Positions 1 through 64,000 of a stretch of DNA of 64,000 nt are shown in pieces (the stretch's first letter is position 1; each line of letters starts with the position of its first letter). Where the stretch lies: positions 3,857 through 67,856 of the forward strand of contig JBDRML010000001.1 of assembly GCA_043812195.1 (NCBI GenBank), read 5' to 3'. The position numbers and the translations under genes are program-made. Source of the stretch: Candidatus Woesearchaeota archaeon (lineage in GTDB: Archaea > Nanobdellota > Nanobdellia > SCGC-AAA011-G17 > PNOQ01). The notes beneath the pieces are model-generated. The model had not been told where the DNA came from. It saw only the letters and a list, made by a program, of their open reading frames with translations, and did no database searches.

Positions 1-49
1 ATTAACTTTTTTATTCACATTAATCACTTTAGGAATAATTAGTTATTTA

Positions 50-631
50 GTGTACACAGATGTGAAAGATATAATAGATACACCAAAACTAATCATTTTA
101 GATTCAAACAATAAAATACAAACAGGATACATAATAAATCAAGAAACACAAGATCCAATATCTCCAGATAAACTAAATGAAATAAACGAGAAATATAAGA
201 CAAATTCATTAGCATCTATAACTGAAGGAAAATACAGGCTATTCATTTTAAAATCAACAATATTCAATGAATTACCAGAGCAAATAGGATATAAAAATAT
301 AACATATCCTAAAAAAAGCTTAATTAGATCATTAGATACAAATACATCAGAAGAATTCTTAAATGAACTAGGAGTCTACCAAGAAGATATAATTGGCATA
401 ATTTCGGATACACTTTCAGAAGAAGACATAATAAAATACAAAGCAACAGTAACAGGGATATTATTATTCAAATTAGCAGAAGACCCTAAAAAATTAATAA
501 AACAGATAAACTCAGAAAACTTCAAAATGTACCCAAGCTCAATAACAATAACTATAATAAATCAAATACCTTCAATATTATTAGAATCACAAATTAAAGC
601 CAGACTATCTGGCATAAAAATAGGAGAATAA
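50..631 (+). CDS. hypothetical protein
   Basis: 193-aa ORF in the track with no recognisable motifs; codon usage is typical for the window. Confidence 0.45.
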   Translation: MYTDVKDIIDTPKLIILDSNNKIQTGYIINQETQDPISPDKLNEINEKYKTNSLASITEGKYRLFILKSTIFNELPEQIGYKNITYPKKSLIRSLDTNTSEEFLNELGVYQEDIIGIISDTLSEEDIIKYKATVTGILLFKLAEDPKKLIKQINSENFKMYPSSITITIINQIPSILLESQIKARLSGIKIGE

Positions 632-632
632 T

Positions 633-761
633 ATGCAAGTCTTAAAACCATGTCAAATATGTAAGCAAGCAATAGCAAAACATAATTGCCAAAAATGCGG
701 AGCACATGTTTGCGATTCATGCTTCAACAAAGAAAAGAATATTTGTACAAATTGTAAATAA
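633..761 (+). CDS. small zinc-ribbon protein (42 aa, four CxxC pairs)
   Basis: ATG at 633 with stop TAA at 759-761; translation MQVLKPCQICKQAIAKHNCQKCGAHVCDSCFNKEKNICTNCK; not in the ORF track (<60 aa). Confidence 0.45.
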   Translation: MQVLKPCQICKQAIAKHNCQKCGAHVCDSCFNKEKNICTNCK

Positions 762-779
762 TCAAAAGGAGGTGAACAA

Positions 780-989
780 ATGGCAGAAGCAGCAGCTTTT
801 ACAGCAGGATTTTGGGTATTGTTAATGTTAATCTCTGTTTGGGGATTAATATGGAAAGGATTGGCATTATGGGCATCAGCAAGAAACAAAAGCACAGCAT
901 GGTTTGTAGTGTTATTAATATTCAATACAGCAGGTATCTTACCTATAATTTATTTAGGTTTCTTCAATAAGAAAAAAAGAAGAAAATAG
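780..989 (+). CDS. small membrane protein
   Basis: two hydrophobic helices; strong SD-like aaaggaggtga 6 nt upstream of the ATG. Confidence 0.55.
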   Translation: MAEAAAFTAGFWVLLMLISVWGLIWKGLALWASARNKSTAWFVVLLIFNTAGILPIIYLGFFNKKKRRK

Positions 990-1023
990 ATAACTTTTAA
1001 TTCTTTTATTATCTATCCCAATC

Positions 1024-1548
1024 ATGGAAATAGATGAATACCTAGAAGAAGAACAAGAATCCAAATTAAAGAAAATACTTGTTATTATTGGGGGCATAAT
1101 TCTGATCATCTTAATTATTTCTTATTTAATAGTAAGTTTTCCAATTTTCCAGATATTAGAAAGCCTATCAGAATCAAATATAGCAGAAGATCAAAAAATA
1201 GACATAGACGATTTTTCAATAATATTCACAAAAGAAACATACAACAAATTGCAAGAACTATATCATAAAAACCTTGAGGTAGAATTTGTAGCGTGTTTAC
1301 AAGGAATAAAAGAAACAGATTATAACATCAATCAAATTTATACACCAGAGATAATAGATCAGTCCTTCAACCATGTAAGTTTCAAACCTTGTTCACAAGA
1401 CACATTAATAGTCTTACATTCACATCCTTATCGACACTGCATAGGATCAGAGCAAGATATAAGACATCTTAATGAACTAAAAGAAAGAAATGAAAATAGT
1501 TTAATTATCATTATGTGTGAAGAAAATAGATTCACAGTCTACAATTAG
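1024..1548 (+). CDS. JAB/MPN (JAMM) metalloprotease-like protein with N-terminal TM helix
   Basis: HSHPYRHCIGSEQD fits the JAMM motif HxHx7Sx2D, with an upstream Glu (EVEF). Confidence 0.55.
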   Translation: MEIDEYLEEEQESKLKKILVIIGGIILIILIISYLIVSFPIFQILESLSESNIAEDQKIDIDDFSIIFTKETYNKLQELYHKNLEVEFVACLQGIKETDYNINQIYTPEIIDQSFNHVSFKPCSQDTLIVLHSHPYRHCIGSEQDIRHLNELKERNENSLIIIMCEENRFTVYN

Positions 1549-1597
1549 AAAATCTGTTAACCGAATATCTTAAATAGTTACAATATCTTATAGATCT

Positions 1598-1873
1598 ATG
1601 CCAATAATATCTGATAAAAAAGTCAAAAGAATAAAGGAAGAAGTATTATTTACATTATTTGATTCACCATTAAATCCATTATATACATCTCAAATAGCTG
1701 ATAAATTAATAAGAGATGAAGAGTTTACATTAAGACTACTTAAAGAACTCTTAAAAGATGGTTTAATAGAAGAAATAAATAAAAACACCGACGGTAAACC
1801 ATTATTAAGGAGAAAGAAATGGTTATTAAAACCTCATGTTTATTCTGCATACAAATCGCTTTCTAAGGCCTAA
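1598..1873 (+). CDS. winged-helix DNA-binding protein
   Basis: 91 aa; wHTH-like core (SQIADKLIRDEEFTLRLLKELLKDGLIEE). Confidence 0.4.
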   Translation: MPIISDKKVKRIKEEVLFTLFDSPLNPLYTSQIADKLIRDEEFTLRLLKELLKDGLIEEINKNTDGKPLLRRKKWLLKPHVYSAYKSLSKA

Positions 1874-1990
1874 TCAAGGCCTAATCAATCAATCACTCAA
1901 CGTTTAAGCACTGGCCAATCACTCATCAAGCACATCCTAAGCACTAATCACTCACATAATTTATTTAAACAATCACACACTCACTAATAT
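1861..1990 (+). promoter_or_regulatory. iteron-like cluster of AATCACTCA motifs upstream of the wHTH gene
   Basis: caatcactcaacg, caatcactcatcaag, taatcactcacat and caatcacacactcac within 130 bp; atypically C-rich for this genome. Confidence 0.4.
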
Positions 1991-2575
1991 ATGACAGAAT
2001 CACCAATAAAACATGCATTTTCTAGGGTTAAAGAAGATATAAAGGTCCTAGATGCTAAATTCGAGCTTATTAACTCTAAATTAGACCAAATTCTTCAAAA
2101 AAGAGACCCAAATAAGCCCAATTCTAATGAATTTAACGAAGATAAGCCCCAAAATGTCCAAATTCAACAAATCTCCAGTGGAAATGAAGGGGTCCAATCA
2201 ATCAATCACTCAACAATCACTCAACAATCACTCAACAATCACTCACTCAACAATCAATCAAAAAGAATAGAAGATAGGTTTAAATCACTCACAAATCAAG
2301 AATTCAGAGTATTTCTCACAATTTACAATTTAGAAGACCAATTAGGAAGAGGTATAAATTACGATGATATAGCCTCTAAATTAAATTTATCGACGAGCTG
2401 TATTCGCTCATATATCAGTTCTATGCTCAAAAAGGGTCTCCCTATTACAAAATCAAAACTAAACAATAGATCAACAATACTCATAATTAACCCTCACTTT
2501 CGAGAATTAGGCCTAAAAGATAATCTTACAAAAGTATATTTAGGGCAAGATCCCAATCAAACTACCTTATTCTAA
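1991..2575 (+). CDS. coiled-coil / C-terminal wHTH DNA-binding protein (Rep- or regulator-like)
   Basis: C-terminal wHTH (FRVFLTIYNLEDQLGRGINYDDIASKLNLSTSCIRSYISSMLKKGL); contains an in-frame 11-bp tandem repeat; paralogous architecture to 3031..3594. Confidence 0.55.
   Translation: MTESPIKHAFSRVKEDIKVLDAKFELINSKLDQILQKRDPNKPNSNEFNEDKPQNVQIQQISSGNEGVQSINHSTITQQSLNNHSLNNQSKRIEDRFKSLTNQEFRVFLTIYNLEDQLGRGINYDDIASKLNLSTSCIRSYISSMLKKGLPITKSKLNNRSTILIINPHFRELGLKDNLTKVYLGQDPNQTTLF
2194..2261 (+). repeat. tandem 11-bp repeat (CAATCACTCAA) x ~5 inside the CDS, encoding the SINHSTITQQSLNNHSLNNQS segment
   Basis: direct reading of the sequence at 2194-2261; the same motif recurs upstream at 1861-1990. 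Confidence 0.8.
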
Positions 2576-2919
2576 ACAAATACTCTCACTTTTTCAATAA
2601 AATTAGCCAAAATTATCTAATTTTAGCCATATTTCCCTAGTTTTTCCTCTCACTTAACTAAACCTAGACCGTTTAGTCTCTATTTTTTATATTATACATA
2701 CTCTAACATTAGGTATATTACAAAAATTCTATATTAAAAATCCCAGAGATAAGGATCTCTCACCCACCCACCCTGTGCTAACAAAAAATAGACAAATATA
2801 CTCTAAATACTAATCTCACAATACGAAATCTATACATTTTCAATTAACTAAATAAGTAAATTCTAAAAATAATATACTCTATAAAAAATCATATAAAATT
2901 AATGTTAGAAAACTGTTCG

Positions 2920-2995
2920 GTAATTGTTCGCCGAACATTCGCCGAACGTTCTACGAACAGTCTATAGACGTCTACGAACATTCGCCGAACATTTC
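2920..2995 (+). promoter_or_regulatory. cluster of inverted/direct TTCGCCGAACA / TACGAACA repeats (operator-like)
   Basis: ctgttcgg..gttcgccgaacattcgccgaacgttctacgaacag..gtctacgaacattcgccgaacat; palindromic halves tgttcgg/ccgaaca; lies in a 450-bp intergenic region upstream of the paralogous wHTH gene. Confidence 0.45.
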
Positions 2996-3000
2996 AAAAA

Positions 3001-3010
3001 GTTTATATAG
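3001..3010 (+). promoter_or_regulatory. TATA-like box (gtttatatag) ~25 nt upstream of the 3031 start
   Basis: position and sequence fit the archaeal TATA for a leaderless transcript. Confidence 0.35.
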
Positions 3011-3030
3011 ACAAGATTCTTAAGAAAAGT

Positions 3031-3594
3031 ATGTTAGATTGGTTATTCAAAAAAAGAGAAGATAAGGATTTTACAAAAAAATTTAATGAAGTGGAGTCCA
3101 CTTTAAAGACGTCATTCTCAAATATTAAAGAAGATATGAAAATTTTATTCGAACATACTGAAAAAGCACATTCAAAACACTCAAAACATGAAGAGAATTT
3201 TCAAAAGATACACCAAAGATTATTAGCATTAGAAGCATTAATCTATAAAGACAAAGATATTGAAGAGGTAGTAAATGAAATAGAAGAAATAGAGACAGAA
3301 GAAAGAGATCATCTAACAGAAATTTCACAAAAAATATGCATGGTATTAGCTGCACTAGGTAAAGAAAATCCAGAAAAATTAATACCATTAAAAATACTGG
3401 CAGAAGAAATGTATCCAGATAAGAAGTATCAAGGAATAAGATCCACAATATCACAATACACGACAGAACTAGAGAAATTAGGGTATATTCAAAAGAAAAG
3501 AAGAGGGAGGCAAGTATATATAAAGTCGACAGAAAAGAATCCTTATTTAAAAAAACAAACAAAACAAAAAAAGAAAATAAAAGTTAAAAACTAA
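3031..3594 (+). CDS. coiled-coil / C-terminal wHTH DNA-binding protein (paralog of 1991..2575)
   Basis: same domain order; C-terminal wHTH and basic tail. Confidence 0.55.
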   Translation: MLDWLFKKREDKDFTKKFNEVESTLKTSFSNIKEDMKILFEHTEKAHSKHSKHEENFQKIHQRLLALEALIYKDKDIEEVVNEIEEIETEERDHLTEISQKICMVLAALGKENPEKLIPLKILAEEMYPDKKYQGIRSTISQYTTELEKLGYIQKKRRGRQVYIKSTEKNPYLKKQTKQKKKIKVKN

Positions 3595-3632
3595 AAGTTT
3601 AAATACTATTAATTCTAAAATTAAGTTAAGAG

Positions 3633-3905
3633 GTGTTTACATTGCCCAAAGCTAAAAAGAAAAAAACAACTAAAAAAGCTATTAAAAAGACATTAAAAAA
3701 AGCACCAGCAATACCAATAAACCCAATAAAAAGAAATATCTGTAAAAGCCATACACCCTATGTAAATCCTTTAAGCATAGTTCTTTATTTAATCGGATTG
3801 ATAGTTATCATTTATGGTGCCTGGTTCCGTGAGTTACTCTGGTTAATGTTAGGGTTTGTACCAATAATAGTTGGAGTTTGGTGGGCATATATCATTAAAA
3901 AATGA
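3633..3905 (+). CDS. small basic membrane protein (GTG start)
   Basis: Lys-rich N-terminus followed by two TM helices. Confidence 0.4.
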   Translation: MFTLPKAKKKKTTKKAIKKTLKKAPAIPINPIKRNICKSHTPYVNPLSIVLYLIGLIVIIYGAWFRELLWLMLGFVPIIVGVWWAYIIKK

Positions 3906-4115
3906 AAAACCAAAGAAGAAAAATATTGGATTGGGTCTGGATCAAACAGAATTTCTGGAATGTAGTATTAATATGGATAATATGGCAGATAATAGTTGCA
4001 GTGATTTTTGCAATAATTACTCAATTATTTGGTATTCCAATAGCTTAAAACCTTTAAGCAATGCTTAAAACATAAAAATAGTTAACTTTATAGTTTTTTT
4101 TGTATTTACCTATTT

Positions 4116-4397
4116 ATGGTAAAAATAATAAGCATTTGGTATCATAAATTAGAATCTCATTATGGTATAAATGATAGTCCTTATTCGGAAAGGAAACCAG
4201 ATACTTATTTTATTAAAGAAACAATTAATAATGGTCTAGAATCAAAAGTAATAAAAATGTTAGAAGAAAAAGATTTATTAAAAAGAGGTATAATTGTTCA
4301 ATTATCATATTCTAACGACGAAGAAAAGGAAAAGGTTACCAAATTAGGCCAAATAATGCAAAAAATAAACCCCAAAGTCAAAATTACTAAAGAGTAG
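4116..4397 (+). CDS. hypothetical protein
   Basis: ORF track only. Confidence 0.35.
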   Translation: MVKIISIWYHKLESHYGINDSPYSERKPDTYFIKETINNGLESKVIKMLEEKDLLKRGIIVQLSYSNDEEKEKVTKLGQIMQKINPKVKITKE

Positions 4398-4442
4398 TAA
4401 CAAATAGAAAAGTTTTTAAAGACAAATTACTATAATCATAAC

Positions 4443-5063
4443 ATGACACATGAACAAGATATATTTGATTTAAGTAATATAAGATCGGTTCCAAGAGAGA
4501 GATTAAGAAAGGGTGGCCCAATAAAATTAGCAAATATTCATATAAACTCTTTAGATCCAATAAATTTTAACATAACAGAAATAAGATTTAATGCCGAACA
4601 GAGTTTAGATACACAAATAAAACAAAGAATTTCTCCTATTAGAGATAAATTAACTATTTTGGGGTTTGATGGAGATAAGTTGTATACAGCCATATATGAA
4701 GCAGTAAGAAATGCGCATCAACACGGAAATAAATCAGATCATTCTAAACCAGTTAAAGTTGGTTTGAGATATTCAAAAGACCACATTGAATGCATAGTTT
4801 CAGATTTAGGGCAAGAACTAGATCCCGAATTTGCAAGTTATGTATTATTCCACAGATTAGGTTGTCAAGACGAAGTTAAACCAACAGATTTCTATAGTTT
4901 TACCGGAAGAGAAAAACCAAATCCAAATAATGGAACAGGAACATATTTTATGCATTTATACTCAGATGAAGTTAAATATTGTATATCTCCAGAAGGGGGA
5001 TTACTAGTTTTATTATCCCAAAAGAAAAGAGAGAGAAAAACATCAAACAGAGAATTTACTTAG
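4443..5063 (+). CDS. GHKL/HATPase-like protein (RsbW-type kinase-like)
   Basis: N-box-like EAVRNAHQHG followed by G-rich stretches; weak. Confidence 0.35.
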   Translation: MTHEQDIFDLSNIRSVPRERLRKGGPIKLANIHINSLDPINFNITEIRFNAEQSLDTQIKQRISPIRDKLTILGFDGDKLYTAIYEAVRNAHQHGNKSDHSKPVKVGLRYSKDHIECIVSDLGQELDPEFASYVLFHRLGCQDEVKPTDFYSFTGREKPNPNNGTGTYFMHLYSDEVKYCISPEGGLLVLLSQKKRERKTSNREFT

Positions 5064-5122
5064 AATATTAGATTCTTAAGAAATTTAACAAGTTTAATAA
5101 ATAGCTTGATATTTACTTTTTT

Positions 5123-5404
5123 ATGGCATTAGAAGATAACTTAAAATTATATGAAGTCACCATAACAGCATATTTTCCAGAAATCAGTGATAGAATAGAC
5201 TACAGAATGTACACTCCAGCAACAAACGGAGAAGATATAATAAAGAGGATAGAAAAAGAAAGGAGAAGAATACTTTTTTTAACAAGAACACGAGATGACA
5301 CAATAGGAACAGCAGAAATAACACAATTTGCTGAAGTTCGCATAGAAGGCTATGAAATAACATTAAAAAAGCTAAATACTCAAGAGAAAAGATACCTAAA
5401 ATAA
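5123..5404 (+). CDS. hypothetical protein
   Basis: ORF track; the overlapping antisense ORF 5184..5444 is judged spurious. Confidence 0.4.
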   Translation: MALEDNLKLYEVTITAYFPEISDRIDYRMYTPATNGEDIIKRIEKERRRILFLTRTRDDTIGTAEITQFAEVRIEGYEITLKKLNTQEKRYLK

Positions 5405-5561
5405 ACATAGTTCGCCTAACATACATGAGAACCAGGCTTTTCACCCAAAATAAGCCATTTTATACTCATTCTTACCAAAACACCACACTTCTACCAATTC
5501 TGTGGTGGAAATAAGCCCAAAACACAACATATATAAGCAAGTATTGCGTTTTTTATGTTAA

Positions 5562-6188
5562 ATGGACAAAAAAGAGGCTAATAAAGGTTCTATCAAAAAA
5601 TCCAAACAAAAGTACAATATTTACTATCTCTCTATGGATGATATGAACAAGATAATAAATGTCGCCAAATCACTCAGAGATTCATTAGTATTAAAAATAT
5701 TAGCTAGAACTGGAATGAGGAGATTTGAATTATGCAATCTTAGAATACAAGATGTAGACTTTACTAAAAAGAGGATATATATACCAAAAGCAAAAGGAAA
5801 CAAACCAAGAACAGTACCAATAGATCAAGACACACTCCAAACAGTAAAGTTTTACATTGGGTCAAGGCAACATGGAAAACTCATTCAAAGCAACAAAAAA
5901 GATGTTGATGGGTTGGATGAAAGTAGAATTAATGCAATAATGAAGAATACAGCAGAAAAGGCTGGAATAAAACATCCAGATCCAATTAAAAAACATATGA
6001 ATCCTCATATATTCAGACATAGCTTCATTAGACATCTAATTAAGGTGGGTATGCCTCCGAATTATGTACAACAAATAGCAGGGCACTCAGATATCAGGAC
6101 AACACTACAAATGTATGGGATACCTGGTATAGAAGACATACAAGAGAAATATGATCAAATTGTAGAATCTTTTTACACAACAACATAA
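5562..6188 (+). CDS. tyrosine recombinase/integrase, short form (catalytic domain only)
   Basis: catalytic signature in order: R (ARTGMRRFELCNL), HxxR (HIFRHSF), Y (GHSDIRTTLQMYG); 208 aa, so it lacks a long N-terminal core-binding domain. Confidence 0.75.
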   Translation: MDKKEANKGSIKKSKQKYNIYYLSMDDMNKIINVAKSLRDSLVLKILARTGMRRFELCNLRIQDVDFTKKRIYIPKAKGNKPRTVPIDQDTLQTVKFYIGSRQHGKLIQSNKKDVDGLDESRINAIMKNTAEKAGIKHPDPIKKHMNPHIFRHSFIRHLIKVGMPPNYVQQIAGHSDIRTTLQMYGIPGIEDIQEKYDQIVESFYTTT

Positions 6189-6244
6189 CAAGCTTGCCAA
6201 ACACCGACGGAAAGTATTTAAATTAATAAATCAATTAAGTTAAA

Positions 6245-6607
6245 ATGAAAAATAAAGGAGTATCTAACACAGTAAGAATCAAAATACTAAAAAGAGATAA
6301 CTATGAATGCCAAAAATGCGGAGAAGCAGATAAAACAAGCAAAACACTAGAGATACACCATGTAAATCCATTTTATCAAAGCCACGACGACAGTTTTAAT
6401 AATCTAATCACATTATGTTCAACTTGCCACAAATATGCTCCCAATTCTACAGAAGAGTTTCAAGGGTATATATCTGATCAAATTAGTGCAATCGCGACGG
6501 TATTGTCTAAAATATTTAAAAAAGTTATAGAAGAATATACCGACAAGGAATGGGAAGGACTTGAGCAAGAAATAGAAAAAGAACAGAAACTTCCTATCAA
6601 TACTTAA
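6245..6607 (+). CDS. HNH endonuclease
   Basis: CQKCG...HHVNP...N..LCSTCH HNH/zinc-finger motif. Confidence 0.75.
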   Translation: MKNKGVSNTVRIKILKRDNYECQKCGEADKTSKTLEIHHVNPFYQSHDDSFNNLITLCSTCHKYAPNSTEEFQGYISDQISAIATVLSKIFKKVIEEYTDKEWEGLEQEIEKEQKLPINT

Positions 6608-6783
6608 AACTTATAGGTCTCAAAACTTACTATCAATAATTAAAAGTTATGCACATATATAAAACTAAATAGTTTAATCAAAACTTAAAACTTTAAAACA
6701 TTCAAAAATCCTCGACGGCGTTAATAAGCTTTATATACTAGTAAAATAATAATCAAATATCACTTTAAAAGGGGGTGAATCAT

Positions 6784-6939
6784 TTGGGAAAAGTAATTGC
6801 TAAAAACGTTATCACAAGAAAACCAGGATTTCTTTATTATGTAGACGGACAAGGAAATGTTTGTGAAGCAAAGATGTCTCGTGGTGGCAAAAAAAAGAAG
6901 GTTGCTAAAAAGAAAGTAACAAAGAAAAAGAAGAAGTAA
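6784..6939 (+). CDS. small Lys-rich basic protein (TTG start, 51 aa)
   Basis: aagggggtga SD-like sequence 8 nt upstream; translation LGKVIAKNVITRKPGFLYYVDGQGNVCEAKMSRGGKKKKVAKKKVTKKKKK. Confidence 0.3.
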   Translation: MGKVIAKNVITRKPGFLYYVDGQGNVCEAKMSRGGKKKKVAKKKVTKKKKK

Positions 6940-7051
6940 ATTAATTATTTTATTTTTTTATTTCTTTTAACATAAGAAAGAACTCTAACAATTATTTTTA
7001 TTTATTCAATTTAACAAAAATAATATATACTAGACCTTATTATATTAAACA

Positions 7052-7747
7052 ATGAGAATATTTACAAATATATTTAGGAAAAGAACAGCAAAAAAAGCAA
7101 GATCAACTTTCCAAAACCTAAAACTGATAGATACTACTACTGGAAATTATGAAGATTTTTATGAAAAATTATCAAATAAAAGCCTAATTTTATTAATTAC
7201 AGGAAAAAGAGGAAGTGGCAAAACAGCGTTAGGTATGAAACTATTAGAAATTGCAAATTATACAGGAAAACCATGTTACGCAATCGGATTTCAAGATTCA
7301 AAATTACCAAGATGGATAATAAAATCAAAGAGTTTAGAAGAAGTAACAAATAATTCAGTGGTGCTTGTTGATGAAGGGGGAATAGTATTCAGTTCTAGGG
7401 AAAGCATGGGATCTTCAAATAAATGGCTCAGTAAACTAATGGCAATAGCACGTCATAAAAATATAAGTTTATTCCTAATAACTCAAAATTCAGGAATGAT
7501 AGATCTCAATGTGTTGAGACTTACAGATACAATTATACTAAAAGAACCAAGTCTACTACAATCAACTTTTGAAAGAAAAGCCATAAAGGAAAAATACGAA
7601 GAAGTTAGTAAAATATTCAAAAAACAAGATGAAAAAAGTTCTAAATTTTACATTTGGGATGATGATTTTGAAGGATTAGTAAAATTTGATTTACCTCCCT
7701 TTTGGAATCAATCAATAAGTAAAAGTTTTAGTAAATTAAAAAAATAA
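7052..7747 (+). CDS. P-loop NTPase (Zot-like / plasmid-virus assembly ATPase-like)
   Basis: Walker A GKRGSGKTA and Walker B VVLVDEGG. Confidence 0.55.
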   Translation: MRIFTNIFRKRTAKKARSTFQNLKLIDTTTGNYEDFYEKLSNKSLILLITGKRGSGKTALGMKLLEIANYTGKPCYAIGFQDSKLPRWIIKSKSLEEVTNNSVVLVDEGGIVFSSRESMGSSNKWLSKLMAIARHKNISLFLITQNSGMIDLNVLRLTDTIILKEPSLLQSTFERKAIKEKYEEVSKIFKKQDEKSSKFYIWDDDFEGLVKFDLPPFWNQSISKSFSKLKK

Positions 7748-8146
7748 TTACTTCTTCAAAAATTTATTCAATTCTTGATTCTTTATATCTTGATATTTCT
7801 TAATTTTTCTCCAACCAACTAGATCTAATCTTCTTTTTTCACCACAATTAGGACATTTTGAAGGTTTTTTATTGTCTGTAGTATTAGACATCCATTCCCA
7901 ATTACAACTCTTACACAACATAGTATGTCTAAATAACCCTTCACCATCTGAGGAAGATGCTTCTCCATCATTCATTCTAAATCTAGAGATAAACAAAAAC
8001 AAAATAAGGACAAACAAAGAAAAGATAGCAGCTAATAGGTATTTATTATTAGACATATCCAATAATGACAAAGCAATAAAAGTAAAAATAAACGCAATAA
8101 CATAAACAATCAGATCTTCAACAAGCTGTTTATGAAATTGACCCAT
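7748..8146 (-). CDS. membrane protein with C-terminal zinc ribbon
   Basis: two TM helices, then CKSCNWEW...CPNCGEKRR. Confidence 0.4.
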   Translation of the reverse strand: MGQFHKQLVEDLIVYVIAFIFTFIALSLLDMSNNKYLLAAIFSLFVLILFLFISRFRMNDGEASSSDGEGLFRHTMLCKSCNWEWMSNTTDNKKPSKCPNCGEKRRLDLVGWRKIKKYQDIKNQELNKFLKK

Positions 8147-8176
8147 ATAATAGGGAATCTTACAAAATTTATAAAA

Positions 8177-8884
8177 CTAACCCATATAGCTAATTTCCCT
8201 TTCTTCACTATTTGTTTTTACAACATTAGCTTTTTTAACTATAGTTTTAATCTTTTCTTCGAATTGTTCAGCTTTCTTCAATAAAGGTTTATAATCTACT
8301 CCTAAACCAAGATATTTATCCAAAACCTCAATTATCTTAGCAGCAGCTCTACTATCTGGCAATCCAGTCTTTGTTTCAGCAAATATACACGAAATAGGAA
8401 CTTTATCTGCCTTCAATAATAAGCTCGCACTAACTCCCATAATAATTCCTTCTTCTAAAGGTTTAATTCCAACTTTATCCCACTTCTTAGATTTAATTTT
8501 AGAATAATAATATGCCTCACAACCACCTTTCTCTTTTCCAACTGCACCAACACCCTCAATACTAATAACTTCTTTAGCTTTTAATTTCTTGGCCATCTCT
8601 TCCAAAACATTTGCTAGTTTCCACTCAACACCTTTTATGTTCGTAATAGTATGTAATATAACCAAATTATATTTCTTGTTATAAAAAATTCCCAAAGGAT
8701 CAATCACTTTTTTATCATGAACAGCAACGATAGGGTTCATTTCACTAAACCATATAGAGCCTATCTTAACAGTTTCTAAGTGATCTAATAAAAATTCAGT
8801 AGAAATAGTCCCTACTAATCCAAATCCTGGAAAACCTTCTATAATAGTTACATTTTGTGGTTTTTTCCATAATTCTATTTTCAT
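8177..8884 (-). CDS. PAC2-family proteasome assembly chaperone
   Basis: N-terminal IIEGFPGFGLVGTISTEFLLDHL is typical of the PAC2/COG1938 family. Confidence 0.65.
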   Translation of the reverse strand: MKIELWKKPQNVTIIEGFPGFGLVGTISTEFLLDHLETVKIGSIWFSEMNPIVAVHDKKVIDPLGIFYNKKYNLVILHTITNIKGVEWKLANVLEEMAKKLKAKEVISIEGVGAVGKEKGGCEAYYYSKIKSKKWDKVGIKPLEEGIIMGVSASLLLKADKVPISCIFAETKTGLPDSRAAAKIIEVLDKYLGLGVDYKPLLKKAEQFEEKIKTIVKKANVVKTNSEEREISYMG

Positions 8885-8961
8885 AAAATAACTATTCTTT
8901 CTAATCTTTAAATATCTTTCTATACAAAAACTATATAAAATAGAAAATCAAAATTTCTGCC

Positions 8962-9783
8962 ATGGTTGATAGGGCACTTATAAACTATATTAAAGACGGT
9001 CTTTCTAAAGGATACTCAAAAGAAGAACTTAAAAAAATTCTTTTAGAAAATGGCTGGTCAATAAAAGAAGCAATGGAAGCACTAAGTATAGTATCAAGGA
9101 TGCCAGTTCAACAAAAAACAGGAACACAAACACAACAACCACAAAGAAAATTAGCAGTAACTAGTCTAACAACTATTGAAAGAGATAGATTAGTCCCATT
9201 TATGAAAGCTGCACTAAACAAAGAAATTGATAGAGAAGACATAAAATTTGCACTAATAAAAAAAGGTTGGCCAGAAGACAAAGTTATGGAAGCATTTAGG
9301 TTAGTAGATATTGAAAAAGAAGAAGCAATGCAAAAACCAGTAGAATACGGACAATATAAACCAGAATCTGGATTTGAATTTGATCCAAAAAGAATTATGT
9401 CTTATATTTTAAGTTTTATCCTTATGACTTTAGTAATAGGTGCAACAGTTTCCCTTTTAATGTATGTAATTGCAATAACAGAATATAAAGTTATTGATCC
9501 AAAAACAGGAAGCCTTGTTAAAGGTGCATGTCTTGAAGAAAAATGTGCAGACATGAAACGTCATGCCTTTATGGAAATTGGTTTACATCCAGATGCTACA
9601 GACAGAGGAAATTTATGGACTGCAATAATAATTGGTGCAGTATCAGCATTAATAATTTTATTAGCATTTATATTCGTATCTTTTAGAACAGCATTATTAT
9701 GGGTTGTAAACTTGTTGTATTTCATGTTTATATGTTATATAGCTTATTTATGGATACGCTTTAATTACATAACATTGGGATAA
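8962..9783 (+). CDS. membrane protein
   Basis: soluble N-terminal region, then 3-4 TM helices. Confidence 0.45.
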   Translation: MVDRALINYIKDGLSKGYSKEELKKILLENGWSIKEAMEALSIVSRMPVQQKTGTQTQQPQRKLAVTSLTTIERDRLVPFMKAALNKEIDREDIKFALIKKGWPEDKVMEAFRLVDIEKEEAMQKPVEYGQYKPESGFEFDPKRIMSYILSFILMTLVIGATVSLLMYVIAITEYKVIDPKTGSLVKGACLEEKCADMKRHAFMEIGLHPDATDRGNLWTAIIIGAVSALIILLAFIFVSFRTALLWVVNLLYFMFICYIAYLWIRFNYITLG

Positions 9784-9823
9784 CAAAAGGCTTTTAAACT
9801 AATTCTTTTCAATTTTTAAGTAT

Positions 9824-9898
9824 GGGCCCATAGCTCAGTTTGGCTAGAGCACTTGGCTCTTAACCAAGGGGTCGCGGGTTCAAATCCCGTTGGGCCCA
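9824..9898 (+). tRNA. tRNA-Lys (anticodon CUU)
   Basis: cloverleaf read by hand: acceptor GGGCCCA/TGGGCCC, D-arm GCTC..GAGC, anticodon stem CTTGG/CCAAG with loop CUCUUAA, T-arm GCGGG-TTCAAAT-CCCGT; no encoded CCA. Confidence 0.85.
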
Positions 9899-9947
9899 TT
9901 CACAATCTTAAGTTAATTTTATATATACTTCAATCATTATTATTTCT

Positions 9948-10673
9948 ATGATCAAAAAAGATGAAAAGAAAGTTATAATTGAATTACAAAACGCCTGCAA
10001 ATATTATTATATGGGGCACAATATTTTAAAAGCAGTCAACGGAGTTTCTTTGAAAATTAGAGAAGGAGAATTTGTTGCAATAATGGGGCCATCTGGTTCA
10101 GGCAAATCTACTATGATGAATTTAATAGGTAGTTTAGATGTTCCAACTAAAGGAAAAATATTTCTTGACGGAGAAGATATTTCCACATTAGATGAATCAG
10201 ATCTAGCTCAAATAAGAGGACAAAAAATAGGATTTATCTTCCAATCATTCAATCTCATAAATAATCTTACTGCAAAAGAAAATGTAATGATTCCTATGAT
10301 TTTTCAAGGATATGATATTGATGAAAGAGGATTTAGAGCAGATGAACTAATAAAATTAGTAGAATTAACACCCTGGGCTGCACATTCTCCAGGAGAACTT
10401 TCTGGAGGTCAGCAACAAAGAGTTGCAATTGCTAGAGCCTTAGCAAATTCCCCAGAAGTTGTGTTAGCAGATGAACCTACTGGAAACTTAGATACAAAAA
10501 CTGGCGAAACTGTTATGGATTTTCTCAATGGATTGAACAAAAAAGGAAAAACTATTGTCATGGTCACTCACGATCCAGATTTAGCTAAAGAATATGCGGA
10601 TATTGTATATTGGTTAAGAGACGGAAAAATCGAAAAAGTAACTAAGAAAACAGTTAAACGGAGAATAAAGTAG
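9948..10673 (+). CDS. ABC transporter ATP-binding protein (MacB/LolD-like)
   Basis: Walker A GPSGSGKST, signature LSGGQQQRVAIARAL, Walker B VVLADEPT. Confidence 0.9.
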   Translation: MIKKDEKKVIIELQNACKYYYMGHNILKAVNGVSLKIREGEFVAIMGPSGSGKSTMMNLIGSLDVPTKGKIFLDGEDISTLDESDLAQIRGQKIGFIFQSFNLINNLTAKENVMIPMIFQGYDIDERGFRADELIKLVELTPWAAHSPGELSGGQQQRVAIARALANSPEVVLADEPTGNLDTKTGETVMDFLNGLNKKGKTIVMVTHDPDLAKEYADIVYWLRDGKIEKVTKKTVKRRIK

Positions 10674-10674
10674 G

Positions 10675-11898
10675 ATGATTAAAGATTTTTTTTATTTAGC
10701 TTTCAAAAATCTCAAAAGCAGAGGAATTAGATCATGGTTAACTTTATTAGGAATATTTATTGGAGTAACCGCAGTTGTCTCTCTAATTTCTTTAGGAAAC
10801 GGTTTACAAATGGCTGTAGCGAGTCAATTTGGCATAAGTGAAAATGAATTGATTACTGTTCAGGCAGGTGGTCTAAGTGGATTCGGCCCTCCAGGAAGCA
10901 CAGTTGTAGATCCTCTAACAAGAGAAGATGCAAACGCAATCGAAAGATTAAGCAGCGTAAAAAACACAGTTCTAAGAAATATTGAGGACGGAATAGTTGA
11001 GTACAATAATTATGTAAATTTCAGGTATGTTGGAACCATACCAGAAAATAAAGAAGATATAAAATTAATCAATGCACAATTAGACGCAGAACCATTACTT
11101 GGCAGACTCCTTAAAGAATCTGATTTAGGAAAAGTGGTCTTAGGTTATAATTTTTATAATAAAAAAGAAGAATGGGGCGACAAAGTAATAGAACCAGGTA
11201 AAGCGATACTAGTCAATAATGAAAAATTTGAAGTCATAGGGATTGTAGAAAAGAAAGGAAGCATAATTATGGACAACGTTGTCCTAATGCTTGAAAGTGA
11301 TGCAGATGATTTATTTGGATTTGGAGATGAAGCTGATGTTATCATTGTAGAACCAAAAAATAAAGAAGAAATAGCAAAAACAAAAGAAGATATTGAAAAA
11401 TTATTAAGACAAAGAAGAGATGTAGATGAAGGTGAAGAAAATTTTGAAGTAAGTACTCCAGAAGCAGCATTAGCTTCTGTAAATAGTATTCTTGATGGTG
11501 TACAAATATTCATAGTAATTATTGCTTCCATCTCAATATTCATAGGAGCAATTGGGATTATCAATACAATGATAACTTCTGTCATGGAAAGAAAAAAAGA
11601 GATAGGAATAACAAAATCAGTAGGTGCAAGAAACGAACATGTCTTCTTACAATTTTTCATAGAATCTAGTTTATTAGGTTTAATCGGCGGTGCAGTTGGA
11701 ATTTTATTTGGTACATTAATCGGATTTGCAGGAATCTATGGAATTAATCTATGGTTAGGCACAGAATTGGGATTAAACATTGATTTTATCTTAATTTTTG
11801 GTTCATTATTTGGTAGTTTTTTAATCGGAGGCATAGCCGGAATAGTTCCTGCAATGCAGGCAGCAAAACAAAATCCAGTGGAGGCTTTAAGAGGATAA
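10675..11898 (+). CDS. ABC transporter permease, FtsX/MacB-like
   Basis: N-terminal TM, large periplasmic domain, C-terminal 3-TM FtsX domain; start overlaps the upstream stop (ATGA). Confidence 0.8.
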   Translation: MIKDFFYLAFKNLKSRGIRSWLTLLGIFIGVTAVVSLISLGNGLQMAVASQFGISENELITVQAGGLSGFGPPGSTVVDPLTREDANAIERLSSVKNTVLRNIEDGIVEYNNYVNFRYVGTIPENKEDIKLINAQLDAEPLLGRLLKESDLGKVVLGYNFYNKKEEWGDKVIEPGKAILVNNEKFEVIGIVEKKGSIIMDNVVLMLESDADDLFGFGDEADVIIVEPKNKEEIAKTKEDIEKLLRQRRDVDEGEENFEVSTPEAALASVNSILDGVQIFIVIIASISIFIGAIGIINTMITSVMERKKEIGITKSVGARNEHVFLQFFIESSLLGLIGGAVGILFGTLIGFAGIYGINLWLGTELGLNIDFILIFGSLFGSFLIGGIAGIVPAMQAAKQNPVEALRG

Positions 11899-13100
11899 TG
11901 TTAAGCGGAGAAAGCGTCAAATATTCATTAAAAAATTTGAAAAAACATAAAGCTAGAAGTTTTTTAACAATATTTTCTATCTTAGTCGGTATAGCAACTA
12001 TTTTTATTTTTGTAAGTTTCGGGCTTGGATTATACAATTATATAGAAGAACTATCTTCCAGCTCGTCAGCAGATAAAGTACTAATAATGCCTAAAACTGC
12101 AGGAGGATTTACTTCTAATGCTGTTACTATGAATGATTCTGATATAAATGCAATTGAACGTACTCCAAGAGTTTACGAAGCTACAGGTATGTATTATGGT
12201 GCTGCATTAGTAAAACAAAATAAAAATCAAAAATATACATTTCTTATTTCATACGATCCCAAAAAAGATATGATTCTAGAGTCTTTTGCTGTTGATGCTA
12301 TTGAAGGAAGAGTACTCAAACCAGGAGATACAAATAAAGCATTACTAGGATATAATTATCTAATTCCAAATAAAATATTTCCCAAAGCATTAAAATTAAA
12401 TGATAATATAGAAGTAAATGGAGAAAATCTTAAGATAATTGGATTTTTAGATGAAATTGGAAATCCCCAAGACGATTCTCAAGTATACATTACAAATGAG
12501 CAATATGAATCAATGAATCCTGATACGAATTCTTATGGTCAAATATTTGCTAGAGTAGATATAAAAGATATAAATAAAGTAGTAGAAGATATAGAAAAAA
12601 GTCTAAGAAGATCAAGAGATTTAGAAAAAGGCAAAGAAGATTTCACAGTACAATCTTTTAATGAGTTAATCGAAGCTTATTCTAGCGCATTAAATATAGT
12701 TATCGGATTCGTGCTTCTAATAGCTCTTATCTCTGTTATAGTTTCCACAGTAAACACTGCAAACACAATGATAACCTCAGTTTTAGAAAGGTACAAAGAA
12801 ATTGGAGTCTTAAAAGCTGTAGGAGCAAGAAACTCAGAGATTTTTAGTATATTCTTATTTGAAAGTGCATTCTTAGGATTTGTAGCAGGAGTTTTAGGAT
12901 GTTTATTAGGTTGGACAATAGCAAGTATTGGAGGTTTAATTCTAAAAAATTTAGGTTGGAGTTTCCTGCAACCTTATATTTCAATTTACTTATTTGCAGG
13001 TTTAATTTTATTTGCTGTAGTCACAGGCGCAATTTCAGGCGCTTTACCAGCAAGAAGAGCTTCAAAAACAAATATCGTAGACGCATTAAGAACAGAATAA
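11898..13100 (+). CDS. ABC transporter permease, FtsX/MacB-like (second copy)
   Basis: same architecture, translationally coupled. Confidence 0.8.
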   Translation: MLSGESVKYSLKNLKKHKARSFLTIFSILVGIATIFIFVSFGLGLYNYIEELSSSSSADKVLIMPKTAGGFTSNAVTMNDSDINAIERTPRVYEATGMYYGAALVKQNKNQKYTFLISYDPKKDMILESFAVDAIEGRVLKPGDTNKALLGYNYLIPNKIFPKALKLNDNIEVNGENLKIIGFLDEIGNPQDDSQVYITNEQYESMNPDTNSYGQIFARVDIKDINKVVEDIEKSLRRSRDLEKGKEDFTVQSFNELIEAYSSALNIVIGFVLLIALISVIVSTVNTANTMITSVLERYKEIGVLKAVGARNSEIFSIFLFESAFLGFVAGVLGCLLGWTIASIGGLILKNLGWSFLQPYISIYLFAGLILFAVVTGAISGALPARRASKTNIVDALRTE

Positions 13101-13125
13101 TTATACAAATATATTAAAAAGATTT

Positions 13126-13428
13126 TTAACGGTATTTAAAACTACATGGCTTGAGAAAATATTTGTGAACATTTTCTAATGATACTCTTTCTATAGCCTC
13201 TAGATTTCCGCTTTGGATTGCTCTATCTAATCTCTTATAGTGTGATTCTTGCGCTCGAGCATTTAGTCTATTTTCTAATTCTCTAACTTTTCTTATGTTT
13301 TCCCAATCAATTTCTGCTAATTGAAGTGTTGGAAATATTGCAGTTAAGGTTAAGTTTACCATAAAAATGGTAGTTTTAAAAGGATATTTAAATCTTTCTA
13401 TTTTGTAGTAATATGGTGGTAGTAACAA
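13126..13428 (-). CDS. hypothetical protein
   Basis: ORF track. Confidence 0.3.
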   Translation of the reverse strand: MLLPPYYYKIERFKYPFKTTIFMVNLTLTAIFPTLQLAEIDWENIRKVRELENRLNARAQESHYKRLDRAIQSGNLEAIERVSLENVHKYFLKPCSFKYR

Positions 13429-13495
13429 GAGAAAGGTTCATAAAGGGATTAATAACAATAATTTTATCATATTTAAGATATGAAAATGAGAAAAA

Positions 13496-13705
13496 ATGAG
13501 TAAAAAAATATATAAATATAAAGAATATCTATATGAGACTTATTATTTACCTATAGAGTTTCGTGAGGATGGATTTTATTTAGGTCATGTTGGTATTGAA
13601 GAAATTGATACAAATAATGGGCCTTTAACCTATCCAGAATTGATAGCTGCTTTGATAGATGAGACTAGACCAAATAACCATGGAACTGAATTAAATTTAG
13701 TTTAA
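13496..13705 (+). CDS. hypothetical protein (possibly frameshifted; coding-like continuation to ~13835 in another frame)
   Basis: ORF track; 13717-13835 translates as ...DLSQAEVEGLEGIIKLKNQTGELVRKINETKDLLSDE with no start codon. Confidence 0.3.
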   Translation: MSKKIYKYKEYLYETYYLPIEFREDGFYLGHVGIEEIDTNNGPLTYPELIAALIDETRPNNHGTELNLV

Positions 13706-13925
13706 AATACAATAGACGCGATTTGTCTCAGGCTGAGGTTGAAGGTTTGGAAGGAATTATAAAACTTAAAAATCAAACAGGGGAATTAGTTCGAAAAATA
13801 AATGAAACTAAAGATTTGTTAAGTGATGAATAAAAACCCACTTTTTATTTTTTTTAAAAGATCCATTAATTTAACAATGCAGAATAGTCAAAAACTTTAT
13901 ATACTGAAAAAATACAAAATCAATT

Positions 13926-14825
13926 ATGAAAGGGGTGATAAAATATCAATTTGTATTAATTTTATTCTTAAGTTTGTTTATGATAAATTTTGTTTCTGCT
14001 GCTAGTGTAAATAAACCATGTGATCTAGATGCATCTTTAGTAAATCAAGACCCTTATCCAGCGATACAAGATGGTTATGTTGAAGTATTATTTCAGATAA
14101 ATGGTGTAAATGATAATTGTTATGGTGGTGTTGTTGCAGAATTAGTTTTAGATTATCCATTCTCATTAGACCTAGGAGATTACACAAGAGCCATCAAATC
14201 AAGCACATATGCAGGATATGGCACTAGTTCTCATTGGAATCTATTATATAAGTTAAGAGTTGATAAAAATGCAATAGAAGGAGATTATGAAGTAGAGCTT
14301 AGATATGGTGAAGGAAGTTATTTAGGTTTAAATGGCTATAAATTAAATAAATTCAACATAACTGTAGAAGACGGAAGAACTGATTTTGAAATTCATATTG
14401 ATAATTACAAAATAAAAGACAAAACTATTACTTTTGAAATCTTAAATACGGGAAATCAAGACATTGAAGCATTAACTTTAGAAATCCCTCAACAACCAAA
14501 TATTGATGTAAAAGGATCAAATAGAAATATAGTGGGAGATTTAGATTCAAATGAATACACCACTGCAGATTTTGAAGCAATCCCTTACGATGGAAATATA
14601 AATATTAAAGTTTTTTATACAGATGTCACTAATGAAAGAAGAGTATTAGAAAAAACAGTGTATTATGATTCAAGTTATTTTTTAGACACAATAGAAAACA
14701 AACCAGCAAGTATGACCACAACTTATACAATTCTTGGAATTATAGTTTTGATAATTGCATTCTTTATTTTCAGAAGATTTAGAAAAAATAGTAAGTCAAA
14801 ACACAGAAAAAAATTCAAAATCTAA
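13926..14825 (+). CDS. secreted/cell-surface protein (signal peptide plus C-terminal TM anchor)
   Basis: hydrophobic N-terminal signal; C-terminal TM followed by basic tail RRFRKNSKSKHRKK. Confidence 0.55.
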   Translation: MKGVIKYQFVLILFLSLFMINFVSAASVNKPCDLDASLVNQDPYPAIQDGYVEVLFQINGVNDNCYGGVVAELVLDYPFSLDLGDYTRAIKSSTYAGYGTSSHWNLLYKLRVDKNAIEGDYEVELRYGEGSYLGLNGYKLNKFNITVEDGRTDFEIHIDNYKIKDKTITFEILNTGNQDIEALTLEIPQQPNIDVKGSNRNIVGDLDSNEYTTADFEAIPYDGNINIKVFYTDVTNERRVLEKTVYYDSSYFLDTIENKPASMTTTYTILGIIVLIIAFFIFRRFRKNSKSKHRKKFKI

Positions 14826-14866
14826 TAACCATTATTCTTATAAACACAACTTGATTACCTTTTAAA

Positions 14867-15484
14867 ATGAAATATTTATTCTTAGATATAGAAACAGTCC
14901 CAATAGAAATAAAGGATGAAACTATCAGAGAATACTTAATGGACAAACAGATTAGCAAAGAGATGAGAGCATTTAATCCAAGCTACTCAAAAATAATTAC
15001 AATTTGTATCAAACCCTTAGGAGAAGAAATTATCACATTAACAGGTAATGAAACAGAAATATTAACCAAAATGTGGCAAATCCTAAGCAACGAAAACCAG
15101 AAAGAAAAAATTACTATAGTAACCCATAATGGATATCAGTTTGATATACCTTTTTTAATTTTAAGATCAATAACCAATGATGTAACAATTTCAATAAATA
15201 TAAACACAAACAAATGGTCAATGGAAAATTCAAACCACTTTGACACAATGCTATTCTTTTCTCAATATGGGACCTTCACAAACACAAGACTAACAATATT
15301 AGGAAAAATGTTTGACATAGAAACCCCTGGAGAAGGTGTATCTGGCGCAGATGTAGAAAGATTATATCACGAAGGAAAAATAGAACTAATAAACAAACAT
15401 TGTAAGGAAGATGTAGAACTGCTAGAAAAAGTATTCTCTAAAAAATGTATCAAACATTTAGAAGCAAGAAGAAGTAGATTATAA
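14867..15484 (+). CDS. RNase H-like 3'-5' exonuclease (PolB-exonuclease-like)
   Basis: Exo I motif YLFLDIETVP; downstream HNGYQFDIPFL. Confidence 0.55.
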   Translation: MKYLFLDIETVPIEIKDETIREYLMDKQISKEMRAFNPSYSKIITICIKPLGEEIITLTGNETEILTKMWQILSNENQKEKITIVTHNGYQFDIPFLILRSITNDVTISININTNKWSMENSNHFDTMLFFSQYGTFTNTRLTILGKMFDIETPGEGVSGADVERLYHEGKIELINKHCKEDVELLEKVFSKKCIKHLEARRSRL

Positions 15485-15494
15485 TAATTTTTCT

Positions 15495-15809
15495 TTACCC
15501 AAGAACATATTCACACTTATTATTTACACATTCACAAGTTCCAGGGATACATTGTCCAGAAACAAACATTTTTCCAAAAATAGTAGTTCTTCCAGTTGAA
15601 TAAGATTCACCAATATTAACACAAGTCCCGCAAGATACCAGCTTACAATCAGAATTCACTGAACAAGAATAATCACAATTTTCAGGGTTCCACCTAGAAC
15701 ATCCAACAGCTTCCTTTATCATTATAACCTCAACAACCACAACATAAACAAATATAGGAAATAAAAGTATCACTAAGAATATCTTAACCCATTTTTTCAT
15801 AATTAACAA
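15495..15809 (-). CDS. secreted Cys-rich small protein
   Basis: signal/TM, then 10 Cys. Confidence 0.45.
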   Translation of the reverse strand: MLIMKKWVKIFLVILLFPIFVYVVVVEVIMIKEAVGCSRWNPENCDYSCSVNSDCKLVSCGTCVNIGESYSTGRTTIFGKMFVSGQCIPGTCECVNNKCEYVLG

Positions 15810-15835
15810 TTAAAAATAAAACTATTTAAATTATT

Positions 15836-16114
15836 CTATAACAATAAGTCTTTTATATGTTCTATATGGTCAGCTACTTTCTCACCAGTCTCTGTTAACT
15901 TAATTGTCTTTATTCTTCCCTTTTTTTCAAAATTAACCAATTTATTTTTCTCCATTTCTTGGATAATCTTAACAGCATGAGAATAAGTACAATCAACTTC
16001 CTTAGCTAATACAGAGCCGTATCTTGTCTTAGGATTGTTTCTTAGTGCTACAAGAATCATAGCGGGTTTTCGTCTGAAAAACACTTCAAATATATCTTTT
16101 TTGTCCACTTCCAT
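15836..16114 (-). CDS. winged-helix transcriptional regulator
   Basis: wHTH core YGSVLAKEVDCTYSHAVKIIQEMEKNKLV. Confidence 0.5.
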   Translation of the reverse strand: MEVDKKDIFEVFFRRKPAMILVALRNNPKTRYGSVLAKEVDCTYSHAVKIIQEMEKNKLVNFEKKGRIKTIKLTETGEKVADHIEHIKDLLL

Positions 16115-16223
16115 TACTCCCTATGAATCAGCCATTATATTTAAAGCTTTATATATTCTACTATATATATTTTCTGTAACTTACTTTTAAATAGCCTCTT
16201 TAAATCAGGATATAACGCAACAT

Positions 16224-16231
16224 TTATATAA
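16224..16231 (+). promoter_or_regulatory. TATA-like box (tttatata) ~22 nt upstream of serS
   Basis: sequence and position. Confidence 0.35.
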
Positions 16232-16252
16232 CTATTTTTTATGTCTTAAATT

Positions 16253-17539
16253 ATGTTAGACATAAAATTCATTAGAGAAAATGCAGATTTAGTAAAGAAA
16301 AATCTTGATAAAAGAAATCAGCCTGAAAAAAAAGAGTTGGTAGATACAATTCTAAAGCATGATAAAAAATGGAGATTCCTAAAATTAAAAGCAGACAAAT
16401 TTAGAAATCAAAGAAATGATTTAACAGCCCAAATCCAAAAATTAAAAACACAAAATAAAGATGCAGATTCTAAAATAAAATTAGCTAAAGAAATTCCAGA
16501 AAAGATAAAGGATACAGAAGCAGAGATGGAAGAATTAAAAAAAGAAATAAAATCCTACATAAATAGAATTCCTAATATCTTACATGAAAATGTCCCAAAA
16601 GGAGATTCAGATAAAGATAACAGACCTTTCAGATTTTATGGAAAACAAACTAAACACGATTTTGAATTAAAACCACACGGAGAATATTTAGAAGAATCTG
16701 ACTTAGCAGACTTTGATCAAGCAGCAAAAGTTGCAGGATCAGGATTCTATTATTTAAAAGGAGACTTAGCATTATTAGATATTGCAATACAAAGATACGG
16801 AATAGACTTCTTATTAAAAAAAGGATTCACATTAATATCACCACCAATCACTCTTAATAAAGCTGCAATAAGCTGCGTAATTAATTTCGAAGATTTCAGA
16901 GATGTTATATATAAAATAGAAGGAGAAGATTTATACATTATTCCAACAGCAGAACACACACTAGTTGTCATGTATAAAAATAAAACTCTAAAAAAAGAAG
17001 ATCTTCCAATTAAAATATGTGCCCTAACACCTTGCTTCAGAAAAGAAATTGGAAGCCATGGAGTAGACACAAGAGGATTATTCAGAGTACATCAATTCTA
17101 TAAAGTAGAACAAGTCGTTTTATCAACAGAAGAAGATTCCTATTCCCATTTAGAAGAGATGCAGAAAATCTCAGAAGACTTCTTTAAATCACTCAAAATC
17201 CCATTTAGAGTAATTGAGATATGTTCAGGAGATTTAGGCCCTAAAATGTCAAAGCAATACGATATAGAAGCATGGTTTCCAAGACAAAATGATTACAAAG
17301 AAGTAACCTCAGCAGGAAATACAACAACATATCAAGCAGCATCACTAGGAGCAAAATATATAGATGGAGAAGAAAAAAAATACATTCACATGCTCAATAA
17401 TACAATGGTCGCCACTTCAAGAACTATAGTTGCTATAATTGAAAATTTCCAGAAAAAAGATGGAACAATCACAATTCCAAAACCATTAAGAAGATACATG
17501 AACGGCAAAAGGAAAATCATGGGGGTTAAAAATGCCTAA
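16253..17539 (+). CDS. serS: seryl-tRNA synthetase
   Basis: N-terminal coiled-coil arm (MLDIKFIRENADLVKKNL...) and class II catalytic core (FRKEIGSHGVDTRGLFRVHQF..., ...GNTT...). Confidence 0.95.
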   Translation: MLDIKFIRENADLVKKNLDKRNQPEKKELVDTILKHDKKWRFLKLKADKFRNQRNDLTAQIQKLKTQNKDADSKIKLAKEIPEKIKDTEAEMEELKKEIKSYINRIPNILHENVPKGDSDKDNRPFRFYGKQTKHDFELKPHGEYLEESDLADFDQAAKVAGSGFYYLKGDLALLDIAIQRYGIDFLLKKGFTLISPPITLNKAAISCVINFEDFRDVIYKIEGEDLYIIPTAEHTLVVMYKNKTLKKEDLPIKICALTPCFRKEIGSHGVDTRGLFRVHQFYKVEQVVLSTEEDSYSHLEEMQKISEDFFKSLKIPFRVIEICSGDLGPKMSKQYDIEAWFPRQNDYKEVTSAGNTTTYQAASLGAKYIDGEEKKYIHMLNNTMVATSRTIVAIIENFQKKDGTITIPKPLRRYMNGKRKIMGVKNA

Positions 17540-17822
17540 AGACGAAGATACAGATGAATTTGAGGTTGTTAGTGGAAAAGAAAAAGATATCTATAATGAA
17601 GATAAAAATGAAGAACTTGAAGAATCAGACGAGATAGATGAAGCAGAAGAAGGATTCATGAAAGGATACAATGAAGATGTAGATTTAAATAAATGCTCAA
17701 ATTGTGACAAACTTTTAGATAACGAAGAAGATTTCTTTGAAAGAGAATTTAAAAATACAACTTACAGATTCTGTTCACAAAGTTGCGCTGATCAATTCGA
17801 ATCAAGACAGAAAAAAATTTAA
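17532..17822 (+). CDS. acidic small protein with C-terminal zinc-binding motif
   Basis: CSNCDKL...FCSQSC; overlaps the serS stop. Confidence 0.45.
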   Translation: MPKDEDTDEFEVVSGKEKDIYNEDKNEELEESDEIDEAEEGFMKGYNEDVDLNKCSNCDKLLDNEEDFFEREFKNTTYRFCSQSCADQFESRQKKI

Positions 17823-18542
17823 TCATTTCTTCCCACGAATATAATCTTCATATTTTTCCCATTTTTTTACAAATTGAAGATAATTTTTATTCCAACGTTT
17901 ATTTTTCTCACTTTTTGAAAAAATAGCATCACCAGTAATACTCCCTTCATGGAATACAAACACCTTCGGTTGAACATAGACTGCATAATTTTTAGAATAT
18001 AATGTATAAAGCATATCTAAATCTTCAGCAGAAGCCTGTTTATAATCTTCACAATAACCACCAACATCTTTCAGCACTTTTCTTGTAAATAAATTAAACT
18101 CACCCCAAACACCCTGTCTCCAACGAGGTATTTTAAAAGGTTTACTAAGACTTTTTATTCTCCCAATTTTAAAGTTATATCTTAATACACTTCCATTAGT
18201 TAAGGGATAAACCATTCCAACATTCTTCTTTTTCTCAAAAACTTCTTTCATAGGCTGAAACCAATTTGGAGGCACAACAGTATCATTATTTGCAATAAGA
18301 ACATATTTTCCTTTAGAAAGTTCTATTCCTTTGTTCCACGCTTTAGAAAGATCAGTGATTTTTTCAAAACGATAATAAACATCTGAATTTTCTTTTAAGT
18401 ACTTTATAGTTTTTTTATCTTTACTACCATTATCAATAATAATTAATTCATAATTCTCTTTAGTATTATCTCTAATACTTGATACAAATCTTTGAGTTCT
18501 AGATAGCTGATCAATAACCACAGCAACGATTGAAAGTTCCAT
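17823..18542 (-). CDS. family 2 glycosyltransferase
   Basis: IIIDNGSKD near the N-terminus, DxD-like EDLD; GT-A fold pattern. Confidence 0.7.
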   Translation of the reverse strand: MELSIVAVVIDQLSRTQRFVSSIRDNTKENYELIIIDNGSKDKKTIKYLKENSDVYYRFEKITDLSKAWNKGIELSKGKYVLIANNDTVVPPNWFQPMKEVFEKKKNVGMVYPLTNGSVLRYNFKIGRIKSLSKPFKIPRWRQGVWGEFNLFTRKVLKDVGGYCEDYKQASAEDLDMLYTLYSKNYAVYVQPKVFVFHEGSITGDAIFSKSEKNKRWNKNYLQFVKKWEKYEDYIRGKK

Positions 18543-18643
18543 AAATTTTATTTAAATTAGCCATATATAAATTTTTACATAGCTCTAAATCCAATTCTCT
18601 TCGACCCAAAGCTTTTTAAAAGCACCTTTAGAGCACTAAGTGC

Positions 18644-20704
18644 ATGGTAGAGTTAATAATCTGCGAAAAACCTGCACAGTCAGCAAAGATAGCTGAAGCT
18701 CTAGCAGATACTAAACCAATCAAAAAAGAAAGAAATAAAGTTCCTTATTATGAATTAACACATAAAAAGAACAAAATCTTAATTGGATGTGCAGTTGGCC
18801 ATCTATATAACTTAGCCAAAATCAAAAATGGACCATATCCAAATTTTAATATTGATTGGAAACCAAAATATGAAATGGATAAAAAATCAGCCTACATTCA
18901 AAAATACGCAATAATTCTAAAAGAACTAGCTAAAAGAGCAGATAAATTCACAGTAGCTACAGACTATGACACAGAAGGTTCTGTTATAGGTCACAATGTT
19001 GTCAAATTTATTTGCAATCAAAAAGACGCTAGTAGAATGAAATTCTCAACTTTAACAAAAGACGAATTAATTGAATCATATGAACATAAAAATAAACACT
19101 TAAACTTTGGAATGATTAATGCAGGAGAAACAAGACATCACCTAGATTGGTATTATGGTATCAATACATCAGCAGCACTAACAAATTCAATAAAAGCAGC
19201 TAATGGCGGATATAAACAAATGTCATCTGGAAGAGTTCAAGGGCCCACTTTAAAATTAATAGTAAAAAGAGAAGAAGAGATATCGGCATTCAAACCAGAA
19301 ACATACTGGGAAATATTCTTACAAGGAATTTTAAATTCAAAACCAATTAAAGCTAAACACCAAAAAGACAGATTCACAAAAAAAGAAGATATTACAAAAA
19401 TATTAACCAAAACAAAAAACAAAAAAGCAATAGTAGAAAAAGTAACCAAAAAAGAAGTTAAAGTTGAACCACCAGTTCCTTTTGATTTAACTACATTACA
19501 AATAGAAGCATACAGAACACTAAGAGTCTCACCTAAAGAAACATCTAACTTAGCTCAAGACCTTTATACTTCAGGATTAATTTCATATCCAAGAACAAGT
19601 TCTCAAAAATTACCAGACTCAATAGGCTATGACAAAATCTTTAAAAAATTATCAAAACAAAAAACATACACAAAATTATGTGAAACTTTAATTGGCAAAA
19701 AACTAAAACCAAAAGAAGGTAAAAAAATAGATCCTGCCCATCCAGCTATTTATCCAACAGGAGAAGCTAGTGCTATCACAGGAAAGAAAGCAAGATTATA
19801 TGATTTAATAGTAAGAAGATTCTTGTCTGTGTTTGGAGAATTCGCAGTAAAAGAATTAACACATATTCAAATAGATGTTAACACAGAAAAATTTGTCTTA
19901 TCTGGTTCAAGAGTATTAAAGCCTGGTTGGCAAACTTATTATGGAGTCTATGCAGAACATAAAGAAGAAGATCTTCCAGAAACTAAAAAAGATGATGAAG
20001 TTAAAAAACCTAAAGTTTCATCAGAAGAAAAAGAAACCCAACCACCAAAAAGATACACAGAAGCTTCTATAATCAGATTAATGGAATCTAAAGGATTAGG
20101 AACTAAATCTACAAGAGCATCAATAGTAGATAAATTATCTGAAATAGGATACATAAAATTAAAACCAATCAAAGCCACAGAACTAGGAATTAAAATCATA
20201 AAAACTTTAGAAAAATATGTTCCAGAAATCATAGATGAAAAATTAACAAAACAATTAGAAAAAGACATGGAATTAATTAGAGAACATAAGAAAAAAGAAG
20301 AAACAGTATTAGATAATGCTAAAAAATTCTTGACTAAAGTTTTCAAAACTTTCAAACAACATGAAGTAAAAATCGGAGAAGAATTATTAGAAGCAGCTAA
20401 AGATCAAAACGTAGTTGGAACATGTCCAAAATGTAAAAAAGGAAGTTTGAGAATATTATATTCAAAGAAAACAAGAAAAAGATTTTGCTCATGTGATCGT
20501 TATCCTAAATGTAAAAATATATATGGAATACCTCAAAACGGGCTAGTTAAACCAATGGAATTTGTTTGTAAAGAATGCGGATATCCTCAAGTTCTAGTTA
20601 TTAGAGCAGGAAAAAGACCTTGGCAATTATGTTTAAGTCCAACTTGTAAAACAAAAGACTTCATGAAAAATAAAAATTGGAAAAAATCAAGTAAGTCTCC
20701 ATAA
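18644..20704 (+). CDS. topA: DNA topoisomerase I (type IA) with C-terminal zinc ribbons
   Basis: Toprim (IICEKPAQSAKIAEAL...TDYDTEG), catalytic region ISYPRTSS, C-terminal CPKC/CSCD and CKEC/C..C ribbons. Confidence 0.9.
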   Translation: MVELIICEKPAQSAKIAEALADTKPIKKERNKVPYYELTHKKNKILIGCAVGHLYNLAKIKNGPYPNFNIDWKPKYEMDKKSAYIQKYAIILKELAKRADKFTVATDYDTEGSVIGHNVVKFICNQKDASRMKFSTLTKDELIESYEHKNKHLNFGMINAGETRHHLDWYYGINTSAALTNSIKAANGGYKQMSSGRVQGPTLKLIVKREEEISAFKPETYWEIFLQGILNSKPIKAKHQKDRFTKKEDITKILTKTKNKKAIVEKVTKKEVKVEPPVPFDLTTLQIEAYRTLRVSPKETSNLAQDLYTSGLISYPRTSSQKLPDSIGYDKIFKKLSKQKTYTKLCETLIGKKLKPKEGKKIDPAHPAIYPTGEASAITGKKARLYDLIVRRFLSVFGEFAVKELTHIQIDVNTEKFVLSGSRVLKPGWQTYYGVYAEHKEEDLPETKKDDEVKKPKVSSEEKETQPPKRYTEASIIRLMESKGLGTKSTRASIVDKLSEIGYIKLKPIKATELGIKIIKTLEKYVPEIIDEKLTKQLEKDMELIREHKKKEETVLDNAKKFLTKVFKTFKQHEVKIGEELLEAAKDQNVVGTCPKCKKGSLRILYSKKTRKRFCSCDRYPKCKNIYGIPQNGLVKPMEFVCKECGYPQVLVIRAGKRPWQLCLSPTCKTKDFMKNKNWKKSSKSP

Positions 20705-21838
20705 ATGAGCACCACCCTTTCCATTACCAACAATTTTAAAATTCCTAACTTTGCCAAGAGAATTCAAATAAACTAATCTTTTCCACAATAAATTAGATCT
20801 AACTTTCAATTCTTTTGATAATTCAACAAGATTGAGATTAGAAACCCCTAAATTGCTCAATATCTCTTCATTTAAATTTTTAAACGATTTTCTAGAATTG
20901 GCTAGTTCAATACCTAGTTCAAGTCTTTCTTGTTTTTCCTTTATTGGAATCTTTTCAATTTTCATGAAATCTTCGTAGATCTTCTCAAAACTTTCAGAGT
21001 AAGTTTCCAAATAGTAAGTTCTATTACTTTTTCTAATTTTTCCAGTCTTATAGGATAAATTATTACAAATTTGCTTTAAATCATTAAGTAAATCTTTATT
21101 TCCAGAACTAAAAGATAATTTTCTATCTCTCACAGAGCCTTCATCTATAAAAAAAGCCCTGACAAAAGCTACTAAAAGTATTTGTTTTCCTTGAAAAAAT
21201 TCGTTTGGAATTCTACTTTTATTCCATGTAAAATCTATTCTAAATCTATTAATCAGGATCTTAGCAATTGATTTAGGAAAAGAATATCTATACATAAAAT
21301 ATTTTCTATCTTTATGCCAAATTTTACTCAAATCTTTTTTTGAAATATCACCAAAACACCTAAATCTATCTATAAATTCTTCAACAGCTTCTTTGCTACT
21401 ATTATCATACTTGCAAGTTCTATATTTGACGTTCTGAGCAGTACCATCTCCTAGCAAATGTGCAAAAATTGCCCTCAAATCAATGGAATCTTTTATGGGC
21501 AAAATTGGGTTATCAACTCTGAGGAAGCCATGTATTGCTTTATAAGATTTAATATTATGGTTTATATCTTCATAATTAATATCCCATAATTCAGAATGTT
21601 TAGAATAATCAAAAATCTCTTTTATGTGTTTAACAGAACAGAATTGAGGTAACCCACAGGACTTTCCTCTTCTCCAAGAAAGCATTGTAGGATTTGCTAC
21701 TCCAATTTTTTTGGCAAGATGCCTATAACTTCTATTAATCTTCCAAGCAGTTTTAAAAAATTTAGCTCTGAAGCCATCCTTCAATAAAATAAAGACATCA
21801 TCAGGAAAGTCTTTTAAACCAATAGATATTTCTTTCAT
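20687..21838 (-). CDS. LAGLIDADG-type homing-endonuclease-like protein with N-terminal HTH
   Basis: two LAGLIDADG-like blocks, AHLLGDGTAQ and VAFVRAFFIDEGSV; its 3' end overlaps the topA 3' end by 18 nt. Confidence 0.4.
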   Translation of the reverse strand: MKEISIGLKDFPDDVFILLKDGFRAKFFKTAWKINRSYRHLAKKIGVANPTMLSWRRGKSCGLPQFCSVKHIKEIFDYSKHSELWDINYEDINHNIKSYKAIHGFLRVDNPILPIKDSIDLRAIFAHLLGDGTAQNVKYRTCKYDNSSKEAVEEFIDRFRCFGDISKKDLSKIWHKDRKYFMYRYSFPKSIAKILINRFRIDFTWNKSRIPNEFFQGKQILLVAFVRAFFIDEGSVRDRKLSFSSGNKDLLNDLKQICNNLSYKTGKIRKSNRTYYLETYSESFEKIYEDFMKIEKIPIKEKQERLELGIELANSRKSFKNLNEEILSNLGVSNLNLVELSKELKVRSNLLWKRLVYLNSLGKVRNFKIVGNGKGGAHLWRLT

Positions 21839-21912
21839 ATAACTTATATTAATTTTTATTTATAAATCACTTTCGCTGGTGGTTGTCGACCTTGTCAACC
21901 TGTAGTATAAAA

Positions 21913-22512
21913 TTATCCAAAAACTAAACCAGAATCTTCAATCTTAAACTTCAAAATCTTCTCTTCAGGCTTTAAAATAACAGCTTTCCTAGGTTCCTTT
22001 TTTAATTCAACTAAAAACTTAGCAAAACCCAAAACCATCTTTCCACCTAAATATTTTTGCTCACCTTCCATATTAGAATAAACTTGATTAGTCATAATAA
22101 TAGGAATATCAAGATCTTCTGCAACATGTGTTAATTTCCTTAAATTAAGCAAAAGTCTTTTATTAACCTCTCCATAATCTCCATCCTGCAAAGCCTTTCT
22201 ATACTGCATTCCTATTGTATCTATAATAATCAAACCAAAATCACCATTCTTAGTTATTTCTTCAATATTATTCAGAAAATTAACCTGCTCATCAAAATTC
22301 TTAGCTCTATAAACTAAAATATTAGCCAATTCTTTTTCAAAATCAGGTTTCATTTGCTTTAATCTATCTGTTGAAAACCCCCCTTCTGTATCTACAAATA
22401 AAACTTTTTTATTTTCTGCTGCCTTTAATGATAACTGCATACATAGAGTTGTCTTTCCAGTAGCTGCAGGGCCGAATATCATACTTATTTTTTTCTTTGG
22501 AAAATCTAGCAT
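21913..22512 (-). CDS. radB: RadB (archaeal RecA-family ATPase)
   Basis: IFGPAATGKTTLCMQL and FVDTEGGFSTDRLKQM closely match archaeal RadB blocks; length ~200 aa. Confidence 0.8.
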   Translation of the reverse strand: MLDFPKKKISMIFGPAATGKTTLCMQLSLKAAENKKVLFVDTEGGFSTDRLKQMKPDFEKELANILVYRAKNFDEQVNFLNNIEEITKNGDFGLIIIDTIGMQYRKALQDGDYGEVNKRLLLNLRKLTHVAEDLDIPIIMTNQVYSNMEGEQKYLGGKMVLGFAKFLVELKKEPRKAVILKPEEKILKFKIEDSGLVFG

Positions 22513-22552
22513 TAGTATTGGATATAAGTTTAGAATTAAAAATGTTTGTAAT

Positions 22553-22580
22553 GTAGCGAGAGGTGTCTCGCACTCTTATT
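22553..22580 (+). repeat. palindromic cassette-boundary repeat, copy 1 (GTAGCGAGAGGTGTCTCGCACTCT...)
   Basis: matches consensus GTAAGCGAGAGGTGTCTCGCGCTCTCTTTTAGATAAG; hairpin GCGAGA-GGTG-TCTCGC. Confidence 0.85.
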
Positions 22581-22634
22581 TAACAAGTTTTTTAAATTTC
22601 ATTTTTTTACTTAAAAAAGGTAATACTTTAGAAA

Positions 22635-24101
22635 ATGAACAGAATATCAAAAAAAAGCAAAATAACTCTTGTAGAGTTAGCTCCAACTCAATATGGAGTT
22701 TTAAATGGAGAACCCTCTTTTGATGTTTCTAGTCTAACTAGTTTTCCTGCTAGGGCTATACATCATTTAGAAGCAATTTTAACAGAAGCAGGATATGAAG
22801 ATGTTCAATCAATAAATCAAAAGTGTCATGGAAGAGATGGGAGATTAAGTGTAGACAATCAAAAAAGAATATACAGCTCAGACATCCTATTAACATCTTC
22901 AATAACAAGAACATCCCCTCAATCAATTATGCTAGGAAGAACCTACAAATCTCTCAATCCAAATGGAATAGTAATAGCAGGTGGTCAAGATCCAACATTT
23001 AGATATAAAGAATGGCTAGATCAAATAGGGGCAGATATCATTGTGGTTGGTGAAGGCGAAAAAACTCTTGAATTATTAATGGAAAGATTAGAAAAACAAC
23101 CAGATTATTTAGATGATATAGATGGTATAGCATTTAGAAATGGAGACACAATAAAAGTTACAAATACAAGAAAACGTTTAACATCAGAAGAGTTAGGTCA
23201 ACTCCCACATCCCTGTTATGATGAAATTACAAGAAAATTAACTACACCCGCCATTGAGACTAGCAGGGGATGCCCATGGGGCTGCGATTTTTGTAGCGAA
23301 ACGGAATTTAATGGAGGAAAATATAGAACAAAACCAAATAAATACACACTCAAAGACATGGTAACAGCAAAATCCTGGAAAAAACCACCATTTTATGTAG
23401 ACAATAATTTTGCAGCCTCTCAAAAAAGAACAATGGATTTATGCAACCAAATTTATGAAGCAGGTCTAAGTATCCCAAAAAGTTCTGTGCAAGTTACAGT
23501 AAAAGCAGCCCAAAATCCAGAACTGTTAAAATCATTAAAAAGAGCAGGCATAAATTTAGTAAATATAGGAATAGAATCAATTATAGATGAAAGTTTAAAA
23601 GATCTTGGGAAATCATTTAATGCAGAACAGAACAAAGAAGCAGTTAAAATATTCAAAGAAGCAGGTTTTTGGGTTCATGGAATGATGATGCCAGGCGGTG
23701 AAGGAGATACAATTGAAACATTAAAAGAAACTTCAGAATGGATAAATAAAAACTTAGATAGTGTACAACTATTTCCTCCAATACCTGGACCAGGAACAAG
23801 ACTAAGGAAAAGAATGGAATCAGAAGGAAGAATTCTTTCAGATGATTGGTCTTTATATGATGGGCAGCATGTTTTAATAAGACCAAAACACATCACACCA
23901 TACAAACTCCAAACCACAGTATTTGATATGTACAAATCATTTTATACATTTAAAAATAATTTAAGAAGATTAAGAAATTCTCCACAAAGAAATTTTTCTT
24001 GGCAAATACTTCTATACACTAATCTCTTAAATGGTATAACAAAAGTTACAAATGCACCACAAACAAGAGATCATTTAGAATTTTTAAAATCTATCAATTG
24101 A
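22635..24101 (+). CDS. B12-binding-domain radical SAM protein
   Basis: CPWGCDFC = CxxxCxxC; N-terminal Rossmann-like B12-binding region. Confidence 0.7.
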   Translation: MNRISKKSKITLVELAPTQYGVLNGEPSFDVSSLTSFPARAIHHLEAILTEAGYEDVQSINQKCHGRDGRLSVDNQKRIYSSDILLTSSITRTSPQSIMLGRTYKSLNPNGIVIAGGQDPTFRYKEWLDQIGADIIVVGEGEKTLELLMERLEKQPDYLDDIDGIAFRNGDTIKVTNTRKRLTSEELGQLPHPCYDEITRKLTTPAIETSRGCPWGCDFCSETEFNGGKYRTKPNKYTLKDMVTAKSWKKPPFYVDNNFAASQKRTMDLCNQIYEAGLSIPKSSVQVTVKAAQNPELLKSLKRAGINLVNIGIESIIDESLKDLGKSFNAEQNKEAVKIFKEAGFWVHGMMMPGGEGDTIETLKETSEWINKNLDSVQLFPPIPGPGTRLRKRMESEGRILSDDWSLYDGQHVLIRPKHITPYKLQTTVFDMYKSFYTFKNNLRRLRNSPQRNFSWQILLYTNLLNGITKVTNAPQTRDHLEFLKSIN

Positions 24102-24107
24102 TTTTAT

Positions 24108-24135
24108 TTAGCGAGAAGTTTCTCGCGCTCTCCCC
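24108..24135 (+). repeat. palindromic cassette-boundary repeat, copy 2
   Basis: TTAGCGAGAAGTTTCTCGCGCTCTCCCC, 7 nt after the stop codon. Confidence 0.85.
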
Positions 24136-24173
24136 TTAGGAAGTTTTATATATAAAATTATTTAAATAAAAAT

Positions 24174-25166
24174 ATGAAAAAAGTAGCCATATTACTGATT
24201 ATATGCATCTTAATGGTTTCTCCAATTGTTCACGCTCAAACCTATTCTAATTTCGAAGGCTTTGTAGATAATGTAAAGCTGTTCTTTGCCTCTGGAGATA
24301 AAAAAGTAAGTCTTTCTTCAGAAATAAGGGAGAAAGAAGTTAATTCTGCAATTGAAAGCACAAAAAAAGGAGATATTAATAAAGCTAACCAAAATCTTGA
24401 AAGAGCAAGAGAAAAACTCCAATTTATACAAGAAAAAGTTTCTTTAAATACTGCTGATGAAATAAAAGAGAGTGTTAATAATGTTGTAGAAAATATAGTA
24501 GTAGAAGAAAATCTTCCAAACACTTTTGATGTGTATGTTATGGAAGAGCAAAAAACACAATTAATCGCAGAACTTGTTATAGTGGTTGAAGGTAAAGAAG
24601 GGCAAGATAAAGTAAGAGTAGTAGAGGGAGCATTAGGAGAAATTAATAATGAGATCAAAGGTTGGGTAGTTGAAAACACTGTTGCAGAAGGTGAAAATTC
24701 TATGGATAATGGTTTAACCTGGGAAATAAAAACAGATATAGATTCTGGGAATTACGGTGGAGATGATGGTTTAACCACTATAGTAAAAGAATATATTGAA
24801 GGAGATGGAACATTAAAAATTGAAGATGTTAAAAAAGTTATTGAAAAAGGAAAAAATCAGATTGATAGTGCACCTATGACAAAAGACAATGAAGACGTAA
24901 CCCCTGCTCCAAATATAGTTGATGATGATATGTGTGAAGAAGGAGAAGAAAATTGTAATAATGATGACATGGCTCCAGGACCACAAGGAATTGTAGGACA
25001 AGTTGATGATAGTAATTCAAATGAAGAAAATTCTGAAAATTCTGGTAGTGAAAATAATGATGGAGAAGATTCTGGAGGAGATAGCGGAGAAGAGATAACA
25101 GGAGAGATAGTAAGAACTCAAAAAACAAGTTTTTTAGAACAAATTTTCAATTTCTTTTTTAGTTAA
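24174..25166 (+). CDS. secreted acidic protein
   Basis: signal peptide; D/E/N/G-rich C-terminus. Confidence 0.5.
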   Translation: MKKVAILLIICILMVSPIVHAQTYSNFEGFVDNVKLFFASGDKKVSLSSEIREKEVNSAIESTKKGDINKANQNLERAREKLQFIQEKVSLNTADEIKESVNNVVENIVVEENLPNTFDVYVMEEQKTQLIAELVIVVEGKEGQDKVRVVEGALGEINNEIKGWVVENTVAEGENSMDNGLTWEIKTDIDSGNYGGDDGLTTIVKEYIEGDGTLKIEDVKKVIEKGKNQIDSAPMTKDNEDVTPAPNIVDDDMCEEGEENCNNDDMAPGPQGIVGQVDDSNSNEENSENSGSENNDGEDSGGDSGEEITGEIVRTQKTSFLEQIFNFFFS

Positions 25167-25197
25167 GTTTAAAAACAAGTAATTCTAAAATTAATTC

Positions 25198-26196
25198 ATG
25201 AAAAAAAGTGTGATATTAATTATTCTATCAATTTTAATTAGTGGTTGTGCCACAGAAGAACCAAGAGAAACTGAGATTTTCTGCCCAGATTATGATGGAG
25301 ATGAAGAAGTATGTTTGTCTCACTCAGAATGTGAATGGGATACAGAAGAAAACAATTGTGATTCAATTGGAAACATAAATGAAAATGATGAAAATGAAAA
25401 TGATAATGATGAAAATGATGATGGGGGAATTAATCAAGAATTAGAAAATATTGTTGTTCCAGATAATCCTTCAAATACTCTCTGCAAAAAAATACCTTTT
25501 TCAGATGGACTAACTTATAGTTCAAGATATCATTGTCTTGCTCTTGTAAATAATGATGAAAAATTTTGTGAAGGGGTTGATACAACAAATGATAAATATA
25601 TTTGTTTAGCTCATGCAAATGCAGATTCTTCTTATTGTGAAAAAATTGAAGATCAGGATGCAAACCATGTTGGTGATGATGCAAACCATGTTTGTTATTT
25701 TATGCTCGCTGTATCAAGTGAAAATGCTGATTTTTGTAATGACATTGATTATTTAGATACAGCACAAGAAAACAAAGAGGAAAAAGAAAAATGTTATTTT
25801 AGTTTTATGAGTAATTTATATCAGTGGGACAAATCTGATGAAATAACTACAGAAATTTGTGGTCATCTGGAAGATGAGATGGAAAAAACTTGTCTTGCAT
25901 TAAAAGCAAGAGATATTTCTATGTGTGAAAGTAATCCTAACTGTTTGAGTTTTTTTGAACAGCCATTATCTTTTTGCGATGAACGTCCAGATTTTGTTTC
26001 TTGTATGAAAGATAGAGCAAAAACAGATAAGAATGTTTCAATCTGTGAACTGCTTTCTCAACCAGATAGGGATGTTTGTGTTGGGGTTTATTGTACCCAT
26101 ACAGAGCTTAATGCAAACATTTGTGATACAATTGAAAATGTTCAAAAAAGGCAAGAATTTTATGTAGAACTTGCAATGAATTTAGCTAATAAATAA
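25198..26196 (+). CDS. Cys-rich acidic lipoprotein
   Basis: lipobox-like LISGC; many paired Cys. Confidence 0.5.
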   Translation: MKKSVILIILSILISGCATEEPRETEIFCPDYDGDEEVCLSHSECEWDTEENNCDSIGNINENDENENDNDENDDGGINQELENIVVPDNPSNTLCKKIPFSDGLTYSSRYHCLALVNNDEKFCEGVDTTNDKYICLAHANADSSYCEKIEDQDANHVGDDANHVCYFMLAVSSENADFCNDIDYLDTAQENKEEKEKCYFSFMSNLYQWDKSDEITTEICGHLEDEMEKTCLALKARDISMCESNPNCLSFFEQPLSFCDERPDFVSCMKDRAKTDKNVSICELLSQPDRDVCVGVYCTHTELNANICDTIENVQKRQEFYVELAMNLANK

Positions 26197-26327
26197 AAAT
26201 TCCTCCAGACATCATTTCTGGAATAATTAAAAATTGGCATATAAATTTGGAAAAGAAAATTTTCTAAAAGAGGGTTAGATATTATTTTCCAAAAAATACT
26301 TAAAACATAGACAATTCCTATTAAAAC

Positions 26328-27560
26328 ATGGGAATTTTCAAATTTTTAAAAAAGCTTTCCAGCAAGGAAGAAGAAATAAGAGAGATTAAACTAGAAGAAT
26401 TAAACCAATTTATCGATTCCTTATCTAAAAAAATAGTTGGAAATGCAGATTTAAAGTTAGTAGAGATAAAAGAGAAGATAATCAAAGAAAAAAGGGAAAT
26501 GGAAGAAAACATTCAAAAATTAAATGATACAAAATTAAAAAATCCAAATATTCCAGAAAGAGCTAAACAGATAGCAATAGGTAACAAGGAAGTATATCTA
26601 CAAAAAATCAATATATTTCTACAAGAAGTTAATCTCTTTAAAAATTTTGATGAAAGCATAAATTTCTATGACTCAATTGATAAAAATTTATACATTTTTG
26701 ATAAAGCAACTACTAAAAGCAATAAAATTCTATCTGAATTTTTCCCTGATGAAATGATGAGCATTTCTAAAAATATAAAGAATTTATGTGATTTAGCAAA
26801 AAAAATAAAAAAATTAGTAGATGATGCAGAAATAGAGAAATACAGTAAATTAAAAGATAAAGTTAATGAAATACAACAGAAAATAAAACAACAAGAAAAT
26901 ATAACAAAAGAAATAGAACTAATAAAAACAGAATTACAAACTCAAATTAAAAAGATAAATGAAAAAGAAAATAAAATAAAAGAACTTGAGGAAAATGATG
27001 AGTACAAAAAATTTTCTGAGTTAACAAATAAAAAAGAAACATTAGAATTAGAAGCAGAAGAGATTGAAAAACAGCCATTTAATTATTTTTATAATATTAA
27101 ACCTGCTTTAAAGAAATACGAAAGGCTGACTTTAGATTATATGCTAATAAACGAATATTTAGATAATCCTCTGAAAGCTTTATTGAAAGATAAGGAGCTA
27201 AAAATACTAGAACATATTGGCAAAATTAAAGAATTTATTATTAATGAAAAATTTGAGATAAAAGAAAAAAAGAAAAGTAGAATATTAAAAGAATTAGATG
27301 AACTTACTAAAAATAATCTTGAAATATTTTTAAGCAAGTATTATGAATCAAACAAAAAATTAAATGAAGTAAATTTAGAAATAGAAAAAATAGAAGTTAT
27401 TAAAGAAATCAAAAAGATAAAAGAACAATTTAATCAAGATAAAAGTAGATTAGAAGAAAATGAATCCAAAATTGAGAATATGAAAGAACAATTAAGAATG
27501 ATTAATATTGAGAATTTAAAATTAGTTTTAGAAGAAGAGCTAAAAATAAAAATAATTTAA
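26328..27560 (+). CDS. coiled-coil protein
   Basis: K/E-rich heptad-like composition throughout. Confidence 0.45.
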   Translation: MGIFKFLKKLSSKEEEIREIKLEELNQFIDSLSKKIVGNADLKLVEIKEKIIKEKREMEENIQKLNDTKLKNPNIPERAKQIAIGNKEVYLQKINIFLQEVNLFKNFDESINFYDSIDKNLYIFDKATTKSNKILSEFFPDEMMSISKNIKNLCDLAKKIKKLVDDAEIEKYSKLKDKVNEIQQKIKQQENITKEIELIKTELQTQIKKINEKENKIKELEENDEYKKFSELTNKKETLELEAEEIEKQPFNYFYNIKPALKKYERLTLDYMLINEYLDNPLKALLKDKELKILEHIGKIKEFIINEKFEIKEKKKSRILKELDELTKNNLEIFLSKYYESNKKLNEVNLEIEKIEVIKEIKKIKEQFNQDKSRLEENESKIENMKEQLRMINIENLKLVLEEELKIKII

Positions 27561-27577
27561 TATTTTGTAGAGAAATT

Positions 27578-27826
27578 TCATTTTTTCTTAATCAATAAAA
27601 CTATCATCCCAATTAAACCAATTATAAATGCTATGGGTGCTATTGGAACCGAAACAAAGAAAAATATTGTGCTTAAAATCTCAAATAAATATTTTAATAT
27701 AAATATATCTTCAAATATTATTCCTAAAGCATAAAATAAGTTATGTAGTAATACTGAAACAAAAAATAAAATAACAGATCCAACAGTTAAGATTACAAAC
27801 TTTCTAAATTTACTCAACTTTTTCAT
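27578..27826 (-). CDS. small membrane protein
   Basis: two TM helices. Confidence 0.4.
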   Translation of the reverse strand: MKKLSKFRKFVILTVGSVILFFVSVLLHNLFYALGIIFEDIFILKYLFEILSTIFFFVSVPIAPIAFIIGLIGMIVLLIKKK

Positions 27827-28137
27827 TTTAATTTAACGGCAGTACCATAAGCTAATATTTCTGCAGCACCAGTCATAACCATTGAAGTCATAAATCTTAC
27901 ATTTATGATTGCATCTGCGTTTAGTTTTTCAGCTTTATCAGTCATTCTTTTCAGTGCAATCTCTCTTGCTTCGCTTAACATTTCAGTATATTGCTTTATT
28001 TCTCCACCAATTATTTGTTTAAAGCCAGCTATAATATCTTTTCCTATATGTTTTGCTTGAATAACATTTCCCTTTACTAATCCTAAGTTTTCTGTTACCT
28101 TTTTATTTGGTATATAATCTATGTTTGTTATTATCAT
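27823..28137 (-). CDS. YbjQ/UPF0145-family protein
   Basis: MIITNIDYIP...GKDIIAGFKQIIGGEIKQYTEMLSEAREIALKRM...ADAIINVRF matches the UPF0145 family. Confidence 0.8.
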   Translation of the reverse strand: MIITNIDYIPNKKVTENLGLVKGNVIQAKHIGKDIIAGFKQIIGGEIKQYTEMLSEAREIALKRMTDKAEKLNADAIINVRFMTSMVMTGAAEILAYGTAVKLK

Positions 28138-28397
28138 GGTTTTAAATCCTCCTTGTTTATTTTTTTAAGATCTTTATCATCTTGAATTCTTTCTTTTATT
28201 AGAGAGATTAATATTAAGATAGTTCCTATTCCCATTAATACAAAACTTATTCTTAGTATAAATAAGAATAGACCATCATCTTCCATTTCTCCATCCTCTT
28301 CAAAATCTCCGAAAAAAATTGGATAAAATGAAACTAATATGATTATTATTAAGCCTAAAAGAAAGATTATTGCTCCTGTAACTGTTAGTTTGTTCAT
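28134..28397 (-). CDS. small membrane protein (start trimmed to the internal Met)
   Basis: the first 22 codons of the track ORF are the reverse reading of repeat copy 3 (MRARDTSRLL), so the true start is probably MNKLTV at 28397. Confidence 0.4.
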   Translation of the reverse strand: MNKLTVTGAIIFLLGLIIIILVSFYPIFFGDFEEDGEMEDDGLFLFILRISFVLMGIGTILILISLIKERIQDDKDLKKINKEDLKP

Positions 28398-28435
28398 AAT
28401 TTTAGTATTTAAAGATATGTTTAAAAATGTTTTGA

Positions 28436-28465
28436 GTAAGCGAGAAGTATCTCGCGCTCTCACAA
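28436..28465 (+). repeat. palindromic cassette-boundary repeat, copy 3
   Basis: GTAAGCGAGAAGTATCTCGCGCTCTCACAAG. Confidence 0.85.
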
Positions 28466-28472
28466 GAGGTTT

Positions 28473-28754
28473 GTGCTTAGAAAAGGATATTCAGATTACT
28501 CAAAAAAGAAAAAATCTGTAGAAATAGGGAAGGTATGTATAAAAAAAGGAGATAAGATACTATTAATTGATGATATTTTTGAAAGCGGAGGCGTTGGTAG
28601 GGCAACTATACATCTAATTGAAAAACTTGGAGGAGAAGTGAAAGGAATTTTTACAGTATTTAATAAGTTAGATAAAACAGGTGAAAAATATTTTAAAAAA
28701 TATAATTATCATTATTTAATAAAATTAGAAAAAAAGAAGAAAGATATTAAGTAA
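28473..28754 (+). pseudogene. phosphoribosyltransferase C-terminal fragment (truncated at the repeat)
   Basis: PRPP-binding motif ILLIDDIFESGG is present but the N-terminal ~100 aa of a PRTase are missing; the fragment begins directly after repeat copy 3. Confidence 0.55.
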
Positions 28755-28780
28755 GCGAGAAGTATCTCTCGCTCTCCTAA
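28751..28780 (+). repeat. palindromic cassette-boundary repeat, copy 4
   Basis: GTAAGCGAGAAGTATCTCTCGCTCTCCTAAG. Confidence 0.8.
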
Positions 28781-28821
28781 GAACCAAAAGATTTATATAG
28801 TTAGTAAGATTAGTCTTACTT

Positions 28822-29097
28822 GTGATTAAAATGGATATTGCTATAACAAAAATGAGTTCAAAAGGACAGATTGTAATACCGTCTGAGATGAGAGAAGATA
28901 TACCAGAAGGTGAAAAAATGATAATAATAAAAGATAAAGGAAAGATAATAATGAAAAAAGCAAGCGACATGGACAAACAACTAAACGAAGATTTAGAATT
29001 CGCTAGAAGGACTGAAGAAGCATACCAAAGAATTGAGAGAGGAGAAGGAATCAAGATGGATTTTGATAACTTTATTAAAGAGATAAAGAAATGGTGA
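28822..29097 (+). CDS. AbrB/MazE/SpoVT-type antitoxin
   Basis: MSSKGQIVIPSEMREDI swapped-hairpin motif; overlaps the downstream toxin gene. Confidence 0.6.
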   Translation: MIKMDIAITKMSSKGQIVIPSEMREDIPEGEKMIIIKDKGKIIMKKASDMDKQLNEDLEFARRTEEAYQRIERGEGIKMDFDNFIKEIKKW

Positions 29098-29336
29098 ATG
29101 TTATATTTGATCCTATTTTTAAAAAGAAATTTATGAAAATAAAAGATAAACAATCAAAAAATAAGATAATAAAACAAATCCAAAAAATAAAAGAAAACAC
29201 AGAGATTGGAAAACCAATGAAATATAGCAGAAAAGGCAGTCGAGAACTTTATGTTTTTCCATTTAGACTATCTTATATGATTAAAAGTAGCGAATTAATT
29301 TATATTTTAGACATTTATCATAAAGATGAACAATGA
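29091..29336 (+). CDS. RelE/ParE-family toxin
   Basis: 81 aa; ...RELYVFPFRLSYMIKSSELIYILDIYHKDE resembles the RelE/ParE C-terminal pattern; a 7-nt overlap with the antitoxin gives a typical type II TA operon. Confidence 0.55.
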   Translation: MVNVIFDPIFKKKFMKIKDKQSKNKIIKQIQKIKENTEIGKPMKYSRKGSRELYVFPFRLSYMIKSSELIYILDIYHKDEQ

Positions 29337-29397
29337 TAAAGATTTATTTACTATTCTCAAAACCAACATAGATTCTAAATATTAATTTTTATAATAA

Positions 29398-29428
29398 GTA
29401 AGCGAAAGGTTTCTCGCGTCCTCTTAGA
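29398..29428 (+). repeat. palindromic cassette-boundary repeat, copy 5
   Basis: GTAAGCGAAAGGTTTCTCGCGTCCTCTTAGAAAG. Confidence 0.8.
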
Positions 29429-29469
29429 AAGCTTTTTAAGCTTTTTTTAAACTCTATAAAAAGGGTAAG

Positions 29470-29477
29470 GAGGAATT
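29470..29477 (+). promoter_or_regulatory. Shine-Dalgarno-like aaggagga upstream of 29482
   Basis: taaggaggaatttaaaATG. Confidence 0.4.
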
Positions 29478-29481
29478 TAAA

Positions 29482-29949
29482 ATGAATGGAATACAAAAAG
29501 GATTAGCAACATTAGCTACTGTAGGAACATTAGGATTAGGTTTGAGTTGTGGTAAACCAACTAAACCAAGAGATACAAACAGCGGCAATAATAATACTAG
29601 TTATACTTTAGACACAAAAATTAAGAAATTAGAAGTAGTACATCGTGGTGGAGGATTGTATTACCTTAACGTTATAGTTGAAGGAACACCACATAATAAA
29701 GTAGACAAATTCCTTGTTTATATTGATAATGAAGATGATAGACATGCATTTGGTGGATCAGATTATACTTTTAGTAATGGAACTGCTTCAGCTCGTATGT
29801 TTATCCACTGTGGAAGTATTGAATATCCATATTATCAAGATGAAACAGCTAGCTGTCCAGGAACACATAATTTTGTAATTGCAGCATATAACATAATGGA
29901 TATAAATGCAGATAAAACACCGGCAAGAAAAACATATAGGATACCTTAA
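29482..29949 (+). CDS. lipoprotein
   Basis: signal peptide plus lipobox LGLSCG. Confidence 0.55.
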   Translation: MNGIQKGLATLATVGTLGLGLSCGKPTKPRDTNSGNNNTSYTLDTKIKKLEVVHRGGGLYYLNVIVEGTPHNKVDKFLVYIDNEDDRHAFGGSDYTFSNGTASARMFIHCGSIEYPYYQDETASCPGTHNFVIAAYNIMDINADKTPARKTYRIP

Positions 29950-29996
29950 AAATCTTGAGTTCAAACTGGAAATTATAACTGTGATGACTGAAATTG
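29950..29996 (+). pseudogene. remnant 3' end of a Cys-rich precursor-peptide gene
   Basis: aactgtgatgacTgaaattgtagtgattaaatat versus the intact gattgtgatgacGgaaattgtagtgattaaatat at 44145-44180; a G>T change creates a stop. Confidence 0.5.
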
Positions 29997-30153
29997 TAGT
30001 GATTAAATATAGATTAAAGCCAACTAAAGATAAAAGATTAAAATCCAATTTTATTAGAAAATTAAATAGTTATTTGAATAGATTGGAAAGATAGTAAGTA
30101 ACATACATTCAATTTAATAAAATTTTTATATTATACAAAATTCATCTTTTCAT

Positions 30154-30345
30154 ATGACAGATAAGAAAATAGAAGATATACTTTCTGAATGCGAATATTG
30201 TGAAAAAAAAGAAGCTAGAGAAATAAAAAGAGAATGGAAAGAGTTAATTTCACCATATTATACAGAGCTTGTGGCAGATTATGAATGCAAATCCTGCGGT
30301 AAAAACTATTCAAGAATTCTAAAAAGGGATATGCGCTATAAATAA
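30154..30345 (+). CDS. small zinc-ribbon protein
   Basis: CEYC...CKSC. Confidence 0.45.
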   Translation: MTDKKIEDILSECEYCEKKEAREIKREWKELISPYYTELVADYECKSCGKNYSRILKRDMRYK

Positions 30346-30390
30346 GCCCAAAAAAATCCCAACCTTTAAAAAACCAACCAATCTCAAAGT

Positions 30391-33300
30391 ATGATGGACT
30401 GGAGTTTATTCAATAAAAAAGAGTATTTAGAACCTTTAGTATTTTCTAATGGAAAATCACAATTAGATGTTGTTAAAGAAGTAATACAAGCAATTAAAGA
30501 AGGACATAAGATAATTTTCATAAAAGGTATCTGTGGCACAGGTAAATGTCTAGAAAGAGATTCCAGCGTATTTTGTAAACCAAATAATGAAAATCATTTT
30601 AGTTATCATAAAATTTCGGAGTTAGTTGGGAAGGGAGGAGATATTTTAGCTCTTGATAGAATGGGAAAAATCACAGAGTCTAAGTTTAAAAATGTGAGAA
30701 ATACTGGTATTAAAAAATTATACAAGATAAAAACAAGAACTGGAAGAGAAATAGTTGCTTCAGCAAATCATCCATTACTTACTATAACAAAAGAAGGGAT
30801 AGAATGGCTGCCCTTAGAAAAACTAAATAATTATTCCTATATTTGTCTTCCAAATAAAATTTCTTTTGGAAGAGAATTAGATTATGATAATGATAAGATT
30901 AAAATTCTTGCCCATTTAATTGCAGAAGGTAAATTAGGGGACAAGGCTGGGTCTCCAATTTATTTTCAAAGTCCAAGTAAAAACCCAGAAATAAGAAAAG
31001 ATTATATCTCTTCATTAAGAAGAGCATTCCCAGATGGAGAAATAAAAAGCTATTGTGAAAAAGATGTTGCTATTGTTTTTAGAAATATGAACACAACTAA
31101 AGGAGCCACAAACAAACTAAGACTTTTCATTAGGGAGCATGGGTTGGATAAAAAAAAGTCCAGCCAAAAATTTATACCCAAAATAATATTTAATTTAAAA
31201 AAAGAAAAAATTTCTTTATTTTTAAGTAGATTGTTTTCTTGTGATGGAAGTATCTATCAAAAAAAGAAGGATGGCCAAATAACTATTGAATATTCTTCTA
31301 TCTCAAAAAGATTAATTCAAGACGTTTCTCTTTTACTTCAAAGATTTGGGATCCAACATACAATTACTTCGAAAAAATTTAAAGAAAATAAAGAATATGC
31401 TTGGATAATTTGTATTTCAAATCACAACTCTCTTAGAAAATACATAGATGAAATTGGCTTTGTTGGTAGAAAACAAAGATTAGCTTTGAAATTATACAAC
31501 AAACTAAAAATACATAAATTTACCAATATTGATAAAGTTCCAAGAGTCATACGTGAATATTTAAAAAAGAAGGGATATAACTATACTGAACTCGATAGAT
31601 TTTTAAATTACGAAAAAATTGAAGAATCTAGAAAGAAAAAAAGTTTTAAACAGATAAGAAAAGATAAATCAATAGAAACTCCTTTTGTATTTAATCAACA
31701 AAAAATTGATTTTTTAAGAAGCCATATTAAAAAAATAAATAATTATATCAAAGATGACACTCTTTCTTTTATTTGCAATGAAGATATCTTTTGGGATAAA
31801 GTAAAATCAATTGAATATATAAAAAAAGATGAAACTTATGATTTAGAAGTTCCAAAAAATCACAATTTTATTGCGAATGGAATCATTGTTCATAATTCTG
31901 CCATTGCATTAAATATAGCTAAAGAAATCGGTAAAACATCTATTGTAGTCCCAGTTAAACCATTGCAAAAACAATACGAAGAAGATTACACAGATAAAAT
32001 GTATGTTCTAAAAAAAGATGGTAAAAAATTAAAAATAGCCATTATTGATGGAAGAAACAACCATAGATGTATCTTTAAATCAAATTGCATGGCAGATGAC
32101 AGATATATTCCATGTACTATTGAAATAAAAGAAGATAACCTTAACTTACTAAAAGAATACCTACACCAAAATAAATTTGTAAACACCAAAGGCTTCAAAA
32201 AATTAAAAGACATCAGAAGAAAATCCATAGCACCTGCATGCCCTTATTGGTCTCCAATTTTACACAAAGATATGTTTGAACAAGATTATAGCATAGAAGA
32301 CGCAGAAGAAATAAATTATCAAGGTCTTCAAAACAAAACATTCACTTATTTCCAAAGAGAAAAAGGCTGCAAGTATTACAACCAATTCTTAAATTACCTT
32401 AATTCAGATGTTATTGTATTTAATAGTAAGAAATACGAACTTGAAAATTTAATGGATAGAAAACCAGCAACAGAAATAGAAATAATAGATGAATGTGATG
32501 AATTTTTAGATAATCTTGCAAATGAAAAAAAAATAAACCTAGATAGACTATCACTGGTGCTTTCAAATGTAAAAACTAAAGATTTCGATTTAAAAGAAAT
32601 AACAATAGAAATTAACGATTTAGTTCTTGAATTATTAAATGATAAAAAAATCTCTGAAAAAGAAATATTTCCAATCAAAAAAACTAAAATCTATCCATTA
32701 TTAAAACATTTCACATCAAATGCAGGATTAATCGATTTAGAAGAAGAAGAAACAGATTATTTATACAATGTATATCAAACAGGAAAATCTTTTGAAGATT
32801 ACTTTGATGAAACCTATGTAACATTTTATAGAAATGATAGAAATGAATTATTAGTTAATATAATTACAGTAGATCTTGAAAAAAAATTAAAAGAGTTCTT
32901 AGATAAAAATAAGGCTTTTGTAATGATGAGCGGAACTATCCATTCTGAAATGATATTAAAAGAAGTTTTCGGAATTAAAGATTTTAAGATAATAGAAGCA
33001 GAAGTAAATCCAATTGGCAAAATCAAAAAAATAAGAACAAAATTAGAAAAATGTTTTGATTATCAAACTTTAAAACAAAATGGAGCTAGAGAAGCATACT
33101 TAGATGCTCTTTCTAGAGCTGTAGAAGTAGCTGAAAAACCGGTTTTGGTTCATGTGAATGCATTTAAGGATTTGCCATCTAAGGAAGAGTGTTTACGGTT
33201 TAATATTTCAAATTTGAAAACCAAAGAAGAGCTTATGATCGAACAAAATGAATATAGGCGTGGTGAATTAGTCAAAAAATTTAAAGATAAGGAAATTGAA

Positions 33301-33576
33301 GTTCTTTTTTCAACTAAATGTAATAGGGGCGTAGATTTTCCAGGTGAAATTTGTAATAGTATTATATTCACAAAATATCCATATCCTAATGTAAGTTCTT
33401 TATTTTGGCAAATATTAAAGAAAAGTAAGCCTGAATATTATAGTATGTTCTATAAAGATAAAGCTGAAAGAGAATTCTTGCAGAGAGTTTACAGGGGTCT
33501 TAGGTCAGAAAAAGATCATATAAACATTTTAAGCCCGGATATTAGGATTTTGAATTCCATTGGGTTGGTTAAGTGA
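30391..33576 (+). CDS. XPD/Rad3 (DinG)-like Fe-S SF2 DNA helicase, intein-containing
   Basis: Walker A GICGTGK|...|S is interrupted by an intein; 4-Cys cluster (HRC, SNC, IPC, PAC); DEAH-like IIDECDEF; C-terminal RGVDFPG helicase motif. Confidence 0.7.
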   Translation: MMDWSLFNKKEYLEPLVFSNGKSQLDVVKEVIQAIKEGHKIIFIKGICGTGKCLERDSSVFCKPNNENHFSYHKISELVGKGGDILALDRMGKITESKFKNVRNTGIKKLYKIKTRTGREIVASANHPLLTITKEGIEWLPLEKLNNYSYICLPNKISFGRELDYDNDKIKILAHLIAEGKLGDKAGSPIYFQSPSKNPEIRKDYISSLRRAFPDGEIKSYCEKDVAIVFRNMNTTKGATNKLRLFIREHGLDKKKSSQKFIPKIIFNLKKEKISLFLSRLFSCDGSIYQKKKDGQITIEYSSISKRLIQDVSLLLQRFGIQHTITSKKFKENKEYAWIICISNHNSLRKYIDEIGFVGRKQRLALKLYNKLKIHKFTNIDKVPRVIREYLKKKGYNYTELDRFLNYEKIEESRKKKSFKQIRKDKSIETPFVFNQQKIDFLRSHIKKINNYIKDDTLSFICNEDIFWDKVKSIEYIKKDETYDLEVPKNHNFIANGIIVHNSAIALNIAKEIGKTSIVVPVKPLQKQYEEDYTDKMYVLKKDGKKLKIAIIDGRNNHRCIFKSNCMADDRYIPCTIEIKEDNLNLLKEYLHQNKFVNTKGFKKLKDIRRKSIAPACPYWSPILHKDMFEQDYSIEDAEEINYQGLQNKTFTYFQREKGCKYYNQFLNYLNSDVIVFNSKKYELENLMDRKPATEIEIIDECDEFLDNLANEKKINLDRLSLVLSNVKTKDFDLKEITIEINDLVLELLNDKKISEKEIFPIKKTKIYPLLKHFTSNAGLIDLEEEETDYLYNVYQTGKSFEDYFDETYVTFYRNDRNELLVNIITVDLEKKLKEFLDKNKAFVMMSGTIHSEMILKEVFGIKDFKIIEAEVNPIGKIKKIRTKLEKCFDYQTLKQNGAREAYLDALSRAVEVAEKPVLVHVNAFKDLPSKEECLRFNISNLKTKEELMIEQNEYRRGELVKKFKDKEIEVLFSTKCNRGVDFPGEICNSIIFTKYPYPNVSSLFWQILKKSKPEYYSMFYKDKAEREFLQRVYRGLRSEKDHINILSPDIRILNSIGLVK
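30547..31896 (+). other. intein (450 aa) with LAGLIDADG homing-endonuclease domain, inserted in the helicase P-loop
   Basis: starts with Cys after GTGK, ends ...IIVHN followed by Ser; LAGLIDADG blocks ILAHLIAEGKLGD and LFLSRLFSCDGSIY. Confidence 0.8.
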
Positions 33577-33616
33577 TTTATTTTAGCGAGAGGTGTCTCG
33601 CGCTCTCTTTTAGATA
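33514..33616 (+). repeat. palindromic cassette-boundary repeat, copy 6 (long form; 5' part is the helicase 3' end)
   Basis: core TTAGCGAGAGGTGTCTCGCGCTCTCTTTTAGATAAG at 33583-33616; the upstream 60 bp is shared with copies 7, 12, 13 and 17. Confidence 0.85.
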
Positions 33617-33656
33617 AGTTTTTATATGTTTGGATACTATGCTATGATATATTAAA

Positions 33657-33974
33657 ATGGGAAAAAGAACAACAGAATTTGTTTTGGGACTGCTTGGAGG
33701 AATTTTTGGTTTTGGAACTGCTTTCTTTGGGTTTTTTTTTAGTTTAATTGCTACAGAAATAGGTGGCTCTATCCCTTGGATATTTGCTGGTTCTATAGTT
33801 GCTATTGTTGGGTCTGTATTTGTTAAATCAAAAGCTAAAATCGGAGGGATTATAATGCTCCTAGGTGGGATTACAATACTTATTTCTAGTGGTTTATTTG
33901 GAATATTACCTTTTGTATTATTATTTATAGCTGGTCTTATGGGATTAATTAAGAAGGATGGCAAAAGAAAATGA
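33657..33974 (+). CDS. small Gly-rich membrane protein
   Basis: 3 TM helices; + strand preferred over the overlapping antisense ORF 33578..33964 because of the ATGA coupling to the next gene. Confidence 0.45.
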   Translation: MGKRTTEFVLGLLGGIFGFGTAFFGFFFSLIATEIGGSIPWIFAGSIVAIVGSVFVKSKAKIGGIIMLLGGITILISSGLFGILPFVLLFIAGLMGLIKKDGKRK

Positions 33975-34720
33975 AACTTAATCTTTTAATATTTTTATTT
34001 TTAATTATGGTTGGTTTATTTTTTATAAGTGGTTGTCAACCTAATGTTAATCCTGAAATTAAAGAAGGATGTACTTCAGATAGTTGTATAAGTTCAGAAT
34101 TTATTTCATGCGAACAACAACAAAATGGGATTTATATAGGAATAAATAAAGGTAAAGTTGTTGGAAAATGTGAAGTTGAATGTTTATCAAATGATGACTG
34201 TTTAAGTAATCAAGAATGTGTAGATAGTAAATGTCAGATAATTGAAGAAAGTATAATACAAGGTCCAGGATTTAATAGAGACACTCCATTATCTTTAAAT
34301 ACTCTCGGAGAAATTACAATGGGTTATGAATGGAGTCAGTTAGCAAATATAAAAATAACTATAAGTGGAATTAAGAGGGGAAGTTCTGCATGGTCTATGA
34401 TTGAAGAAGCTAATATGTTTAATGATGAACCCCCTTCTGGAAAAGAATATTTATTAACTAAAATTAAAGTTGAAGTTATAAGTACTTCCGATAATAATGC
34501 ATATGACCTAAGTTCTTATAATTTTGATGCAGTTTCTAGTAGCGGAATTGTTTATGATAAAACTTATGTTGTTGAACCCGAACCTAGTTTCGGCGGAGAA
34601 ATTTACTCTGGAGGCATGAAGGAAGGTTGGAAAACTTTTGAAGTAAATGTCGGAGATACAACACCTTTATTGAGAGTAAGTGGTGCTAATGATAAAGATT
34701 TGTGGTTTAAACTTTATTAA
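33971..34720 (+). CDS. lipoprotein
   Basis: lipobox FISGC; Cys-rich N-terminal region. Confidence 0.55.
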   Translation: MKLNLLIFLFLIMVGLFFISGCQPNVNPEIKEGCTSDSCISSEFISCEQQQNGIYIGINKGKVVGKCEVECLSNDDCLSNQECVDSKCQIIEESIIQGPGFNRDTPLSLNTLGEITMGYEWSQLANIKITISGIKRGSSAWSMIEEANMFNDEPPSGKEYLLTKIKVEVISTSDNNAYDLSSYNFDAVSSSGIVYDKTYVVEPEPSFGGEIYSGGMKEGWKTFEVNVGDTTPLLRVSGANDKDLWFKLY

Positions 34721-34810
34721 AATTAAAAAGAAAAAAAAGAATCATTTTCTATAGCCCTAACTGTTCATAATATTGTGAGTTCCTCCTGGGGCTTCGAACA
34801 AAATTAAAAA

Positions 34811-34908
34811 GATAATATAAATATTTTAAGTCCAGATATTAGGATTTTGAATTCTATTGGATTGGTTAAGTAAGCGAAATGTGTCTAGCGCTCTCTTTTA
34901 GATAATCT
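34811..34908 (+). repeat. palindromic cassette-boundary repeat, copy 7 (long form, intergenic)
   Basis: gataatataaatattttaagtccagatattaggattttgaattctattggattggttaagtaagcgaaatgtgtctagcgctctcttttagataatc. Confidence 0.85.
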
Positions 34909-34936
34909 ATATAAATCAAATTAAATAATTTATTTT

Positions 34937-35377
34937 ATGACCCCAAAATACCTATGGCATGGCTCCACAAAAAAAGTTAATATCATTAAACCTTCAAAAG
35001 CCATAGATTTATCTAAACATCCAGATAGTAATAGAAAAGGAGTCTATGCTACCGATTTAAAAGAGCTTGCAATAGAATTTGGTTTAGCAGATAAAAAATT
35101 ACATAAATATGCAGATTATAGTAAAAAACCAGTTCAAATTGTACTTATAGAAGGAGATATAAGAAAAGGCAAGAAATTTTATTTATATAAACTTAAAAAT
35201 AAAGGATTCAAAGAAATGCCCAAAAAATCACATCAATGGGTATCTTTCAAAGAAATAAAACCATTAAAAATTGAAGAATTAAATGTTGATGATTATTTAC
35301 ATTTGATTAGAAAAGCAAATAAAAAAGATAAAGAGTATTATTTTAGTCTTATAGGAAAGTTTAAAAAAGTTAAGTAA
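34937..35377 (+). CDS. hypothetical protein
   Basis: ORF track; the cassette ends at repeat copy 8. Confidence 0.4.
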   Translation: MTPKYLWHGSTKKVNIIKPSKAIDLSKHPDSNRKGVYATDLKELAIEFGLADKKLHKYADYSKKPVQIVLIEGDIRKGKKFYLYKLKNKGFKEMPKKSHQWVSFKEIKPLKIEELNVDDYLHLIRKANKKDKEYYFSLIGKFKKVK

Positions 35378-35410
35378 GCGAGAGGTGTCTCGCGCTCTCT
35401 TTAGTAAGCT
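35374..35410 (+). repeat. palindromic cassette-boundary repeat, copy 8
   Basis: GTAAGCGAGAGGTGTCTCGCGCTCTCTTTAGTAAGC overlapping the stop codon. Confidence 0.85.
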
Positions 35411-35522
35411 TTTTAAGTTCTTCTAGATTTCCAATTTCATGCAAAGAAAAAGACGGTTTGATAAGATAGACATATGCATAATATCTACAATTTATGCTGG
35501 GAGTAGATTTTATATGTAAAAA

Positions 35523-36881
35523 ATGATGAAAGAAGACAAACCAAAAAAGTTCGGCCTTAAATCGCCATTAAATGCTCAGTTTGAACTTACTTTTGCATGC
35601 CCCAGCCTATGTTCACATTGCTATAATTATTGGAGATATTTAGAAGAAAAAGAAATGGTCAAAATTGAAAAAGAACTTGGCCCACACCATTTTTTAAGTA
35701 TTGCAGATAAGATAGCAGAAGCAGAAATTTTTTCTATAACGCTTACTGGGGGAGAACCTTTATTAAGAAGAGATATTCTTTATGGTGTAATAGAAAGATT
35801 AAATTCTAAAAATGTTGAAACCAACATTAATTCAAATTTAATGTTAATTACGGATGAAGATTTGGCTAGAATGGAAAGCTTACAAGTAGGGGGGTTTCTC
35901 ACTTCATTCCACACATATGATGAAGAAAAATTTGATAAAATTTCTAATTTAAATGGAGCATTTAGAAAAACAATTAGAGGGATAAGTTTGGTAAGGAGAA
36001 ATAAAAGAAATCCAAGCACGAATATGGTTGTTTCTCAAATAAATAAGGGAGATGTGTACCAAACTGGAAAATTTTTATATAGCAACTTTGGAATAAAACG
36101 TTTTAGTGCTACACCTATTAATCCCTGTACAAATGCAAAAGCTCATCTTGATATGAGATTAAGCAAAGAAGAAACCATAGAAACACTAGAGGATTTAGTA
36201 AGGTTAGAGCAAGATTTAGGAATCTCTACCGAAGTTCTTGAACCAATTCCTTATTGTTTAATTTATGATAATCCAAGCTTTGAGAAGTTTATGAAAAAAA
36301 CTTGTACAGCAGGCAAATCAACAATTGCAATAGACCCCACAGCAAATGTTAGAGCATGCATACATCTAACAAAAAATTATGGTTCTTTATTAGAAGAAAG
36401 TTTAGAAGATATCTGGGGTAGAATGGCAGAGTGGAGGCAAAGTGGATATTACCCTGATGAATGCAAATCTTGTTCTGTAATAGATAAGTGCAAAGGAGCC
36501 TGTAGATCTGAAGCAGAATCTGTTTATGGAGACATAACCTCCAGACCACCCCTGATGACATCTCCTCTAGATACAAAATTAGAATCGACACACCAAAATA
36601 CAGAAATTTCACTAAAAGGATTTGATAATAGTTATTTAACTACTAATAATGTAAGATATAGGAAAGAACATGGGGGGTATATATTATTTTCACCATCAAA
36701 AAAGTATTTATTTTTAAACCAAGGAGAATTTGAAGCATTAACAGAATTAACTGAAAAACAAACATTTAAATTATCTGATCTATTACCAAATACAGATCAA
36801 AACGACCACAAAATCACCAATTTTTTAAAAAAGATGGTTGGAGCAAATATTATTGTTCCTAAGGAGGAAAAAATAAAATGA
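35523..36881 (+). CDS. radical SAM/SPASM-domain peptide-maturase-like enzyme
   Basis: CPSLCSHC (CxxxCxxC) near the N-terminus; C-terminal Cys-rich SPASM-like region (CKSCSVIDKCKGAC). Confidence 0.8.
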   Translation: MMKEDKPKKFGLKSPLNAQFELTFACPSLCSHCYNYWRYLEEKEMVKIEKELGPHHFLSIADKIAEAEIFSITLTGGEPLLRRDILYGVIERLNSKNVETNINSNLMLITDEDLARMESLQVGGFLTSFHTYDEEKFDKISNLNGAFRKTIRGISLVRRNKRNPSTNMVVSQINKGDVYQTGKFLYSNFGIKRFSATPINPCTNAKAHLDMRLSKEETIETLEDLVRLEQDLGISTEVLEPIPYCLIYDNPSFEKFMKKTCTAGKSTIAIDPTANVRACIHLTKNYGSLLEESLEDIWGRMAEWRQSGYYPDECKSCSVIDKCKGACRSEAESVYGDITSRPPLMTSPLDTKLESTHQNTEISLKGFDNSYLTTNNVRYRKEHGGYILFSPSKKYLFLNQGEFEALTELTEKQTFKLSDLLPNTDQNDHKITNFLKKMVGANIIVPKEEKIK

Positions 36882-37099
36882 TACAAGATTTAAAGGAAGT
36901 CATTGCAAACAGTTCAAAAAAGACAGAAAGATTACAAATTATGACTACAAGCGGAGACTTAAAATTAAGTTTATACCAAAAATTATCTAAGACCAATGAC
37001 ATTGAAGGAGCCTACTCAGTTGATTCGTGCACATGTGATTGTGTCTGCGATGGAGACTGTGAAGTGTGTGATTGCGATACCTGTTACACAAGATACTAA
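36878..37099 (+). CDS. Cys-rich precursor peptide (RiPP-like)
   Basis: ATGA overlap with the rSAM gene; leader with conserved SKTNDIEG; core DSCTCDCVCDGDCEVCDCDTCYTRY. Confidence 0.6.
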   Translation: MIQDLKEVIANSSKKTERLQIMTTSGDLKLSLYQKLSKTNDIEGAYSVDSCTCDCVCDGDCEVCDCDTCYTRY

Positions 37100-37113
37100 C
37101 AACCTAACTAATT

Positions 37114-37809
37114 ATGAGCAATAAAAAAGTATATTTTGAAAAAAGCAGAGAAAAAGAAGAAAGAAATTATTATATGATGGCTAATTTTAAATGTGGCCCT
37201 ATTTCTCGTGGTAATTTTTTTGATGAAGAATTTACTAAAAAAATAAAAAATAAAAAATTCGAAGACGTAAGAGATATAATAAAACAAAAAATAAAAAAAG
37301 ATTACGAATCGCTGACATTCGATTTAGATGGGTTTCTTAGAAATGCTAAAAAAGAATGGAGCAAGGTCGAAGAAGAATATCTTAAAAAATTAGAAAAGAT
37401 TATGCAAAAGCCATTTTTAGCCAACAAAGTAATTTGCTACTCAACAATTCTCCCAAGATGCAATTATTGGTATAAACTGCCTTGTCCATGGTTTAAGCTT
37501 AGTATCCTCTATCCTAAAAAAAAATGGAACCAGGTGTGTATGCACGAAATAATGCATTTTATGTTCCATTGGCACTACTGGGATTCCTGTAGAAAACATT
37601 TAAATGAAGAGAAAACTTGGCACTTAAAAGAAGCATTAACATTTATACTCAATGAAGAATTTTCAGATTTATTAAAAGAAAAAGATATTGGATATCCTCC
37701 ACATCAAGAATTAAGAAAGAAATTACTTAAGATTTGGAAAAAAGATAAGGATTTTAAAAGTTTTTTAGATAAAAGTATCAAAGTTATGAAAATGTGGAAA
37801 ATTGAGTAA
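37114..37809 (+). CDS. HExxH-motif protein (putative metallopeptidase)
   Basis: HEIMHFMFHWH; occupies the same position as the HExxH gene in the paralogous module at 44180. Confidence 0.45.
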   Translation: MSNKKVYFEKSREKEERNYYMMANFKCGPISRGNFFDEEFTKKIKNKKFEDVRDIIKQKIKKDYESLTFDLDGFLRNAKKEWSKVEEEYLKKLEKIMQKPFLANKVICYSTILPRCNYWYKLPCPWFKLSILYPKKKWNQVCMHEIMHFMFHWHYWDSCRKHLNEEKTWHLKEALTFILNEEFSDLLKEKDIGYPPHQELRKKLLKIWKKDKDFKSFLDKSIKVMKMWKIE

Positions 37810-37835
37810 GCGAGAGGTTTCTCGCGCTCTCTGAA
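37806..37835 (+). repeat. palindromic cassette-boundary repeat, copy 9
   Basis: GTAAGCGAGAGGTTTCTCGCGCTCTCTGAAAAG overlapping the stop codon. Confidence 0.85.
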
Positions 37836-37868
37836 AAGATTTATAAAAATGAATATCCTACCAAAAAT

Positions 37869-38549
37869 ATGAAAAAATCCTATATTATTACTGGATTGCT
37901 TATTGTTATATTTTTATTAATATTAAATACACTTAATATAATCGCAGAACTTAATCCCTTTGTAAATAATATTGGAAATACTAAAGAAGATGAAATCCCT
38001 ATTAATGGGATTCCATATACTGAAAAAGAATTGAAAGATATACTTATTTTAGAAACTAAAAATATAGAAGTTCAGGATAAAACTTTAGACGAGATTATAA
38101 GTGAGATAAGACCAAGAATAAAAACATTCACTGGAAACAAATATAAATTATTTGAACCTGTACTTTCTGTAGATAGAGGTTCTCCAGAAGCTACGGTCTT
38201 TCTTTTGAGTGGTAATGGATATATTGATGATAATGCATATGATGGTTATTATATATTAATTAGGTGGGATGAAGAATCTGCAGATATTATAGAAGAATCT
38301 ATTGCTTGGAGAGGCATTCCTATTGAATATAAAAAAATGGCTGAGAAAATAGCTAGAGAGAATGAAGAAATTATGAATAAAACCCCCTATTTAATAGATG
38401 TTAGATGGATACCAGAAAAATTAGGGCAGGTACAACTATTTTTTGATGATATGTCTGCAATTCCAGAAAGCCCCATGGCATTTATCATAGTAGATTTAAA
38501 TACAAAAGAAATTATTTCTATCGAGAAAAGATATTGGGATGGTTGGTAA
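37869..38549 (+). CDS. secreted protein
   Basis: N-terminal signal/TM. Confidence 0.45.
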   Translation: MKKSYIITGLLIVIFLLILNTLNIIAELNPFVNNIGNTKEDEIPINGIPYTEKELKDILILETKNIEVQDKTLDEIISEIRPRIKTFTGNKYKLFEPVLSVDRGSPEATVFLLSGNGYIDDNAYDGYYILIRWDEESADIIEESIAWRGIPIEYKKMAEKIARENEEIMNKTPYLIDVRWIPEKLGQVQLFFDDMSAIPESPMAFIIVDLNTKEIISIEKRYWDGW

Positions 38550-38573
38550 GCAAGTGCTCTCTTTGAGATAAAT
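38541..38573 (+). repeat. degenerate cassette-boundary repeat, copy 10 (hairpin deleted)
   Basis: ggttggtaagcaagtgctctctttgagataaat keeps the GGTTGGTAAG and CTCTCTTT-AGATAA flanks. Confidence 0.55.
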
Positions 38574-39094
38574 TAATCTACATATGCTTTTAAATACCCT
38601 GTTTTTGTATGAGGAAGACCACCAACCCCTACATAATCAAATACAATATCAGCTTTAAATAAACTTCCAGGTATCCCAATATATCCATCGCCACAATCGT
38701 CTGATCTCCAGGTAGTTAATACATCAGCTGGCATAGTATCTGATTCTGTTCCCATGCATCCTGTAACACATGAGAGTGTACAAATAACTTCACCACCATC
38801 AAATCTTATTACGGCCGGGGTTGTTATTATCACATTTACAGAGTAGATATCATCACCAATACCATTTCTTAAATCAAGCGTTATTCTATCATTATAACCA
38901 TCTAGGTATTTTACTAAATAGTCATCACAAAAGATTCCAGGTGTTATCACACATTTTCCAGATGCAAGAGTTGGGTAACTATTTTGGAGATTTGATATTT
39001 TATTTTCTGATTCAAATGAAATTGCCAGCACAATAAAAGGTATAACAAGAATAGAAATTATAATAATAGGCAATATAAAGTATCTTTTTTTCAT
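38573..39094 (-). CDS. secreted protein
   Basis: signal peptide. Confidence 0.45.
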   Translation of the reverse strand: MKKRYFILPIIIISILVIPFIVLAISFESENKISNLQNSYPTLASGKCVITPGIFCDDYLVKYLDGYNDRITLDLRNGIGDDIYSVNVIITTPAVIRFDGGEVICTLSCVTGCMGTESDTMPADVLTTWRSDDCGDGYIGIPGSLFKADIVFDYVGVGGLPHTKTGYLKAYVD

Positions 39095-39137
39095 GTTATT
39101 AATTTGAATTTTGATTTATTTAAGGATTATGGTATTA

Positions 39138-39175
39138 GTAAAGCGAGAAGTGTCTCGCGCTCTCAATAGTAAGGT
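39138..39175 (+). repeat. palindromic cassette-boundary repeat, copy 11
   Basis: GTAAAGCGAGAAGTGTCTCGCGCTCTCAATAGTAAGG. Confidence 0.85.
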
Positions 39176-39211
39176 TTATAAATAGTAATTTGGTTTTGAA
39201 TTTTAGTAAAA

Positions 39212-39481
39212 ATGAAAAAATATACACCAATAATAAAAAATATAGTTGCAATAGTTGATTTAGAAACTAGTTTAGATTTAGAGAGCCTATCAACTCAACT
39301 AGAAAATGTTAGTGAATACAATAAAACAAAATTTCCAGGATTATGTTTAAAATCAAAAATCCCCGGATTATCTTATCTTCTATTTGAAAATGGAAAGGTT
39401 GTTTTAACAGGGGCTAAATCTGAAGAAGAATTACAACAGGGAACTGAATATATATTACACATTTTGAAGGATAATCTTTAA
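39212..39481 (+). CDS. single-repeat TBP-domain protein (half-TBP)
   Basis: IKNIVAIVDLETSLDLESLSTQL...FPGLCLKSKIPGLSYLLFENGKVVLTGAKSEEE matches one TATA-binding-protein repeat (IxNIVa..dL...ldL....FPGL..r...p.....iF.sGK.v.TGAKs.e); only 89 aa, so it is a single repeat. Confidence 0.6.
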   Translation: MKKYTPIIKNIVAIVDLETSLDLESLSTQLENVSEYNKTKFPGLCLKSKIPGLSYLLFENGKVVLTGAKSEEELQQGTEYILHILKDNL

Positions 39482-39508
39482 TAGTTAATAAAACTTTTCT
39501 CTAACAAA

Positions 39509-39596
39509 CATATAAACATTTTAAGTCCTGATATTAGAATTTTTAATTCTAAGTTGGTTAAAAGTAAGCGAGAGGTTTCTTGGGTTCTCTTAAAAA
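39509..39596 (+). repeat. palindromic cassette-boundary repeat, copy 12 (long form, right hairpin arm degenerate)
   Basis: catataaacattttaagtcctgatattagaatttttaattctaagttggttaaaagtaagcgagaggtttcttgggttctcttaaaaaaagc. Confidence 0.8.
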
Positions 39597-39743
39597 AAGC
39601 AAAAAGCTTTAAAAGTTAATTTCCTTGCTATTAAACAAAAGATATGATAGATTTGGTTGTAATATGGAAAATGACAAAAACAATATACTTAAACAAGGAT
39701 TTTAAACCAAAACTATTGGCAGTGGCAGATAAACTTAGAAATA

Positions 39744-41045
39744 ATGAAGATGAATAAAAAAGAAATTTCAGAACTTATAAAAACAGGAGAAGGATATACT
39801 CTTGAATTCAAAGAAAGTTTAAGTAGTTCTATTGGAAAGACAATATGCGCTTTTGCAAATTCTTCAGGAGGAAAAATTATTTTAGGAGTTACAGATAATG
39901 GGGTTGTTAGGAGTTATAATCTAAATAACGCTGACCGTTCAAAAATTGAAAATATTGTAAGGAATATGGATCCTTCATTTCGAGTAAATATAGAACAGGT
40001 TTCAGATTTAGTTGTGATTTATGTTCCTGAAGGTAAAGAGAAACCTTACGCCATAAACGGGCATTTTTATTTAAGGCAAGGAGCAAATTCACAACAATTA
40101 AGGCGGGATGAAATTAGATCATTATTCCAGAGAGAGAATTTAATTAGATTTGATCGTAAAGCCAATCAAGAATTTGATATGAAAGAAGATTTTGATAAGA
40201 AAAAATTCAAATCATTCATTACCAAAACTGGGATTGACAGTTCTTTGCCTAAACAACATATCTTAAAGAATTTAGGTTTAATTACTGAAAATAAGCTTAA
40301 TAATACAGGAGTTTTATTTTTTTCACATCGCATTTCTAAGTTTTTCTTAAATTCTGTCATCACCTGTGTGTTATATAGCGGGAGAACAAAAACAAAGATT
40401 TTGGATAAAAAAGAATTTGATGCAGATTTTGTTTCTAACTTCAATAATGCCGTCATTTTTGCATTAAAAACACTTAAAACAGAATATGTTATTGAAAAAG
40501 TTGAAAGGGAAGAAAAACATGAAATCCCTGAAAAAGTTTTGCGTGAATTAATAATCAATGCAATGATTCACAGAAATTATTTTTCAGAAGGCCGTATTTT
40601 AATTGAGATTTATGCAGATAGAATTGAAATTACTAATCCAGGAGAGCTATTATTTAAGAAAAGTGATTTGGGGAAAAGAAGCCTTGCCAGAAATCCTCTT
40701 TTAGTTGATTTAGTTCACAGGCTGCAATTTGTGGAAAAAATAGGCTCAGGTATTAAAAGAGTCAAAGAATTAATGGGGAGTAAAATTAAATTTGATATAG
40801 ATTCTGACTGGTTTGGAGTGATTATTAAGAGAAATGACACTGTAAATGACACTGTAAATGACACTGTAAAAATCATTTTATCTGAATTAAGAATTAATCC
40901 TAATATTACTTATGATGAACTAGGAAAGAAAATTGGTAAAAGCAGGAGCACAATTATTCGTCATATTGACAAACTAAAAGAAAAGGGTATTGTAAAGAGA
41001 ATTGGCTCAGATAAAGGAGGACATTGGGAAGTGGTTGGAAAATGA
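39744..41045 (+). CDS. AlbA_2 (Schlafen-like) + HATPase_c_4 + wHTH putative regulator (COG2865-like)
   Basis: N-terminal LEFKESL...ICAFANSSGGKIILGV (AlbA_2); mid NAMIHRNY; C-terminal HTH; contains a 9-bp x3 tandem repeat. Confidence 0.65.
   Translation: MKMNKKEISELIKTGEGYTLEFKESLSSSIGKTICAFANSSGGKIILGVTDNGVVRSYNLNNADRSKIENIVRNMDPSFRVNIEQVSDLVVIYVPEGKEKPYAINGHFYLRQGANSQQLRRDEIRSLFQRENLIRFDRKANQEFDMKEDFDKKKFKSFITKTGIDSSLPKQHILKNLGLITENKLNNTGVLFFSHRISKFFLNSVITCVLYSGRTKTKILDKKEFDADFVSNFNNAVIFALKTLKTEYVIEKVEREEKHEIPEKVLRELIINAMIHRNYFSEGRILIEIYADRIEITNPGELLFKKSDLGKRSLARNPLLVDLVHRLQFVEKIGSGIKRVKELMGSKIKFDIDSDWFGVIIKRNDTVNDTVNDTVKIILSELRINPNITYDELGKKIGKSRSTIIRHIDKLKEKGIVKRIGSDKGGHWEVVGK
40833..40868 (+). 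repeat. tandem 9-bp repeat AATGACACTGTA x3 (encodes NDTV x3)
   Basis: read directly from the sequence. Confidence 0.8.
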
Positions 41046-41102
41046 AAGATCTAAAGAAGAATTTAAAGAGAGTTGTGTGCACGTTTATGGTAAACTACTA
41101 CT

Positions 41103-41675
41103 ATGAAAAAGAAAAGGCAAAAACCATGGGAAACAAAATTAATTGAAAAAATTATTGATGTTACTGGTTATTGTTTTCCTGGAGCGGAAGAAGAAGCATT
41201 GAAGCAGTTTAACAAAGTAAAAGCTAAAGAAATTTCTGTAATGCGAACTAAAGTAGATTTTGATCGTGGTTTTCAAACATGGTTTTTATTAAAATATTTA
41301 ATCGAAGAAAAATTTACACCAATGGAAGTTATTTCTGGAAACCCGTCAAATTATTTTACAAAAAGAGAATTGCAAATGGTTGATAACTTTCTCAATAATA
41401 AAGAGGGCTTTTATGAAATAATATCCATCTCAAGAGACAAAAAAGACTTTACCATAAAGAATGTTATGAATAGCGAGATTATTTCTGTAAAAACAATTGA
41501 TTTTCCCAACAAATTAAGTAAAGGAGAACATATTTATACAATTCCTGTGCAAAAGCTTGATGGAAACTATTTCTTTTACGGCAATGTAACATGTTATTCA
41601 AAAGAGAATTGTGTAGATATTGTAAATCTTACAAAGATAGAAAAAGCACATAGGTTAAGTTTATATGAGAGATGA
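41103..41675 (+). CDS. hypothetical protein
   Basis: ORF track. Confidence 0.4.
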   Translation: MKKKRQKPWETKLIEKIIDVTGYCFPGAEEEALKQFNKVKAKEISVMRTKVDFDRGFQTWFLLKYLIEEKFTPMEVISGNPSNYFTKRELQMVDNFLNNKEGFYEIISISRDKKDFTIKNVMNSEIISVKTIDFPNKLSKGEHIYTIPVQKLDGNYFFYGNVTCYSKENCVDIVNLTKIEKAHRLSLYER

Positions 41676-41985
41676 ATTAGTCAAAAAATTTAAAGATAAG
41701 GAAATTGAAGTTCTTTTTTCAACTAAATGTAATAGGGGTGTAGATTTTCCAGGTGAAATTTGTAATAGTATTATATTCACAAAATATCCATATCCTAATG
41801 TAAGTTCTTTATTTTGGCAGATATTAAAGAAAAGTAAGCCTGAATATTATAGTATGTTCTATAAAGATAAAGCTGAAAGAGAATTCTTGCAAAGAGTTTA
41901 TAGAGGTCTTAGGTCAGAAAAAGATCATATAAATATTTTAAGTCCAGATATTAGGATTTTGAATTCCATTGGGTTGGTTAAGTAA
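41665..41985 (+). pseudogene. duplicated 3' fragment (106 codons) of the XPD-like helicase gene
   Basis: translation is identical to the last 104 aa of 30391..33576; nucleotide near-identity with 33259-33576; followed by repeat copy 13. Confidence 0.75.
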
Positions 41986-42015
41986 GCGAGAGGTTTCTCG
42001 CGCTCTCTTAATTAA
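41983..42015 (+). repeat. palindromic cassette-boundary repeat, copy 13
   Basis: GTAAGCGAGAGGTTTCTCGCGCTCTCTTAATTA. Confidence 0.85.
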
Positions 42016-42622
42016 AATAACCTTCATACTGTTCTAAATGTTCAAAGAACTTTTTAGCATATACCTCGCAATTTGGTTGCAATTGGGCATCAAGATCTCC
42101 ATGGCACCCAAAATTTGCATATGCATTTCCATATATTTTATCATATTCAATAATTTTCTTTATAGTATTGGGAGGAACTATTAAAGGAATTCCTTCGTTT
42201 TGATAGTATTCTACAGAATGAGGAGGCATCATATTAATTTCTGAATAATTATACCAAACTTCAAAATCTCCTAAATTTTCAACTTTGCCCCTTTTCTTCA
42301 CTTTTTCAGTTTCTTGATAATATAGATTATCTTTATTAAAAACCAAAACAGTAGCCACGATTCCAGCATAATAAAAAGTATTCTCATTTGTAATGTTCCT
42401 ATTTTTATCCTCAGCAATCAGCATAGAATAATATCCCCATTCATCACCTTCCAGTCCTGCCCCTCCTACTTCTGAATTAGGAATATACCCTTCAGGAAGT
42501 TCGGTATTAACAAAACTTAAAAATAAATTATTATCCTTTTCTATATCAAGTTTAGAAAACTTACATCCTGAAATAGGCAAGATAATTAAAATAATTAAAA
42601 TAAATAATAACTTCTTTTTCAT
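42008..42622 (-). CDS. lipoprotein
   Basis: lipobox ISGC; the gene is inverted relative to the repeats. Confidence 0.5.
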   Translation of the reverse strand: MKKKLLFILIILIILPISGCKFSKLDIEKDNNLFLSFVNTELPEGYIPNSEVGGAGLEGDEWGYYSMLIAEDKNRNITNENTFYYAGIVATVLVFNKDNLYYQETEKVKKRGKVENLGDFEVWYNYSEINMMPPHSVEYYQNEGIPLIVPPNTIKKIIEYDKIYGNAYANFGCHGDLDAQLQPNCEVYAKKFFEHLEQYEGYFN

Positions 42623-42666
42623 AGTAAAATATTAATACTTTACTATTTAAATATTTCCAAATTAGT

Positions 42667-42700
42667 CTTAGCGAGAGCTTCTCCCGCGCTCTCTTTAGTA
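42667..42700 (+). repeat. palindromic cassette-boundary repeat, copy 14
   Basis: TTAGCGAGAGCTTCTCCCGCGCTCTCTTTAGTAA. Confidence 0.8.
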
Positions 42701-42762
42701 AAAAACCTAAAAAAACCCAAAATTAGTTCCTTTTATATATTTTTCTAATATTTCTATTTTAG

Positions 42763-44025
42763 ATGAAAATACTAAAAAGCCCTATTTCAGTTCACTATGA
42801 ATTAACTGAAAATTGCAATCATCGTTGCGAACATTGTTATAATCCCTTTGCGCATATTTCTGAAGAAGTTCCAAAATTAACAAGAGATAGAATAATAGAA
42901 GAATTAGTACAAAATGAAGTATTTCATGTTATCCTTACTGGAGGAGAACCATTATTTTATCAAGATATGGCTGTAGATGCTGTAAAAAGATTAAATAAAA
43001 ATGGAGCTGTTGTTTCTTTAAATTCAAATTTAACTTTAATGGATAGAAATACTGCAGTCTCACTTAAAAAAGCAGGTCTAAAAAGTGCCCTAACTAGCAT
43101 AACTCACTATGATCCAAATATTCATGATAAAATTACTAAAATAGATGGAAGTTTAGAAAGATGTATTTCTGGAATTAATTATCTTGTAAATCAAGAAATA
43201 CCTGTCTCAGTAAATATGGTCGTAACAAAAGACAGAGTTGACGATGTTTACAAAACAGGAGAAATGTTAGTAGATTTAGGTATTACAGGTTTTTCAGCAA
43301 CAAGAATGGCGCCAAACAGAGATAATCTAAAAGAAATTTTAGATGCTCAAGAAGTAAAACATATGTTAGATCAATTATTATTATTAAAAGAAAAATACGG
43401 CATTAATGTTTCAAGCTTAAACAATCTTCCAAGATGTTTTAGTTCTGACAAAAAATATGGGATATTTATGAATAGATCTTGTAATGGTGGAAGAACAAGT
43501 GCAACAATAACTCAGATAGGTGGATTAAAATCTTGTCATCATTTAGATGAAGTTGTTGGAAATATAATAGAGGAAGGATTATCAACAGTTTGGGAAAAGG
43601 CTCCAGTATTAAAAGATGAAAGATTGCCAAAAGGATGTTTAGCATGTGATGTAAATGAAAACTGTGCAGGAGGCTGTAGACAAACTGCAGAAGTTGTTAG
43701 AAACAAAAAAACAGGCCTAGATCCAATTGCAAGAGGAAAAGAACAAATAATAACCTTAGATCCACCAGAACTGCCAAATAAAGATAGCACATTAAGATTT
43801 ATGAAAGATACATTATATAGAAAAGAAAAAAATGGAGGGGTTTTATTTAGAAATCCAAGAAATTATGCAATATTAAATGAATCACAATATCAGTTAGCTT
43901 TAAAACTGTCAAACAACTCTTTTTCAATAAATGAATTGAAAGATTTATTTGGAAATGAATTAAGTTCCTTTATGGAAAGATTATACCAAAAAGGTTTAAT
44001 AGGGGAGGCAAAATGGAAAAATTAG
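42763..44025 (+). CDS. radical SAM/SPASM-domain peptide-maturase-like enzyme (paralog of 35523..36881)
   Basis: CNHRCEHC (CxxxCxxC); C-terminal CLACDVNENCAGGC SPASM-like. Confidence 0.8.
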   Translation: MKILKSPISVHYELTENCNHRCEHCYNPFAHISEEVPKLTRDRIIEELVQNEVFHVILTGGEPLFYQDMAVDAVKRLNKNGAVVSLNSNLTLMDRNTAVSLKKAGLKSALTSITHYDPNIHDKITKIDGSLERCISGINYLVNQEIPVSVNMVVTKDRVDDVYKTGEMLVDLGITGFSATRMAPNRDNLKEILDAQEVKHMLDQLLLLKEKYGINVSSLNNLPRCFSSDKKYGIFMNRSCNGGRTSATITQIGGLKSCHHLDEVVGNIIEEGLSTVWEKAPVLKDERLPKGCLACDVNENCAGGCRQTAEVVRNKKTGLDPIARGKEQIITLDPPELPNKDSTLRFMKDTLYRKEKNGGVLFRNPRNYAILNESQYQLALKLSNNSFSINELKDLFGNELSSFMERLYQKGLIGEAKWKN

Positions 44026-44177
44026 TTACTAACGAAAAAAGAATTGACTTAAAATATGAGCCAGCAGGCAAGTTAGCAGAGATTAAAGAATTGACTTCAA
44101 AAGCAAATGTAATAGAAGAATTAAATTATTTAAGAACAATAGATTACGATTGTGATGACGGAAATTGTAGTGATTAA
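44013..44177 (+). CDS. precursor peptide (54 aa) with C-terminal DYDCDDGNCSD
   Basis: start overlaps the rSAM stop; leader SKANVIEELNYLRTIDYDC is similar to SKTNDIEGAYSVDSC of the 36878 peptide. Confidence 0.55.
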   Translation: MEKLVTNEKRIDLKYEPAGKLAEIKELTSKANVIEELNYLRTIDYDCDDGNCSD

Positions 44178-44179
44178 AT

Positions 44180-44767
44180 ATGATTTATAACTTAAATGAA
44201 GTAAATGAAAAAGAACTAAAAGAGTTCTTAGATACCTCATTAGAAGAACTAAAAGAGTTTTACAAATTAGGGGAATTTCAAACTCCTAATTTATTTATTT
44301 TAAAAGATAGAAAAACTATAGATCAATTAAAAGGGAAAAAAACAGAGGATTGGTTAGTTGGTTGGTCTGTCCCAGAGCTTAATTCAATTTTTGTTCTAGA
44401 AAAATCTAAATTCGGAACAGAAAGCAAAAAAGTATACAGCGATAATATGTACAATAAATTACTGAAACATGAATTAGTTCATATTATATATCATAAAATT
44501 TCTAAAAATAGAAAACCAGTTTGGCTTAGTGAAGGTATAGCAATTTATCTTTCAGGCCAATATCTTAAAAAAACTAGACCAGAAAAATTCAAAAATTTCC
44601 TAAATTTTTATAATGAAGGAGGATCTGAAGTTTATGAAGAAAGCGGATTTGCTGTTGAATTATTAATCAACAAATTTGGAAAAGAAAAATTATTAACTTT
44701 AATTAAATCTTTAAACGGAATAGAATCAGATAAAGAATTTTTAAAGAAATATACAAAGTTGAGCTAA
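44180..44767 (+). CDS. HExxH zinc-metallopeptidase-like protein
   Basis: HELVHIIYH; starts 3 nt after the peptide stop. Confidence 0.5.
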   Translation: MIYNLNEVNEKELKEFLDTSLEELKEFYKLGEFQTPNLFILKDRKTIDQLKGKKTEDWLVGWSVPELNSIFVLEKSKFGTESKKVYSDNMYNKLLKHELVHIIYHKISKNRKPVWLSEGIAIYLSGQYLKKTRPEKFKNFLNFYNEGGSEVYEESGFAVELLINKFGKEKLLTLIKSLNGIESDKEFLKKYTKLS

Positions 44768-44795
44768 ATTACAATCTTTTTAATAATTAAAAATT

Positions 44796-44830
44796 TTAGA
44801 AAGAGAGTGCTCTCTTTAGATAGATTTTTA
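44796..44830 (+). repeat. variant cassette-boundary repeat, copy 15
   Basis: TTAGAAAGAGAGTGCTCTCTTTAGATAGATT, with palindrome GAGAG-TG-CTCTC. Confidence 0.6.
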
Positions 44831-44857
44831 TATTTCAATTAATTAATAAAAATAAAA

Positions 44858-45832
44858 GTGGTGAACAAAACTAGGAGGAATGATATAATGAAAAAGGGTT
44901 TGTTAGTTTTATTTTTGTTTAGTGTTTTAGTTCTTGCTTCAACATCAACTTCAGCAGCTAATTGTGGTGGTAATATTTCTTGTAATTGCGGAGATACAGT
45001 TGTTGAGGATTATGTTTTGGACAGAGACTTATTTTGCGAATCTACCTACTGGCCACCAACTTCTATAGGTTTGATGGTTGGTTCTGAAGGTATTAATATA
45101 GATTGTAATGGTCATAGTATAACTAGTGATAATAATGAACCAAACTTTAATATTGCTAATTATGCAATACACACTCTGAATAAAGATAACATAACTATAA
45201 AAAACTGCCATTTTCATTACTTTTTTTGTGGCATATATGCAAATTCTAAAAATAATTTTATCCATAACAACGAATTTAATGACTCTGCATTGGGTATTTG
45301 GACTACGGGCCCTAACAATACAATTAGAAATAATGAAATGCATCACAATTATAGAGCAATTTGGATTAATGGCAATGGTAATCTAATTTCAAACAACAAT
45401 ATATATAATAATTATCAAGGCATTTCATTCTATTCTATATCTCCACCAGGACCATTTACTAATAATACATTCTGGATTAACAGGTTTGTAAACAATGATA
45501 TTGTTGTTGATGAAGATAACACAATTGGTAATCATTGGAATAATAGTAATGTAGGAAACTTCTGGGATGATTTTGATGATAATATTGGATATCCAGATTA
45601 TTACTTGGTTCCAGGCAACGCTGGTTCTGTGGATTATCATCCAATCTGGTTCTGTAAAGAGGGAATAGAACCAGAAGTATGTTCTGAACAAACACCATTC
45701 TGTTGTAGATATGGAGAATTAGTAGCTGATTGTCAACAATGTGGCTGCCCTTCTGATAGACCAAAATGTCAAGAAAATGGACATTGCACAAAAGCAGATA
45801 AACCAACTTTGCCGTTCATTATAGCAAATTAA
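44858..45832 (+). CDS. secreted right-handed parallel beta-helix repeat protein
   Basis: signal peptide; repeated NNxxxNN/IxNN blocks (NNEFND..IRNNEMHHN..ISNNNIYNN). Confidence 0.6.
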   Translation: MVNKTRRNDIMKKGLLVLFLFSVLVLASTSTSAANCGGNISCNCGDTVVEDYVLDRDLFCESTYWPPTSIGLMVGSEGINIDCNGHSITSDNNEPNFNIANYAIHTLNKDNITIKNCHFHYFFCGIYANSKNNFIHNNEFNDSALGIWTTGPNNTIRNNEMHHNYRAIWINGNGNLISNNNIYNNYQGISFYSISPPGPFTNNTFWINRFVNNDIVVDEDNTIGNHWNNSNVGNFWDDFDDNIGYPDYYLVPGNAGSVDYHPIWFCKEGIEPEVCSEQTPFCCRYGELVADCQQCGCPSDRPKCQENGHCTKADKPTLPFIIAN

Positions 45833-45847
45833 ATACCAATGGTTAAA

Positions 45848-46861
45848 CTATTGTTCTGGGCTAAAAACCTTCAATTGTCCACTATTGAATAAAATAGGTA
45901 ATTGTTTAAAAATCCCTCCTTGGGCATCATAACAATTACAAAGAAATCTCAACCCAGTAATGCCGTCCTCTATGGTATAATTGCTTCCTCTGCAAAAGTC
46001 TGAACATTCTTGTATTTGTTCTTCTGTTGGTTCAGATGGTTTAGCCAAATAACTACTCGCTTCAACATTCATAACTTTTCCAGTATAAATAGGAACAACT
46101 TCTGGATAATCATATCTATCAAAAAGATTAACCGAACCTATGGTTCCAGGTCCAGTAGACTCAACAAAACAATAATCAGTTTCAAAATTACCTTTATTAC
46201 ATTGAATTCCAACAGTCATATGCTCTTTTTCATCAAATAAAAATAAAGCTACACCATATCCCATTCTCTTTAAAATCTTCCCAAGTAATAAGGATTTATC
46301 AGCACACATTCCTGTATTATCATATAATGTTTCATAAGGATATCTTACAGAATACACTCTATAATTAATTGTTTCATCATAAGGTATTCTTCTAACTAAA
46401 TAAATTAAATCTCTAACGAGATTATCTCCTTCATTGCCTGTTCTTTCTTTTGCATTTTCTATAAGTTGATCTATTACATATAAATCATTATCATCTTCAA
46501 GATACATCAGCCAAATTTCTGCTTCCGCTTCTTTACTTATTTCATCTGGATAATACCAAAAATTTTGAGGAGCATCAAAAACAAAATGATTATATACACT
46601 ATGATGTAATTCTATATTAAAATAACCCAATCTTACCTTTAAATCCTCGGATATTATACTACTAGTATGTTCTACTAACTCTACAGTTTCACTTTCATTA
46701 TTATCTCCTTCTAAATTATCCACACTTATTAATTCTGTATAATCTTCTGGATCAGTATAATTTACTAAAGCTAAAGCTATCACAATAATCAAAAGAATAA
46801 CCCATGGTGTTGTATTTGGTGTTTTATTTTTTTTACTCATCTTATTTATCTTCTGTTTCAA
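45848..46861 (-). CDS. transglutaminase-like cysteine protease domain protein, N-terminal TM
   Basis: GMCADKS (Cys) ... EHMTVG (His) with a downstream Asp; spacing is transglutaminase-core-like. Confidence 0.55.
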   Translation of the reverse strand: MKQKINKMSKKNKTPNTTPWVILLIIVIALALVNYTDPEDYTELISVDNLEGDNNESETVELVEHTSSIISEDLKVRLGYFNIELHHSVYNHFVFDAPQNFWYYPDEISKEAEAEIWLMYLEDDNDLYVIDQLIENAKERTGNEGDNLVRDLIYLVRRIPYDETINYRVYSVRYPYETLYDNTGMCADKSLLLGKILKRMGYGVALFLFDEKEHMTVGIQCNKGNFETDYCFVESTGPGTIGSVNLFDRYDYPEVVPIYTGKVMNVEASSYLAKPSEPTEEQIQECSDFCRGSNYTIEDGITGLRFLCNCYDAQGGIFKQLPILFNSGQLKVFSPEQ

Positions 46862-46940
46862 ATACTTAGTAATTCTATTTTTTAAGCTTCTTCATTCCAT
46901 TATTTAAAACAAAATAAATGTATAAAAATGTTTGTGTTGA

Positions 46941-46975
46941 GTAAGCGAGAAGTGTCTCGCGCTCTCTTTAAGAAA
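46941..46975 (+). repeat. palindromic cassette-boundary repeat, copy 16
   Basis: GTAAGCGAGAAGTGTCTCGCGCTCTCTTTAAGAAAG. Confidence 0.85.
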
Positions 46976-47008
46976 GTATATAAATCAATTAAATAACATA
47001 ATCCTAAC

Positions 47009-47878
47009 ATGTTAGGAAGAAATCATGTTTCAATTTCATTAGCTACAATTATGCCTTTCTTAATACCTCTTATCTTTTTAGAATCAAATAATTCAATAAT
47101 ATATGGTTTTGCTTTTTTAATATCTATTCTTGTTGGATCTCTGCTACCCGACGCAGACTGTGGAGGAAAATCAAAACTCTATTACGATTTTAACATATTC
47201 TACCAATTAATTATTCCAATTACCAAATTAACTGTTTGGACATTTAAACTTTCAAGTGTTAAAAAAAAGTTGTCTACAAAGTTTTCAGAATTACAAGATG
47301 TAAATCATGAACATAGAGGGATAATGCATTCACCCATAGGAACGATAGTCAGTTCTTTTTTGTTAACTTTAATTATTCTTATCATAATGACACTTATTGC
47401 TAAAACTAATCTATTATTAGTTTTAATTATCTTTCTAGGATTAATTATTGGACAAATTCTACATTTATTAGAAGATTCCTGCACTGTTACTGGGATAAAT
47501 TGGATGTTTCCATTTGGAAAAAAAGAATTAAAAGGGCAAATATACACATTTGAGTGGAAATATCAAAATAAAAAAGATATCCGGCCGATGATTTATGTTT
47601 ATTCCCTGGTGGCTGTGTCCATTATATCCTTATTAGTAAACTCATTTGGGGCTGTGAATAATCTTTTTTTATATTATTTAATAACAACAATCGCAGTTTT
47701 GATAATTTGGATAATAATTATCAAGATATCTCAAAGTCAGTCTATTTTTTGGTATAGAGACGCCGAAAAAATAAAACAAATACAAAAAAAACAAAGAAAA
47801 GCTTTAAAAAAATTTACAGGAATAAAAAGAAAAAAACACAAAAAAAGATCATATAAACATTTTAAGTCCAGATATTAG
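47009..47878 (+). CDS. polytopic membrane protein (metal-dependent hydrolase-like?)
   Basis: 6+ TM helices; LLPDADCGG; the 3' end runs into the long-form repeat. Confidence 0.4.
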   Translation: MLGRNHVSISLATIMPFLIPLIFLESNNSIIYGFAFLISILVGSLLPDADCGGKSKLYYDFNIFYQLIIPITKLTVWTFKLSSVKKKLSTKFSELQDVNHEHRGIMHSPIGTIVSSFLLTLIILIIMTLIAKTNLLLVLIIFLGLIIGQILHLLEDSCTVTGINWMFPFGKKELKGQIYTFEWKYQNKKDIRPMIYVYSLVAVSIISLLVNSFGAVNNLFLYYLITTIAVLIIWIIIIKISQSQSIFWYRDAEKIKQIQKKQRKALKKFTGIKRKKHKKRSYKHFKSRY

Positions 47879-47940
47879 GATTTTGAATTCTATTGGGGTA
47901 GTTAAGTAAGCGAGAAGTGTCTCTCACTTTCTTTTAGAAA
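47838..47940 (+). repeat. palindromic cassette-boundary repeat, copy 17 (long form)
   Basis: gatcatataaacattttaagtccagatattaggattttgaattctattggggtagttaagtaagcgagaagtgtctctcactttcttttagaaa. Confidence 0.85.
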
Positions 47941-47979
47941 AATATTTATACACCCCAAAATAATCAAAATTATAAAAAA

Positions 47980-48102
47980 ATGGCAAACATATGTGAAAAA
48001 TGCGGAAAATTAGTAAATGAATGGACTAAAATAACGCATGATGAAGATGGAGAAAACAAATACTTTTGTAATGGAGACTGCTTTAGTGAATACATTAATT
48101 AA
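47980..48102 (+). CDS. small zinc-ribbon protein (40 aa)
   Basis: MANICEKCGKL...FCNGDCF; not in the track. Confidence 0.4.
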   Translation: MANICEKCGKLVNEWTKITHDEDGENKYFCNGDCFSEYIN

Positions 48103-48120
48103 AAAAGGAGGCAATTTAAA

Positions 48121-48273
48121 ATGGATGAAATAAAACACATATATTCGATGGTTATGCAAAGAGATGACAAATCTCTAAAAAACTACTTAAAAAATAAAAG
48201 AAATCAGGAAAAAGCAAGAGCTAGAAAAATAAGAATAGTAGCAAATGCAGTTCATAGGATTTATACAGCTTAA
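48121..48273 (+). CDS. small basic protein (50 aa)
   Basis: aaaggagg 8 nt upstream; not in the track. Confidence 0.35.
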   Translation: MDEIKHIYSMVMQRDDKSLKNYLKNKRNQEKARARKIRIVANAVHRIYTA

Positions 48274-48312
48274 ATAATAAATAATTAGAAGTATATTAAA
48301 TTTTATGTTTTT

Positions 48313-48349
48313 GTAGCGAGAGGTTTTTCGCGCTCTCTTTTAGATAAGA
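48313..48349 (+). repeat. palindromic cassette-boundary repeat, copy 18 (last + strand copy)
   Basis: GTAGCGAGAGGTTTTTCGCGCTCTCTTTTAGATAAG. Confidence 0.85.
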
Positions 48350-48933
48350 AAGGCTATTACATTATTTACAAAATGCCCTATCATAGCAGGCAATAAATTT
48401 CTTTTATCAACTAAATAAAGAATCCCAAACAATAGACCTCCAAGATATCTTAAATCAATTTTTCCTGCATGTTGCAAAGAAAAAAACAAAGATATTATCA
48501 ATAACCCAAAAAGAATTACAGGCAATCTATATTTTTTAAAACCAATAAATTTAGTTGATACAGTAAAATAATCAAAGGAAAAAATTACAAACAATCCCAA
48601 TAAAATTCCTCTAAATATAACTTCTTCACTGAATGGAGCTAAAAAAACAGAAGAAAATAATTCATAAAACCCAGTATAGTGCACAAAAGAAGAGTTAGTA
48701 ATAGACAAAATTACCAACCAATAAATCAAAACTAAAACAATCGGCAGCAAAATAGAAGTGTAAATATTATTATATCTTATCTTACAAGAGTCTTTTAATC
48801 CATTCCACCATTTTTCTAAATTCTTATTTGATTTAAATTTATTCGAAATCTTATTTCTAAATAAAAATAATAAAAGATATATTAAAATAATAAAAAAATC
48901 CCAAAATAATCCACTCCAAAAATTTACAGACAT
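48340..48933 (-). CDS. CPBP-family (CAAX) intramembrane metalloprotease
   Basis: EExxxR (FSEEVIFRG) and a distal HxxxN/H (IGHFVNNVIAF). Confidence 0.7.
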   Translation of the reverse strand: MSVNFWSGLFWDFFIILIYLLLFLFRNKISNKFKSNKNLEKWWNGLKDSCKIRYNNIYTSILLPIVLVLIYWLVILSITNSSFVHYTGFYELFSSVFLAPFSEEVIFRGILLGLFVIFSFDYFTVSTKFIGFKKYRLPVILFGLLIISLFFSLQHAGKIDLRYLGGLLFGILYLVDKRNLLPAMIGHFVNNVIAFLI

Positions 48934-48955
48934 TCTTCTTTCTTATAAAAATTAA

Positions 48956-49303
48956 TTAAGTCTTTCCGCCACATTTTAGCCATAATCTCTTAAATTCTAT
49001 TTTTTCTTTTTTAAGTTCTTCATTTAGTATTTTTCTGTGTTCTCTTTCTTCTTCTCTTTCTTTTTCTTTTAGTTTTTTTGAGAATTCTATTGAACCAGGA
49101 TTTAATTCATTAAAAATCGCTTCCCATTCTTTTGGATATTTCCTTTCTAAATCATTTTGCATATATCCTGCATGTATACCCATATATTTTCCAAAAACAA
49201 ATAACTCAATATCCATTAAATCTCTAATATAATCTGCATTCTTCTCATTCCATTTAAGGCCTTTTATTTTGTTTCTTACAAATTTTGATTTTATTTTTTT
49301 CAT
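48956..49303 (-). CDS. hypothetical protein
   Basis: ORF track. Confidence 0.4.
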   Translation of the reverse strand: MKKIKSKFVRNKIKGLKWNEKNADYIRDLMDIELFVFGKYMGIHAGYMQNDLERKYPKEWEAIFNELNPGSIEFSKKLKEKEREEEREHRKILNEELKKEKIEFKRLWLKCGGKT

Positions 49304-49357
49304 TTCTACAACCCAAATATCTCTTACCTATCTGTTAATTTTTCTTGTTTCAAGCTT

Positions 49358-49888
49358 TTACCATTCCTTTAGTTTTTCAATACTTTTTCTATCTAATATC
49401 CTAATCAACTGAAGTTCAGGATCATTTGTATAACTTTGGCTTAAAGCATGCTCTTTTATTTTTTCTGAAATAAATTCTAAATCAATGAAATTTGTTTTTA
49501 ACTCTTTCAATGTTTTTAGTATTTTATCTTCTTCTTTTATTGGCAGTTTTCTTGAAAAAATGTAAAATTTAAAATCACTCCCATATTTATCTTTGATATA
49601 TTTTTCAGTTTTTTCACGATCTTCAAAAACAGCTTTAAACTTCCCTTGATGTTTTTTATTTTTTTCTTCAATATTATTATTTGACATATGCAATAATCTT
49701 GGGCTCCAACTCTTAACCTCACCCACAATCTTATCTGGAAGGCCATCATTTCTTTTTTTAGGCCTAATAGCTATAATATCAATTTCTAGTTTTCTATTTT
49801 TTTCAGCTTTAAATTTTTCATTCATTCTTACAAAGAATCCTTTAGATTCTAAATACAATTTAACCAATTTTTCATTTGCTTCTTCCAT
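49358..49888 (-). CDS. PD-(D/E)xK-like nuclease-fold protein
   Basis: EIDIIAI ... VGEVKSW fits the D..(D/E)xK spacing; weak. Confidence 0.35.
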   Translation of the reverse strand: MEEANEKLVKLYLESKGFFVRMNEKFKAEKNRKLEIDIIAIRPKKRNDGLPDKIVGEVKSWSPRLLHMSNNNIEEKNKKHQGKFKAVFEDREKTEKYIKDKYGSDFKFYIFSRKLPIKEEDKILKTLKELKTNFIDLEFISEKIKEHALSQSYTNDPELQLIRILDRKSIEKLKEW

Positions 49889-49892
49889 TTTT

Positions 49893-50150
49893 TTACCCCA
49901 AATAACTTTTTCTTTTATTTAATTCTTTTTTAGTTTCTTCTTCAAAAGGAACAACTTCACCTGCAACATCATCTAGATCTACTTCATCAAATTCTTCTAT
50001 TTTAGCTTTTTTTCCTTTATTTGCTAAAAAATGAGGTTCTACTTGCCTAACTTTTCTTATTGTTATTCCTTTATCATCAACAATCATTGCTACTGCTATT
50101 GGTGCTCCAAAAGTTTGCTTTAAAGATTTTAATTTTTGTTCTATTTTCAA
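49893..50150 (-). CDS. hypothetical protein
   Basis: ORF track. Confidence 0.35.
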   Translation of the reverse strand: MKIEQKLKSLKQTFGAPIAVAMIVDDKGITIRKVRQVEPHFLANKGKKAKIEEFDEVDLDDVAGEVVPFEEETKKELNKRKSYLG

Positions 50151-50289
50151 GGTTATTGGGATATATAAGTTATTTATAAGCTTTTCTATCCTTTTATAGA
50201 TATTTCTTATATTTTATAGAAAGATATATAAACTTTATTAATTTCTTAAAAAAGAAAGCTTTTTAAGTAAAAATAAAGGCTTCAAAATC

Positions 50290-50892
50290 ATGAATAAAAA
50301 AGTACTAATCGCAACACTGTATTCACCAGAACCAGTGTTATTAGCTGCCAATAGGCTTGGCCCAGATAGATTAATACTATTAATAGATAAAAAATCTAAT
50401 AAACACCAAGAAGATTCTCTAAAAGTGATTAATAACTCTCTGGGTAGAATTATAGATGTTAAACCAATTAAAGTTGATGTTTATGACATTGTAGGGGTTG
50501 CTAAAAAGGTTGTAGAAGTCATAGATATGCAGCCTAGAGATGATAGATTATTTGTAAATGTAACCTCTGGTAGAAAAACACAAGCTCTTGGTTTGTTATT
50601 TGGAGCTTATGCTAGACATGATAGAATTAATAAAATAGCTTATAATCCTGAAGAAGATAAGAATTCTGTTGTTTATTTGCCTAGATTGTCTTTTAAGTTA
50701 AATGAGAGCCAAAAAAAGATATTAGATGTAGTTTCAGAAGTTCCAGGTGGTAATTATGCTGAATTAGCTGAAAAGGCCGGTGTTTCAAAAGCAATGTTTT
50801 ATAGGGCTACAGATGAGTTAAAAGACATGGATCTTGTATTAAATGAAGATGGTTTAAAATTAACAGATGCAGGAGAGATAGCGAGGTTGTAG
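50290..50892 (+). CDS. Rossmann-like (CARF/Csa3-like?) + C-terminal wHTH regulator
   Basis: N-terminal KVLIATLYSPEPVLLAANRLGPDRLILLI; C-terminal wHTH ILDVVSEVPGGNYAELAEKAGVSKAMFYRATDELKDMDLV. Confidence 0.4.
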   Translation: MNKKVLIATLYSPEPVLLAANRLGPDRLILLIDKKSNKHQEDSLKVINNSLGRIIDVKPIKVDVYDIVGVAKKVVEVIDMQPRDDRLFVNVTSGRKTQALGLLFGAYARHDRINKIAYNPEEDKNSVVYLPRLSFKLNESQKKILDVVSEVPGGNYAELAEKAGVSKAMFYRATDELKDMDLVLNEDGLKLTDAGEIARL

Positions 50893-50908
50893 GGGGGCTA
50901 AATTAAAA

Positions 50909-53773
50909 TTGACAAACGAAAGATTGACAAAATCACAAAGTACTGCAGTAAAATATTTTGCAAATCCTTTGGTAATTGTTGCTGGACCAGGATCTGGAAA
51001 GACAAAGGTCCTAATAAATAAAGTAAAATATCTTATTGAAAGTAAAAAAATGGAGCCTTCAAAAATAGTATTAACAACATTTACAATAAAAGCAGCAGAA
51101 GAATTAAGAAAAAAGATACAAAATTTGATAAAAACAGAAGATATTAGTTCAATGTTTATTGGGACTATTCATTCATATTGTGACAATATTATTAAACAAT
51201 ATGGCGGAACAAAAAATATTCCATTAGATTATTCAGTTCTTGATGATATTCAAAGATATATTTTTTTAAGAAAACATTTCAAAGTGCTTGGGTTGGATAA
51301 AGAAGAATTAAAATTATTAAAAAAACCTAGAAGTGATGGAGAACAAATTGGAGATGTTCTTAGATTTTATGATGAATTAACGGAGAATTTAGCAGATATT
51401 CCCGAATTATTAGAATATATCAAAGAAAATAAATCTGAGCTATTTGAGAACACCGAAGAAAAATATGATTCTGCAATCAATTTAATAAATTCCTATGAGA
51501 AATATGTTGAATTATTAAAAAAATATAAATTGATCGATTTTGCATTTCTTGAAAAAACAACTTATAATTTATTAAATGACAAAGCTATTTTAGAAAGTAT
51601 TAGAATTAAAACTGAATATGTTTTAATAGATGAGTTTCAAGATATTAATCCCCTTCAATGGAAATTATTTTCCAAAATTGTTGAAAAAGATAAAAAGATT
51701 ACCGTGGTGGGAGATAAAAACCAAAGTATTTATGGGTTTAGGGGGGCAAATCCTAATATTTTTGATAAGTTCAAAGTTGAATTTAAGGAAGCAAAACAAA
51801 TCGAACTCGATGTAAATTTTAGATCAAAGAAAAATATAATTGATTTTGGTAATGATTTTCTTTCTGGAAGAGAAACAATTAAGATAAAGGCAGATAGGGA
51901 GAATGAAAAAACAAGAATATATATGATTGATGGAGATTATGAATCTGATTCTGCAGAAAGAATATTAGAATTAATAAAAAATTTATACAAAGAGAAAAAA
52001 ATAAAAAAATATGGTGATGTAGCACTATTATTTAGAAGTGTAAAGAATCATGGTAAGAAATTTATTGAACTATTAGATAAAAAATTTCCAGGAATACCTT
52101 ACTCTGTCAGCGGCGGAACAAATTTTTTAGAAAATGAAGAAATACGTTCAACAATATTTTTTATGTCTTATCTTTATGGTATCGAGGATGAAAAAATATC
52201 TAAGACTTTAATAAGTTATGATAATTTTATTGATGCTCTCGATACAGAATTATTTAAAATATCTAAGAATACTATAAAAATATTAAAAGAAAATCCAAAT
52301 TTAGACACAAAAAATATTGCTAATGTAAATATATTAACAAAAAAAGGCATTAGTGAAAAAGATGCAATAAAAATAATTTCAATACATAAATTAAAAAATA
52401 AAAATGCTAGTAAAAAATTATCTATTGAGGAGACTTTTTACAAGTTTTTAAGTGAAACAGAATGTATAGTAGATTACAAGAAAAAAATTTCTGCAATGAC
52501 TAAAAAAATGATGTTCAATCTTGGTTATTTTTCACAATTAATACAAGACTATTCAACATATTATAAAAAAAGTAATTTCAAGGGATTTTTATATGTATTA
52601 AAAGATTTGCCGGAAAATTTGAAACTAGAAGGAGAAAATGATTCATTCATAGCAGACAATCCAGAAAATTTAAAATTAATGACTATTCATCAAGCAAAAG
52701 GACTTGAATTTCCAGTGGTTATAATCCCTTCTTTAGTTACGAGAAGATTTCCAAATAAGATGTTAACTAGAAATTTAATAGATCTTCCAGAAAAATTTAA
52801 TTTATATGAACCTTATGATAGATTAAAAGAAGAAGAAAATTTGTTTTATGTTGCAGCCACAAGAGCCCAGGATAGTTTAATTCTATCAAAATTTAAAAAC
52901 CATAGAACTACGAGGGTTAGTGCATCAGAATTTGTTGATAGAATTGAAAAAAATCTAGTCGAAATAAAAAAATTAGAAGATTATTCGGAAAAAATAAAAG
53001 AAAGAAAAATAGAAGACGAGGGATTTCATGTAATAGATTATAGCTCAATTAGCACATTTATAGACTGCCCAGAGCGTTTCAATTTGAGATATATTTATGG
53101 GTTTGTTGCTGGAGAAATTTATGTCCAAAAAATTGGAAAGATCTATCATAATGCTCTTGCAAAATTAAATTCTAATATTAAAGAGAAGAAGAAAATAGAT
53201 GATAAATTAATAAAAGAGATTTTAGATGATTCTTGGATAACTTTGAAGAAAGATGAACGTCAAGATGAGATTATGAAGAAAAAATTTCTTAGAGAAATAA
53301 AAAGATATTATCAAACAATGACTAATAATGAGTTAAAAAAAATAAAAGAAATAGAAAAACCTATTGGTTTAAATGTTGATAATATTCGCATACGTGGTAG
53401 GTTGGATCTACTTTATGAAAATGAAAATGGAGAAAATGTTTTGATGGACTTTAAATCAAGAAAATTAGATGCGATCGGTGAAACGCATGTTGATAAACAA
53501 TTAATAACATATGCAATGGCTTTGGAAAAGGAAGGTTGGAATATAAATAAATTAATTGCATATCCTATTCAAGAAAATAATTTTAAACCAGTAGAGGGAG
53601 AAATAAGTTTTGGCAATGACGATAAGAAAAAAATCAAATCATCTGTAAAAAAGTTTGTTGGTGCAGTAAAAAACGAAACATTTAATACTTCAGAAGTAAA
53701 ATCAGGATTCTGTGAAAAATGTCCCTATAAATTGATCTGTTTATATAATAAATCAAGGAGTCTAAATGATTGA
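50909..53773 (+). CDS. UvrD-family SF1 helicase fused to a Cas4/RecB-like Fe-S PD-(D/E)xK nuclease
   Basis: GPGSGKT, DEFQD, VGDKNQSIYGFRGA, TIHQAKGLEFP, ATRAQ; C-terminal DCPERF...LDLLY...MDFKSRK...QLITYAMAL and CEKCPYKLIC (Cys cluster). Confidence 0.8.
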   Translation: MTNERLTKSQSTAVKYFANPLVIVAGPGSGKTKVLINKVKYLIESKKMEPSKIVLTTFTIKAAEELRKKIQNLIKTEDISSMFIGTIHSYCDNIIKQYGGTKNIPLDYSVLDDIQRYIFLRKHFKVLGLDKEELKLLKKPRSDGEQIGDVLRFYDELTENLADIPELLEYIKENKSELFENTEEKYDSAINLINSYEKYVELLKKYKLIDFAFLEKTTYNLLNDKAILESIRIKTEYVLIDEFQDINPLQWKLFSKIVEKDKKITVVGDKNQSIYGFRGANPNIFDKFKVEFKEAKQIELDVNFRSKKNIIDFGNDFLSGRETIKIKADRENEKTRIYMIDGDYESDSAERILELIKNLYKEKKIKKYGDVALLFRSVKNHGKKFIELLDKKFPGIPYSVSGGTNFLENEEIRSTIFFMSYLYGIEDEKISKTLISYDNFIDALDTELFKISKNTIKILKENPNLDTKNIANVNILTKKGISEKDAIKIISIHKLKNKNASKKLSIEETFYKFLSETECIVDYKKKISAMTKKMMFNLGYFSQLIQDYSTYYKKSNFKGFLYVLKDLPENLKLEGENDSFIADNPENLKLMTIHQAKGLEFPVVIIPSLVTRRFPNKMLTRNLIDLPEKFNLYEPYDRLKEEENLFYVAATRAQDSLILSKFKNHRTTRVSASEFVDRIEKNLVEIKKLEDYSEKIKERKIEDEGFHVIDYSSISTFIDCPERFNLRYIYGFVAGEIYVQKIGKIYHNALAKLNSNIKEKKKIDDKLIKEILDDSWITLKKDERQDEIMKKKFLREIKRYYQTMTNNELKKIKEIEKPIGLNVDNIRIRGRLDLLYENENGENVLMDFKSRKLDAIGETHVDKQLITYAMALEKEGWNINKLIAYPIQENNFKPVEGEISFGNDDKKKIKSSVKKFVGAVKNETFNTSEVKSGFCEKCPYKLICLYNKSRSLND

Positions 53774-56675
53774 CAAAGAAAAATTAAAAAAATTTAAAGA
53801 ACAACTTAGAAAAATGTTTAGAAGTGATGAACCAGATTTCAACTGGGGGGTTTATAGGATAATAAAACAAAAGAATCAAGATGTTGATGATTTTATTGAA
53901 AATGAGATTCCAAATATAATCAAAGATAATTTAAAAGTTTTATATGCAAAAAGTGTTGAAAGTTTAGAAAAAGAACTTGATGAGATTAAATCAGATTGTC
54001 AAAAATTGGGTGTTGATTATGAAACAAATGAGAGGCATAAAGAAAAATTAAAAGAAAAGAAAGAATTAACAGAAATTGGAGATATTGAATCCCAAATTTA
54101 TAATGATTTATTGGAATTTTTTTCTAGGTATTTTATAGATGGGGATTTTATTTCTAAATTCTATTACAAAAATGACCAATACATGGTTCCTTACGATGGT
54201 TCTGAAACTTATTTGCACTGGGCAACAAAAGATCAGTATTATATAAAAACCTCTGATGTTTATAATAGATTAAGTATCAATGCAGGAAAATTTAATATAA
54301 TATTTAGGGTTGTTCAAGCAGATCAAGAAAAAGGCAATGTTAAAGCTAAAGGTGATAAATTTTTTGTTTTAGATAAAAATGCTTTTGAACTTAATAAAGA
54401 TACAAATGAGTTTTTTGTTAATTTAAATAATATTGTTGGTGATGATGAAATAAAAGAAAAAGGTAAAAATAAATCTGAAATACAGGAAAAATTAAACGAA
54501 GAAATACTTAATGAATTAAAAAATGAACTAGAAAAGAATAATATCAAATGTAATGAAGATTTTGAAAAGGTTTTGAAAACTTTCCAAAAAAGATATACTA
54601 AAGATTTTTTCATACATAAAAATTTGAAAGAATTTTTAAGTGGTGAGCTAAAAACTTATGTAAAAAATGAGATTTTTGATCTTGATAAAGTTATAGATAT
54701 AGAGATAAAGATAAATAAAGAGTTGATAGTTCAATCTCAAACTTTGAAAAAGATTGCAGATAAAATAATTGAAAGACTTGCATCTATTGAAGATCTTAAA
54801 AGGAAAGTTTGGGAAAAGAAAAAGTTTATTTTTGATACGGGATACTGCATGACTTTAGATTATATAAATAAAAAATATTATAAAGATGTTTTAAAGAATA
54901 AAAAACAAATAGCCGAATGGGTCTCTTTAGGTTTTATAAAAGAAAGCATGTTAAATGAGAAATATTTAGAAGAAAATCCCACTTTAGTTATTGATACTGC
55001 TTTTTTTGATATTGACTTCAAATACAAAATATTATCTGAAATTGATGATTTGGATGAAAAAATTAATGGTATTTTAATTAATTCGGAAAATTTCCAGGCA
55101 TTGAATCTGTTATTAAATAAATACAAAGAGAAAATTAAGTGTTGTTATATAGATCCGCCATATAATACTGGAAATGATGGGTTCTTGTATAAAGATGGAT
55201 TTAATCACAGCAGTTGGCTAAGTTTAATGAATGATAGATTAATATTAACGAAAGAATTATTGAATAATAATGGGGTTTTTTTTAGTAGTATTAATGATAT
55301 TGAGTTAAAAAATTTAAATAAAATAGCAGACTCCATATTTGGAAATGAAAATTTCATCGTAAATTTAGTCTGGGAGAATAAAGAAGGGGGAGGTAGTTCT
55401 GATAGTAGATTTTTCAGAATCAAGCACGAATATGTTACTTCTTATTCAAAAAATACAAATACATTAAAACTTGATGGAGATATTAAAGAAGAAGACGAAG
55501 CTTATAATTATAATGATAGGTTTGTAAAAGAAAGAGGCAAATATAAATTAATAAAATTAAATAGCTTCAGTATAAGATCTTCACCTAGCCTACAATATGA
55601 AATTGAACTTCCCAATGGTGAAAAAATTACTCCTCATGAAGGCGGAAAAAAAGGTTGTTGGAGATGGAATGAAGATCAATTTAAGTGGGGTTTAAAGAAC
55701 GAATTTATTGAATTCAAAAAAAATGCTGAAGGAAAACTTTGGGTTTATACAAAACAATACTTTAAAGTGGATCATAAGGGAAATGAGATAATTAGAAGTG
55801 TTCCATATAGGGCGGTTATATCTAAGTTTTCTAGTACCCAAGCAACAAAACAATTAGAAAAATTATTTGGAGATAAACCATTTGCATACTCAAAACCAAC
55901 CGATTACATTAAGTTTTTATTAAACTTAAGCATAAATCAGAAATTAAATGATAATTTTTTAGACTTTTTCGCTGGTTCAGGAACTACAGGTCATGCAGTA
56001 TTAAAACTAAATAAAGAAGATAGAGGAAATAGAAAATTTATTCTCGTAGAAATGGGGCAATATTTCGATACTGTTCTTAAACCCAGAATATTAAAGGTAA
56101 TTTTCTCTGATAATTGGAAAGAGGGAAAACCATTAGACAATAAGGGATCTGAAAAACAAATTATAAAATATCAAACACTAGAACAATATGAAGATTCATT
56201 AGAAAACATACAATTCAAACAAACAGATTTAAGGGGATTGGATAAAGTGGACAAGGAAACACTATTTAAATATGATTTCAATGAAGTACCAAAAAAAAGT
56301 AAAACTTTTCTTGGAGCAGATATAGAAAAAAATTGGAGAGATTTTAGTATTTTAACACTAGATAAAAACTTAAAAGCAAATCCAATAAAAGTTGACCTAA
56401 TTGAAACTTTTAATTACTTAATAGGGATGTGGATTGATAAATATCAAATAAAGGAAGACAAACAAAGAGAATATATTGTAATAAAAGGTAAGATAAAGGA
56501 TAAACCTTCCATAATCATTTGGAGGGACAACAAAAATTTGATTCCAGAAAAAGATAAAAAATTCATAGAAGAAGAAATAATTGAAGGTGAGAAAGTTGAA
56601 AATATCTTTGTAAATTCAGATTGTATGATAAAAGGAGCAAAACATATTTTTAATGAGATGAGAAAAAGATTATAA
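53766..56675 (+). CDS. Type III restriction-modification Mod subunit (beta-class N6-adenine methyltransferase) with ~430 aa N-terminal extension
   Basis: motif IV CYIDPPYN precedes motif I DFFAGSGTTGHA (beta-class order); overlaps the upstream gene by 8 nt. Confidence 0.8.
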   Translation: MIDKEKLKKFKEQLRKMFRSDEPDFNWGVYRIIKQKNQDVDDFIENEIPNIIKDNLKVLYAKSVESLEKELDEIKSDCQKLGVDYETNERHKEKLKEKKELTEIGDIESQIYNDLLEFFSRYFIDGDFISKFYYKNDQYMVPYDGSETYLHWATKDQYYIKTSDVYNRLSINAGKFNIIFRVVQADQEKGNVKAKGDKFFVLDKNAFELNKDTNEFFVNLNNIVGDDEIKEKGKNKSEIQEKLNEEILNELKNELEKNNIKCNEDFEKVLKTFQKRYTKDFFIHKNLKEFLSGELKTYVKNEIFDLDKVIDIEIKINKELIVQSQTLKKIADKIIERLASIEDLKRKVWEKKKFIFDTGYCMTLDYINKKYYKDVLKNKKQIAEWVSLGFIKESMLNEKYLEENPTLVIDTAFFDIDFKYKILSEIDDLDEKINGILINSENFQALNLLLNKYKEKIKCCYIDPPYNTGNDGFLYKDGFNHSSWLSLMNDRLILTKELLNNNGVFFSSINDIELKNLNKIADSIFGNENFIVNLVWENKEGGGSSDSRFFRIKHEYVTSYSKNTNTLKLDGDIKEEDEAYNYNDRFVKERGKYKLIKLNSFSIRSSPSLQYEIELPNGEKITPHEGGKKGCWRWNEDQFKWGLKNEFIEFKKNAEGKLWVYTKQYFKVDHKGNEIIRSVPYRAVISKFSSTQATKQLEKLFGDKPFAYSKPTDYIKFLLNLSINQKLNDNFLDFFAGSGTTGHAVLKLNKEDRGNRKFILVEMGQYFDTVLKPRILKVIFSDNWKEGKPLDNKGSEKQIIKYQTLEQYEDSLENIQFKQTDLRGLDKVDKETLFKYDFNEVPKKSKTFLGADIEKNWRDFSILTLDKNLKANPIKVDLIETFNYLIGMWIDKYQIKEDKQREYIVIKGKIKDKPSIIIWRDNKNLIPEKDKKFIEEEIIEGEKVENIFVNSDCMIKGAKHIFNEMRKRL

Positions 56676-56676
56676 A

Positions 56677-59600
56677 ATGGAAAAAAAATATAGTGAAGAC
56701 CTAAGTAATTTGTTATCAACTTCAAGAATACTTTCAAAATTATTGGGTTTTGATGATCAACATCAAATACTGAAAAAATTTAATGATGCTAATTTAACAT
56801 ATGATTTTTTAGAAGGAAAAAGTAATTTAATAGATTTATTAATAGGATATAAAAAAACAAAAGAAATTGATTTAGATATCATAACAGAATCAATGTTGTT
56901 AATGTTTGATGAAAATATAAGAAAACATTTAGATCACATAAATAAGTATAGAGAAGATAAAATAGAACCAAGAAACTTTCAATATCTTGCTTTATTGTTT
57001 TCTGAAATTTTTTTGTATTTTAAATTTAATGAAAATGATTTTTTAGAGATTTTAAATGAGTATGTAGACTTACTAAATAAAAATAGCATTGAAAAATTTG
57101 ATTATTATAAAAAAGAAGATTTAAATAAAATTTGTTTTTGGATGGCGACAGGATCTGGAAAAACAATAATCATGCACATTAACTTCTTACAATACTTACA
57201 TTACAATCCAAAAATAAATAAAATAATTTTAATAACTCCCAATGAAGACATGTCTAAACAACATAAAGATGAATGTGATGAAGATAATATAAACTCTTCA
57301 ATAATTGACAGTTCAAATTTAAGATATTCGTCACTCAAAAACTCCATAAATATTTTTGATATAAATAAAATTAAAGATAAATCCGAAAAAATAACAAAAA
57401 ACAAAGGGAAGACAATAGATTACAAATCATTTGGAAAAAATAATTTAATTCTTGTTGATGAAGGGCATAGAGGTTCAAAGGGAGATAAGTGGATGAAATT
57501 AAGAAAAGGAATTTCAGAAGAAGGTTTTACCTTTGAATATAGTGCAACATATAATGATTTCCTTGATGAAAAAAATAAAAATAACACAGATGATTACAAA
57601 AGAACAATTATTTTTGATTTTTCATATAAGTATTTTTATCATGAAGGCTACGGCAAAGATTATGATATTTCATATGTAACTGAGAAAGATAAATATACCA
57701 ATAAGATGAGAGAATATATAATGTTGGGGAATCTATTAAGTTTTTATGAACAAAAAAAATACTTTAAAGAATATAACAAAGAATTAGAAGATTTCAATAT
57801 TGAAGATCCATTATGGTTGTTGGTTGGTTCAAGAGTAAAAGAAGATAATAAGTTAGATGGCACAACAAAATCAGATATTGCAAAATTTGTATATTTTTTA
57901 AATGAACTAACGAACGAAGGATTAGACGAAAAAATAGAAAAAATATTGACTCAAAAAACCGGAGTAAAAAAGAAAAATACCAACAAAGATATTTTTACAA
58001 ACAGATATAATTACTTGAGAGAACTATTAAAAAATAGATTCAATGAAAACTATTCTAAATTGATTGATGATATTTTTAAAGTTGTTTTCTATGCAACACC
58101 AAATTCTGATCTAATTTTAACAGATATAAAAAATGGAGAGGGGGAATTAGCATTGAGTTACTCAAGTGGAAAAAAACCATTTGGTTTAATTTATGTTGGC
58201 AAGGGAAGTGAAAAGGACTTGATTAAAAAAATTAGTGAGAATCATAAAAATATAAGAAAAGAAAGTGATAAAATTGGTAATTCTTTATTTCCTAGTCTAA
58301 AAGAAACAAAGGAAGAAATCTATCCACTTAATTTATTAATTGGTGCAAAAAAATTTATAGAAGGGTGGAATAATTTTAGAGTTTCTTCAATATTACTCCT
58401 TAACTTTGCAAAGGGTGCGGGTGCATCAGCAATTCAATTATTTGGAAGAGGAATAAGATTGAGGGGATATGATCGTAGTTTAAAAAGATCTGGTTTTAAT
58501 AATATTGAAGCACCAAAGAATATTAAAATAATAGAGACACTAAACATTTATGGGATTGAAGCTCACTATATGCAAAAATTTCTAGATGATATTGGAACAG
58601 ATTTAGAAATTACTAGCACAATTGAAAAAGACATACAAGTAATCCCAGATAAATACGGATTAAAAAAAGAATTCGGAAAAGAGTTGTACTACATAGATAA
58701 CCCCACAGAAAAAGAAGTAGAGTTGACAAATAGATTAACAATATGTGGTTTGAAAAAGATGCAAATAACTTTAGATACGTATAATTATGGTATGTCTTCA
58801 AAATCTAAAGGAATTAGCAAAGAAGAAGCAAAAGAAAAAAAACAAACAGTTTCTAAACAAACATACTATAATAACTTTAAAGATTTTATAGATTGGAATG
58901 AAATATACTCAAATGTATTAGAATACAAAAGAAATGTCGGTTCTAGACAAACAACAAATAATTATTATTCGAATTTCTATATTGATGGAATAGATGATTT
59001 GAAAAATGTATTTGAGAATAAAGATATAGCGATAACTGTATACGGGGAAGAAAAGGAATTTTATATGGATAATAAATCTATAAAAGAATTGTATGAAATG
59101 AGAGAGAAAATCCAGAACATATATACTGACATAATTAAAAAATTGATAAAGTTAACTCATACTGCAAAAATAAGAGGTAAAACAGAAGCAGCATATAAAT
59201 TGACTAAATTAGAAGATAAACACATGATTGATGATTATAAATTAATAATTGAACTAAAAGAAAATAAAGTGTTGGCGGAAGATCTTGGTTTAAAAAATAT
59301 TTTCGATAAATTCATTGAAAAAGAAAGAATATTAGATTTAGAGGATGATGAATTAAATGACTTTGTAGAAAAAGAACAAGATAAAAAAGAGTTTATATTA
59401 AAATTTAATAAACATTTATATTTTCCTCTTTTAGTTTCTCATGAAAAAGAAAAATATTCTTTGTCTCCAAAAGGTTTGATTTCTTCCGAAGAATCTTTTG
59501 TAAGAAAACTAAAAAAATACATTGAAACTAATGAGAAATCGATAAAAAATAAAAAAGTGATGTTGTTGAGAAATCATGAAAATAAAGGCATAGGATTTTA

Positions 59601-59934
59601 TATGAAAACAAAAAAATTCTATTATGACTTTATTTTATGGGTGATTGATGAAAATGAAAAACAAAAAATATCATTTATAGATCCAAAGGGATTAGTTCAT
59701 GGGGATGAAGAAAAAGAAGAATTCAACAAAAATGAAATAAAAAAAATAGAAGAAAAAATCAAAGAAAAAGAAAATAAGGATTTTGAATTGCTTACATATA
59801 TTATAACTCCAACGTCAAAAGAGGATATAGCTAGTGCCATGATAAGAGAAGATCCGATTGGCTCAAATGTTTATTTAGAAGAAGATATTTACGATTTATT
59901 TAATAAACTGTTTGAGATTAATCAAGAAGATTAG
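56677..59934 (+). CDS. Type III restriction Res-like subunit (SF2 helicase + C-terminal PD-(D/E)xK)
   Basis: MATGSGKT, LVDEGHRG, QLFGRGIRL; C-terminal ...VIDENEKQKISFIDPKG; start is 2 nt after the Mod stop. Confidence 0.7.
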   Translation: MEKKYSEDLSNLLSTSRILSKLLGFDDQHQILKKFNDANLTYDFLEGKSNLIDLLIGYKKTKEIDLDIITESMLLMFDENIRKHLDHINKYREDKIEPRNFQYLALLFSEIFLYFKFNENDFLEILNEYVDLLNKNSIEKFDYYKKEDLNKICFWMATGSGKTIIMHINFLQYLHYNPKINKIILITPNEDMSKQHKDECDEDNINSSIIDSSNLRYSSLKNSINIFDINKIKDKSEKITKNKGKTIDYKSFGKNNLILVDEGHRGSKGDKWMKLRKGISEEGFTFEYSATYNDFLDEKNKNNTDDYKRTIIFDFSYKYFYHEGYGKDYDISYVTEKDKYTNKMREYIMLGNLLSFYEQKKYFKEYNKELEDFNIEDPLWLLVGSRVKEDNKLDGTTKSDIAKFVYFLNELTNEGLDEKIEKILTQKTGVKKKNTNKDIFTNRYNYLRELLKNRFNENYSKLIDDIFKVVFYATPNSDLILTDIKNGEGELALSYSSGKKPFGLIYVGKGSEKDLIKKISENHKNIRKESDKIGNSLFPSLKETKEEIYPLNLLIGAKKFIEGWNNFRVSSILLLNFAKGAGASAIQLFGRGIRLRGYDRSLKRSGFNNIEAPKNIKIIETLNIYGIEAHYMQKFLDDIGTDLEITSTIEKDIQVIPDKYGLKKEFGKELYYIDNPTEKEVELTNRLTICGLKKMQITLDTYNYGMSSKSKGISKEEAKEKKQTVSKQTYYNNFKDFIDWNEIYSNVLEYKRNVGSRQTTNNYYSNFYIDGIDDLKNVFENKDIAITVYGEEKEFYMDNKSIKELYEMREKIQNIYTDIIKKLIKLTHTAKIRGKTEAAYKLTKLEDKHMIDDYKLIIELKENKVLAEDLGLKNIFDKFIEKERILDLEDDELNDFVEKEQDKKEFILKFNKHLYFPLLVSHEKEKYSLSPKGLISSEESFVRKLKKYIETNEKSIKNKKVMLLRNHENKGIGFYMKTKKFYYDFILWVIDENEKQKISFIDPKGLVHGDEEKEEFNKNEIKKIEEKIKEKENKDFELLTYIITPTSKEDIASAMIREDPIGSNVYLEEDIYDLFNKLFEINQED

Positions 59935-60625
59935 CTTCTCTAAAACTATAATAATTCCTTTTATGCTGATCGCCAATAATAATATGGTCACTTAATTTTA
60001 TGTCAAATAATTCACCTATTTTTTTCAAACGATTTGTAATTCTTCTATCATCCGTAGAAGGTTTAGAATCTCCAGAAGGATGATTATGAACTAATATTAT
60101 AGAATTAGCACTTTCTTTTATTGCTTCTTTAAAAACTTCTCTAGGATGCACCAAACTACTGTCTAAAGTGCCTATAGAAATAACTTTTTCTTTAATAACC
60201 TTGTTTTTAGTATCTAAATATAAACATAATAAATATTCTTTTTTCTTACTTCCATACTTATCTATAAAATAATCATAAACATCCTTAGCACTTCTAATAT
60301 ATCTTTTATAACCTTTATTTTTTAATCTATTATGCCTTTTACTTAGCTCTATCAGACTCTGCAATTTCATAACCTTCATAAAATCTGGATGATCTGCCCT
60401 CTTGCCTTTACAAATAAAATTGACCAACTCTCTGTACCCAAGATGCTCAATCTCATCTAACTTATATTTTTTTAAAATTCTATTGCTGATCTCTAAAGAA
60501 TTATCTTCTTTTGTATTATCCCAAAATAAGATAGATAATAACTCCACATCATCTAAACTTTCAACGCCATTTTTTGTCAGTTTAAACTTAGGAAGGTTAT
60601 ACCAGGGAATATCACTATTTTTCAT
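59918..60625 (-). CDS. radC: RadC-family JAB-domain protein
   Basis: ELLSILF... plus JAMM motif HNHPSGDSKPSTDD. Confidence 0.8.
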   Translation of the reverse strand: MKNSDIPWYNLPKFKLTKNGVESLDDVELLSILFWDNTKEDNSLEISNRILKKYKLDEIEHLGYRELVNFICKGKRADHPDFMKVMKLQSLIELSKRHNRLKNKGYKRYIRSAKDVYDYFIDKYGSKKKEYLLCLYLDTKNKVIKEKVISIGTLDSSLVHPREVFKEAIKESANSIILVHNHPSGDSKPSTDDRRITNRLKKIGELFDIKLSDHIIIGDQHKRNYYSFREANLLD

Positions 60626-60918
60626 AAGATTTTAGAAACCTAAACCAGTTTATATAAATTTATGAGAAGAAATAGCAACTAAATGATCATCTTTAAATAT
60701 CCCAAAAACAATATACTCTCATGTTAGATGAAGAAACAATCAAATCATTAAAAAAAGAATGGTTAAACAGACTACAAAACAAAGGCGGAATAATCTACAA
60801 ATATATTCAAGAAGAATTAATAGACTCTTTTATTGAAGATATTAAAACTCCCAATTGATATAATTTAAGCATATAATAAAACTTATAAACCAAGAAAAAA
60901 CACGTAAAAACAGTAAAT

Positions 60919-61641
60919 ATGGTAAAAAAACACACATCCGGATTCGCAATCGCTTCCTTAATTTTGGGACTCCTAGGTGTATGGGGGATAGGTTCAATTT
61001 TAGCTATAATTTTTGGAGCTGTAGCACTAAACCAGATAAAAAAAGACAAAAATCTGGGAGGGGAAGGAATGGCAAAATGGGGATTAGCTTTAGGGATTAT
61101 AGGTCTTATAGTCTATACTATAATATTTGCTAGCCTTGGAACTCTTTTTGGAATTGGTAGTTTAATTTCAGCAACTGATGCAACAGGTTATGCTGTTGTA
61201 GATAATAGTGAAAATTCAGAAATTAAAGATTCAGAAATTTCAACAAAACAACAAGAGGACCAACCAGAAGAAAATGAGCCTGAACAAAAAATTAAGAGCG
61301 CAACAATAAATATTGATAAAGTTCAAATCCAATTAGCCAACTTATATCCAATTAGAGTTACTGTGGCAAACACAGGAGATGTAACTGTCCGTCCAAAATT
61401 TGATATTTATGTTTATGATTCCGGAGATAATGAAGTTTGTTATGGCAGTCCAATGATAGATGAATTTACTAGTATTTATTCTGGCAATGACAAAACTGGA
61501 GAATTGACTCTAATGGGTTGTATGTTTACTAAAGATGGAACTTATACTCTAAAAATAGAATTATTAGACTCTGACTATAATAAATTAGATACAGATACAA
61601 AAGACTTTTCAGTTGATTATTGGGACCAATTTAATCTATAA
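60919..61641 (+). CDS. DUF4190-like membrane protein with extracellular C-terminal domain
   Basis: FAIASLILGLLGVWGIGSILAIIFGAVALNQIKKD pattern. Confidence 0.5.
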   Translation: MVKKHTSGFAIASLILGLLGVWGIGSILAIIFGAVALNQIKKDKNLGGEGMAKWGLALGIIGLIVYTIIFASLGTLFGIGSLISATDATGYAVVDNSENSEIKDSEISTKQQEDQPEENEPEQKIKSATINIDKVQIQLANLYPIRVTVANTGDVTVRPKFDIYVYDSGDNEVCYGSPMIDEFTSIYSGNDKTGELTLMGCMFTKDGTYTLKIELLDSDYNKLDTDTKDFSVDYWDQFNL

Positions 61642-61698
61642 AAGAGATGTGAAGTACTTTAGATCACCAACAACATTTAAAAACATAAATATTCACTT

Positions 61699-62514
61699 AT
61701 GATTATGACAAATCTAAAAATTCCTGAAAAAATAAGAAATTTAGACAATATGTTCTGGAAGAATAGAAGATTATTCAAAAAAAAAGTGAAAAATATTAAC
61801 AAAATATTTGAACTAAAGAAAAATAATGATTTGTTCAAAGATGATCATCCGCCAACATTTTTCAGTGGAAACATACACTCAAAAAAAATAAAATATATCT
61901 TCATTGGATTAAATCCAGGTTATAATGAGGAACATAACAAAAAAGAGTATAATTGGAGAAAAAATAGCAAAGAAAAATCTAAAAAACAAATGGAAGATTG
62001 CATAAATTTATTTGAGTATTTTTATGAAAATAAATGGCCAGGATATTATACAAGAATATTAAATATAGTAAAAGATTTTTCAAAAAAAGAGAAAAAGAAA
62101 GAAAGGTATGAATACTGTAAAAAATATCTAATCAACATCGATGCTTTCCCATTTCATTCAAAAAGTTTTAAAATTAAGATAGATAACTTAACCCCTCAAC
62201 AATATATAGAATTTTTTAAATACTGGAATTCTTCAAAAGAACTTATTAAAATGATTAAATCTAAATATATAATAATTTTTGGAAAAGCAAATTTGAAGCT
62301 TTTTATGATGGACCCATCAATAGACAAAACAAAATTAAAACTTATAAAAAAATTTAAAAAAGAAAGAGGGGGATTTGTGCATATTTACAAAATTATCTTT
62401 GCTGATAAAAAAACAATATTAGTAGACACATTTTTAGGGGGTGGAAAAAATATGTCCTTGAACAAGAAAAATATTAAAGAAATTAGCAATTATATAAGAA
62501 GTATATTAAAATAA
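61699..62514 (+). CDS. hypothetical protein
   Basis: ORF track. Confidence 0.4.
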   Translation: MIMTNLKIPEKIRNLDNMFWKNRRLFKKKVKNINKIFELKKNNDLFKDDHPPTFFSGNIHSKKIKYIFIGLNPGYNEEHNKKEYNWRKNSKEKSKKQMEDCINLFEYFYENKWPGYYTRILNIVKDFSKKEKKKERYEYCKKYLINIDAFPFHSKSFKIKIDNLTPQQYIEFFKYWNSSKELIKMIKSKYIIIFGKANLKLFMMDPSIDKTKLKLIKKFKKERGGFVHIYKIIFADKKTILVDTFLGGGKNMSLNKKNIKEISNYIRSILK

Positions 62515-62560
62515 CTCTTACAATAAAAAATCTTGTTTCCTCAAATTAAAAACAATTAAT

Positions 62561-63016
62561 CTAAATATTTTGAATTTGTTTTTCAAATCCATATTTTAAA
62601 ATCACTCCTTGTAAATTAGATTTGGTAATACTAACACCCCACTCAGGTTCACTCTTTTTTCCATTATAGTCATTCCCAACTAGGAAAGAAGAAGGTTTAT
62701 TCTCCCAATCTAAAGATGGTACGAGGAGCGATATTGGTTCCTTCCCATTCTCAAATAAAACTAATGCAAGCAATAGATTTTTACTAAGATGAAAATGTTT
62801 CTTTTTCATAAATGTATAATTATAATTTCTTACAGATTTAACTTGGATATCAAAATACTCATCTTTATTTTCCCTTACAATAAAATCTATACCTTTATCA
62901 TCTATTTCTGAAGAATAAACATCAAAACCAAGCTTTGTAAACTCCATTTTAGCAAAATATTCTCCAAATCTCCTTAATTGTAAGTGGTTTAAATCAGACC
63001 ATTTATTATTTGGCAT
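62561..63016 (-). CDS. PD-(D/E)xK-like nuclease-fold protein
   Basis: GIDFIV ... FDIQVKS motif spacing; weak. Confidence 0.35.
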   Translation of the reverse strand: MPNNKWSDLNHLQLRRFGEYFAKMEFTKLGFDVYSSEIDDKGIDFIVRENKDEYFDIQVKSVRNYNYTFMKKKHFHLSKNLLLALVLFENGKEPISLLVPSLDWENKPSSFLVGNDYNGKKSEPEWGVSITKSNLQGVILKYGFEKQIQNI

Positions 63017-63055
63017 AAAATTGCTATAATCATCAAATATAAATAACTTCCACTC

Positions 63056-63090
63056 TCAAAAGAGAGCGCGAGAAACCTCTCGCTTACTAA
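63056..63090 (-). repeat. palindromic cassette-boundary repeat, copy 19 (inverted orientation)
   Basis: reverse complement reads GTTAGTAAGCGAGAGGTTTCTCGCGCTCTCTTTTGA; abuts the truncated radC copy. Confidence 0.85.
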
Positions 63091-63587
63091 CAACAATCTC
63101 TAGGATGTACTAAACTACTATTCAAAGTCCCCACACTAACAACTTCTTCTTTAATAATTCTATTTTTAGTATCTAAACACAAACAAATAAAATACTCTTT
63201 CTTCTTATTTCCATATCTATCTCTTAATAACAAATAAACATCTTTAGCACTTCTAATAACTCTTTTATACCCATTATTTTTAGTTTTATTATATCTTTTA
63301 CTTAACTCAATCAAACTTAATAATTTCATAAGTTTCACATAATCTTTAGTTTCAACTTTATTTCTTTTATTTTTAATAAAATCTAAAATTTCCCTATTTC
63401 CCAATTCATCTATTTCATTTAAATTATAATTTTTAAGCAGTCTATTGCTTAATTCTAAAGCAGATTCACCTTTTTCCCCAATTCCAAAGATAATAGACAA
63501 TAATTCCGCACTATCTAAAGATTCAGCCCCATTTTTAAGAATTTTTGAACTAGGTCTGTTATAATTTGGAAGATCAAAGATTTTCAT
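63087..63587 (-). pseudogene. truncated second copy of radC (lacks the JAMM catalytic region)
   Basis: N-terminal 160 aa is paralogous to 59918..60625, including ~65 bp of shared 5' flank (ttcataaga(g/t)tttagaaacctaaaccagtttatataaatttatgagaagaaatagcaactaaa); the ORF ends exactly at the repeat. Confidence 0.6.
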
Positions 63588-63652
63588 AAGAGTTTAGAAA
63601 CCTAAACCAGTTTATATAAATTTATGAGAAGAAATAGCAACTAAAAAATCAG

Positions 63653-63982
63653 TCACTTAAACTTCGCGTTCTTATTTCCCAAAATTGTTTGTCCTTGCAT
63701 ATTATTCCATAATACCATCATAGAAGCCATCGTACAAGGTTCCTTTTCAACTTTCATCAATTTCATCATATTCTTCTTCATCATATTCAAAGATTTGTCA
63801 AAAGCATCTTCAGCTCTATTCCCTTTTAATAAAGAAATAGCTATTAAATTAGAAGGTTCAAGAAATAATTTTGCAGTTTTATCATTAAGTGGTTTAGCAG
63901 ACCATCTTTCATCAATCAAAAAACTAAAGGGAGTTCTATACCCAATAAAACACCCTTTCTTTCCAATGCAATTTTCTCCCAA
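63653..63982 (-). CDS. hypothetical protein
   Basis: ORF track; close to the window edge. Confidence 0.3.
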   Translation of the reverse strand: MGENCIGKKGCFIGYRTPFSFLIDERWSAKPLNDKTAKLFLEPSNLIAISLLKGNRAEDAFDKSLNMMKKNMMKLMKVEKEPCTMASMMVLWNNMQGQTILGNKNAKFK

Positions 63983-64000
63983 AGAAAGACCAGAATAACA

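Follow-up and report, generated by a model that had tools for sequence, protein, structure and literature searches.

Background

Fusions of an SF1 UvrD-like helicase with a pfam12705 Cas4-like nuclease, termed UvrD-Cas4, are known from comparative genomics (Hudaiberdiev 2017, BMC Evol Biol 17:232, PMC5704561), where Type III Mod/Res genes were their commonest neighbourhood and Dcm/Vsr contexts were also found. The account is purely computational and takes up a single paragraph of the section 'Cas4-like proteins of pfam12705' and a single figure (Fig. 6). An ancillary defence role in unwinding and cleavage was predicted there, and a role in recombination like that of the RecB/AddB nuclease domains was proposed. 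According to the same section, most of the bacteria encoding UvrD-Cas4 also encode RecB, and a plain role as a RecBCD substitute is therefore not general. The study further reported that Cas4-like genes of DPANN archaea adjoin R-M genes and that CRISPR-Cas is absent from most DPANN archaea. No use of the term UvrD-Cas4 by later papers was found in the literature searched.

An additional gene is also known from the m4C Type III systems Eco86II and BspHIV, in which a third, helicase-like ATPase gene lies 5' of mod, an arrangement present in more than 500 genomes (Murray 2021, PLoS One 16:e0253267). The third helicase of Eco86II was dispensable for methylation and for cleavage in vitro, and did not co-purify (Murray 2021).

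Layout of the locus

The window (the whole 64-kb stretch of DNA analysed, from a Candidatus Woesearchaeota archaeon) contains at 50290-59934 four genes, all in the same direction (+), and the ORFs were located where a sequence-only reading of this DNA had placed them. The following features were assigned:

50151..50289, no strand: AT-rich divergent intergenic region 5' of the CARF-wHTH gene, presumed promoter/operator
50290..50892, +: Csa3-like CARF-wHTH regulator, 200 aa (ORF and domain profiles)
50909-53773, +: helicase-nuclease, 954 aa, TTG start
50909..52978, +: UvrD/PcrA-type SF1A helicase core, residues about 1-690 (Pfam and family profile)
53021..53773, +: Cas4/RecB-family PD-(D/E)xK nuclease domain with 4-Cys (Fe-S type) cluster, residues about 705-954 (Pfam)
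53766-56675, +: Mod, 969 aa, beta-class Type III
53766..55085, +: family-specific N-terminal module of Mod, residues 1-440, strongly conserved in the family
55086..56675, +: beta-class amino-methyltransferase core of Mod (DPPY, variable TRD, FxGxG) and conserved C-terminal domain (Pfam, PADLOC, structures)
56677-59934, +: Res, 1085 aa, SF2 with C-terminal PD-(D/E)xK motif
56677..58596, +: Res N-terminal helical domain and SF2 ATPase/translocase core (Walker A ATGSGKT, motif II DEGH)
59389..59934, +: Res C-terminal PD-(D/E)xK-type endonuclease domain (E938 ... D984-FILW ... D1002-P-K1004-G; motif and hhalign)

The stop of the CARF-wHTH gene is separated by 16 nt from the TTG start of the helicase-nuclease, just 5' of which a Shine-Dalgarno-like run, GGGGGG, was present. 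The ORF coordinates give an 8-nt overlap between the helicase-nuclease gene and the Mod gene, as had been claimed from the sequence alone. The close junction between Mod and Res was also confirmed, apart from a trivial difference in spacing (1 nt instead of 2 nt lies between the stop of Mod and the ATG of Res). The intergenic region 5' of the CARF-wHTH gene contains an imperfect 15-nt inverted repeat (50193-50207 / 50218-50232, 87% complementary), which in DNA of 28% GC may be due to chance.

Helicase-nuclease

Pfam, PADLOC and NCBIfam-type profiles bore out the domain assignments of the sequence-only reading. The helicase core matched UvrD-helicase (2.7e-67) and UvrD_C (1.7e-40), and the nuclease domain matched PDDEXK_1 (5e-23, residues 711-944) and Cas_Cas4 (3.5e-07). 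The quoted nuclease motifs DCPERF and CEKCPYKLIC were both found in the protein. In an alignment of 24 homologues, Walker A (GPGSGKT) and DEFQD of the helicase and C720, H747, D833, D847, K849, Q864, Y868, C935 and C938 of the nuclease were invariant, and C944 was at least 90% conserved. Compared with structures, the family profile matched PcrA (1pjr, 1.4e-120) and UvrD (2is1, 1.5e-108) more closely than AddA (1.9e-65), AdnB (2.7e-58), RecB (2.4e-40) and solved GajB structures (about 2e-32). The scores for cas4 (TIGR00372, 45.2 bits, cutoff 65), NCBIfam AddA (136, cutoff 708) and NCBIfam RecB (119, cutoff 696) were below the cutoffs, the latter two by far.

With AddAB, RecBCD and AdnAB the protein shares the fusion of an SF1A motor to a RecB-family nuclease, and an Fe-S cluster of the kind found in AddB or Cas4, but it is a single polypeptide with a helicase nearer to PcrA/UvrD, and no AddB/RecC/RecD-like partner was adjacent in the window. 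The best PADLOC models were those for Gabija GajB (up to 8.3e-67), a likeness due to the common UvrD core; GajB, however, has only about 500 aa and no nuclease domain, and no GajA (OLD-type ATPase-TOPRIM) is adjacent here. The third protein of Eco86II/BspHIV is alike in being encoded immediately 5' of mod, but it is SF2-like and has neither PD-ExK nor another nuclease motif, whereas here an SF1A helicase of the UvrD/PcrA type is fused to a Cas4-type nuclease.

Mod and Res

Mod matched Pfam N6_N4_Mtase (2.4e-33, residues 457-766) and PADLOC MTase_III (2.2e-147), and its profile matched the solved Type III Mods 6k0w (5.5e-75), Mbo45V (7dsu, 1.6e-59) and EcoP15I Mod (4zcf_A, 5.4e-57). The top matches from Foldseek were identical to those from the profile search. 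DPPY precedes FxGxG as previously described (IDPPYNTG, residues 462-468; FFAGSGTTG, 735-743), and the predicted product, judged from the DPPY motif, is m6A, in contrast to the m4C made by the Eco86II/BspHIV Mods.

The sequence-only reading had pointed out that Mod is extended at its N-terminus by about 430 residues. This is right as a description but not as a peculiarity, as the extension occurs family-wide. At 50% identity, at least 1,800 clusters contain the module (1,836 by representatives). The best 150 of these 1,836 were proteins of about 950-1100 aa, or fragments of such proteins, and every one carried the module at its N-terminus. It has conserved motifs such as FFSRYYxxGDFIS and PYxGxExxLxWxxxDQYYxK, and the AF2 model, with pLDDT mostly 50-85, gave a helical and a beta-rich subdomain. 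No match to the module was obtained with Pfam at E<=5 or with PDB sequences at E<=10.

Res matched Pfam ResIII (3.4e-16) and PADLOC REase_III (2.3e-102). Its endonuclease domain alone gave no Pfam match; hhalign of the C-terminus with the endonuclease region of canonical Type III Res (YYPDF...IEVKG) gave a probability of 81.5% (E 1.1e-05). The endonuclease motif is kept across the family, with YYDF in the window versus YPDF in most homologues. As it is also present in cassettes with the helicase-nuclease, the nuclease of the accessory protein comes on top of that of Res and does not replace it. The pair shares with EcoP15I and EcoPI (Mod2Res) a beta-class Mod in which the TRD lies between motifs IV and I, the order mod to res, the absence of an S subunit and a Res that joins an SF2 ATPase to a C-terminal PD-(D/E)xK domain. 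The SF2 core is no nearer to EcoP15I Res than to other SF2 ATPases, so that a Type III-style mechanism is presumed from the architecture.

Recurrence of the three-gene cassette

The helicase-nuclease, Mod and Res genes occurred in identical order and strand, with abutting or overlapping ends, in at least nine distinct archaeal cassettes (loci L001, L002, L003-L006, L166/167 from Methanofastidiosum, L012 from Methanoculleus, L170 from M. mazei, L171 from M. maripaludis and L172 from Micrarchaeota), between which the proteins are a mere 23-62% identical. The identities of the helicase-nuclease co-varied with those of Res (Spearman 0.65, p=2e-5) and of Mod (Spearman 0.57). The parallel divergence of three proteins, together with the kept gene order, indicates that the linkage is real, and the three genes are probably a conserved, co-translated unit. 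It had been proposed that helicase-nuclease genes lying apart from the R-M genes in most related genomes would make the synteny coincidental; every close relative that was examined kept the synteny. Distant homologues with a UvrD-PDDEXK architecture (about 25% identity) also lay immediately 5' of Type III Mod/Res pairs of canonical size. The adjacency as a chance product of an island is scarcely credible: defence genes do cluster and stand-alone homologues exist, but the order and overlapping junctions recur among such divergent cassettes, the layout is repeated with a second Type III family, and the association was reported independently (Hudaiberdiev 2017), so that coincidence is effectively refuted.

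The hosts of the cassette include Methanosarcina mazei and Methanococcus maripaludis.

Among 73 genome loci with long Mod and Res, a full helicase-nuclease was directly upstream only in the archaeal loci L006 and L012. In the bacterial locus L021 it was downstream of Res, past an inserted GmrSD gene, and bacterial L072 had a helicase-only gene. One of the 34 long Mod/Res loci on viral contigs had a helicase-nuclease. Without it, long Mod and Res formed a two-gene unit in some 70 genome loci of bacteria and in 33 loci on viral contigs. The accessory gene is near-constant in archaeal and rare in bacterial cassettes, a contrast drawn from few archaeal loci, in part picked as close relatives. The cassettes are found within defence islands or beside integrases, and in bacterial relatives an inserted OLD, GmrSD, Fic or IrrE-like gene can separate Mod from Res. 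The locus is none of BREX, DISARM and Gabija, whose partner genes (PglZ/BrxC, DrmA/B/C, GajA) were absent from it.

The gene immediately upstream had been suspected to encode a Csa3/CARF-like regulator, and this was confirmed by TIGR01884 (Csa3; 72.9 bits, cutoff 60.2) and full-length PADLOC CARF3 (PDLC01849, 4.7e-66), as well as by Pfam HFX_2341_N (6.8e-11), CARF_Card1 (4.3e-06) and HTH_24. Of all the cassettes fetched, only L002 contained a homologue, 5 kb away and on the opposite strand. The four-gene arrangement thus held for helicase-nuclease, Mod and Res but not for the CARF-wHTH gene, which is a local regulator outside the conserved cassette.

The idea of a distinct defence system did not stand as a novelty, because the neighbourhood of UvrD-Cas4 and Type III Mod/Res was already reported (Hudaiberdiev 2017). 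The locus is a further case of that layout, in which the role of the helicase-nuclease is a prediction. In the section cited above, the long Mod/Res subfamily and the archaeal bias are not set apart as they are here, and the regulators mentioned are WYL, HTH and Schlafen-HTH and not CARF-wHTH.

Possible roles of the helicase-nuclease

The helicase-nuclease might be an obligate third restriction subunit, docking on Mod/Res perhaps via the Mod N-terminal module and serving target search, unwinding or the cut in a distinct three-component R-M subtype. The stop/start overlaps, which suggest translational coupling and matched stoichiometry, the co-divergence and the near-constancy in archaea would fit. 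This is nevertheless rather unlikely, as the family mostly occurs as the two-gene unit, Res keeps its own nuclease motif, the gene in L021 is displaced, and the analogous Eco86II helicase is dispensable in vitro. The Mod module is equally present in two-gene loci and is therefore not specific to helicase-nuclease partners.

A role in guarding the host, by resecting accidental self-cuts for recombinational repair or by restriction alleviation, is improbable. The architecture resembles that of the end-resection enzymes AddA, RecB and AdnB, the RecB/AddB-like role proposed in 2017 (PMC5704561) would agree, and relatives of 30-35% identity (P0021 and P0046) stand alone in non-defence contexts. These interleave with R-M-linked proteins in an NJ tree, and the protein can therefore act without an R-M partner. 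However, no Chi-recognition partner (AddB/RecC-like) or recombinase was linked in the window, the AddA and RecB scores were far too low, and the cassettes lie in defence islands or beside integrases.

We assign a still lower probability to an independent or back-up defence module docked at the R-M locus and perhaps activated once restriction is blocked. A comparable docked gene is PrrC in Type I loci. The long Mod/Res locus does take in varied accessory defence genes, GajB-like helicases work in Gabija, and the Dcm/Vsr contexts (Hudaiberdiev 2017) point the same way, but position, strand and overlap of the helicase-nuclease are fixed, unlike those of the variable inserts, it co-diverges with Mod and Res, and its 5' position recurs with the unrelated canonical Type III family.

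Cas4-like production of CRISPR prespacers from restriction fragments under the Csa3-like regulator is very improbable. Csa3a reportedly switches on adaptation genes in Sulfolobus, and both a Cas4-family nuclease domain and a Csa3-type regulator are present; yet the 64-kb window has no CRISPR array or cas genes, DPANN archaea mostly have no CRISPR-Cas, the CARF gene is no conserved companion of the cassette, and the cas4 score was below the cutoff.

Proposed mechanism

The reading to which we give about an even chance is a three-gene Type III-like R-M cassette of a 'long Mod / long Res' subfamily with an accessory UvrD-Cas4 and a local Csa3-like CARF-wHTH gene upstream, in which Mod/Res cut and the helicase-nuclease degrades. 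Domain identities, intact catalytic motifs, kept gene order and co-divergence are observed; we infer which base is methylated, how the DNA is cut, the order in which the proteins act and any physical contact between them. Mod would read a short asymmetric site via its variable TRD, host DNA being methylated (predicted m6A). On unmethylated foreign DNA the SF2 ATPase of Res in a Mod-Res complex would provide long-range communication, and its C-terminal PD-(D/E)xK domain would make a double-strand break. The helicase-nuclease may load at the ends left by restriction and move 3'-5' like PcrA/UvrD, while its Cas4/RecB-type nuclease would degrade the unwound strand, so that a few repairable cuts would become irreversible destruction of the invader. 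The earlier idea of a hybrid of restriction and end processing is plausible.

In bacteria, RecBCD and AddAB degrade DNA after restriction, and the degradation of restricted DNA by RecBCD may serve as a functional model by analogy. RecBCD and AddAB are not known from archaea. The near-constancy of the helicase-nuclease in archaeal cassettes and its rarity in bacterial ones would fit a role that is filled by RecBCD/AddAB in bacteria and for which no such enzyme is known in archaea.

Organization of the operon and its surroundings

Positions 50290-59934 of the window hold four co-directional ORFs, and all motifs that the sequence-only reading had quoted for their products were found in the window proteins.

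First ORF of 50290-59934: CARF-wHTH protein, 200 aa
TTG start at 50909, 16 nt past the CARF stop, GGGGGG run 5' of the start: helicase-nuclease, 954 aa
8-nt overlap with the helicase-nuclease gene: Mod, 969 aa
Start 1 nt past the Mod stop, same strand: Res, 1085 aa

The window corresponds to a contig of a Candidatus Woesearchaeota (DPANN) MAG, and its last three proteins have 100% identical NCBI entries, annotated as 'ATP-dependent DNA helicase' (helicase-nuclease), 'site-specific DNA-methyltransferase' (Mod) and 'DEAD/DEAH box helicase family protein' (Res). Mod and Res genes adjoin each other without a separate specificity (S) subunit, as in Type III systems, and no HsdS-like gene was present among the ORFs and neighbours scanned.

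The GC content of the window was 24-33% per 2-kb stretch, and the surroundings looked chromosomal, with genes for topoisomerase I, seryl-tRNA synthetase and an intein-bearing Rad3/XPD-type helicase. The reading frame of this helicase, a 1061-aa ORF (window 30391-33576) that ends in Helicase_C_2, contains an inserted intein, which carries a homing endonuclease of the LAGLIDADG type (Intein_splicing 1.6e-26; LAGLIDADG_3 2.8e-17). The operon is flanked by genes for a CAAX protease, YdjM, a RadC-like protein and a DUF4190 protein. The RadC-like JAB gene (window 59918-60625) converges on the Res gene, the two sharing 17 nt at the 3' end of the latter. Another RadC-like gene, shorter than the first, and a DUF4365 gene (window 62561-63016 and 63087-63587) follow 2-3 kb beyond it. 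Neither the RadC-like genes nor the DUF4365 gene were conserved beside the cassette of helicase-nuclease, Mod and Res genes in the other loci.

The left end (window 1-9900) may represent an integrated element beside tRNA-Lys (9823-9899). Its translations, read by eye, suggested a JAB/MPN-like protein at 1024-1548, a C-terminus resembling that of tyrosine recombinases at 5562-6188, an HNH-like protein at 6245-6607 and a putative P-loop ATPase at 7052-7747. Three radical-SAM genes within 22 kb (window 22635-24101, 35523-36881 and 42763-44025) are unrelated to the operon; among them one B12-binding, one SPASM and one Fer4_12 (4Fe-4S single cluster) domain were found.

Identity of the encoded proteins

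The helicase-nuclease consists of a complete UvrD/PcrA-type SF1A helicase and a PDDEXK_1/Cas4 domain (Pfam). A profile built from 24 homologues matched PcrA (1.4e-120) and UvrD much more strongly than it did AddA, AdnB, RecB or GajB. Walker A and DEFQD, the RecB-type nuclease residues D833, D847, K849, Q864 and Y868, and the four cysteines C720, C935, C938 and C944 were conserved in these homologues. This is the composition of the UvrD-Cas4 fusion family, an SF1 helicase with a C-terminal Cas4-like PD-(D/E)xK nuclease and a Cys cluster, and the family's context, adjoining Type III Mod and Res genes, was found in the window and in the other cassettes.

Several other assignments were rejected. 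The protein is not a bona fide Cas4 (TIGR00372, 45.2 bits; cutoff 65 bits), and neither a CRISPR array in the window nor, among the ORFs scanned, a cas1/cas2 gene was detected. The scores for AddA (addA_Gpos, 136.3 against 707.65) and RecB (118.8 against 696.05) were both below the cutoff, and the window operon contains no second helicase-nuclease gene that could encode an AddB or RecC/RecD-type partner. Of the related loci L002 alone (6721-9960) has, just upstream of the helicase-nuclease gene of its cassette, a further and divergent gene for a UvrD-PDDEXK/Dna2-like protein of 904 aa, together with an ORF of 170 aa without a Pfam match; the tandem helicase-nucleases resemble AddAB/AdnAB pairs. 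Gabija was excluded, as no AAA_15/TOPRIM (GajA-type) gene flanks the window operon; the matches to GajB models are due to the shared UvrD core. With PADLOC, the three genes matched only MTase_III/MTase_II, REase_III and GajB/RTasHel models; Mod and Res were classed as Type III, and no dedicated model for the helicase-nuclease was found. A tblastn search of plasmids with the helicase-nuclease gave generic PcrA/UvrD matches, none of them full-length.

The methyltransferase core of Mod (about residues 441-800) has the beta-class order, with IDPPYNTG at 462-468 ahead of FFAGSGTTG at 735-743 and the TRD between them. It matched N6_N4_Mtase at 2.4e-33 and PADLOC MTase_III at 2.2e-147, and the PDB profile matches were the Type III Mods 6k0w, Mbo45V and EcoP15I Mod (5.5e-75 to 5.4e-57). 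A Foldseek search with the AlphaFold model (pLDDT 74.6) gave 6k0w, 4zcf_A and 7dsu as top matches, and the core is genuinely related to Type III Mods. The N-terminal 440 aa had no match in Pfam at E<=5 or in a PDB sequence search at E<=10, and the whole-chain Foldseek result was dominated by the methyltransferase core. This module was present in 1,836 representative clusters; among the best 150 matches listed it was N-terminal, in proteins about 1,000 aa long or in fragments of them.

Res matched ResIII at 3.4e-16 and PADLOC REase_III at 2.3e-102, and its ATGSGKT and DEGH motifs were invariant. The C-terminal E...PD...(D/E)xK region aligned with canonical Type III Res endonuclease regions (hhalign 81.5% / 1.1e-05). 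By motif and profile, Res combines an SF2 ATPase core with a predicted PD-(D/E)xK endonuclease domain at its C-terminus; the resemblance of the core to EcoP15I Res did not exceed that to other SF2 ATPases. The Mod-Res pairing recurred in more than 100 related loci.

The gene at the head of the operon scored 72.9 bits with TIGR01884, for which the cutoff is 60.2, and matched PADLOC CARF3 (4.7e-66), CARF_Card1 and HTH_24 (Pfam). Judged from these profiles its product is a predicted Csa3-type CARF-wHTH regulator. About 10 kb upstream (window 39744-41045) a protein with Schlafen AlbA_2, HATPase_c_4 and wHTH domains is encoded; Hudaiberdiev et al. 2017 (PMC5704561) name regulators of this sort, Schlafen-like ATPase-HTH proteins, for some loci with UvrD-Cas4 and Type III genes.

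Linkage of the three genes

The coupling of the helicase-nuclease to a Type III pair, claimed from the sequence, recurred in the same order and on the same strand in close relatives and in a Mod-first sample. The contigs of the close helicase-nuclease homologues P0002, P0007, P0009 and P0011 (42-52% identity) carried the long Mod and then the long Res in all four cases examined, with identical order and strand. The Mod-first search revealed the same cassette, with overlapping junctions, in Methanosarcina mazei (CP187260.1), Methanococcus maripaludis (JACDUL010000002.1) and a Micrarchaeota MAG, and Methanoculleus frigidifontis also possesses it. When nine cassettes were compared pairwise, the identities of helicase-nuclease, Mod and Res co-varied (Spearman 0.57-0.65, p<=3e-4), and each protein fell into the same three clades. 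The linkage is real and the synteny functional.

The cassette most closely related to that of the window is L001 (helicase-nuclease 52% identical); in it Mod and Res are each split into two ORFs (5296-8366 and 8367-11624), which may reflect frameshifts, assembly errors or a decaying copy.

The matches listed from a metagenome scan with the helicase-nuclease alignment were mostly generic UvrD motifs, with no close relatives among them; they revealed a clade linked to canonical Type III genes. In this clade distant UvrD-PDDEXK proteins (about 25% identity) are encoded directly 5' of Type III Mods of canonical size (about 600-650 aa), and the Res proteins that follow have RE_endonuc or TnsA-like endonuclease domains. 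In a neighbour-joining tree of 61 family members the R-M-linked proteins, long-type and canonical, interleaved with stand-alone ones; two stand-alone members were found at 30-35% identity. One canonical-type Res (ResIII and TnsA-like endonuclease; L102, 5827-8937) ends in a Peptidase_S24 domain of the LexA/UmuD type (residues 907-1017, E 2.8e-09), a domain not usually fused to restriction subunits.

Distribution in archaea and bacteria

The long Mod with the 440-aa module and the long Res form a large, mostly bacterial two-gene family. A Res-based scan with one genome per species gave more than 556 relatives, and 73 loci with both genes were kept. Among these 73, a full helicase-nuclease gene was located directly upstream only in the archaeal loci L006 and L012 (the latter from Methanoculleus); the other cases, all bacterial, were a helicase-only gene (L072), a full gene downstream (L021) and an unlinked helicase (L046). 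On viral contigs, one of the 34 loci with both genes had the helicase-nuclease (L188).

In the bacterial relatives the gap between Mod and Res often holds OLD-type ATPase-TOPRIM (AAA_15 plus TOPRIM), GmrSD, paired Fic/DOC, GNAT-containing or HTH plus IrrE/M78 genes. It seems that accessory defence genes of several kinds dock at the long Mod/Res locus.

Inserts in the gap between Mod and Res (locus, positions)
L050, 8045-9961
L021, 3153-5018
L036, 7384-9877
L048, 6893-9620
L038, 8077-9294
L054, 7265-9439
L076, 8121-9296

Because integrases and other defence genes adjoin the archaeal cassettes, their location in mobile defence islands is suggested.

Neighbours of archaeal cassettes (locus, positions, genes)
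L170 (M. mazei), 1458-2315 and 16298-19069: tyrosine integrase; OLD-TOPRIM and UvrD pair (Gabija-like)
L171 (M. maripaludis), 3779-4801: tyrosine integrase
L172 (Micrarchaeota), 629-1513: tyrosine integrase
L166 (Methanofastidiosum), 394-4716 and 14744-16513: GmrSD; 1440-aa AAA_11/12-DUF559 helicase

Comparison with known systems

The system is very probably a Type III-like R-M cassette with a UvrD-Cas4 enzyme. UvrD-Cas4 fusions are monophyletic and are encoded most often beside Type III Mod and Res genes and next most often beside Dcm/Vsr; DPANN Cas4-like genes adjoining R-M genes were also noted, and an ancillary unwinding or cleavage role in defence was predicted (Hudaiberdiev et al. 2017, PMC5704561). 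The arrangement is therefore another case of a kind already described computationally, and the proposal of a distinct novel system falls. A match to BREX (PglZ, BrxC and PglX) or DISARM (DrmA, DrmB (DUF1998) and DrmC), which would also have spoken against novelty, was not obtained, as the required partners are absent. From the three features called unusual in the sequence-only reading, the helicase-nuclease linkage stood. The Mod extension is real but family-wide, and was rejected as a mark of helicase-linked systems; the CARF-wHTH gene is incidental and was rejected as a core component, since its presence is not conserved among the cassettes.

In our literature search the term 'UvrD-Cas4' was found only in Hudaiberdiev et al. 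2017, no experimental study of the three-gene system was found, and the system is not mentioned in a 2026 survey of archaeal immunity or a 2023 survey of archaeal R-M. A third gene 5' of mod was described in m4C Type III systems of more than 500 genomes (Murray et al. 2021, PMC8259958). It differs from the window helicase-nuclease gene: its product is SF2-like and without a nuclease motif. This product was dispensable for methylation and in vitro cleavage (PMC8259958).

Possible division of labour

In the reading that we favour, Mod would mark self DNA and target the complex, Res would translocate or diffuse and then cut, and the UvrD-Cas4 enzyme would enter at the break and degrade the DNA. 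In bacteria, RecBCD and AddAB degrade DNA after restriction, and the UvrD-Cas4 step would correspond to this job. The parts and their integrity were observed; to the statement as a whole, including the way in which the parts would cooperate, we give an even chance. It fits the nuclease motif that Res has kept of its own, and the distribution of the accessory gene, which nearly all archaeal cassettes but few bacterial members of this Mod/Res family carry. Against it stand the existence of stand-alone relatives, the small archaeal sample and the RecB that bacterial UvrD-Cas4 carriers usually encode as well (PMC5704561).

Rival readings make the helicase-nuclease an obligate third subunit, an enzyme of host-protective end repair, an independent back-up module or a supplier of prespacers for CRISPR. 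In the window no CRISPR repeat family or array, and among the ORFs scanned no cas gene, was detected.

A wider joint reading appears unlikely: an archaeal 'cut-and-shred' machine, in which a long-type Type III system and a dedicated, co-evolving UvrD-Cas4 partner, possibly a physical subunit, would form a three-component R-M subtype with the RecBCD-like destructive step that is otherwise missing from archaea, and which in this DPANN genome, of a lineage usually without CRISPR-Cas, would also be CARF-gated by a cyclic-oligoadenylate-type signal.

Significance

R-M systems are usually regarded as complete once their Mod and Res are identified. In the cassettes described here a third enzyme accompanies the two; its conservation beside them extends over several archaeal phyla, and it is met again beside another Type III family. 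To our knowledge, archaea are without RecBCD/AddAB. If the division of labour outlined for Mod, Res and UvrD-Cas4 holds and the enzyme destroys the DNA once it has been cut, this would account for the lethality of restriction to invaders in organisms that have no RecBCD/AddAB, and it would define an accessory class for Type III systems beside the unexplained third helicase of m4C systems. The remaining interest lies in an accessory enzyme of Type III R-M that is now placed in the cultured, genetically tractable methanogens M. maripaludis and M. mazei, where the cassette is relevant to transformation barriers.
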